A stretch of DNA of 64,000 nucleotides from positions 5,580,001 to 5,644,000 of the forward strand of contig CDRNST010000020.1 of assembly GCA_977016875.1 (NCBI GenBank), read 5' to 3'. The translations under genes were made by a program, and so were the position numbers. The notes beneath the pieces were generated by a model. The model searched no databases, was not told the origin of the DNA, and saw only the letters and a program-made list of their open reading frames with translations. Positions 1 to 64,000 of the stretch are shown piece by piece. The stretch comes from Pavona decussata. Taxonomy: Eukaryota. Within the stretch, counting starts at the first letter, position 1; each line of letters opens with the position of its first letter.

Positions 1-12872: not shown

Positions 12873-15800
12873 TATCCTTATAAGTTATAAGAGCATAACC
12901 TGCTTTTATGGAAAGTATAAAAAAGGCTTAAGTAGTGTGACGAACGCGCACTATTCCAAGAAGCAGAGAACTCGGCTAATTTTGGTCGAACTTCACGGAT
13001 CCTGTAGGCTTGATTTTTAAGGAGCTCCGTTTGTTGCTTTTTGCGAAGAGGACACGAGGTGTGGATCAGCTTGGTCTTTCAAGTCGATAAGGAATTCTCC
13101 ACGTCCTGAAACAATTGTCTTTAGAAAGTATACAGGTCTCGTACTCTCGTTATCTTGCAAAAATATAGAAAAGTGCTCCACTTAGTTTATTCTCAAATAC
13201 CGCGCGCCACTGGAAAATACGCCCGTTTCTACTTCGCCCACTTGAGTTTGGCGAAGGAAACAAATGGTAAAAAAAACAAAAGAAAATTTGGGGCCTCAAC
13301 AGAGTAGCCTTGACGTAGTGAGTTTGGAGACGTCTACTGCATTTGAAACAGGGCTCAGGGCAAATACCGTAGGTTTCTAACGACAAAACTGTTTCGTGCA
13401 GCTCAAGTTATAATTGTTTGTGTCGAATTAAGCACTGTTTACATGTAAACGTTTTATAACGTTTCTTTTAACAAATAAAACTCGATAAGAAACAACCAGC
13501 TTGTAAGCAAAGCTCTTTGTGTTGTCGATGAGTAAATTATTTTAAAGAATCGGTGGTAAGAGTTTCTTTACCGTTGAAAATATGTCAAGTAAGTATAAAA
13601 GGACCGAACTCCTGATACATTTACTCCATGTTGTTTGCATGTATACCAAGATGGTCGGTAAATGTTTTTACGAGAGTCTTGCTAAAACGTGTCCACAACG
13701 ATACGTTTTAAAACGTTTTGTGCTAATAATTAAAAGCAACGAAGGATAGCCCTTTGTATCGTCGAGGTGTAAACTCTTTTAACGAATCGGTGGTGATAGC
13801 TTTGGGATCGTTCAAAATGTAGTGCGTAGGTGGCTCTCACTAGGTCTTTGTTTTTCCATTATCAAAGGAAGGACCTGACTTGTAATAAATTTACTCTATA
13901 TTTGGAGTATAGTTTGACATGATGGAGTAATATGCACTAATTAACAGCATGTCACAGGAAACAAAACAACAACATTATTTTAAAGGTTTGCTTAAGTTAA
14001 ATTCGTAGCAAAATAGTGATATCCGTGAGACACACAACATTACTACGAAACGTTGTCTTTCGTGCCAATTTTATAAGGCTTTAATTGTCATATTCACACA
14101 ACTACCATCACTGAAACTCGTGGCTTTACAAGTAATGTGTTGGGACCGCTTAACAGTCTCGACTAAACTGATTTGACGATGATTTTTAGATTGAGGACAA
14201 GTCGAGAAAATAATTTTCTTTGCTGAAAAGGCCATTTACACTTGGGCAGAGATCATCTAACGAGTCGGAAATTGCAAAAAATTATCATAGACTTTCACAA
14301 GCTAGAGTCACGAGAAAGATGAACATATTTCGAATTATCACCTTGTCTCTTACAAATACATCAACATTGCGACAGGCGATCTTTTATCATGCCTTGCATC
14401 TAACCATTGTTCTGATAAAAAGCAACGATGTCTGGGATTTAGTTATGAGCCTTAAAGAACGAGACGATGAATAAAAATGGAAAACATATTGCATAAACGA
14501 ATTTTCCTTTTACTGAACTCATGGAAACGGTAAGAATTCAAAAAACTATTTCAGTGTTGAAAACATCAGTAGAAGAACATTCTCGAGGTGAACGACTTTT
14601 GTTTACGGAAATTAAAAAATACGGAGCTTCGGAATTTCGCTAACATTTCATTTAAATGTTGCTTTGAGAGAGAAATTCTACAGAACTGGCACACTTTATT
14701 TAATTCAGCAAGATGAATGTATTCCATTTAATATTGGGATATTTCATAAAAGCCTGTTTTTATTGTTTGAGAAGGGGCTACTGATTGTTAGTGGCAACTA
14801 CACGAAACGGATGGTACGAAGTGAAGCATAATTTGAGTGATTGATAACTTTGTCTACTGGGAACGTTTAATATATTCCATGTATTGATCAGTAGCAGTAT
14901 AGTCATCGTTCATGGTTCTGGTTCATGGTTCATTTCGATTCAGACTTGCGGAAGATCGGATTGTGTTGAAGAGTTGGCTGTGTTGAACGAGGGTGAGTGC
15001 TGAGGGTTTCCCAAATTTAAGGCTACAGAGGAAATGGATTTAACATTTCCTAAAACATTTGTTGAACCAAAATGTCGGGGACATTTCGACATTGTTGAAT
15101 GTGTTAAAAATATTGAAGGCTTGTGGAAAACGTGTTGAATCAAATTTCAAATTGGTTAAACCTTTCACTCAACATCGATTCAACATTTCCTTTATTCTCG
15201 AAAATGTTGAATGGCGTTGAACCCGTTTAAACACTTCGTTCAGGTTTTGCCTCTAACATATTGCAAACGTCCGTTGAAAATTTTGTTGACGGAATGTTGT
15301 TCAAATGTTGAAACCGTTTAAAGGGGCCTTCATCCTTCTTAGTTATAAGAGCATAACCTGCTTTTATGAAACGTATAAAAAAGGCTTAAGTAGTGTGACG
15401 AATGCGCGCTATTCCAAGAAGCAGAGAACTCGGCTAATTTTGGTCGAATTTGGCGGATCCTGTAGGCTTGATTTTTAAGGAGCTCCGTTTGTTGCTTTTT
15501 GCGAAGAGGACACGAGGTGTGGATCAGCTTGGTCTTTCAAGTCGATAAGGAATTCTCCCCGTCCTGAAACAAGTGTCTCATAGAAAGCATAGAGGTCTCA
15601 AAAATATAGAAAAGTGCTCCACTTAGTTTATTTTCAAATACCGCGCGCCACTGGGAAATACGCCCGTTTCTACTTCGCCCGCTTGAGTTTGGCGAAGGAA
15701 ACAGATAGCAGAAAAACCAAAAGAAAATCTTGGGCCTCAGCAGATTCGTCCTGACGTATTAAGTTTGGAGACGTCGACTGCATTTGAAACGGGGCTCACA

Positions 15801-16787
15801 GGGAAATACCGTAGGCTTCTAATGACAAGACTGTTTCGTGCAGCTCAAGTTATAATTGTTTGTGTCGAATTAAGCCCCGTCCACATGTAAACGTTTTATA
15901 ACGTTTCTTTTAACAAATAAAACCCGACAAGAAACAACCATACTTGTAAACAAAGCTTTTTGTGTTGTCGATGAGTAAATTGTGTTAAAGAATCGGTGGT
16001 AAGAGTTTCTTTACCGTTGAAAATATGTCAAGTAAGTATAAAAGGACCGAACTCCTAATACATTTACTCCATGTTGTGTGCATGTATACCAAGATGGTCG
16101 ATAAATGTTTTTACGAGAGTCTTGCTAAAACGTGTCCACAACGATACGTTTTAAAACGTTTTGTGCTAATAATTAAAAGCAATGAAGGATAGCCCTTTTT
16201 TATCTTCGAGGTGCAATCTCTTTTAACGAATCGGTGGTGATAGCTTTGGGATCGTTCAAAATGTAGTGCGTAGGTGGCTCTCACTATGTCCTTGTTTTTC
16301 TATTATCAAAGGAAGGATCTGACTTGTAATAAATTTACTCTATTTTTTGGAGTATAGTTTGACATGATGGAGTAATATGCACTAAATAACAGCATGTCAC
16401 AGGAAACAAAGCAACAACATTATTTTAAAGGTTTGCTTAAGTTAAATTCGTAGCAAAATAGTGATATCCGTGAGACACACAACATTGCTACGAAACTTTT
16501 TTTTTTTTTCGTGCCAATTTTATAAGGCTTTAATTGTCATGTTCACACAACTACCATCCCTGAAACTCGTGGCCTTACAAGTAATGTGTTGGGATCGCTT
16601 AACAGGCTCGACTAAACTGATTTGACGATGATTTTAAGATTGAGGAGAAGTCGAGAAAATAATTTTCTTTGCTGAAAAGGCCATTTACACTTGGGCAGAG
16701 ATCATCTAACGAGTCGGAAATTGGGAAAAAATATAATAGACTTTCACAAGCTAGAGTCACAGGAAAGATGCATATATTACGAAATAT

Positions 16788-19767
16788 TAGCGGAGCTCTC
16801 GCGCGCGCCGCAGGCGCGCGCAGCGGAGCCCCATAGCTAAGAGAATTTGGTAACCCGTGAATGCGAGAAATTTTGGTTTGATTATGACGTCACTTTTGTC
16901 CGTCCGTACACCGTACGTCCGTCCGTCCGTACGCAATCCCACAATGCTAATGCGCCCGTGTTTGTTTGGCGGGAAGTTGCATGGCGAGATAGTTTGGCAA
17001 GATGCGTTTACAACAGAAATGCTAAAGAACAAAAAACACAAAGACAATTTATACGTATTTGTTGGATATGTTGACAAACGTGGAAAGAAGAGAAAGAGAG
17101 AGAAAAAGAAAACAAAAAAGCGGAGACGATCAAGCAGAGTTGAACGTGGAAGAGAGCGACGGATAGCAAGTTAGAGCAGGCCGACCGGAAAAGAAAAGTA
17201 AGCTTAAGTTTAAAGAAGCCTCACATTTACCTATACCACCCGTTCGTGATTAGTTATGGTAACTTTTAGAACTCTAAAATAGCTTTACATAGACACTCTA
17301 ATCGCTTTCGATACCAGCAATATTCGAGAAGTTAATTTTGAAAAATTTGTTTCGTGGCCGTGTGTTTTTTCGTTCACAAGTTTCAAAGCTCTGAAATAAT
17401 TCTACCAAACACCAAAGAGTACGTTTCGGTATTCTCCTTTTCTTAAACTTAGAGACTAGAATTATTACTAATTAAGAGCAGAATTGACACAGTTTTTAAT
17501 ATCCAATAATTTTTCGCCGGGAGCTTACTTGCTCTCGCAAAAAAATACCATGTTTACGTGATTACGACGGCCGTTTCAACAGATCATTTGTAAACCAAAA
17601 AGGTTTCTTCCCGGAAAAAAATCGATAACTTTCCTTTATGTGACGTGTTTCAAGCTTTACACAGATATTTTAATCGTTTATTAAATTCTCGATACCATCG
17701 ATATTCGTGTAGAAATTAATTTTTGAACATTTTGTTTCGTGGCCGTGTTTTTTTTATTCGCACCTTTCGGCATTCATGTGTTTCTAAACACACATAAGTT
17801 TAAAAGCTCTGAAATAATTCTACCAAACACCAAAGACTATTTTCCCGTATTCTCCATTTGCTAACGTTTATTTAGAGACTAGAATTATTACTATAGGACC
17901 AGAATTGACACAGTTTTGGATTTCCAAACACTTTTCCCCGGGAGCTAACTTGCTCTCGCAGAAAATGTCATGTTTACGTGATTCTGACGGCCGTTTACAG
18001 ATCATTTGTAAACGAAAATGCTTTCTTCCAGGCAACAATCGATAATTTTATTCATGTTATGTGTTTAAAGCTTTGTGCAGATGCTTTTATCGTTTATTAA
18101 ATTCTCGATACCATCGATATTCGTTTAGAAATTAATTTTTGTACGATATTGTTTCGTGGCCGTGTTCTTGTCATTCACACCACACGGCTCTCATGAGTTT
18201 GTAAACAGACACAAGTTTAAAAGCTCTGAAATAATTCTACCATACACCAAAGACTATTTTCCCGTATTTTCCATTTGGTTGACGAGACTAGAATTATTAC
18301 TATAGGACCAGAATTGACACAGTTTTGAATTTCCAAACATTTTCCCCCGGGTCGGTAACTTGCTCTTACACAAAAAAATATTATCATGACGTGTAATTCG
18401 ACGGCCGTTTACAAATCATTTGTAAACGAAAATTGTTTCTTCCAGTACATGTATTTCTTTACTGAGATTGGTTCTCGCAACCGTTAAACAGAGATCTCGA
18501 CTCGTCTTGAAGAGATGGGGAAAACCACCTGAGAAAATCCGAGCTCGCACTGAAGTGCCTCGAGAAATTTTAGCTATCTGGCAGACAAAAAGATAGACGG
18601 AACTCGTACAAAGTAATTGTTTTCAGAAACATCAGATCTAGAGCCGCTTGAAAAACCGTTTCGTTTCATAAAAGATCCAGAGTTCTTGCAAGCAACAAGG
18701 CACTAGATGCGTTTGTCAAAACACTGAGGAAAGATCGTGAAATTGCTTGCGTAGTAAACCAAGAAACACTCACCCGAGAAATCGTTGAAAAGCATTTCCA
18801 GTCTTTCAGCTCGGCCCAGCTGACACAACAAATCCTTCGCAGCTTCAAAATACTGCTTGGCTTTAGCTTTTGGTGCTAGAAATTCGTAGAAAATCTTGCC
18901 GATGCGATTGGCGCACAAGACGAGTACTCAATTTTTTACTGAGCTTGATGCAAAACCCTCTCGATTTCATTCAAACTTGAACAAAGCTGCCACTTTCATT
19001 CATGCCGGTCCGCGCGAGGGAAAATGTCACAAGTTTCTTTTTTTTTTTTTGACAAATAAAGTTCAGCTTTTCTGCTATAAATCTGTGCTTTGTCATCAAT
19101 GTGTTGAATAATAAAACAATTATCCTCCTCAATCTTGCGGAATATCGCCTGATTTTAGCCAACTCGGCCTACGGCCTCGTCGGCTAAGTATCAGGCGATA
19201 CTTGTTCCGCGCAATTTCGCAGGATAACTGCTAATTGTAAGAAGAAGTAGCGAGTTGAAAGCAGTTGCATGGTCGCCATGACTGATTTCAGTTTCTCAAC
19301 TGAACAAATGTCAATCCTATCCAAGTTTTTGACACAGATAATCCGGCTTTTGCTGATTCCTGTACAGTAAGACACACGAAAACTAACGTTTAGGAATTCC
19401 CTTTCTAGCTGCAGCAGTTGATTTCCATGTATTTGTGGTACAAACAACCCGGCTTAAACAGTCGAACTCCAAAGAACTTGAAAGAAGTCGTTGTTTATGG
19501 ACACAAAATTAAGAAACCAGCGGAATGTGGAACTGGCGTGTTCACCCAGCCTCCATTGTAACAAATCAGCATTCAAAAAAAATTTGCCCTCTGCATTGCA
19601 TTGTTATTGTTTGGCCGGGCAGTTTGCTGCATATGCACTAAAAATATAACTGCAGAAAGGATGAGGAACTGGTAAGGTTATTACGTTCACACACTAAGCA
19701 AATTTTTATATTTATGCTGTGACAAAAATTGGAGCTCCGCTTTTAGGCTTGGCTAAATATATATATT
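16788..19767 (+). mobile_element. Non-autonomous Helentron-like (DINE-1/HINE-type) element, copy 1
   Basis: 5' TAGCGGAGCTC, then a GC hairpin, a conserved core and a (GTCC/GTAC)n microsatellite (~16897-16933). Central ~420-bp tandem repeats (~17280-18440). 3' GAGCTCCGCT, then a TTTAG-N6-CTAAA hairpin and ATATATT. No TSD; empty site GAAATATCACCTTG at ~20035. Confidence 0.75.
19120..19227. repeat. ~108-bp imperfect palindrome centred on GGCC-TAC-GGCC
   Basis: TTATCCT..GCGGAA.TATCGCCTGAT.TTAGCC.AC.GGCC TAC GGCC.GT.GGCTAA..ATCAGGCGATA..TTCCGC..AGGATAA. Confidence 0.85.
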
Positions 19768-22102
19768 ACCTTGTCTCTCACAAATACATCAACATTGCGA
19801 CAGGCGATCTTTTATCATGCCTTGCATCTAAGCAATGTTCTGATAAAAATCAACGATGTCTGGGATTTATTTATGAGCCTTAAAGAACGAGACGATGAAT
19901 AAAAATGGAAAACATATTGCATAAACGAATTTTCCTGTTACTGAATTCTTGGAAACGGTAAGAATTCAAAAAAACTATTTGAGTGTTGAAAACGACAGCA
20001 GAGAAAACATTCTCGAAGAAAGATGCATATATTTTGAAATATCACCTTGTCTCTCACAAATACATCAACATTGCGACAGGCGATCTTTTATCATGCCTTG
20101 CATTTAAGCAATGTTCTGATAAAAACCAACGATGTCTGGGATTTATTTATGAGCCTTAAAGAACGAAACGATGAATAAAAATGGAAAACATATTGCATAA
20201 ACGAATTTTCCTGTTACTGAATTCTTGGAAACGGTAAGAATTCAAAAAAACTATTTGAGTGTTGAAAACGAGAGCAGAGGGAACATTCTCGAAGTGAACA
20301 GCCCTTGTTTACGGGAATTAAAAAAAACGGAGTATCGTAATTTCGCTAACATTTCATTTCAATGTTACTTTGAAAGAAAAATTCTACAGGACTGGCACAC
20401 TTTATTTAATTCAGCAAGATGAATGTATTCTTAAAGCCCGTTTCGTATTCCATGCAATATCGGTATATTTTATAAAAAGCCTCTTTTTATTTGTTATAAA
20501 AAGGGGCTACTGATTGTTAGTGGCAACTACATGGAACGGATGGTGCGAAGTGAAGCATAATTTGAGTGATTGATCACTTTGTCTACTGGGAACGTTAAAT
20601 ATATTCCATGTATTAATGAGTAACAGTGTAGTCGATTCGGACAAGCAGAAAATCAGACTGTGTTAAAGAGTTGGCTGTGTTGAACGAAGGTGAGCGCTGA
20701 GGGTTTCCCCAATTTAAGGCTACTGAATTTAAATGGATTCAACATTTCCTTAAAGATTTGTTGAACCAAAAGGTTGGGGACATTTCAACATTGTTGAATG
20801 TGTGAAAAATGTTGAAGGCTTGTTGAAAGCGTGTTGAATCAAATTTCAAATTGGTTAAACCTTTCACTCAACATCGATTCAACGTTTCCTTTGTTCTCGA
20901 AAATGTCGAATGGTGCTGAGCCCGTTTGAACACTCCGTTCAGGTTTTGCCTCTAACATTTTGCCGACATCCGTTGAAAGTTTTGATGAACGAATGTTGTT
21001 CAAATGTTGAAACCGTTTAAAGGGGCCTTTATCCTTATTAGTTATAAGAGCTTAACCTGCTCTAATGAAGAGTATAGAGAAGGCTTAAGTAGTGTGACAA
21101 ATTCACGCTATTTCAAGAAGCAGAGATCTCGGCTAATTTTAGTCGAACTTCACGGATCCTGTAGGCTTGATATTTGGGGAGTTCGGTTTGTTGCTTTTTG
21201 CGAAGAGGACATGAGGTGCGTATAAGCTTGGTTTTGGAAGTCGATAAGGAATTCTCCCCGTCCTGAAACAAGTGTCTCATAGAAAGTATAGAGGTCTCGT
21301 ACTCTCGTTGTCTCGCAAAATATAGAAAAGTGCTCCACTTAGTTTTTTCTCAAATACCGCACGCCACTGGAAAATACGCCCATTTCTACTTCGCCCACTT
21401 GAGTTTGGCGAAGGAAACTAATGGCAGAAAAACCAAAAGAAAATTTTGGTTCTCAACAGAGTAGTCTTGACGTAGTAAGTTTAGAGACGTCTACTGCATT
21501 TGAAACGGGGCTCAGGGCAAATACCGTAGGCTTCTAACGACAAAACTGTTTCGGGCAGCTCACATTATAAATGCGTGTGTTGAATTAAGCCACGGCCACA
21601 TGTAAACGTTTTATAACGTTGCTTTTAACAAATAAAACCAGATAAGAAACAACCATACTTGTAAGCATAGCTCTTTTTGTCGTCGATGAGTAAATTATTT
21701 TCAAGGATCGGTGGTAAGAGTTTCTTCATCGTTGAGAATATGTTGAGTAAGTATGAAAGGACCGAACTCCTAATACGTTTACTCCATGTCGTTTGCATGT
21801 ATACCAAGGTAGTCGGTAAATGTTTTTACGAGAGTCTTGCTAAAACGTGTCCACAACGATACGTTTTAAAACGTTTTGTGCTAATAATTAAAAGCAACGA
21901 AGGATAGCCCTTTGTATCGTCGAGGTGTAATCTCTTTTAACGAATCGGTGGTGATAGCTTTGGGATCGTTCAAAATGTAGTGCGTAGGTGGCTCTCACTA
22001 GGTCCTTGTTTTCCCATTATCAAAGGAAGGACCTGACTTGTAATAAATTTACTCTATATTTGGAGTATAGTTTGACATGATAGAGTAATATGCACTAATT
22101 AA

Positions 22103-23780
22103 CCAATCAGGACACAGGAAAATTACCACGTGACCAGTATTAGCCAATCATTTGGATATGGAAGGCTTGTGACGTCGTTGGCGCATGCGCATGGTCTTGG
22201 GACAGTTCTCTCACTACAGTTACATCTTCCAAGTAACCATGTTCTGCGGCAACAGCTTCTTCCACTAGGGTTCTGTCAGGCCACAGTACGCCCACTTGAC
22301 AAATGTTGATTCCATTCTCTCTCAGAGGAGTTAGAACTTCCGTTACTGCTTATGTGAAATGTGAAGAACTGACTGATTCAGGTTGATCTGTGTTGATCCT
22401 TGTATATAAGCGTGATAAAGGTCACATGACAGGGGTATAGGGAGGTATGGGGTTATCCCCCCTCTGATATCACGTGTAGTATGACGTAATTGAAAAATAA
22501 GGTGATTTTATTTGGACCAGTTAAATGAATGCTGAATAACGTCAAAGACGGTGACTGACCAATCAAGTGTAAGAAGATGTCGTCAAATCTGACGACAGAT
22601 CACGCCAAACGTGCGTACGTTACTTTTTTCTGATTGTTCGGTTCAATTCATATAAGGAGCGCGCGTAATTAAAAAAAATCATGATGAAGATGATCTGGGA
22701 AGAAGACGATGGCGATGACGAAGTTTTGGCAGAAGCTTTGGATCGAGCGGAGCTACAGTTGGGTGGAGGAACGAGTGATGCCATTAATTTTGAGCTTATT
22801 CCCTACACAGATCGTCGAGCACGACGTTTTGATGTACATCGTCGCGTCTTTACAACCCGTTTGTCTCAATCATCCCATGCTGTTGGTTCCAATAGAGGAA
22901 ATATTGCCCACAGATTAGAAAATGGGTCGCGACGTGCCGTATTGCAACAAGTGTTGAACGGAGAAGAAGATGACGGTGATTTTTTGTTTGTGAACATGTC
23001 GTCAAGTCGTTTGCACCACACATATCAATCACATCGCGTTTCAGTGGGTGAATGGCGTAGAAACGAAGGGCCGGTTAAAGGATTATTTGCTATGATGTCG
23101 CGCATTCTGAATTCAAATCAACAATTTGAAATGGATGACACGTTTCATTTGGAAGTGACACACGTGAGAAATCGAGGACGAGGAAGTGGGGAAAAAAGGA
23201 CTGAAACTGGGAACAAGACATATTTAAAAAATGTTGCAAAGTAAGACAAGTGTAGTAGTCATCAACAACGACGACAAACTTTGATGTGCCAGAGCGTTGG
23301 TGACACTGAAAGCGTATCGAGACAAGGATTATCGTTACAGAGATATTAAACAGGGTCGTCCCGTTTAAGGCAAATTAGCACGTGAATTGCATCATTTGGC
23401 TCGCTACCGGAAGGACCCTGTGGATTGGACGAGATTGATCTCTTTTCCAACAGTACTTGTCTGAGTATCAAATAGCAGTGGTGTCGGTGGATTACGGATA
23501 TCCAATCATTTACAACGGTCCAGAGCAAGCGGAGGACAAACAGTTGATCCTGATCAAGAATGGGGAACATTTTCACGCTTGCAATTCCATCAAAGGGTTT
23601 TTTGGTAGTGGTTATTATTGTTTGAAGTGTGAGCAAAAATACGATCGAAAGGATTTTCTACATCACCACTGTCCTGGATTGACATGTTATGTCTGTCATC
23701 AGAACGATGGTGAAGATCAGAAGAAAGTTGAAGGAGCTCATAATATTTTGACAAGCAGGCAACCATTATATTAAATCCAA
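22103..23780 (+). mobile_element. Polinton/Maverick-like remnant: promoter-like region plus decayed N-terminal part of protein-primed DNA polymerase B
   Basis: ORFs 22681-23244 and 23457-23774 plus intervening frames give ILNSNQQFEMDDTFHLEVTHV..GSG, INNDDKL*CARALV, LARELH..GPCGL, YQIAVV..IIYNGP..LIL..EHF..GFF..YYCLKC..HHC. I recognise this as the Polinton pPolB N-terminus. It has stops and frameshifts and is truncated before the exonuclease and polymerase domains. Confidence 0.7.
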
Positions 23781-24914
23781 ACCCAGTGGAGTACAATGTC
23801 TGCTATTAACTTAATGGGAACTTTTAATAAATATTATTTGATTCTTGGTAAAGTGTGTTTTTGATCCATGGCTATTTTGCAGGAGTGAAGTGGAAAAATT
23901 AATAACAAGATTCAATGAAGAAAAAAAGGTCTTAAAGGCTGATGGGCTAATTGTTGATTGCAAACATTACACTGTAAAATTTAAAGGTTGTATAATTTGC
24001 AATAATGATTAGATTTTATGATCCACATAATACATTAAAAAAAAATACACAATAATTTTAAAATACATTTTAAATTGGCAAAGTTTTACCCACTCCATAT
24101 CGTTCGTCCAATGGACTACACCTGTGAGTAGGCCTACAACAGACGCCTGGCTACAGTCTTGAAAAGTCCCTGAATTTCATCAAAAGGCCCAAATGAAAGT
24201 TCCCTAAAACCCATTTATCCTTGAAAAGTCCTGGGATTCTTTTATAAGTACTTAAAAAGTCCTTAATTTGTCCTAAAGTAGACTGAGCATATCTGAGTTA
24301 AACCAAAGTTAACATTGCGTAACATATACTTACATATTCTTATTTTTCTAATGTTTGATGGGTGACAAAAAGCAAGAAGCCATGCAATGTTTAATTCCAT
24401 TTCTTTACGAACCCAGCACAGGGATTGTTCATGGTGCCCATGGAATGTGTAAATCTTAGGTTTCTGAAACTTACACTGTAGCTTTAGTTCCTTTGTTATA
24501 TGTTGTTTTTTAGACTATAAAAATAACTACTATTTTCATCGCATAACTGATGTAAATGCATTATTTTCTGCAGTGACATTGGATTTGTAGGCCCTTAACA
24601 TGCTGCTTGTCAAGCTTCATGACAACACATTTTCACTTGGTGGACGTGGGACTCAAGTTGAATTTTGTTTCCTTTGCCATGCACTACGGGTATTTTGTAG
24701 CTTTCACCTCTTTTATGGGCTGAAAGTAACAGAGGAGCTTGGCTTTTTGAGGCTGCAACTCTGGGAGATAGAACATTCTTCTCCAGCTGCTTTCAAGGGA
24801 ACAAAACATCAACCAGTAGTGTGAGTATTTAAAACCAATTTCTTATTCACGTTAACACATTTTCTGTTGTAGCTATGAAAAAACATTGGGTATAAACACA
24901 ACCTAATGGTCTTT

Positions 24915-25632
24915 TTTAGGCTGTTGCTCTGTGAGAATTTTGTTCTCCGCGTGTTTCAGAGGCAAGTACTGTAACAAGCATTTATAAGACATATTTTGAA
25001 CCTCAAGCCTCCAGTACTAATCAATTAACCTTCTAGGTTGGCCTTGCTGAAGCAACAGAGAAGCTTAGCCTCTTTAGGCTGTGAGAATTTTGTTCTCTGG
25101 GTGTTTCAGAGGCAAGTAACTTAGAATAACAAGCATTTATAACACATGGTTATTTGTCGTTTCACAAACTAAAAATTCATCTATACGACAGCCATTTTCA
25201 TTCCATGTGCCTTTTTTAATAGCCCATAATAGTCTACATCCGGTCTGGGTCCCACGCGGTCACGAACGCCTGGGACTTCACAACAATAACTAGGAAATGT
25301 CACAACTCAGATCAGTTCGTCTCTCCAAGACATATTTTGAACCTCAAGCCTGCAGTACTAATTAATTAACCCACTAATTTGGCCTTGCTGAAGCAACAGA
25401 GAAGCTTAGCCTCTTTAGGCTGTTGCTCTGTGAGAATTTTGTTCTCCGGGTGTTTCAGAGGCAAGTACTGTAACTTAGAATAACAAGCATTTAAACATAT
25501 ATTTTGAACCCCACTCAGAAGCCTCCATCACTAATTAATTAACCCACTAGTTTGGCCTTGCTGAAGTAACAGAGAAGTTTAGCCTCTTTAGGCTGTTGCT
25601 CTGTAAGAATCTTGTTGTTCAGGTTTCTCAGA
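24915..25632. repeat. ~160-175-bp tandem repeat (~3.3 copies) with a ~185-bp insertion at ~25145-25328
   Basis: TAGGCTGT..GAGAATTTTGTTCTC..CAGAGGCAAGTA..GGCCTTGCTGAAG.AACAGAGAAG at ~24917, 25076, 25416 and 25589. Confidence 0.88.
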
Positions 25633-26592
25633 GGGAAATAAAAACCATAACTATTACAATTTTTAACCTTTGAAATCTGTCAACGAAATGTTATTTGCTC
25701 TGAACAGGTGATGGCTTTTATGTACTGTATTCTTTTATGTTTACAGATCTTTACCTTATCACCACTAAAAATTTATTAGTACAATACTGAAGCTCCCAGA
25801 GAGGCTAAGCCTTTCACAATCTAGGCTGTAACGCATATTTCTGCAAAATGTATTACCAGGTTTTGACTTGAGGCAGGACACCACCTTAGCCTTGTATTGT
25901 AGGTTGGAACCATGGGAAAAAATTATCTAGTCATATAACTAGAAATAAAAGGAAGACTTAAACATCGAAGGCCATAAATATAACTATGATTCATGTTGTT
26001 AGCTGTGGGTAAGTGATAACTTTTATTTCCTGTTTTCTTGTTTGTAGAGCTTAGCCTGAGTAAATCACATGGTTTTTGCATATATTTCATACTTTAGAAG
26101 TGCTGAAGCTGAAAATTGCACCATTGGGATGAAAATTAATTCCTCCAAAAATTTACAATACTGGTTAAAAGTGTTGCCAACCACCCCGCCCCCTCCCTCC
26201 CCCATGGCTTGTGGCCTTCAGGCTGAGGATTCTCAGGCCATGTTGATTTGAAAAATGATATTGAAGCAACTGTACCTTTGGGAAAGAAAATAATATCTTT
26301 GAACCAACATGCGATTTGTAATTATTGTAACTCATGCCTTGCCAATAAAGCCAATTATTGGCCATAAGCATCTATTTGGTAAATGTTTGACACGTGGACT
26401 TGTTATATGTCAATGTCAGTAACCGTTTCACTCTTAGAAGATATTAGCAATGGAGGCCTAATTTCTTAACTCTGGAGGAAATCTAGTGATCATAGAAACT
26501 AAAATGGTCCAAAGATATTTACAAAAATTATATTTTCTTGACTTTTTTTCCTGGCCACCAGAGGAAGTAAAAGTGTTAATATATATTATGTT

Positions 26593-27444
26593 ATGTCAAT
26601 TATGCTATGCAGTATCATGGCGGCCATAACAGAAGTGCATGAAGGAGGTAAGGGAAAAAGAAGCTTTGTTCGTGCCCCACCAACACCGGGGCGCACAAAT
26701 ACGAGCCCGAGCAAGAAACAGGCGAAAACGACAAGGGATAGGATGCAAAATCTCCAACCCGAGATTCTTGAAGCTCTTAGAAGTGTCTTGGATGAGAAGC
26801 TTGACGACTTTATCACTAGACTAAGCGCCATGATGGACGAGAAAATATCGGACCTACAGGAGAAATTTGAGGGGGTACGGGAACAGCTGTTGCAGATGAA
26901 AGAAGACTTCAATGAGACCGTGAACCATGTAGAACATGATCTACGAAAAGACATCGATTCAACATGGGAGTATGCTGTCCGCAATGAACAGTATTCTCGT
27001 AAGAATAACATCAGACTGCTTGGCCTTGAAGAAGAACCAGACGAAAACCTAGAGGCTAAATTCATTGCGTGTATGCAGGACAACCTTGGAGAGGAGGTTA
27101 AGCCAGAGGAAATTGAAATCATACATAGAGTTGGAGTAAGAAGAGTAACTGATCGCAACGACCAAAGGTCAACGCAAATCCCAAAACCCCGAGTTGTCAT
27201 CGCCAAACTAGTATCAAATAAAAGAAAGATGCGTCTTCTTGTGAAGCGGCGGCAGCTCAAGGGGAAAAAGCCGGTGTTACTGGAAGATATGGCTCATGAC
27301 CTTGCTCAACGTTTGAAGAGGCTAAAGGAGAAGCGTTCAGTTGAAACTGCATGGTTTACAAATGGAAAAATTAAATGTAAATTGAAGGATGATGCACGAG
27401 TGATGGAACTGAAAGGTTGGATTGAATTACATAATATTGAATAA
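26593..27444 (+). CDS. LINE ORF1p (coiled coil + L1-type RRM/CTD, Transposase_22-like)
   Basis: Open 283-aa ORF: heptad-rich region, then EQYSRKNNIRLLGLEE, IHRVG, PRVVIAKL, LLEDM, AWFTNGKI. Confidence 0.85.
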   Translation: MSIMLCSIMAAITEVHEGGKGKRSFVRAPPTPGRTNTSPSKKQAKTTRDRMQNLQPEILEALRSVLDEKLDDFITRLSAMMDEKISDLQEKFEGVREQLLQMKEDFNETVNHVEHDLRKDIDSTWEYAVRNEQYSRKNNIRLLGLEEEPDENLEAKFIACMQDNLGEEVKPEEIEIIHRVGVRRVTDRNDQRSTQIPKPRVVIAKLVSNKRKMRLLVKRRQLKGKKPVLLEDMAHDLAQRLKRLKEKRSVETAWFTNGKIKCKLKDDARVMELKGWIELHNIE

Positions 27445-27599
27445 AGAGCGTAAAGTAGATCAGATGTTATTGTAAATTATGAACTATAATACAATTCATT
27501 TGTTTTAATTGTAATAGACAAATAAGTGGAGAACAAAATTCTTGTGAAAAATGTGGAGTAAACCTCCACGTTAATTGTTCGAATGTTTTAATTGATCAA

Positions 27600-28382
27600 G
27601 ATGTAACCCGTGCTGGTTCTCAACAATCAATACCGTTTACACATATAGAGGATATTGAGTTCACTGATCTATTTACACTCGATACTAGACAACAAATATT
27701 TGAGAAAGATAATGATAGTTTAAAGAATTTAGTGTTCAATCCTTTTAATCAAAACTCAGGTATGTCAGACTTAGAATATCATCAGTATCAAGGTATGATT
27801 GACAATATTGCGAAATGCGACTATTATCTTGAGGAGAGGTTTAAAAGCGAAATTTCGGATAGTCTATCGGATAATTCCTACTTTTCTTTATATCATCAAA
27901 ATGTACGAAGTTTGATGGGCAAAGTAGATGACTTGCAACAGGAATAAGCACATAAATTTTCAGTGATTGGTATCAGTGAAACGTGGATTAATAATGACAA
28001 CGAATCACTTATCCATTTACCAGGTTACTCATTTGTTAACATTAACAGGAAAACAAAGTCTTTTGGGGGAGTAGGGATGTTTATACCTTCAGCTTTGACT
28101 TACCGTGTTCGAAATGACTTGAACTTACAAAAAGATGATATCATAGAGAGTATTTTTATAGAGACATACCTTAAGGAAAATGATAAAATTATAACTGATA
28201 GGAACGACCACCCACGAATAATTTTAATGACTTTGAAACAGAATTGAAAACAATCCTTCACACAATGGATAAAGAAAACAAGACCTGTATATTAATGGGT
28301 GATTTTAATATTGATCTCTTAAAATATGGGAGCAATGAACATGCAAACAGATTTCTTAATCAAATGTATAGCTCGCAGTTTT
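27600..28382 (+). pseudogene. LINE ORF2 5' part (APE endonuclease), with stops and frameshifts
   Basis: FSLYHQNVRSL, IGISETWI, GGVGMFI, MGDFNIDLLK..FLNQMYSSQF, ending at the insertion point. Confidence 0.85.
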
Positions 28383-28689
28383 AGCGGAGCTCCGCACGCC
28401 GGAGGCGTGCGTACGGAGCGCCATAGCTAAGAGAATTTGGTAACCCGTGAATGCAAAAAATTTTGGTTTGGTTATGACGTCACTTTTGTCCATCCGTACG
28501 TACGACCGTACGTACGCCCGTACGCAGCCACAGGAAAACTTAGATGTGTGAAGCCGTGCTGCTACCCGCGTTTGTTTGGCGGGAAGTTGCATCGCCAACT
28601 GCTTTAATTAAGAAAACAAAAAGATCTTTTGAAGAGAACAAAATACAAAGTCAATTTATGTGACCGACAGCGGGAGAAACAGCAAGACG

Positions 28690-29950
28690 TCTAGCGGCGG
28701 GAGAAACAAATCGACTGGCAGAATCTTGAAGTGAAACCAGTTTACTCCGATCCTGCGTGACGAAACTTGGATTTTTGCTCTTTACGTGAAACGTTTCGCT
28801 CACTTGACGTTGTAAAACAAACGAAAAAAGTTAGCTATGGAATAAATAGGACTTGTTATTGTCCGGAGAGGCGAGTATATTCATGTAATTTTGTTGACAA
28901 AACTTTGCTGGTTTGCTCTCTTGCAAGATCTTGATTTCTTGCCCCTGATTTCTTGCAGTGTTAACACACCGTTTAATTTAAGCTGAAGCTGCTAAATACC
29001 GCTAACTTCAGAGGAGTCTTTTGAGATCTTTTTTTTCGGTCCATGTTGATTATTTCCCTGGCAGTTTTATTTTCTAATGGGGTGATTTTCCGCCTTTCCT
29101 TGCTTTAGAATTTGGGGTGATTTTCCGCCATTCCCAATTTCGCCGTTCCACCCTTCCAGCTTTTAGCGTCACCGGCAGCCCAACGTTCTTACTCCGATCT
29201 GGCGCGCGGAAACGTTGGATTTTTCCTCTTGAAGTGGAGCGTTTCGGTCACTTAACGTTGTAAAACAAACGAAAAAATCAGCAATGGAATAGAAGCACTG
29301 GTTATTCTCAGAAGAGGCGAGTATATTCGTGTGATTTTGTTGACAAAACTTTGCTGGTTTGCTGTTTTGCAAGATATTGATTTCTTGCAGTGTTGACACG
29401 CAGTTTATAAGCTTATAAACTATAAAATAAGTTACTGCTAACTCCAGCGTAGTCTTTTGAGGTAATTTTATTGGTCCATGTTCATTATTTCCCTTGGAGT
29501 TATATTCTTATCTCGTCCAATTTTGCCTTCCATCAGTGGGAAAAAGAGCAAGGCGACTAGCGGCGGAAACGCCACATCATGAAGAGCGGCCGAAGAGAAA
29601 TCATTTTATACTCTGTTCCGACACGACGAAACGTTGGATTTTTCCTCTTGAAGTGAAACTTTTCGCTCACTTAACGTTTTACATGTAGAACGAACGAAAA
29701 AATCAGCAATGGAACAAAAGGACTGTTTATTCGTCAAAGAGGCGAGTATATTTATATCTATTTATGTGACAGTATATTTTTGTTGACAAAACTTTGCCGT
29801 TTTGCAAGATATTGTTTTTCTTGCAGTGTTGACCATGCAACTCGTTTAACTTTTAGCTACTGCTAACTTTACAGCAGTCTTTTGAACTCGTTTTTTCGGT
29901 CCATGTTTGTTATTTTCCTTGGAGTCTTATTTTCTGATCTCATCCCATTT
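28690..29950 (+). repeat. Central ~430-bp tandem repeats (3 diverged copies) of HINE copy 2
   Basis: GAAAC(G)TTGGATTTTT..CGAAAAAA..GAGGCGAGTATATT..TTGTTGACAAAACTTTGC at ~28762, ~29209 and ~29628. Confidence 0.85.
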
Positions 29951-32900
29951 TGCTTCATTTAAGAAATTTTATTCTCAGGAAAAATAGTCAGTCAAACACG
30001 TCTCGCTACACAGTGTCGTTGACATAAACTTACAGTTTATATAAACTGACAAGTTTTTCTCGCATAAGCTTATATATTTCTAATTTTAGCATTTATTTGT
30101 GACAATCTTTACAGAGAACAAACACAAATACTTAAAATAATAGGGTATAACGGCAAAGGTTTAGACGTGGGAGTATTTTTGACTGAGCTGAAATTAAGTC
30201 TTTTAATTTAAACAATGTTAAAAGCGAGTGTAAAACTAGTGTGATTTCATTTTCATCAAAAACATGTTCCTTTGCTTCTTGTAGGTGACTGGTAATTAGC
30301 CCATTCTTTTCATTTTTCAACTTTTTCTCAGTGTGTGGAAGGGAGTGTTTTTTCAAGTAACTCAACTGAAGTGTCAAGTTCGAAAAACACAAAGAGATTT
30401 TAAAACTCCAGATAGAAGTAAGGTCTAGTAACTCTTGCCAATAATATATTGGGTCTCGGTTTCGTCGCCTCTCGACGGTTGCTTGATTTCGCAAATCTAA
30501 TTGGAGAAATGGAGATGTTTTAAATTGTCTAGGTATATTTTAACTAGCTCCTCAGAAACCACAAAGGTACACTGTTGAAGAAAAGTCTGTAATTTTTTTC
30601 ACTGTGTTCAGCTTTCCTTCATTGAAGGATTTTTTTTGCGCTCTAGGCATTAAGTCATCAACTGGTTGTGCTGTTCCATCTAAAGAAGTAGCCGGAGATT
30701 CAAAAACACTTTAATTTGTACGCGTACCTTAAGGGCATGGAATTCTGCCCATTGTGGAGCCAGCCAACCATTTTTACTTGAGGCGCATTGCTGCTCTTTC
30801 TTAACCTTGCAGTCGTCTTTGTCAAATTCCAGTTATAACTCTCCAACATCATAGTGATAGTCACAAATTTTAGCAAAATAATTATAGCCCGGGACATGTT
30901 TTTCTAGACTTTTGGATGCTTTCATGTAATCATGATTAGCCGGGTCCTGTTAACAAAAGAAGACAAAAATAATGGCTGCTCCTCCCCCTCTGTTACAAAT
31001 TCCCTTTTAAATGTAATCTGACCGAACAGGTGCATCGTCAGTGCGCACACTTTGTCATGAGCAACCGGCATTGTTGTTGTGACTCCACCATATAAATTTC
31101 TTGTTTCTAACTCATAATTTGTAAAACCTAGCATTTTGCTTGAACAAATTATGATTCAAAGCATTGCTGATCTTTTTTTCAATATGTGCTTGACGGAGTG
31201 TGGTTTTTATCCTCTTCAGCTGACACTAGATTGCATTAATTTCTTGTCTTAATCCCATATATGGGATTAGCATGGACACCAGGTGATCGGCATGATATAT
31301 TTGTAATGTAGTGATCATGGGTACATCTGCCATATAAATTCCACATATGACATAACTATAGTTATCATTCATATTATATCCGTATAACTGTTATATACAT
31401 TGTATCTCAAAATGAAAGATAATGTGGTTATTACATGGGGAATCAGTCAACCATGTTATTCCCACATTATTGATGTCTTTAATTTTGTGTCCATATAAAC
31501 ACCATACTTGGAGTATGTTGAAAGTACATGCTTGTTATAAAACCCATATTTTGATTTAATATACCCAGTTACTTTCCATATATGGACCATATATATAGCT
31601 CTCATTTTCCCCATATTATTACCATATCATAATGGTTTGGTAAGGGCCTCTGGACATGCATTGCTCTCCATTCTTTATCTTTGTGATTTTCATAGTCAGC
31701 TAGTCACAGTTATCTTCTAAATTCCTTTGTCTGTTTTTTCATGGAATCTTAGAACATATAAATTCCCATTTTATAGAATTGCCCTAGATAATGGCATCTC
31801 CAACTGTAGAATTAGTCCTTTCAGCTTCCCCCTGGCCACTGTCTTTGTGTGCTCGATGAATCCTGATGCAGTAATTAGAGTTCCAAATTCTGGACAATTT
31901 GGTATCTCTGAACCTGACTTGACAACAGCATTATCTCAAAAAATTAGTAATGACTGCATCATAAATACTGTCCATGCATGCAGTATTTATGATAAAGACC
32001 ACATTAAAAAATGTTCGTTATTGGATTTCATCTCCAAAAGAATTTAATTTTAAAAAGAATCTATTGATATCTTGTTACAATCAAATTTGTATGATGTGAG
32101 GTTATATGGGGCTAGATCGATGTAAGTATTTGCATGAAAGAATATTAGAATGATTCCTTGGTTAAGCAAACAGCTATTTCTTGATATTATGTGGTTTACA
32201 ACATAACACCACTGCATTCTCTAGAGTCATGCAGTGAATATCAGCCTTATCCTTTTAATTTTTAGTAAAGGATTTTTGAAAGTGAAATTTATTAGTTAAA
32301 TATAAGTTCGCAAATGTAATAAAATTTTAATACTCCAGAGATGCTTGTATCAGCCATTTTAGAGGAGGTTTTAAACTTAAAAAGGGTGATAGAGGGAGTG
32401 GGCAAGGTATTTTACAATGGCTTACAGGATATCTCATGAGGGGGCGCCAGAAAAAAAATATTTAGAACATCATCAGGTTGGGGAGGGGGAGGGGGGCCTT
32501 TCAAAACATGAAAGGGAAAAAATAAAAATCATCATAGGCCCTCATCTGCATAAATTATGTACCCTCCCTCTGGATTGTTTTAGAATCTGCCACTGCCTTG
32601 GCACAAAAGCCACACACAGCGGGTGTACCTTTTTTGGTAGAGTTTATAATTAAGACCTGTTGTTTAAATTGTAACAAAAAAGAAATTGATGTAAGCTTTT
32701 TATTTACCATCACAGATCCATACCTGTAGATGTGATGAAAACACTGTACGCCTCAAGAATCACTTTGTTAATGGACGTTCTTGTTGAAGCAGTTCATAAA
32801 CTTGTAAATTATGCATTCTTGTGTGAACATTTCTGTGCACTTTCCCAATTGATAGATCCAGTTGTGTATTAAATTTCTTACCTTTTCAAAAATGTTTATG

Positions 32901-34114
32901 ATGGCAGAAGCCAAATAGAATGGGCATCTCATTATTACTCAAAAGAAAATTCACTGAGTAAAGATTTGATTAGTTGACCAGGTAGGGCTATTGCTCTAGC
33001 ATGGTCAGAGTACAACAGAGATTGGCTACAGGATGCCTGGGCCTAGCTGTGTTTATAAGCAACAGAGCGCTGTACTCAATCATTCTTATAGCTATTCAAT
33101 TGAGAGGAGACAAGGTGGCTGATATTCAGGCCATGTTTAATGCAACCAAACCCTGGCTTCTGTTGATAACTGTGATTAAAGATAAAACATCAAACTTCCT
33201 ATCAGCCATCTCTTTTAATTAAAAGAAAACTTTAAAACTTGGTAGTGAGTAATGAATTATGAAATATGTACAGGTTATAATTTTTACAGTGCAATCTCAG
33301 TTATTTGAAACTCCCAATTCTTTGAACAAATATAGTTGTTTTAAATTCTCTTGGATTGCTTCAGTCAGATTTTTACCTCCTATTTTTGGAGCAAAATTAT
33401 GTTTCCCTTTGAGGTTAAAAACAATTATTGGTATTCCACTGTAGTGATTTACATATCATTATAACAAATGTTATACCCCAAGTCAATTGTTTTCTTTTAC
33501 TTACTTTTGATCACCCTATAATAACTGTTTATTTTTCATGGGTTTTGTAATGTCAGTAACCAGTGCTACAGTTTTCTACACCTTATAACATAGTCTGGTT
33601 TACCTTTTTCAGAAACAATTAAGGAAAAACACTAATATTATTTTCCTTTTCGATTCCATTCTGTATACTGGGTTATGCAAACTCTTCTTTATTTGTATAA
33701 GAACAGTTTAAACCACTGATTGTTTTGAAGAATGAAGTAATAAAATGCTTTTAATTTGCAATATTTCAAGCAAAGTATTAGTTGTTCATCATTTTGTGAA
33801 TTCAGAAGACAACTGTTGTATGCACACTCAACACTCTACCTACATTCTCTTCTACCTACCATTTTTTTTTCTCGGAAAAACCAGAGGATGAAAAGTAAAG
33901 TAAGGAATATTTTTACAGAATGCTTATTAAATGATACATGGTAGGTATCTTGCTGTGTAAAAATGAATGGGACTTCTCAGATGAGGTGCTATCCAGAACC
34001 TGGATTGAGTGATGAAGCTGCAGCAGAGTAGTGTTTAATGACTTCTTCAATTGGGATTTTGCTTTTAAGGACAGCAAGGTCTGTACCTAAATTGAGAAAC
34101 CAGAAAATAAAATC

Positions 34115-34290
34115 TGCGGTGTAAATTTTGTGGTGATGGAAACCGTTAAATTTTCTTTTCAGTATTACCTCAGTAAGGAAATGTGGTCCTTGCAAGTTAA
34201 AGAAAAACTCTTTGATCTTGGCAGGATTCAAACCCACTACCCCAGGATTTTGATCACTGATGGACCAAATGTACTCACTAGGGCAATGCA
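34115..34290 (-). mobile_element. Degenerate tRNA-derived SINE-like sequence
   Basis: Minus strand GGGGTAGTGGGTTTGAATCCTGCCAAG resembles a Pol III B box (GGTTCRANYCC); the A box is degraded. Confidence 0.35.
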
Positions 34291-34559
34291 AAATTTATTA
34301 AGTGGTTTCCTTCACACACAGAAATTTTACACTCCAGAGATAATTCTCTGATTCCCCAGTTGGATCAGCACTGTACAGCACAAAATTTCATTATCCCTTA
34401 ATTGTTGTGTTTTTTTTTTTTTACTTTACTCCAAGTGAATTCTCATGTAGCAACGTGTAAAAAAACTGCTGGGGATAACTGACCCCTTAACTGCATGATG
34501 GATTTTTTTGGTAAAGATTTTGACAGGGGCAGTTAAGGATTTAATTACCCAAGTGTTAT

Positions 34560-34751
34560 TGTGCAGTTCCAGAAAAAATCCATACCCACCCCACAGAAGG
34601 TCATCGGAAATTCCTAGGGGGAAGGGGGGTCTTAAAAGTCAAAATTTTAGAAGCAAAGTATGAAGCTAAACTGGAATTTCCTAGGGGGAGCAGGGGTGCG
34701 AAAGAAAAGACCTTCTGTGGGGGGAGTATGGATATTTTCTGGAACTGCACA
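34560..34751. mobile_element. MITE with ~26-bp TIRs
   Basis: TGTGCAGTTCCAGAAAAAATCCATAC ... GTATGGATATTTTCTGGAACTGCACA. Confidence 0.85.
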
Positions 34752-35419
34752 TTTGATTTTATGTCAAACAATTTACTAACTTTAAAAACCAGCTACAGAT
34801 GGCTAGGGACTGCAAAAACATTTTTTTTCTGTTGAATAAATTAAAGACTTACGACATTTATTGCATTCAACAATTACATCAAAAGAACGCACTCCTTACA
34901 CAGATTGGAGTCAACCTTGATTGCCATGAATGAAAGGATCTTGGGACATGTATATGGCACCCCCTGCAGATTTTGCAGGGGCAGATGATATCATCACCAA
35001 CTTGGCAAAGGAGAGAGAACCTAAGGATTGAGGTCAACAAATGCACTCTCTAATCCAGTTTTGATCATTACTAGTTTTCATATACAGCTATTTCAATTAA
35101 CGTTGTCGGATCGAAATAAAAAAGCTAAAAGACAAGACCCCAATGTTTTGTGGGATTATTTTTTATGAATAATTTCATTAAAATCATCCCTGCACGTGCA
35201 GGTCATTGTACTGCTTATTACAACCTATTGTTTTCTCCAGGCATGACTGATTTTGATGAATTATTTATTCATAAAAATCCCACGTAAACTTTCGGTCTTG
35301 TCTTTTAGCTTTATGCTTTGAACCGACAATGTTAGTTGAAATGACTGTATATAAAGTAGCAAAAGGCACAAGTGATTGTCATGTTGACTTTGCAATATCA
35401 AGAATAAGAGCCAGACAAT

Positions 35420-36047
35420 TATGCACAAGTCAACGAAAACCCTGACCCCCCCACCCCCCACCCCAGAACAAGGTGGGGATTACAAGGGAATAGTAGGGGA
35501 TTTGATACAAAATCATGCCCGAGATGGTGGGGCATTGGAAGCGTTTAGTAGATTTAGCTGCCCCGAGTGGGTAAGGATTTGTGAACAGACTGCAATGTCA
35601 AACACCTTTTTAGATAAAACTAGTGAGCAGCACGTCTGCAAACTCTTACAGTTGTAAAACGACTTGTTTTGTCCTACACGTTTCGTGTGACAAACGCACA
35701 CTTCGTCAGGGAGTTTTACAATACAACATAAGTGACCTGTATATATACCTACATAAAAGACTAAAATAAATTTTACATTACGTAAAACCGCACCTACGCT
35801 AGCGGATTTACATGTAGGAAACAGGTAAAAAGGTGCGTAAGGTGTTACATATTTTGTGCTTGACATAATTTTGGGGCCCACAGTTTTAGCTAAAACTCCA
35901 GGGGTGGGGTATTAGGTAATGCTTTGAGTTTATGAAGGATCCCGAGGGGTGGGGATATTATTCAAGATTTGAGCAAGGTTTTTTCCAGATCTCCACCTTG
36001 TCCCGGGGTGAAGGGGGGGGGGGGGGGGGTTTGTTGACTCATGCATT
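35420..36047. mobile_element. Probable MITE (C-rich left end, G-rich right end) containing a nested Penelope-like fragment
   Basis: ATGCACAAGTCAAC ... GTTGACTCATGCAT inverted ends. Confidence 0.5.
35653..35720 (-). ncRNA. Minimal type I hammerhead ribozyme (Penelope-like element/retrozyme type)
   Basis: Minus strand: TGTAAAAC-TCC-CTGACGA-A-GTGTG-cgtttgt-CACAC-GAA-AC-gt-GT-A-GGA-caaaacaagtc-GTTTTACA. It has the CUGANGA/GAAA core, a 5-bp stem II, a 2-bp stem III with GUA cleavage triplet, and a bulged 3+8-bp stem I. Confidence 0.72.
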
Positions 36048-36594
36048 ACTGCTGTGGTTTCCCTGAACAAAACAGTGTCACTTTGCACTCTCAAAACAAA
36101 AGGATTAATATGATTGACAGGAAGTTATGAAAGGTTCATGTTTTTCCTATCGCTTCCAAAACGAATGGGAAAATTATACTGCATTCTTAGATTAAGAGTT
36201 GAGAGCAAGAAAGACATCTTGACTCTCTTAAATCAATATCAAAGGCATGGAACTGAGCACCTAATTCGAGTTTACACATACAAAAACAAAAAAAAAAAAA
36301 ACCAACTTCATGTGTACAAGAATAGCTATCAACCTGGGAAAAACAAATTTAAAAAAAATGAGCTTTTTAATCTAATTTATTGAATTAATCAGCTACAAGT
36401 ACAGTATTAGAAAATAGAAAAATGACCCAAAGCTAACTTGACTTGAAATATTTCTCCTGTATTCAAAGATCTCCAATGTGCATCTCCCTCAAATAGAACC
36501 TGAACATCAAAAAAAAAAAAAAAAATCACTCAATTTCAGTAGAAAACGATGAAATCTAAAATATTTTGTAAATCTCCATTAACGACTCGATTTT

Positions 36595-37184
36595 CAATTC
36601 TCGGTTTTCACTGTCACGCCATTGAAAAAAAAATCGAAACCATTCCATGAATGAAGTCAAGAAATTGACATGGTATAGAGGATAAATAAATAAGGCATCT
36701 GTCCCAGTGTCAGGTCTGTGCGGCATTCCGTACTCGAGTTATTTGAGAAAATGTTCCACATAAATTTATAGAGCTTAGTATGGAGACGTCATGTTTGTGT
36801 CCCTCTGAGGGGCACAAACATGGCGGCCGGAAATCCGAAAAAACATCTGGAGTTCACTTTTGCCAGAAAAGAGGTTTGTTTGCCCTTGTGAATTTTCGAA
36901 TGTTTAGATTAACAGTTTTCCTCAAACTTAAATTGTTTAGAATGATGAGAGTCATTTTTAAGATACGGAAAAACTCTGTCACGGCCGTCCTCCTTATGTC
37001 ACGCACGATGGAAACTCGGAAATTGAAACTGTTCTATTTTCAAAAGGAAGCACGACATCGAGCTAAGAAATTGTGAACAGACATATTTTTAGGTAATCTT
37101 TCCTTGAATGAAGGTAAAAATTTTTGCAGGCCTCCCAGTTTTGAATTCCAGAATTTGGTGACGTCACGTGAAAACCGAGAATTG
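36595..37184. mobile_element. MITE with 17-bp perfect TIRs
   Basis: CAATTCTCGGTTTTCAC ... GTGAAAACCGAGAATTG. Confidence 0.82.
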
Positions 37185-37959
37185 GCCCGTAGTTTGAAAC
37201 AATCTCGTAGTATTGTGCATTTTATGTTACCGACCATATCAATTCATATAACAACACTGGCCTACTATTGTCCTTATTAGCTTGCCATTTTAACATTATC
37301 TTGATTAAAGATCAAAGATTTTTTTAGCAAATTGCTCTTCCTTCAGAAAAAAAAAACATCAAACAGTACAAAGATGTGCATCCATACATAAAGATTTGAA
37401 GTTATCTTACCTCCTTGATTGACAGAGCCGTCGGACCTTTTGCCTTCCACCGACACAGCAAAACCCCATCTACTTTTGACATTTATCAAACTAAAAATTT
37501 TCCTTCAGCCCAACAAATTTGCTGTAGAAAGGAACATTTTTCACACAGTCACGCAGGAAAAATAACATGAAGAAAACTTCTTCCTCTTCTTCAACTTAGC
37601 AAAGAGCCAAAGACAACTAAATTCGCCCCTTCCGCCGCCATTTTTGACGCGCTGGGGCTCTGGGGACGAGACTGGGGCACAAGCGCAAAGATCACCTCCT
37701 CCTTACCGCGGTGAAAGGAAAATTAAGGAAAAAATGCCTTCTGTTACAACAAAGCAGCATTACATAATTTTGCCTTCTGTATGACATTATTATTGTTATT
37801 GTCGATGGGAAGTTTGCTTCATATGCACTAAAAATATATATAACTGCAGAAAGAATGAGAAACTGGTAAGGTTACTACGCTCATACGAAAAGCAGATTTC
37901 TATAAATGCTATGAAAAAAATTGGAGCTCCGCTTTTAGGCTTGGCTAAATATATATATT

Positions 37960-39899
37960 ATCCTGTCATTATCAGACCAACAAGAATAACAACTAACTCA
38001 GCGACAATAATTGATAACATATTTATTAATAACATTTACTTAGACTGCTCAAGTGGTATTTTGATTAATGACCTCTTAGATCACTTACCTGTTTTTCAAA
38101 TATTACCGAATTTAAATATACAAAAACCAAAAAAGAATTCTTTCAAGAGGAGAGAATTAACCAAGGCAAACATAGATAAGTTGCGTAACGAAATACAAAA
38201 TATAAGCTGGGAATACCTTAAGACAATCAATGATGTTAACATGTTCAATGATTATTTTGTTAACGTTGGACCGAATCTTGATAAGAAGATAACAACCAAT
38301 ACTAATTTATCATTCAAAGCGGATTACTTGAAGGAAAGTTTTATGGATTCGATGCTGTTATCACCTGTTTGTGAACAGGAAATTAAGAGAGAATTAGAAA
38401 ATCTTGACCCATCAAAAACCTGCGGACATGATAATATCATGCCCCGGGTAGCTAAACTATTAGCATCAGAACTAAGTGTACCGTTATCATATATTATAAA
38501 TCTCACTTTTACTACTGGTAAGATACTTGTAGACTTAAAAACCTCGATTATTATTCCAGTATACAAAACAGGAGACAAACGTGAATTCACAAACTACAGA
38601 CCTATGTCTTTGATACCTTGTTTTTCTAAAATATTAGAGAAAATGATGTACAAACGATTATTGAATTACGTAAACAAAATATGTGTACTCAGTAGTCACC
38701 AATATGGATTCAGGAAAAATCTCTCAGCAAATTTTGCGCTTATCGACCTCATAGATAGAATTACAACTGCTGTAGATAACAAAGAATTTGTAGCTGGGGT
38801 TTTTCTAGATCTGTCTAAAGCTTTTGATACTGTAAATCATGACTTGCTACTTCAAAAGTTAGAATTTTATGGTATTAGAGGGATTGCACTGGACTGGTTT
38901 AAGAGTTATATAACCAAGAGATATCAGTGCGTTAATTATAACAACGAACTATCGGACAAAAAAGAAATAACATGTGGAGTTCCTCAAGGATCTGTCCTGG
39001 GTCCACTACTGTTTTTAATTTACATTAACGATATCTGTAATAGTTCGAACCTATTATCTTTCATTCTTTTTGCAGATGATACTAATTTGTTAATGTCTCA
39101 TAAAAATCGGGATACACTGATAGCCAAAATAAACTAAGAATTAGAAAAAGTAACCATTTGGCTACAATTAAACAAATTATCACTCAATCTCACAAAAACT
39201 AACTTTATGCTATTTAAATCATCAAGGAAGAAAATAGATCATGAATTAAGAATTAGGGTAGAAGACCATTGTATTACTCAAGTACAACATACAAAATTTC
39301 TTGGAACAATAATTGATGAACAGTTGAAATGGACTGAACACATCAATTATGTAGCAAACAAAATATCAAGATTTACAGGAATATTATGTAAGGCAAGGCA
39401 TTATATAACTAAATCTTTGCTGAAATCAATTTATTATGCTTTAATCTATCCCTATATTTATTATGGAAATATTGTTTGGGCTAATGCATACCCATCCCAT
39501 CTAAACAGGATATATAAACTACAAAAGAAAATTGTACGGATAATAACTTTCAAACAATACAATCATAGCTCGAAACCATTATTTGATGAGTTGCAGATAC
39601 TGAATGTATATCAAATTAATTATAACTCTATTGCCATATCAACAAGACAATTCATAAATAATCAATTACCTACTTCTTTGAAGAACATTTTCAGGACTAA
39701 TGAAGATGTGCATAATTATAATACACGATCAACCAAAAAATTACACAAGCCTTTAATCAAAACAAATATAAGAAAATTTAGTATAAGCTATAAGGGAGTA
39801 GATATATTTAATAACTTGCCAAGTGATCTTAAAAAAACCAGATGTCAATCAACTTTTAAACGAAAACTAAAAAACTTTATCCTTACAAATCAAATATAG
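37960..39899 (+). pseudogene. LINE ORF2 3' part (end of EN, RT, C-terminus); apparent internal deletion and in-frame TAA at 39135-39137
   Basis: PTRIT..IDNIF..DHLPVF, NYRPMSL, QYGFRK, DLSKAFDTV, GVPQGS, FADD. Reading continues in frame after the stop to HNYNTR..FKRKLK. Confidence 0.9.
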
Positions 39900-40322
39900 A
39901 TATAAACAATTCTTGTATTTTTTACTCTTCGCTAATTAGGATTTTTTTCTCTTGATCTCTTTGATGTTATTAGTATATTTTAGTTGTAGCTCGTTCCTTG
40001 CCCTATTATAGGAATTTACAATTTAATGTAGATTAAGATGATATCATATATCGCCAGAGTTATTAGTAACAGTTAGTAAGGGGGGTCTCCTCGATAAGCC
40101 TAGAAAGGCTTCTGAGACTTCCTGTTCCATGCTGTTACTTCAGTGATGAATGAAATATTGTAAAAGATGTTGATTTTGGGCAAAAAATAAAAAAATAAAA
40201 AAAATTTCCTTTTTTCAGAATGGTAATAAAAATGATAAAAAGTACAGTGAATATTGCAAGTATAGGACTGACATTAACTCACAGTAACAATGTTAGAGGT
40301 GGACTTTTGCGACATAGATTCT

Positions 40323-41357
40323 TTAAGTGAGAATGCCGTTGCCCGAGGAGTCATAAATAGGACTCCATATGAGTTCAAACTCCCTGGTTGCTCTTCCTTC
40401 TCCACTGCTACAAATTATCTCAGACTTTAGAGAGGCTAGCTGGTGCACTTGTTTCCTTTTTGCAGCGTCGAGGGCAGCACGACCAGACAGCTGAGGGTCA
40501 GGGTCCTCCATTTCTTTGGAGCCGCTAAATGCTTTAGACAGGTGCAGCTCCACAGTATTTTGCACGGAAAGAGCTCTTTGCACGTCAATGCGCAAGACCT
40601 AATCCTTCCAAAGTGGTGGTTTTAGGTGTCTGCACTCCTTTACTGAATTTAGGATACCACTCCCTAACTTCTTTAACAAGTGACAAAGGAATTCACGTTT
40701 GACGCTTGTAAAAATGAAGTGGCACAATTTTGCTGAAAGAAAATATAAACTAGATTAAATTTTTTTATCATCTCCACAAGAACATGTTAACGCAGTAATG
40801 TTTGGAGGTAGCTCTTGACTTTTGCTGATATGTTTTGCATTAAATTATAGGGTGAGGCTAAAATGTAGCAAGGGGGCATAGGGCGATACTAACAATATAT
40901 GGCTTTAATAAGCATACACTTTCTGTGTTTTCACGTACTTCTCTACCTCGCATAACAGGACGTTTACTCCTGTGTAAAAGAGTCGTGCGCAAGGTGCGAG
41001 AGACGAACGCAGGGGAGGGAGGAGGGGGAAAATGCGCACATAACTCTCATGTTGAAGTATGCGCTGATCAAAGTTGAGAAACTGAGGGGAAATCAACTTT
41101 CTATACTAACCTGGAACGTAGGGATTGTGTGCGGAGTTTATACATTCGACAACTTCAGCCAGCCAGTGCAAATACTGGTCTCTGTTCTTTAGAAGTCGAG
41201 GTCTCATTGCTGGGGCTTGCCTCTCACCAAATGAAAACGTGATGTTTTCTGGGAACTCGTTTCCAGGGTGCTTTTTGCTAAAATGCGATTTTAATGCATT
41301 TCTTGTCCGAAAGGACTTTTCGCATCGCGGACATCGAGCAACGTAAACGTCAGCCAT
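40323..41357 (-). pseudogene. Two-exon C2H2 zinc-finger protein (exons 41357-41111 and 40732-40323) with in-frame TAG
   Basis: CPRCEKSFRTRNALKSHFSKKH is a C2H2 finger. Donor CCAG|GTTAG and acceptor TTTCAG|CA are phase-compatible and lead into the 40323-40595 frame through one TAG. Confidence 0.5.
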
Positions 41358-42374
41358 GATCTTACGCGAAATACTCAAACCAGTTGCGGGTGAGTCTCAA
41401 ATCAAACTACCAAACAATGTGGTTTTCTGTAAAGAAAATTCTATCGTTCTCATGGTGACAAATTAAGTTTGACGCAAGTAGAGTTGTAAGCCATGTTATG
41501 GGTTTTGACGCATTCAGTAAAGGCCCTGACTCAGATAAAAATATATATTCTCGTAACTATCTGGCATTTCAGGAGGAAACCTGCGGTACGTGAAACATTG
41601 CATTGGGGAGAACTACTATTAAATCGTGTGTATATCTTGGTTTTCACGCGACATCACTATAGGCCATATTGAAAAAAACATTTTTACACCGGCTTTGTCT
41701 TGCTCACTAGTTTTAGAGGACCAGAAACGGAACACGAAAATACAGAAATGGTGCAAAGGAAATCGCAAAGGAAATTAATTGCGCATTGGCGAACAGACTT
41801 TTCAATGCCGCTAATTGGTTATTGACAAATTGGACGATTATGTCTTTGTCGCACTGAACTCTTGTTGACGGATAGAAATCGAATTGATCTGAGAATTTGT
41901 CACCTTCACGCAACTGAGACGTCAAACGCTTTTTATTTCTACAGAGCTCCCCTGCTGATGTTCGTCTATTCAATAGGCGAACATCAGCAGGGGTCTGCAA
42001 TTTCAGACCTCTATGAATCTCGCCATGAAGACCGTTGGCGCAAATATCGCAACGGGTGGTTACACAGGTAGCAGTATGCTTTCAATCAAAGGAAAATTTA
42101 TCTTCCGGTGGAAATCGCTTAAGTCCCAATTTCTCGGCAAATACTCACTCTTTTTCGAAAATTCTTTTTTTGTTTGTAAGAACTTACTGGAAAGTTTATT
42201 TTTATCTAAAAAATGAAAATCCAAAAATTTTTTCTCTGAAGGTACACTATGGGGCTTTTTTGCGGACAAAATATCAAACATGGATACATCAATGTTTTGT
42301 TCAATTACGTTATTGTTATGCGTTATAATACAAGTTGTAAAATAAAATAAATCAATTTCGTCCGGGATACATCG

Positions 42375-42857
42375 TGTTGCGGCGGCATTCTTCATGAATG
42401 AACTCTTTTGTTTGGAACATTTTTTGTGTGTCACGCTTGCATGTCGTTTTTCTTTATTATTCTGTTAGTTTTTCCTGCATAACTTTGTCTATTGTTCCTT
42501 AGTTATTAGTTTAAATTCGCGTCTTTGCTTTTGATTCATTCTCGTTTGTGCTTTGGAGGATACAGTTTTAGGTTTTGCGTTTTTTTCCTACATCGCTTCG
42601 TTTTGTCCGTTTTAAAGGCCATATAACGTTTGTAAGTATTATTTTTTGGCTCGTCATTTCTGCTTAGTTTGTTATTTCTATATTCTTGTGTTTTGGTTCG
42701 TCCTTTTGCTGTAGTAACTTGTATTTTCCTTGTTTATTTCTCTAGCAACCGTATCGAATATTGCTTTCGCATCGTTTATCGTAACGTTTACCGCATCGGA
42801 TATTTGACATTAAAGAAGTTAAGAAACGCGTTGGAGCAATGGTTTTTGGCCCCTTCA
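42375..42857 (+). repeat. 5' LTR
   Basis: TGTTGCGGCGG...GGCCCCTTCA; I found 2 substitutions relative to the 3' LTR by eye. Confidence 0.95.
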
Positions 42858-42884
42858 TTCGTTGAAACGTTAAATTTGATTATA

Positions 42885-45800
42885 ATGGAAGTCGGGAGCC
42901 GTTACGGACAAACTTACGAGGACGAGCATCAGTCGAAGGAGATTATTGCTGGTACAGTTCAAAGTGCGAGGCCAGAGCGACGCTTAGAGAAAGGATCGGC
43001 CTATGTCACTCGACTTCGATGGATGGATTGTTATTCGCTGCAACGAAAGATTAAACAGCAGATTGAGCGAATTACTGAGAAGACTGCAAATACGGACGAT
43101 GTAAATTCTGTTGAAAATGAGTTATCCGCGTTTCGCGCCACCAGCGAAGAGTTGAAGAAGGTGTTCGCAGCCCTTATGGATGACCTTGAAAACGATGAAG
43201 ATGTCAACGCAGCTAGGGACTGGTACGTTAAACAAAGCACCGAGATTATTGATTTTATCGAACAAACAGAACGGTGGATTTCTTCCGCGAAGGAGAAAAT
43301 AGAAAACAGCTTGGAAAGCCGATCAAATTGTTCAAATCTTACTGGCTCGTCTCGCCTCACAAAAGGATCGTCGACTAAGTCATCAATTGCCTCCGGTCGG
43401 GCGAAAGAAAGAGCCAAGACTGCCGAACTCATGGCGAAATTTGCGATGTTAGAGCGTAAACAAGAATTACAGAAAAGAGCTGAGCGTTTACACTTGGAAG
43501 AGCAGCTAGCAGTGGCCCAAGCGCGCGAAAGGGCGTATGCTGAATTTCAAGACCGTGATTCTAGCTTTGAGAGGAAGTTGTCTGAGACAACCGTTCATCC
43601 ACCGCCAACAACCATGCAGGATCCACAGGTCAATCCGCTTCCTCGCTCGAATCCTCCGCCCGTACCTCACCCGTATCACTCGCCTGTGCAATTAGAACCA
43701 GTTGCAGCGCAATGCACATGGCCGAACCCGTTGGCTCCAGAGTTTAAAGTGAAGCGTGGTGAAAACCAGAACATTCCCAAAGGCTTCCGAGAAGTTCTCA
43801 GCCAACAAAACAGATTAACAGAGCTCTTGGTTGAACAGCAACAGCAGACCCTTCTGCCTACATTAACCATTTCCAAGTTCACCGGCAACCCCCTCGATTT
43901 CTTCACGTTTGTCAGGACCTTTGAGTCGCAAATTGAGAGTAAACTGAAGTCAAACGATGTCCGCCTACGTTATTTGGAGCAGTACGTGGAAGGAGAGCCG
44001 AAAGAGCTGATTAAAGGATGCCTCCACCTGGACGGACAAAATGGTTATACCGAGGCTATGAAGCTTTTGGTAGAGAAGTATGGAGATCCGTACAAAATCT
44101 CGAACGCTTACATTAAGAAGATTGAAGATTGGCCTTATGTTAAACAAGGAGATGATCAAGCGTTAGACCGCTTCGCAACGTTTCTTACTCAGTGTCGGAG
44201 TGCGATGTCCGAACTTAAGTTTCTCTCGACTCTGGATCATCCCCACAACATTTAGACTATGGTTAAAAAGCTTCCGCTGCCGCTCCAAGACAGATGGCGC
44301 AGAGAAGCAAGTAAGCTCCGAGCGACGAGAAATATCACTCCCACGTTTGCTACCTTTGTGGAATTTGTCAAGACTGAGGCAGGAATTGCAATGGATCCTG
44401 TGTATTCACGAGAAGCGCTTAATCGCCAAGATACCTCAGATCGCCCTGGTCGTTTTAACAAAGGGAAAAACACTCACAAGCCGAAAATCGGAGACCGTTC
44501 ACGCGCGACAACTCGTGTATCCAGTCACGCGACGGCGATAACTGCCACACCCGAAGCTAAAGGGCTTGGCCTCGCCAACCCGTGTAAGATGTGCGGAAAG
44601 ACTCATGACCTTGATGACTGTAAAGAGTACTTAAAGAAGACCTTGCAAGAGAGGAGAGAATTCCTCAAGGACAAAGACTTGTGCTTTGCATGTTACCAAG
44701 CTGGCCATAGGTCAAGCGGATGTGCTCAGAGGAAAACCTGTAAAACGTGCTCCAGACGTCATCCTACCGGGCTTCACGATGATAACTTCCGTCTCAATCA
44801 ATTAGCAACCAAGAAACAGAATCCGTCATCAGAACAATCTACGGATGTCCTCACTGCTACCCATGTTGAAACAGAAGAGGCTGTTTGCAGCGCTGTCGGC
44901 ACAGGGAACCCAATTACTGCCTTGCCTATTGTTCCTGTCAGATTAAAAGCAGCCGGGAAAGAAGTCCTTACGTACGCCATGCTCGACAGCTGTAGCACTG
45001 GTACTTTCTTGCTTGAAGACATAGCTGCTTGCTTAGATGCAAAGGGTACCGATACGAAGCTAATGGTGAAGACAGTAAACGGCACCCAGTTACACGATAC
45101 TAAGGCTCTGAACGGTTTGATCGTTACGGACCTCAATGGTGAAAACCGCATTGATTTGCCGAAGACCTTTACTAAAGAAGACATTTCTGCGATAGACGTG
45201 GATGTGCCCGCACCTGAACTCGCCCATAAGTGGAAACATCTTGAAAGAATAGCAGACTGTATGCCTTCTCAGCTTCATGGCGCGAAAGTTGGTCTTCTCA
45301 TTGGATCGAATTGTCCAAAAGCCCTTGAACCGATAGACATTGTTGCCAGTGAAAATGGTGGCCCTTATGCGATAAACACCTTTGCTGGATGGGCGATAGT
45401 AGGACCTTTGAATTTGATCAAGAAAGACCATCAAACAGTTAACTGCAATAGAATAGCCGTTGTAGAGGTGGGATCAGAGAAACCCCTTGACCATCACTTC
45501 GCCGTAGAGGATAAGGTCAAAGAAATTGTCACGCCGCAAGCATTAATCAGGATGTTTGAATTGGACTTTCCTGAAAGACCTGACCAGAGAGCCCACCAGT
45601 ACTCGCAAGAAGATAAGAAATTTCTTGAGATTGTGAATAAAGGCATTAAGCGTACTGATGATGGCCATTACGAGATACCTCTACCCTTCCGCTCTAAAGA
45701 CGTACACCTTCCTGACAACAAGGAGCAAGTGTTCCAAAGAGCATGCTGGCTGAAGAGAAAACTGACAAGAAATAAGAAATTTCACGAAGATTACGTCAAT

Positions 45801-48800
45801 TTCATGAATGACATCATCCGAAAGGGATTTGCCAGAAAAGTGCCACCAGATCGCGATCCCGCCAGGTCAGGGCAGGTGTGGTACATACCCCATCACGGTG
45901 TTTACCACCCCAAAAAGCCAGACAAGATCAGGGTCGTTTTTGACTGCAGCGCACGTTATGGAGGGACATCATTGAACGACCAACTCATGCAAGGACCGGA
46001 CCTGACGAGTCGCCTTGTCGGCGTGTTGACGAGATTTCGCCACCAGCCAGTCGCATTCATGGGAGACATTGATGCTATGTTTCACCAGGTTCGAGTACCC
46101 GACAATCAAAGAGATTTTCTCCGATTCTTTTGGTGGCCTGACGGTCTTCTCGATGAGGCCCCTGCAGAATACCAGATGAATGTTCATCTTTTTGGAGCAG
46201 TATCCTCCCCAAGTTGTTCCAACTTCGCTTTAAGACAAGCCGCAGATGATGCTGAGAAACATGTTGGTTCGGAAACAGCTGACGTTTTGAGAAATAACTT
46301 TTATGTGGATGACTGTCTCCGATCAGAGGATTCAGAAGAAACAGCTATTGAAAGATTACGTGGTGTTCGTTCTGCGTGTTCTCTTGGAGGATTTAACCTA
46401 TCTAAGATTGTCAGCAACAGAAGAAATGTATTGATGAGCGTGCCACATGACATTCGCGCACACGATTTAAGGACTTTGGACCTAAGTTGCCACTTCCTTC
46501 CAGTTGAAAGGGCCCTTGGTGTACAGTGGGCTATTGAATCGGATACGCTAGGGTTCCGGATAATCCTTAAAGACAAGCCACTCACTCGCCGTGGTATTTT
46601 ATCCACCATCTGTTCAGTGTATGACCCACTCGGAATAGCAGCGCCTTTTCTATTGAACGGAAAGAAGATTTTGCAAGACCTTTGCCGCATGAAGATAGAC
46701 TGGGATGAAGAGATTGATCTCGAGTTCCGTGTACGTTGGGAAAAGTGGAGAAGCCAACTATCAGCATTAGAAGACTTCTCAATGGACCGTTGTGTCATCC
46801 CGGACGGTTTTGGTTCTGTCGTGTCAAGGCAAATCCACCATTTCTCGGACGCTAGTGCCACTGGTTATGGTCAGGTGACGTATCTACGAAGTGTAGACGA
46901 CAAGGGTAACATCCATTGTGCGTTTCTGATGGGGAAGTCTCGTTTGGCACCCCTTAAGGCCATGACAATTCCGCGGTTAGAGCTTACAGCAGCAACTACC
47001 TCTGTTCAAGTAGGAGGAATGGTTTCCAGAGAATTAAGCGATCCTGTTGATGGAGAGATCTACTGGACCGACAGTACCACCGTGTTGAAATACATTCGAA
47101 ACGAAACGAAGCGTTTTCACGTGTTTGTGGCAAATCGAGTGCAAAGAATTCGAGATGAGACAGATTCTATCCAATGGAGACATGTGGACTCCGAAAATAA
47201 TCCTGCTGATGACGCATCACGTGGTTTGGAGGGCAATCAGATAACTAAACAACATCGATGGGTCAGAGGTCCAGATTTTTTGTGGCATCCCGAGAGTGAA
47301 TGGCCTAAGTTTCCCTGCGATTTAGACGCAGTCTTTGCCGATGATCCTGAAGTGAAGAAAGTTGTAACACATGCCACTGTTTCTGATGAAAAGGAGGAAA
47401 TCTTGACAAGGTTTGCGCATTTCTCCAATTGGAACCGCATGAAACGATGCGTGGCCCGGATACTTCGCCTCAAGCAGTTTTTAGCTCATGTGCAAACGCT
47501 GTTGGAAACACGCTGAGCAGAAAAATTGAGCAGCCAACCCTTGAAAGTTGAGGAATTACAACGCGCCGAAGAAATCATACTCAAATTGGTACAAGGATGT
47601 GCGTTTCCTAAAGAATCTGAAGCCCTGCGCAAGATTCAAGGAGAAGAGCGTCAGAAGAATCGCGACCTCGTGAGAGCCAAGAAAGTGGAAATCAAGAAAA
47701 CCAGTACGTTATATCGCCTTGATCCTTTTCTTGACCAGAACGGCCTGTTGCGCGTTGGAGGTAGATTCAGCAAATCGCAAGTCTTTCCCGATAATTTCAA
47801 GTATCCCATCATCCTCCCGAAGAAGAGTTTCGTGGTAGATCTGATCATTAGAGATGCACATGAGAAGGTTGCGCATTCTGGTCGCGGCATCACTTTAGGC
47901 ACGCTCAGAAGTCGATTTTGGATCATAAACGCCAATTCCGTTGTGAGGCACTTCATTTCCAAATGCGTGACTTGTCGGCGGCTTCGTGGTGTAGTTGGTG
48001 AGCAAAGGATGGCCGATCTTCCCAAAGAAAGGATTGCCCCAGCACCTCCATTCACTTACTGTGGCGTCGACTACTTTGGCCCATTCTACATTAAAGAGGG
48101 AAGAAAGGAATTGAAGCGTTATGGTGCGTTATTTACCTGTTTATCTAGTCGAGCTGTACATATAGAGACGGCGAACTCTCTGGAAACAGATTCCTTTCTA
48201 AATGCCTTGCGACGTTTTATAGCAAGAAGAGGGCCTGTACGTGAAATCAGATCCGATCAAGGAACAAATATTACCGGAGCAGAGAAAGAATTGCAAAGAG
48301 CGTTATCAGAGATGGACAACAACGCAATCCAGAGAAGTTTATGCACGGAATTCAAAGCTGATTGGGTGCAATGGAAGCAAAACCCACCGTCTGCGTCGCA
48401 TATGGGTGGCGTCTGGGAACGACAAATACGCTCAGTCCGCTCAATCTTCACGGCCTTAATGCGAGAACATGGTCATAACCTTGACGACGAATCGTTTCGA
48501 ACTGTGATGGCAGAAGTAGAGTGTATTATAAACAGTAGACCTCTCACCACTCCTTCCAGTGATCCAGGAGATCTAGACCCACTAAAACCGAATCACATCC
48601 TGACGATGAAGTCTAAAGTCGTACTACCCCCTCCTGGAAACGTCCAGAAAGAAGATGTTTATCTGCGCAAGAGATGGAAGAGGGTCCAGTACCTTGCAAA
48701 CGTATTTTGGTCAAGATGGAGAAGAGAATACGTTCAATGCCTCCAGCAAAGATCAAAATGGAATCGTCCCAGGAGAAACTTTGAAAAGGGAGACCTGGTC

Positions 48801-48968
48801 CTGATCGTTGATGACCGTGTAGCACGGAACCATTGGCCTTTGGCCCGTATTGTCCACACTTACCCTGACAAAGAAGGATATGTACGGTCTGTCAAGGTTA
48901 CCACAGGAGCAACTTTCCTTGATCGCCCAGTTGACAAGCTTATCCTGATACTTGAGAAAGACGTATAG
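42885..48968 (+). pseudogene. BEL/Pao gag-pol polyprotein in a single frame with two premature stops (TAG 44253-44255, TGA 47514-47516)
   Basis: Gag KFTGNPLDF; three CCHC-type knuckles; protease MLDSCSTGTF; RT WYIPHHGV..RVVFDCSA..FYVDD; RNase H HHFSDAS..IPRLEL..YWTDS..NPAD; integrase HEKVAH..CVTC, GVDYFGP, SDQGTN, GVWER. The three ORFs share one frame. Confidence 0.95.
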
Positions 48969-49105
48969 ACCGGGTGTTTGAATCCCAGCCAGAGGAGCCA
49001 TGTTGATTTCAGAGAACTGAGAAATTTCAGAGAACGGAGAACTATCTTTTTTAGATAATTTGTTTGTAAGAGTTTTCTGCCGGTTGAACTCTTAGGGGAG
49101 CCAGA

Positions 49106-49588
49106 TGTTGCGGCGGCATTCTTCATGAATGAACTCTTTTGTTTGGAACATTTTTTGTGTGTCACGCTTGCATGTCGTTTTTCATTATTATTCTGTTAGT
49201 TTTTTCTGCATAACTTTGTCTATTGTTCCTTAGTTATTAGTTTAAATTCGCGTCTTTGCTTTTGATTCATTCTCGTTTGTGCTTTGGAGGATACAGTTTT
49301 AGGTTTTGCGTTTTTTTCCTACATCGCTTCGTTTTGTCCGTTTTAAAGGCCATATAACGTTTGTAAGTATTATTTTTTGGCTCGTCATTTCTGCTTAGTT
49401 TGTTATTTCTATATTCTTGTGTTTTGGTTCGTCCTTTTGCTGTAGTAACTTGTATTTTCCTTGTTTATTTCTCTAGCAACCGTATCGAATATTGCTTTCG
49501 CATCGTTTATCGTAACGTTTACCGCATCGGATATTTGACATTAAAGAAGTTAAGAAACGCGTTGGAGCAATGGTTTTTGGCCCCTTCA
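49106..49588 (+). repeat. 3' LTR
   Basis: Near-identical to 42375-42857. Confidence 0.95.
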
Positions 49589-49989
49589 CATCGATTTTGG
49601 ATGTCATACATCGATGTTGTAAAGCATACATCGGTTTCCTGAATCATTAATTCGTGACCGTATACAAGTAAAAGATGTTCGATAAAACTAAAAGATGAGG
49701 AAGCGGAAATAGAAGTGACCGGAAGTCAGCTAAGAGAAGAGGCCCTGGGAACTAACACTTTCAATATGGCGGAAATAGAGGAAGATTAGCGAACACAGTT
49801 TTGAAAAGCACAATGCAAGGTGCACAAATTTGGCTTCCCAACATTGATGGATTTTTTATGTCTTTGGGTAGGTTACTGGAAAGTGCAGAAGGGCAAAGGA
49901 ACACTTCATCCTACGACTCGGCTGAATTTTTTAGTCGCCGTTTACGAGAAAACGAAAGAACTCTTGTCACTTTGACTCTAAGAGAGAGA

Positions 49990-50342
49990 CGCACGCCATT
50001 GAAAAAATACGCCCATTTCTACCTCGCCCGCTTGAGTTTGGCGAAGTAAACGAATAGCAGAACATCAAAATAAATAAATAGATAAAAAAAATTGGTGACC
50101 TCGACAGTTTAGTCTTGACGTTGTAAATTTGGAGACATCTACTGGATCAATTCTGTGTTTAATTCAATTGAAGAACTGGTTATTCAGTTTATATTTACTC
50201 CTCGACGACACAAAGAACTATGCTAACAGATATGGTTGTTTCTTATCGGGTTTTGTTTGTTAAGAGAAAATGTTCCCACGTGGACGGGGCTTAATTAGAC
50301 ACATGTAATTATAAGTTGAGATGCCCGAGACAGTTTTGTCTT
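49990..50342. repeat. Rearranged fragments of the 2.45-kb macrosatellite (direct ~49990-50145, inverted ~50200-50342)
   Basis: AAAATACGCCCATTTCTAC..GAGTTTGGCGAAG is in direct orientation. TGGTTGTTTCTTATCGGGTTTT and GTGGACGGGGCTTAATT are reverse complements of unit sequence at ~15870-15940. Confidence 0.8.
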
Positions 50343-50449
50343 TAAAAGGCCAATCGTATTCGCCCGCACAAACCAAGTGCCTGTGCATAAGCATACAAAG
50401 TATGCGTTTTTGCAAATCTACCGGTGTTCAATCAAACAGTTTTGAAGAA

Positions 50450-53400
50450 AATAGCGTAATTTACAGGATATTGCAAACTTTAAAAATTTGTGGTACATTG
50501 CCTTGCGTTGCGTAGTTTACAGCAAGCCGTGGTGTCATTTTGTTTTTGTGAAACTGTTAAAACAGTTTCACATAATTTGAGTGCTTTTAGTTGCATAGCT
50601 CCTGGTTGTAATATCACATAACGTTAAGGTTATCGGAAATGAAAACCTTCAGAAATAATTATATTATCTAGGTGGCAAACGACCCAAAAAAAGCTTATTT
50701 CGACCCACGGTACATTCGATTTGGAGGGGTCCTGTATTCGTCTCAAAATAAAATTCATGATTTTTGTAGCTGGCAGGCATGCACGTCTCGCCCAGTCCAT
50801 GCGTATTCAATCTTTAGTTTATTTCGTCAAGTTCGAAGACAAGATTAATTCATATTACAATTTACTTTATATTCAAGTCAAGGACTCTATTCTTTAACTC
50901 CGTTTGAAGTTTCATTCAAGATTTGAATATTTTTTCAAGACGTGATAACAGTTCTGATATGGCAAATGCCAGTGGCTACCACACTTAAAAGCTTGATATG
51001 CAAAAAGAAGAACTTGGGTGCAGACAACGATATCTACTTCGAATATTAATGATATACAGTCAATAAGCAAGGGTATATTCATTTAAAACTAGTGGAATAT
51101 CAGTTTATGTCAGTTGAATAGCAGTTTCAGTTTCTGTTACTGTTTATAAGTTAGCTGCATAGACTAAAGGTGAGTGCAACAAGCGAAAGGGGTCCCTAAA
51201 TTTATATCCAAGAGTAATAAGAAAAATAATCGTATTCTAGATCTGCTCTTGTGAAGAGGAGAGACATGGTAAAGTAGTGCGACAAATGGACGGTCTTTCA
51301 GGAAACAAATATGTCATCACTGGTTTCAAATGCACATGCTTGCTTTTACCAAAACGGTCTTCGTTTTATTTTTTGTAAAGCTTTTTCGAGCGTCTCTATC
51401 CCTTTCTTTGGAAGGCAAAAAGTTAATTCCCGCCAAAGCTCTTAAACTAGTTTCTTATAGAAAGGGTTTACGTAGCGTAGTCCATTGTCATTGTCTCGGA
51501 AAAAGTCGATTTTACCATCAAGCACTCCACTTAGTTTCTCTTCACAATATGCAAACCACTAGCAAACATGATAAACAAATGTCACAAAATCTAAAGGATA
51601 ATTTTGTTAATTAAATATCAGCCTCTCCACAATTTCTTGTTTTTAATGCAGGACTGTGTACTTGTTTTTCGCTGGCTCATATGGTAGGCTTGTTAAGCCC
51701 CGTCTACAGGAGAACGGATATTGCGAATTTTACAAATTTGTGGTACATTGCCTTGCGTTGTGTAGTTTACAGCAAGCCGTGGTGTCTTTTTAACAGTTCC
51801 ACATAATTTGAGTGCTTTTAGTTGCATAGCTCCTAGTTTTAATACCACACAAAGTTAAGGTTATCGGAAATGAAAACCTTCAGAAATAATAATATTATCT
51901 AGGTGGCAAACGACCCCAAAACAGCTTATTTCGACCCACGGTACATTCGATTTGGAGGGGTCCTGTATTCGCCTCTAATTAAAATTCATGATTTTTGTAG
52001 CTGGCAGGCAAGCACAATTCAATTCAATTCAATTCAATCAATTCAATTTAATTTAATCACACATTTTACAATTCATACTTTAAACCAAGCTTATTTATTA
52101 CTAACCTATAAAAAATATAAAAATAACTTTAAATACAGCTTTGCTACCAGTTATTTACATGGCAAAACATTTCCGCCCGCAAATAACATGTGCTAGTCGA
52201 GGCGGGCTGAGAAAAGGGGGACAGCACTCAGTAATAAATTACCTAAATAAATAACATATAAAAACGTAAATACATAACGTTTACAAAATCAACCAGTTTT
52301 AATAAGTAAATTATAAATTATACTAAACTCATTGTAAAACTAAACTAATTTTTCTTGAAACTAAAGTAAATGAGATTTTCGGTATCAACTTTATAAATTA
52401 AACTGTGTATCGTTCCGATAGTTCGCTATTTTTTTAAGCAGTATGGGCGATTCATCATAATCGTCCTCTCCCTCTAATAACGAGAGTAGCGTCTCGCCCA
52501 GTCCATGCGTATTCAATCTTTAATTTATTTCGTCAAGTTCAAAGGCAAGATAAATTCATATTACAATTTACTTTATATTCAAGTCAAGGACTCTATTCTT
52601 TAACTTCATTTGAAGTTTCATTCGATATTTGAATATTTTTTCAAGACGTAATAATAGTTCTGATATCGCCAATGCCAGTGGCAACCTCACTTAAACGGTT
52701 ACTATGTAAATAGCAGAACTTGGGGGCAGCAACGATATCTACTTCGAATGGTCATGATATACATTCAATAAGCAAGGGTATATTCATTTCGAACTAGTGG
52801 AATATCAGTTTCTGTCAGTTGAATAGCAGTTTCAGTTTCTGTTACTGTTTATGAGTTGGCTGCATAGACTAAAGGTGAGTGCAACAAGCGAAAGGGGTCC
52901 CTAAATTTATATCCAAGAGTAATAAGAAAAATAATCGTATTCTAGATCTGCTCTTGTGAAGAGGAGAGACATGGTAAAGTAGTGCGACAAATGGACGGTC
53001 TTTCAGGAAACAAATATGTCATCACTGGTTTCAAATGCACATGCTTGCTTTTACCAAAACGGTCTTCGTTTTATTTTTTGTGAAGCTTTTTCGAGCGTCT
53101 CTATCCCTTTCTTTGGAAGGCAAAAAGTTAATTCCCGCCAAAGCTCTTAAACTAGTTTCTTATAGAAAGGGTTTACGTAGCGTAGTCCATTGTCATTGTC
53201 TCGGAAAAAGTCGATTTTACCATCAAGCACTCCACTTAGTTTCTCTTCACAATATGCAAACCACTAGCAAACATGATAAACAAATGTCACAAAATCTAAA
53301 GGATAATTTTGTTAATTAAATATCAGCCTCTCCACAATTTCTTGTTTTTAATGCAGGACTGTGTACTTGTTTTTCGCTGGCTCATATGGTAGGCTTGTTA

Positions 53401-55251
53401 AGCCCCGTCTACAGGAGAACGGATATTGCGAATTTTACAAATTTGTGGTACATTGCCTTGCGTTGTGTAGTTTACAGCAAGCCGTGGTGTCTTTTTAACA
53501 GTTCCACATAATTTGAGTGCTTTTAGTTGCATAGCTCCTAGTTTTAATACCACATAAAGTTAAGGTTATCGGAAATGAAAACCTTCAGAAATAATAATAT
53601 TATCTAGGTGGCAAACGACCCAAAAACAGCTTATTTCGACCCACGGTACATTCGATTTGGAGGGGTCCTGTATTCGCCTCTAATTAAAATTCATGATTTT
53701 TGTAGCTGGAAGGCAAGCACAATTCAATTCAATTCAATTCAATCAATTCAATTTAATTTAATCACACATTTTACAATTCATACTTTAAACCAAGCTTATT
53801 TATTACTAACCTATAAAAAATATAAAAATAACTTTAAATACAGCTTTGCTACCAGTTATTTACATGGCAAAACATTTCCGCCCGCAAATAACATGTGCTA
53901 GTCGAGGCGGGCTGAGAAAAGGGGGACAGCACTCAGTAATAAATTACCTAAATAAATAACATATAAAAACGTAAATACATAACGTTTACAAAATCAACCA
54001 GTTTTAATAAGTAAATTATAAATTATACTAAACTCATTGTAAAACTAAACTAATTTTTCTTGAAACTAAAGTAAATGAGATTTTCGGTATCAACTTTATA
54101 AATTAAACTGTGTATCGTTCCGATAGTTCGCTATTTTTTTAAGCAGTATGGGCGATTCATCATAATCGTCCTCTCCCTCTAATAACGAGAGTAGCGTCTC
54201 GCCCAGTCCATGCGTATTCAATCTTTAATTTATTTCGTCAAGTTCAAAGGCAAGATAAATTCATATTACAATTTACTTTATATTCAAGTCAAGGACTCTA
54301 TTCTTTAACTTCATTTGAAGTTTCATTCGATATTTGAATATTTTTTCAAGACGTAATAATAGTTCTGATATCGCCAATGCCAGTGGCAACCTCACTTAAA
54401 CGGTTACTATGTAAATAGCAGAACTTGGGTGCAGCAACGATATCTACTTCGAATGGTCATGATATACATTCAATAAGCAAGGGTATATTCATTTCGAACT
54501 AGTGGAATATCAGTTTCTGTCAGTTGAATAGCAGTCTCAGTTTCTGTTACTGTTTATAAGTTGGCTGCATAGACCAAAGGTGAGTGCAACAAGCGAAAGG
54601 GGTCCCTAAATTTATATCCAAGAGTAATAAGAAAAATAATCGTATTCTAGATCTGCTCTTGTGAAGAGGAGAGACATGGTAAAGTAGTGCGACAAATGGA
54701 CGGTCTTTCAGGAAACAAATATGTCATCACTGGTTTCAAATGCACATGCTTGCTTTTACCAAAACGGTCTTCGTTTTATTTTTTGTGAAGCTTTTTCGAG
54801 CGTCTCTATCCCTTTCTTTGGAAGGCAAAAAGTTAATTCCCGCCAAAGCTCTTAAACTAGTTTCTTATAGAAAGGGTTTACGTAGCGTAGTCCATTGTCA
54901 TTGTCTCGGAAAAAGTCGATTTTACCATCAAGCACTCCACTTAGTTTCTCTTCACAATATGCAAACCACTAGCAAACATGATAAACAAATGTCACAAAAT
55001 CTAAAGGATAATTTTGTTAATTAAATATCAGCCTCTCCACAATTTCTTGATTTTAATGCAGGACTGTGTACTTGTTTTTCGCTGGCTCATATGGTAGGCT
55101 TGTTAAGCCCCGTCTACAGGAGAACGGATATTGCGAATTTTACAAATTTGTGGTACATTGCCTTGCGTTGTGTAGTTTACAGCAAGCCGTGGTGTCTTTT
55201 TAACAGTTCCACATAATTTGAGTGCTTTTAGTTGCATAGCTCCTAGTTTTA
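50450..55251 (+). repeat. Tandem array: one diverged ~1.25-kb unit followed by near-identical repeats of period 1705 bp
   Basis: Identical spurious ORFs at 51330/53035/54740 and near-identical ones at 51903/53608 (spacing exactly 1705). Confidence 0.95.
52016..52490 (-). mobile_element. Short 5'-truncated LINE 3' end with (TTGAA)n tail (duplicated at ~53721-54195)
   Basis: Absent from the empty site GCATGCAC|GTCTCGCCCAG at ~50785. Minus strand encodes LLSLLEGEDDYDESPILLKKI, then a 3' UTR and pentanucleotide tail. Confidence 0.7.
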
Positions 55252-55680
55252 CACTGCATGAAATGTCGAATATACGGCGGTATAATAAAGCCTTATACAT
55301 CGTGTATACGGAAAGATGTACTGATGTATAAGGATTTATATGTATAAGGATTGTATAAGGTTCAGTATACTTTTATACCTTATACAACTGTGTACTGAAA
55401 ATTATATTTACCGGTACACAATGTGTAAGGTCACTTCTACAATGAAGTCAACGTAGTTTGAATGAAGCTTTCAACTGGGTGTTTTTTGAAGATTACAATG
55501 CTTCTTACACTTCAAAGTTACCTAACGCACTATTTTCTGCAAAATTGCTGACAATGTCGGTATATGACTCAAGCGTGTACTGCTGATTATACATTACCGC
55601 ATACAAAGTAAAAGAACAACTTATTATGTCTTATTCCAATTGTAGTGGTTTCAAAACTAATTGTTTCAAACACAAATTAA

Positions 55681-57040
55681 CGGGTCATTTGTGTCGGTTG
55701 GGTCATTTGTGTCAGTTGGGCCATTTGTGTCGGTTGGGTCATTGGTGTCACTGTTGAGCCATTTGTGTTGGTTGGGTCATTTATGCTGGTTGGGTCATTT
55801 GTGTCAGTTGGGCCATTTGTGTCGGTTGGGTCATTTGTGTTAGTTGGGTCATTTGTGTCAGTTGGGTCATTTGTGCCGGTTGGGTCATTTTATGCTGGTT
55901 GGGCCATTTGTGTCGGTTGGGTCATTTGTGTCAGTTGGGCCATGTGTCAGTTAAGCCATTTGTGTCAGTTGGGCCATGTGTCAGTTGGGTCATTTGTGTC
56001 AGTTGTGTCATTTGTGTCAGTTGGGTCATTTGTGTCAGTTGGGTCATTTGTGTTAGTTGGGCCATTTGTGTTAGTTGGGCCATTTGTATTAGTTGGGTCA
56101 TTTGTGTCAGTTGGGCCATTTGTGTTAGTTGGGTCATTTGTGTCAGTTGGATCATTTGTGCCGGTTGGGTCATTTTATGCTGGTTGGGCCATTTGCGTCG
56201 GTTGGGTCATTTGTGTCAGTTGGGCCATTTGTGCCGGTTGGGCCATTTGTGTTAGTTGGGTCATTTGTGTCAGTTGGGCCATTTGTGCTGGTTGAGTTAT
56301 TTGTGTCAGTTGGGTCATTTGTGTCAGTTGCGCCATTTGTGTCGGTTGGGCCATTTGTGCTGGTTTAGTTATTTGAGTCAGTTGGGTCATTTGTGTCAGT
56401 TGGGCCATTTGTGCTGGTTGAGTTATTTGAGTCAGTTGGGTCATTTGTGTCAGTTGGGCCATTTGTGCTGGTTGAGTTATTTGTGTTAGTTGGGTAATTT
56501 GTGCTGGTTGGGTCATTTGTGTCGGTTGGGTCATTTGTGTCAGTTGGGCCATTTGTGCTGGTTGAGTTATTTGTGTCAGTTGGGTAATTTGTGCTGGTTG
56601 GGTCATTTGTGTCGGTTGGGTCATTTGTGCTGGTTGGGTCATTTGTGTCGGTTGGTAATTTGTGCTGGTTGGGTCATTTGTGTCGGTTGGGTCATTTGTG
56701 CTGGTTGGGTGATATGTCTCGGTTGGGCCATTTGTGCAGGCTGGGTCATTTGTGCTGGTTGGGTCATTTGTGTCAGTAGGGTAATTTGTGCTGGTTGGGT
56801 CATTTGTGTCGGTTGGGCCATTTGTGCTGGCTGGATCGTTTGTGTCGGTTGGGTCTTTGTGTTGGTTGGGTCATTTGTGTCGGTTGGGTCATTTGTGCTG
56901 GTTGGGTCAATTGTGCTGGTTGGGTCATTTGTGTCGGTTGGGTCATTTGTGCTGGTTGGGTGATATGTCTCGGTTGGGCCATTTGTGCAGGCTGGGTCAT
57001 TTGTGCTTGTTGGGTCATTTGAGCTGGTTGGTAATTTGGG
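55681..57040. repeat. 18-bp minisatellite (consensus TTGGGTCATTTGTGTCAG), ~75 units
   Basis: Directly visible; it generates the many repetitive ORFs in the track. Confidence 0.97.
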
Positions 57041-58609
57041 GCAGCTAACTTATTGCTAGCAATTTTTAACGAGGCCCTCTGATATGAAACACTACAGAGT
57101 ATTAACGAAAATATTTGATTTGATGTGCCAGAAACACCAGTTCACTGGAATTTGATCATGACAAGTCCATACTTTCATAGAAATTATATCAGCAAGAACC
57201 CACAAAAATGAATGATACAGTGAAAATTAACCCCATGTAGTTTATCACAATGGTAATAAAATTTATTTGATAACTCTATTGCTAAGGACTACATTGCAAA
57301 GCACTTTGAACAATAAGTTAATAGCTAAAAGAAAGAAAATCTTAGATTGACTTGAGCAAAAAAATTATATTTTTAGATGGTTTGTTATAATAACTTATTT
57401 GTACAACCATTTCTTAGTACTGCAAAGAAATACGCCTGCTTGTTACAGCTGTATCAAAATAAAGATTTTTCGTGCAAAAAACTCCTCAAAGTTGGAACCC
57501 AGCTGAGAATTTCACAGATTATTTCAGAAACTTGTCAATGTCAATCAACTACACTGAAAATTTTACTTGCATTCTGCTCTGCAAGAATCTCGAACAATTA
57601 TTAAAAAACCACAACAGCAACTTCTGTGGCCACTAAAATGAGACAACTATTGCAGTCTTCAAACTGCAACATTTTTTTAATGAACATGTGACAACTACAA
57701 ACAGTAAGGTAAAGGAAAAAAAGGCATTTTCTGTCTTTGGTTTTAAATTAAGGCCTACAGCAAATATTTAAACGAAAATTGGAACAACTTTCTTAAAACA
57801 GGAGCTTAAAACATTTCATTGGTTTTCACATAGGCGAGTTTCCACTCCTATACAACTGTGCATATTTTCTACTTAAAATTGTTCTACTTTATGTTTACAG
57901 TGCAGCAACTTCAAATAGGGCAAAACTTGTTGACCAATGAGAACATGAGCACACATTGATGAAGAAAGAGGAATTGTGTAATTCTGAATTTGCCTGTATT
58001 AGCAAATCATGTAGTGTTAACAGAAGCAAGACAACTTGCCTGACATCAAACATCAAAAACTCTGCTCCATGTAGGTCTGGCTATGAGAAAAGACTAGTGT
58101 TGACTCATTTAGTGGCAGCTCATGCTGTGGCCCTGTTTGAAATTACTTCACTGTAATAATTAACAGAGTTATTTTAAAATAATGACCCGTGTTGATACCA
58201 TTGATTTAAGAAAGACTTCAGGTTCCATACAGTAATTTGATATGGTACAGTGTACTGTTTATTCTTCATAAATGAAATTTAACATCGAGTGGAACAGCCA
58301 CAATAACTCTCTCTTTACCATTGGGAGTTTTGAGATCATAACGCATATCAGCCACAACACAGACACTGTCAATCCTGGACACTGGCATGAATGCTTCCAC
58401 TGACTCAACCTCAAATGAAGGCAAGCAGACCTGAATTGGTAAGCCAAAATAAAACCTTGCATGTGGGTGAAGCTTGTACCAGTGAACACAGGCTAGAGTG
58501 TATGGGAGGTCCACCATTTTGCCAGCAGGGGATTTAATGGTGACAGTATGCTGGAAAAAGTACTGTACAACACCTGCATGTAAACAAATATGTGTTAATT
58601 ATATCTTCT

Positions 58610-58820
58610 TATGTCATGTCATGCCATGCTATGACATGCCATGTCACATCATCATGCCATGGTACTTCGTCATGACGTCATGTCAGGTCACATCATGCCA
58701 TGCCATGCCATGTCATACCATGCGTGCTATGCCATGCCATGTCATCATATCCTGTCATGTAATCATTCATATCTCATAACCCAATACATCATGTAGTACA
58801 ATATCACATCATATCACATA
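58610..58820. repeat. Degenerate (CATGY)n/(CATAT)n pentanucleotide repeat in the transposase intron
   Basis: Directly visible. Confidence 0.85.
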
Positions 58821-59312
58821 ATTAAAAAATACAGTATGATGGCCAATTTTCCTCCTAAACCTTTCCACATGAAGGTGTTTGTCTATAGATCACCATCTAC
58901 TAGTTTTTAAAGCATTACATCTGTTTGCACTGGCAAATTTTACCTGAAATATAAGCGACTGACTTGCAAAAGCACACAACTTTCAAATTTGTAGCGGTTA
59001 AGTACCATGTAGATATCTTTTTATTCTGGACCCACCAAAAAAATAATTGTAAACACTTACATGTACAAAATTTTGACTGATTGTCAAAACTTTAATTAGA
59101 ATTTGACATACCATACTAGCACTTGAGAAAAAATTGCTAAACAAACTGCAGAGCGTCTATGTGGTATCCTGACATGAATTAAGATTGTCAGATAATGTAA
59201 AAATTCAATCTTTTGAACGAATTTAAGGAGGCTAATATAAATTCCAGAAATTAAGATTTTTTTGGCAAGGACCGGAGAAAACAAAGGCTGCGGTTGATTG
59301 CTACACAATAGC

Positions 59313-59725
59313 AGAGGTATAGAATGGTAAAATCCGAGACCTTCGTTTAAAATCCTTTTTTCTAAATCCGAGCCAGAGATGCCGCGATGCAAAACGTGTT
59401 TTTTACTAACACTGCCGAAAAGCATAGTACGGCAATTTATGATGCAGAATTTATCCAAGCTTACATGTTTCACAGAAGCTGCAGAAGCGATTGCGATGTT
59501 GAGCCGTTTTTCAAGATTATTGTTTGTTGTCAGTTTAGGACGGTTTATTCATTTTCACTTGGTTTGCAAGACTCCGAGATTCAAATTTCAAAATGCAAGA
59601 TTCCGAGACCCGCTTTATTTTTTCGAGCTCGAGATTCCGAGACTCCAGTTTGAGACGCCGAGATTTCGAGACCCGCCGAAAATTTGCCGAGACCCATTAT
59701 TTTTCAAGGACCATTCTATACCCCT
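59313..59725. mobile_element. MITE with 16-bp TIRs and 6-bp TSD (AATAGC)
   Basis: AATAGC|AGAGGTATAGAATGGT ... ACCATTCTATACCCCT|AATAGC; repeated internal CCGAGA motifs. Confidence 0.85.
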
Positions 59726-59946
59726 AATAGCCATTTTGCGACTTTAATAACTAGCATTCTGCAGGTCAAGTTAATATGACCTCACGTTGACCACAACTTG
59801 ACTTGAGGTGATGTTTAAACACACCATCATTATATTCCCTGTTCTGGCATTGTTGTAGGAAAAGTCAGCAAAATAATATTTCGGGATACATCTTCAAATA
59901 TAACTTGTAAACCCTTTCTGATTTCATGCCATTAAAAATAATATAT

Positions 59947-60225
59947 TGTGTGGTTACATTAAATATCCATACCTCTCTCATGGAAGGGAATTTTTCTAAG
60001 ATCCCTCCACCTCTTTGAAATTCCAATCAAGCTTCATACATTTCTTTAAAATAATTTGTTTGTTTGTTTGTTTGTTTGTTTTTGAGAACCCTTCACCCTT
60101 AGGAATTATTTCCAATCTCTTCTGTGGGGGCAGTATGGTTTGTTGTTTTTGAGAACCCTTCACCCTTAGGAATTATTGCCAATCTCTTCTGTGGGGGCAG
60201 TATGGTTATTTTGTGAAACTACACA
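59947..60225. mobile_element. Degenerate MITE related to 34560-34751, with a (TTTG)n tract and internal duplication
   Basis: TGTGTGGTTAC..AAATATCCATAC ... GTATGGTTATTTTGTGAAACTACACA. Confidence 0.55.
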
Positions 60226-63085
60226 TTTGACACTTATTTGCACAGCTTACCTGGCCTTAAATCCAGTGAGTTTGTGTCCAACTGATTTGAACCATACCAT
60301 CGAGCCAGAATGCAGGCAGATCGTTCACTTCTTGAGTATCGTGAGTCAAGTTTCTGGTGATACAAATTCAACTGGGCACATTTCCGCACAAACTTTGGAA
60401 CATACACAATGCTATCTTCTTTGTGCAAGAAGCTGTACATTTTTGCTAATGCAGCAACCTCATCATCAGCCAAGTAAACTTCTTTGTAGGGAGGAAGAGC
60501 CTGAATAAAATGTTTGTCCACGAATGACAAATGAAAAAGATTGCTTCCAGTGCAGCTTTTCAGTTTAATACTTTCTTGATACTCAGCTGGTGTAAGATGA
60601 TTCCTCTTGCTTAGTGCCAGTGAGCCTTTGTTAGTTTCTGATAGCATATTGCTAAAGCCATTAAATTCTGCTGGCCAAGATATGCTTCCCAGCTGATGTC
60701 GTTCCAGAAATTTTCTCATTAACTGCACCTCTATCTGGTGGTTGTTTACATGTAATGATCCTAAGACTCCATTATAGCGTTCAAATGAGAAACACCAAAA
60801 GCCATAAACGGGGCCAAAATCAAGAATGCATTCACACAAATGGCAGTGAAGGTGCATGTTTGGCGTGATAACTGTTGAACCATACAAATTCTCAACAGTT
60901 TGACAAAACTTTACGAGTAGCTCATCAGCAACTTTGACTTGTGATCTTGGTATTACTGTGGAGCACAATATTCTGCAGGCCTTGACAAACAGCTTCCAGC
61001 ACTGCAGATGTCCATCTGGAAGGATGTCCTTTAGTGCAAAGGTGGAAAACACAAAGGCCCAGTTTTTAAATTGGTCAGCAGTGAAACCTTTGAAGCTTGA
61101 TGCTATTTTAGATGGAATTCTACCAATGCTGGATGGTACCTTCAACTTGTTGATTCTTTTTTGAAGGAGTTTAAATTCCTTTTCACCTAGCAAGTTGGCT
61201 TCCTTCCAAATTTTTAACATTTTCTTAGTGGTTCCCAACATCAAATTGTGCATTGGGTCAATGACTACGAATGAAATAAAGTCAAAATAAGGAAGGTGAA
61301 TTAAAGAAGAAAATCTAACGCCATATTTACTTTCTTTTCCTTCACGGTCTTTCTTGGAGGATGCTGAATTCTTGACTGCCCATGCCTGCTCTCTATGTTC
61401 AGCATTGGAGCGTAAGGTCCAACTGTCTCGATTAAAACCAGAGAAATCTTGCTTTTCGCCAAATGATGACCTTGGGAATTCCTTTTTACACTTGTTGCAA
61501 CCCATTTTTGCACTAAAGCTTAAAAAGCCACATAATTTACGAGACGCTGGTATGTCACATGTCACACAGAGTAGAGCAAGTCGACAAAACCTGGGTCCAG
61601 TAGTGGGGGTATTTATCCAAACGCCATCCCAGAAGTCCAATAATTCATCAACAAGAGGGTCCAAAAAGGAATTTACATCACGGCTGGGCTCCCGTGGACC
61701 TGGAATGATACCAACAATAGCAATGTTCTCCTCTTTGTTTCTTTCTTGAGGAGGCAGGTTAAGAAAACTGAGATAAAGGACCCCCACACTGTAAACTGAA
61801 TCTTTGTAGGGTTGAAATCAATCAAGGTTTAACATGCATCCAAAAGTGTTAGGAGCATCAAAAAAAGCTTCTCCTTCTGCATTCTTAAAGGTTTTCCATG
61901 TTCTTCCATCATAAATATCACCAAGGAGGTCAGGATCTCGAGATGACTTCTTAAATTCTTCGCACTTTTCTCCAAACCCAGGCCGCTTCAAAAACTCTTC
62001 AAGAGTCTTCTTCACAGGACGATAGCAGAACACTCTCTTAGCTTTTAAAATCAGTTCTCCACTCTTAGACCTCACTGCCTTGAAAAGGGAAGCACCACAA
62101 GTTTTTCTCTGGGTTCTTCTTGGGTGGTTTGGGAATTCTACAAAACTGCAACGCTTTCCCTTTTTCCTCCCATTTGCCATAGTCTTCACACAATCCTCGG
62201 GTTTGTAAACGGCTGAGCACTTCGGACAGACAATGTATTTTTGAAAGTCCTCTCTCTTTATACCCAGATAGTTCCTTATCATGAACAAGGAATTAGGCAA
62301 TAAGCTTGCAATTTCCTTGATTACTTTTGATTGAGAGATTCTGGCCAACAGTTCTATCAACTTCTTCAAAAAGGCAAACAAAATGGACAAAGCTGAATCA
62401 GAAAGGTTGTGCAGTGTTTTCCAAGAGATCAGGAACAAGATTACTAGCTTAACCACTGCACCGCTGATCGCTGATAATCCTGTGGTCTTAGTCACCTCCT
62501 CCTCCTCCTCCTCTGATGACAACATTCCAAGCTCATCAAAACTTAACTCAGCATCATCACTACCAGATCCCTAAAGAAAAGTAATTTTTTGTATTATTAA
62601 TTTTTGACAATGGAATAATTAAATGATGCAACAACATACTCAATTTCTGTCACCTTTGATCCCATTCTCTCTCTTCTTTTTCTCCTTTTTGGTTGAGGAG
62701 AGAGACCAAGTTTGCAAGTAGTCATGTGACCACCCAGCAAATGTGACTTCAAACCACAATTATGGAGCAGAATTTAAGGTGGTGATACGTATTACCAGCC
62801 AAGTGTTTCATTAAGATCTGTAGCAGGAGGGCAAATCGATGCAAATGATCTCAATAATTCAAGTCATGTTGGAAGCCCACAGTGGAAAACAACTACTTGT
62901 AGGTAAGGTTGTGCTCACAGCTGGATAATTTACCTGGTGCCCTACCCTTAATGAAACCACTGACCAGCTGTAACCAGGCTCTCTCTTCTCAACAACAAAA
63001 AGGAACCTTACATGCTAACAGGGTCTGAAATCAATTTCACTTCAATTTTTTTTAAAAAAAAAGCTCAAATGTGAAGGCAACATTC

Positions 63086-63086
<1 letters not shown>

Positions 63087-63118
<32 letters not shown>

Positions 63119-64000: not shown

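Follow-up and report, generated by a model that had tools for sequence, protein, structure and literature searches.

A long protein-less transposon, probably of Helentron type, splits a LINE in the stony coral Pavona decussata

Within the 64,000-nucleotide stretch of the Pavona decussata genome analysed here (the window), the interval 28382–37958 is very probably one transposed unit, a long Helentron-associated interspersed element (HINE) that encodes no protein and belongs to the non-autonomous rolling-circle transposons of the Helentron type (HLE2). It comes from a multi-copy family of a class already described, within which it is large but otherwise unremarkable, and it shows no sign of gene capture. 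The element inserted as a single ~9.0-kb unit into a LINE, in the part that codes for the endonuclease, with T to the left and A to the right of the site, and after entry gained one TIR element of 580 bp (36600–37179). Four parts make up the family body: the 5′ end module, the microsatellite, central tandem repeats (~1.2 kb) and a unique non-coding portion of ~5 kb. No new transposition system is revealed, and there is no evidence of host-gene shuffling at the studied element; the locus provides a nucleotide-exact example of a stony-coral HINE, and empty sites are available for two members of the family. All features given below lie on the plus strand, except for the four nested MITEs, which are given without strand, and a hammerhead-like motif on the minus strand.

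The precision of the insertion can be read from the LINE that it splits. The left half of the LINE endonuclease domain (28202–28381; open-frame piece ...GDFN...NQMYSSQF) matches the endonuclease-reverse transcriptase family PF14529 (E 3.7e-06), and the right half of ORF2 (37959–39137), comprising the end of the endonuclease domain with its (S/L)DH motif and then the reverse transcriptase, matches the reverse transcriptase family PF00078 (E 4.9e-30). Across the interval, the reading frame continues from ...NQMYSSQF, with CAG TTT at 28376–28381, into TAT CCT (YPVIIRPTR...) from 37959. Two paralogous LINE copies (C11:1165123-1165523 and C142:111339-111739) contain the uninterrupted sequence CGCAGTTTTATCCTGTC and align to the window flanks, minus 28382–37958, with 0 gaps and identities of 296/300 and 289/300. 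Because both paralogues match without a gap, 28382–37958 constitutes a precise insertion of 9,577 bp, at which host bases were neither gained nor lost. An earlier note on this DNA had described a single insertion at 28383–37959; the insertion itself is borne out by the empty-site alignment and by the occurrence of the same unit at unrelated loci, and only its exact positions were one base off, the boundary being readable equally well one base rightward.

The assignment to HINEs follows from the termini, for which the diagnostic feature was a pair of subterminal inverted repeats of ~11–13 bp, set back by 2–4 nt at the 5′ terminus and by tens of nt at the 3′ one. The 5′ subterminal repeat (subTIR; GCGGAGCTCCGC, 28384–28395) is itself palindromic and separated from the 5′ terminus by 2 nt, and its inverted copy (GGAGCTCCGC, 37923–37932) begins 36 nt from the 3′ terminus; the arrangement is identical in a 3-kb copy elsewhere in the window and in all fetched copies. 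Beside the 5′ subTIR, we found a hairpin together with an inverted repeat complementary to the subTIR (28394–28422; stem GCACGCC/GGCGTGC at 28394–28410, then CGGAGC), with a DNA fold of −15.9 kcal/mol (z −3.4), a structure that the 3-kb copy keeps despite another stem sequence (GCGCGCGCC/GGCGCGCGC). A short microsatellite detected by TRF (28494–28524; 2.6 copies of the 12-nt unit CCGTACGTACGA) lies within a GTCC/GTAC-rich stretch. At the opposite end, the palindrome TTTAG-gcttgg-CTAAA (37934–37949) and a subsequent (TA)n tail form the 3′ terminus (up to 37958). The stem of this palindrome comprises 5 bp only, is weak as DNA (z +1.3) and has no thermodynamic significance alone; it is conserved in ~795 genomic copies, one copy (L004) carrying the variant TTTAGCC/GGCTAAA. 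In the window, the 22-nt 3′ terminal motif matches exactly twice, both times at predicted 3′ ends (chance expectation 0), and genome-wide it yields ~795 matches compared to 0 in a reversed control. SubTIRs, 5′ hairpin, GTCC-type microsatellite, central repeats, 3′ palindrome and TA-rich tail all agree with the Helentron/HINE type proposed earlier.

The 3-kb copy (16788–19766; 2,979 bp) is a sibling HINE with the same end modules, and its own empty paralogous site is found inside the window at 14338/14339. As the note had stated, the two elements share their ends: ~145 nt (86% identity) and another 28 nt at the 5′ end, and ~212 nt (82%) at the 3′ end. Their interiors are unrelated, and the central tandem repeats of the sibling (~417-bp units, 17375–18351) showed no similarity to the ~430-bp units of the 9.6-kb copy.

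The interior of the long element is not private to this locus. At fourteen other fetched loci, whose flanks are unrelated, the interior segments follow each other in identical order and are bounded by the same termini, with the same module polarity in all copies, which answers the earlier call for such loci. The window copy belongs to subfamily A. The central tandem repeats (28742–29956; three units of ~430–447 bp, 76–80% alike) recur in the old copy L024, which is colinear with the 9.6-kb interior at 77–88% identity. The first segment of the non-coding body (29957–31066) has no Pfam match; both subfamilies (A and B) are colinear with it, and so, in part, is L024. Within the second segment (31647–34560), the part 31647–32886 is matched at full length with 90–98% identity by at least 27 of 247 candidate loci, and with 76–79% by 6, and 32887–33368 is deleted in subfamily B and retained in L024. 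Since the body is colinear both in an old copy (~80%) and in at least 27 younger loci, it is old and stable rather than a recent capture; the alignments show an inherited non-coding body that belongs to the family itself, not freshly captured host genes. The likeness of 98–99% within subfamily B and of 99% between the subfamily A copies L001 and L013 points to recent bursts.

Differences of the interior between subfamilies consist of nested transposons or a deletion. The 9.6-kb copy holds five nested pieces, namely one 5′-truncated repeat and four TIR/TSD-bounded MITEs. The tandem repeats and several MITEs reported earlier are indeed there. The truncated repeat (31067–31646; 580 bp) occurs in subfamily A only and is missing from subfamily B and L024 at the same boundaries; its counterparts at C123, C120 and C351 are the 3′ terminal 573–578 bp of a dispersed repeat of at least 1.3 kb, ending exactly at the equivalent of 31646. 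The 190-bp MITE at 34561–34750 (43-bp TIRs, GTGCAGTTCC...; TSD ATT) is missing from subfamily B and copy L014, and has a very high word depth in coral runs. A palindromic MITE of 263 bp follows (35085–35347; TIR CAGYYATTTCAA, TSD TA), for which run X16 contains the joint 35082>35348. The third MITE (35422–36044; ~623 bp, TIRs of ~60 bp that are 78% alike, ATTA flanks), which holds the hammerhead-like motif, is missing from L024, and contigs of runs X16, X18 and X1 skip 35418/35421–36044. The last (36600–37179; 580 bp, CTCGGTTTTCAC, TSD AATT) is missing from 15/15 other copies compared, which show a clean empty site. Being the only one of the five pieces private to the window copy, it arrived after the HINE insertion, and the earlier suggestion that some nested MITEs came later holds for at least this one. 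By comparison of the copies, the other four nested transposons enlarged the lineage of the window copy and were then evidently copied along at every later transposition. The growth from ~7 kb to 9.6 kb thus illustrates a non-autonomous rolling-circle element collecting, and then spreading, other transposons, and it matters for the annotation of coral repeats, because automatic tools will mis-split such composites.

A more far-reaching reading, which we consider rather unlikely, would make this an unusual HINE lineage, with a ~5-kb body kept at full length over long evolutionary times (~80% to 99% identity) for a role in cis or as RNA, a T^A target, and a function as a carrier by which cut-and-paste MITEs, including the one with the hammerhead-like motif, are amplified together with it. 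If the target were truly T^A and not T^T, the Helentron transposase would have to differ in specificity, or a partner whose ends are unrelated would have to cross-mobilise the element. The motif itself (35654–35719, minus strand; CUGACGA, helix II, GAAAC, GUC) was read from the sequence and is a candidate only. Searches with the Rfam hammerhead models gave no match, either over 12.5 kb at E ≤ 1 or over 401 nt at E ≤ 10. In the core, A9 is followed by a surplus A (before helix II), helix III has 2 bp, and the RNA fold (z −1.2) is no better than that of shuffles. The ribozyme that the note had listed among the contents of the element finds no support in these results.

It is improbable that the element is a gene-capturing HINE, with ~9 kb of heterogeneous host DNA including exon fragments that were acquired through end bypass or filler capture and are now cargo. 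Such a history would fit the mere ~210 bp per end that the 9.6-kb copy and its 3-kb sibling have in common, the ~5 kb of interior lying outside tandem repeats and TIR-bounded transposons, and the reported uptake of gene fragments by Helentrons (PMC4067079). However, the 20 longest open frames of the element gave no Pfam match above cut-off, and no frame of more than 60 aa is open and conserved across copies, so that the supposed exon-like blocks find no support. Moreover, the interior is colinear in the old copy and the younger loci, and nested transposons or a deletion account for the pieces that vary between subfamilies. A donor locus of the cargo, the search for which had been proposed earlier, was not among the scored genome matches (20–40 candidates, saturated by element copies). 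With no protein-coding fragment found, the terms cargo and gene-capturing are not supported, and the preferred reading of an inherited, non-coding HINE body stands; its ~5-kb unique part may derive from an ancient capture of non-coding host DNA. The claim that the element is non-autonomous and lacks Rep and helicase is upheld: tblastn of four Helitron/Helentron/RPA proteins of the same genome against the window copy gave nothing at E ≤ 1, and neither coding capacity nor a Rep/helicase remnant was detected by Pfam, tblastn or frame comparison.

Regarding the target site, the base to the left of AGCGG is T in 43/44 copies, and the base to the right of ...ATATT is A in 95/100 copies (100 of ~795 3′ termini listed). 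These T...A flanks can be read equally as insertion at T^A, as insertion at W^TA or as duplication of TA, and a strict T^T fits only a minority of copies. The absence of a TSD asserted in the note would look the same in sequence as a TA duplication. A large non-autonomous cut-and-paste element of the Tc1/mariner type, duplicating a TA target, would produce exactly such a T and A at nearly all ends, and DINE-like elements have been filed as MITEs on similar grounds (PMC4067079). Yet the termini are not inverted repeats, as the 5′ end reads GCGGAGCTCC... and the 3′ end is a TA run with the inverted copy 27 nt inside it, and both the asymmetric HINE layout (5′ hairpin and microsatellite, central repeats, 3′ palindrome) and the uniform module polarity argue against it, making this alternative highly improbable. 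A canonical Helitron (HLE1; 5′ TC, 3′ CTRR, hairpin ~11 nt from the 3′ end, A/T insertion) was likewise rejected, the element ending in TAGCGG... and ...ATATATAT(T). That the interval is not one unit, and instead a short HINE plus a separate TIR/TSD-bounded transposon or an assembly join of unrelated repeats, is barely credible: the element is repeat-rich, and short unitigs from public runs break at 37958 and at MITE borders and span neither junction, but the interior as a whole is not enclosed by any TIR/TSD pair, internal termini are absent, and 14 other contigs carry the same segment order within different flanks, which an assembly artefact would not reproduce.

A HINE of this kind would be mobilised in trans by a Helentron Rep/helicase, possibly with endonuclease, recognising the palindromic subterminal repeats and terminal hairpins. 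Intact Helentron ORFs do exist in the genome, for example one of 2,547 aa with Helitron_like_N, PIF1 and Exo_endo_phos at C25. Among the 86 Rep matches in the genome, we sampled seven Rep-encoding groups (C334, C25, C49, C93, C88, C282 and C67); in 3–4 kb of flank each, these contained no subTIR, 3′ motif or nucleotide similarity to the element.

The closest known systems are the HINE/DINE-1 elements defined by Thomas et al. 2014 (PMC4067079), whose hallmarks include a subTIR, 5′ inverted repeat, microsatellite, central repeats and 3′ palindrome (PMC4067079, PMC7492417). We found no description of a coral HINE in the open literature searched; as HINEs, cnidarian Helentrons and gene capture by Helentrons have all been described (PMC4067079, PMC7492417, PMC11417382), the notion of an undescribed system does not hold. 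Like HINE/DINE-1, the coral element has no coding capacity and a copy number in the hundreds. In both, a 12-nt subTIR sits close to either end (2 nt inside on the 5′ side, a few tens of nt on the 3′ side), the 5′ one is accompanied by an inverted repeat, the central tandem repeats occur together with a microsatellite and a short 3′ palindrome, and the target sites are AT/T-rich without demonstrable TSD; the coral subTIR is palindromic, as in mite and Culex HINE families (PMC4067079). It differs in its length of 7.5–9.6 kb with ~5 kb of unique non-coding body, in flanks of T...A compared to the T...T reported for HLE2/HINE, and in that no autonomous partner shares its ends among the seven Rep-encoding groups sampled. 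With canonical Helitrons (HLE1), whose non-autonomous derivatives can also be long and carry foreign DNA, it shares insertion without demonstrable duplication and a hairpin near the 3′ end; in contrast to these, it has neither 5′ TC nor 3′ CTRR, and possesses subterminal inverted repeats and a 3′ TA run. Autonomous Helentrons/HLE2, such as the Nematostella Helentron (PMC4067079) and those of the HELIANO survey (PMC11417382), are the presumed source of its transposase; Helentrons with Rep, PIF1 helicase and AP-endonuclease are intact in the coral genome, whereas the studied element encodes nothing. The layout also resembles that of Cg_HINE of the Pacific oyster (Vojvoda Zeljko et al. 2020, PMC7492417), with a left flank of subTIR, inverted repeat and GTCC-type (GTCC/GTCY) microsatellite and a right flank of subTIR and palindrome, for which the authors likewise could not tie autonomous Helentrons to the Cg_HINEs. 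In that family, similar flanks enclose satellite-like central repeats that are unrelated from member to member, just as in the 9.6-kb and 3-kb coral copies; but whereas Cg_HINEs are essentially flanks plus tandem repeats, the coral family adds a long unique body and co-amplified nested transposons.

At 28382-37958 of the window lies one copy of a HINE family, that is, of non-autonomous Helentron (HLE2) elements. It interrupts a LINE whose left flank reads ...GDFNIDLLKYGSNEHANRFLNQMYSSQF, with CAG TTT as its last codons (28376-28381), and whose right flank resumes in phase from 37959 with TAT CCT (YPVIIRPTR...). The LINE sequence left of the insertion matches PF14529 (endonuclease-reverse transcriptase) and that to its right PF00078, which identifies the host as LINE ORF2, split within its endonuclease domain. 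When the genome that contains the window (602 Mb in 1,180 contigs) was queried with the left flank, two close LINE paralogues were found that extend to the junction, and both carry an uninterrupted CGCAGTTTTATCCTGTC (400 bp around each examined). The window flanks without 28382-37958, joined as 100 + 200 nt, align to these paralogues with 296/300 and 289/300 identities and 0 gaps over 300 nt; the interval is therefore a precise 9,577-bp insertion. The LINE sequence expected across the element-free site is CAGTTTTATCC. Logan unitigs (short contigs of 100-360 nt from coral or coral-metagenome sequencing runs) on 32600-38500 break off precisely at 37958 and at the borders of MITEs. A unitig from the public coral run X1 continues leftward into sequence unlike the window, as might be expected of an empty LINE copy. 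Upstream of the LINE, 24915-25647 contains several families of short direct repeats of 61-122 nt, irregularly spaced and 70-98% identical.

When the whole interval was searched against the genome, many long matches were returned, 15 of which were fetched with their flanks. Fourteen of them are colinear with the window copy, either end to end or up to a truncation, and their flanks are mutually unrelated from the first base beyond the termini. The earlier note had claimed a single insertion in the LINE and had proposed looking elsewhere for the same interior and ends between other flanks; the 14 colinear loci provide this and, with the gap-free paralogues, bear the claim out, the precise interval being real and only its coordinates having been shifted by one base (28382-37958 is correct). 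A segmental duplication was ruled out by the divergence of the flanks immediately outside the termini, and a composite of two HINEs by the absence of internal termini.

The copies fall into subfamily A, to which the window copy belongs (~9.0 kb, 94-97% identical to it), and subfamily B (~7.55 kb, 93% identical to it). Identity is 98-99% within subfamily B and 99% between L001 and L013, two copies of subfamily A, so both lineages were recently active. For segment 31647-32886 there are 247 candidate loci; scoring 40 of them gave at least 27 full-length matches at 90-98% and six at 76-79%. One of the divergent copies, on contig C7 (L024, the old copy), shares the window copy's 3' terminus and aligns colinearly with it at 77-88%. 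The interior is thus an old, stable part of the HINE family rather than cargo acquired by the window copy. As a separate observation, some contigs carry a pair of HINE 3' ends that are separated by 18-86 kb, share one orientation and have 5-nt flanks identical to each other (for example C51:2116578 and 2135019; C24:2435314 and 2453935; C20:4204756 and 4280338); these look like segmental duplications containing HINE copies. At another copy (L006, C56:2701511-2710093), repeats of 82-100 nt recur on both sides of the element (86-93% identity), placing it within a host tandem repeat.

The differences between HINE copies are nested transposons. Neither subfamily B nor the old copy has the segment at 31067-31646. 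A dispersed repeat of at least 1.3 kb, present at three further loci (L031-L033; C123:147200-149300, C120:1755200-1757300 and C351:18700-20800), carries this sequence as its final 573-578 bp, and its terminus coincides exactly with the counterpart of 31646. This shared 3' end identifies 31067-31646 as a 5'-truncated nested copy. The dispersed repeat itself is 94-97% alike across the three loci and without a long ORF, and its 5' truncation is retroelement-like. Further downstream lie a 190-bp MITE (34561-34750; 43-bp TIRs, TSD ATT), a palindromic MITE (35085-35347; TSD TA), a TIR element flanked by ATTA (35422-36044), which the old copy lacks and contigs from three coral runs pass over, and a second TIR element (36600-37179; TSD AATT). 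The last is missing from all 15 other copies compared and therefore arrived after the window copy had inserted, as the earlier note had supposed for some MITEs. Since the old copy retains 32887-33368, subfamily B, which lacks this segment, has lost it by deletion. In total, nested transposons make up ~2.2 kb of the element, and the remaining ~7.3 kb consists of end modules, tandem repeats and ~5 kb of unique non-coding sequence. The body, the family's non-coding interior, is represented in the window copy by 29957-31066, 31647-34560, 36045-36599 and 37180-37747.

No Pfam domain scored over the cut-off in the 20 longest open frames of the element, no frame of >60 aa is open throughout 16 copies, and tblastn of four Helitron, Helentron and RPA proteins of the same genome against the window copy gave nothing at E<=1. 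No donor locus was found among 20-40 scored genome DNA matches, which were saturated by element copies; among these, only 31067-31646 had non-element paralogues, and these belong to the longer dispersed repeat rather than to a host gene. Gene capture, as previously suggested, is thus not upheld for this old and stable interior with neither a Pfam match nor a conserved frame, and neither is the claim of an undescribed system, the element being, as a copy of a HINE, of a known kind. A ribozyme had also been proposed. The hammerhead-like motif at 35654-35719 (minus strand), inside the TIR element at 35422-36044, has the CUGANGA, GAAA and GUC boxes, but its A9 is followed by an additional A and helix III comprises 2 bp; Rfam hammerhead scans gave no match at E<=1 (12.5 kb) or E<=10 (401 nt), and the predicted fold is unremarkable, so that neither the two scans nor the fold supports the proposal. 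In coral runs, the word depth of bins around the motif is ~4-5 times that of the HINE body, indicating that the carrier element also has copies outside the HINE.

At its 5' start the main element reads TA-GCGGAGCTCCGC (terminal motif TAGCGGAGCTCCGC...) and at its 3' end GGAGCTCCGC-T-TTTAG-gcttgg-CTAAA-(TA)n-T (terminal motif ...GGCTAAATATATAT). Its 12-nt subterminal repeat (subTIR) is itself palindromic, and its inverted copy, rather than being terminal, begins 36 nt inward of the 3' end. After the 5' subTIR comes a hairpin (z -3.4), retained with another stem sequence in the 3-kb sibling HINE at 16788, then a short microsatellite (28494-28524) and, downstream, three central tandem units of ~430 bp each. 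The 9.6-kb and 3-kb elements resemble each other at their ends (5', ~145 + 28 nt; 3', 212 nt) but have unrelated interiors. Genome-wide, the 32-nt 3' motif is matched ~795 times, against 0 in the reversed control. The sibling's host is a duplicated ~2.3-kb segment (88-93% identity), and since 14053-16347 is paralogous to the sibling's flanks (16502-16787 plus 19768-22061), 14338/14339 is the unfilled site.

A T precedes AGCGG at 43 of 44 exact 5' ends, itself mostly preceded by A, and an A follows ...ATATT at 95 of the 100 3' ends among the matches listed (of ~795). Judged from these bases, three readings of the insertion would fit equally: T^A without duplication, W^TA, and a TA duplication. 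That the element is of Tc1/mariner type instead of a HINE is argued against by its asymmetric ends. The HINE copies here depart from the T-T insertion rule of HLE2 (PMC11417382), which only a minority of them follow.

Profile searching of the genome with PF14214 (Helitron_like_N) gave 86 matches, the longest intact ORF measuring 2,722 aa, and seven Rep-encoding groups were sampled by representatives on contigs C25, C67, C49, C334, C93, C88 and C282. In the C25 element (L020 and L021; G000:C25:2105500-2120500), the Helentron ORF is intact at 2,547 aa and encodes Helitron_like_N (Rep), PIF1 helicase and, at the C terminus, Exo_endo_phos. On C67 (L034 and L035; G000:C67:1739500-1754500) lies a frameshifted Helentron, 44% identical to the C25 protein, and on C49 (L022 and L023; G000:C49:2185000-2200000) a Helitron-like element; each is followed by a separate RPA-like ORF, ~270-380 aa long, whose OB fold is Ssb-like. 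The subTIR, the 3' motif and nucleotide similarity to the HINE were absent from all seven sampled groups (of the 86 matches), and this lack of a partner with matching ends among them is paralleled by the oyster HINEs, for which no partner was found either.

Minor points of note are the element's length, its T...A flanks, the lack of a partner found and the co-amplified nested MITEs. The features of its ends are those that define HINEs, known in mites, mosquitoes and Drosophila (PMC4067079) and in oysters (PMC7492417), and the oyster HINEs offer further parallels in their GTCC-type microsatellite and in related elements with unrelated central repeats (PMC7492417).
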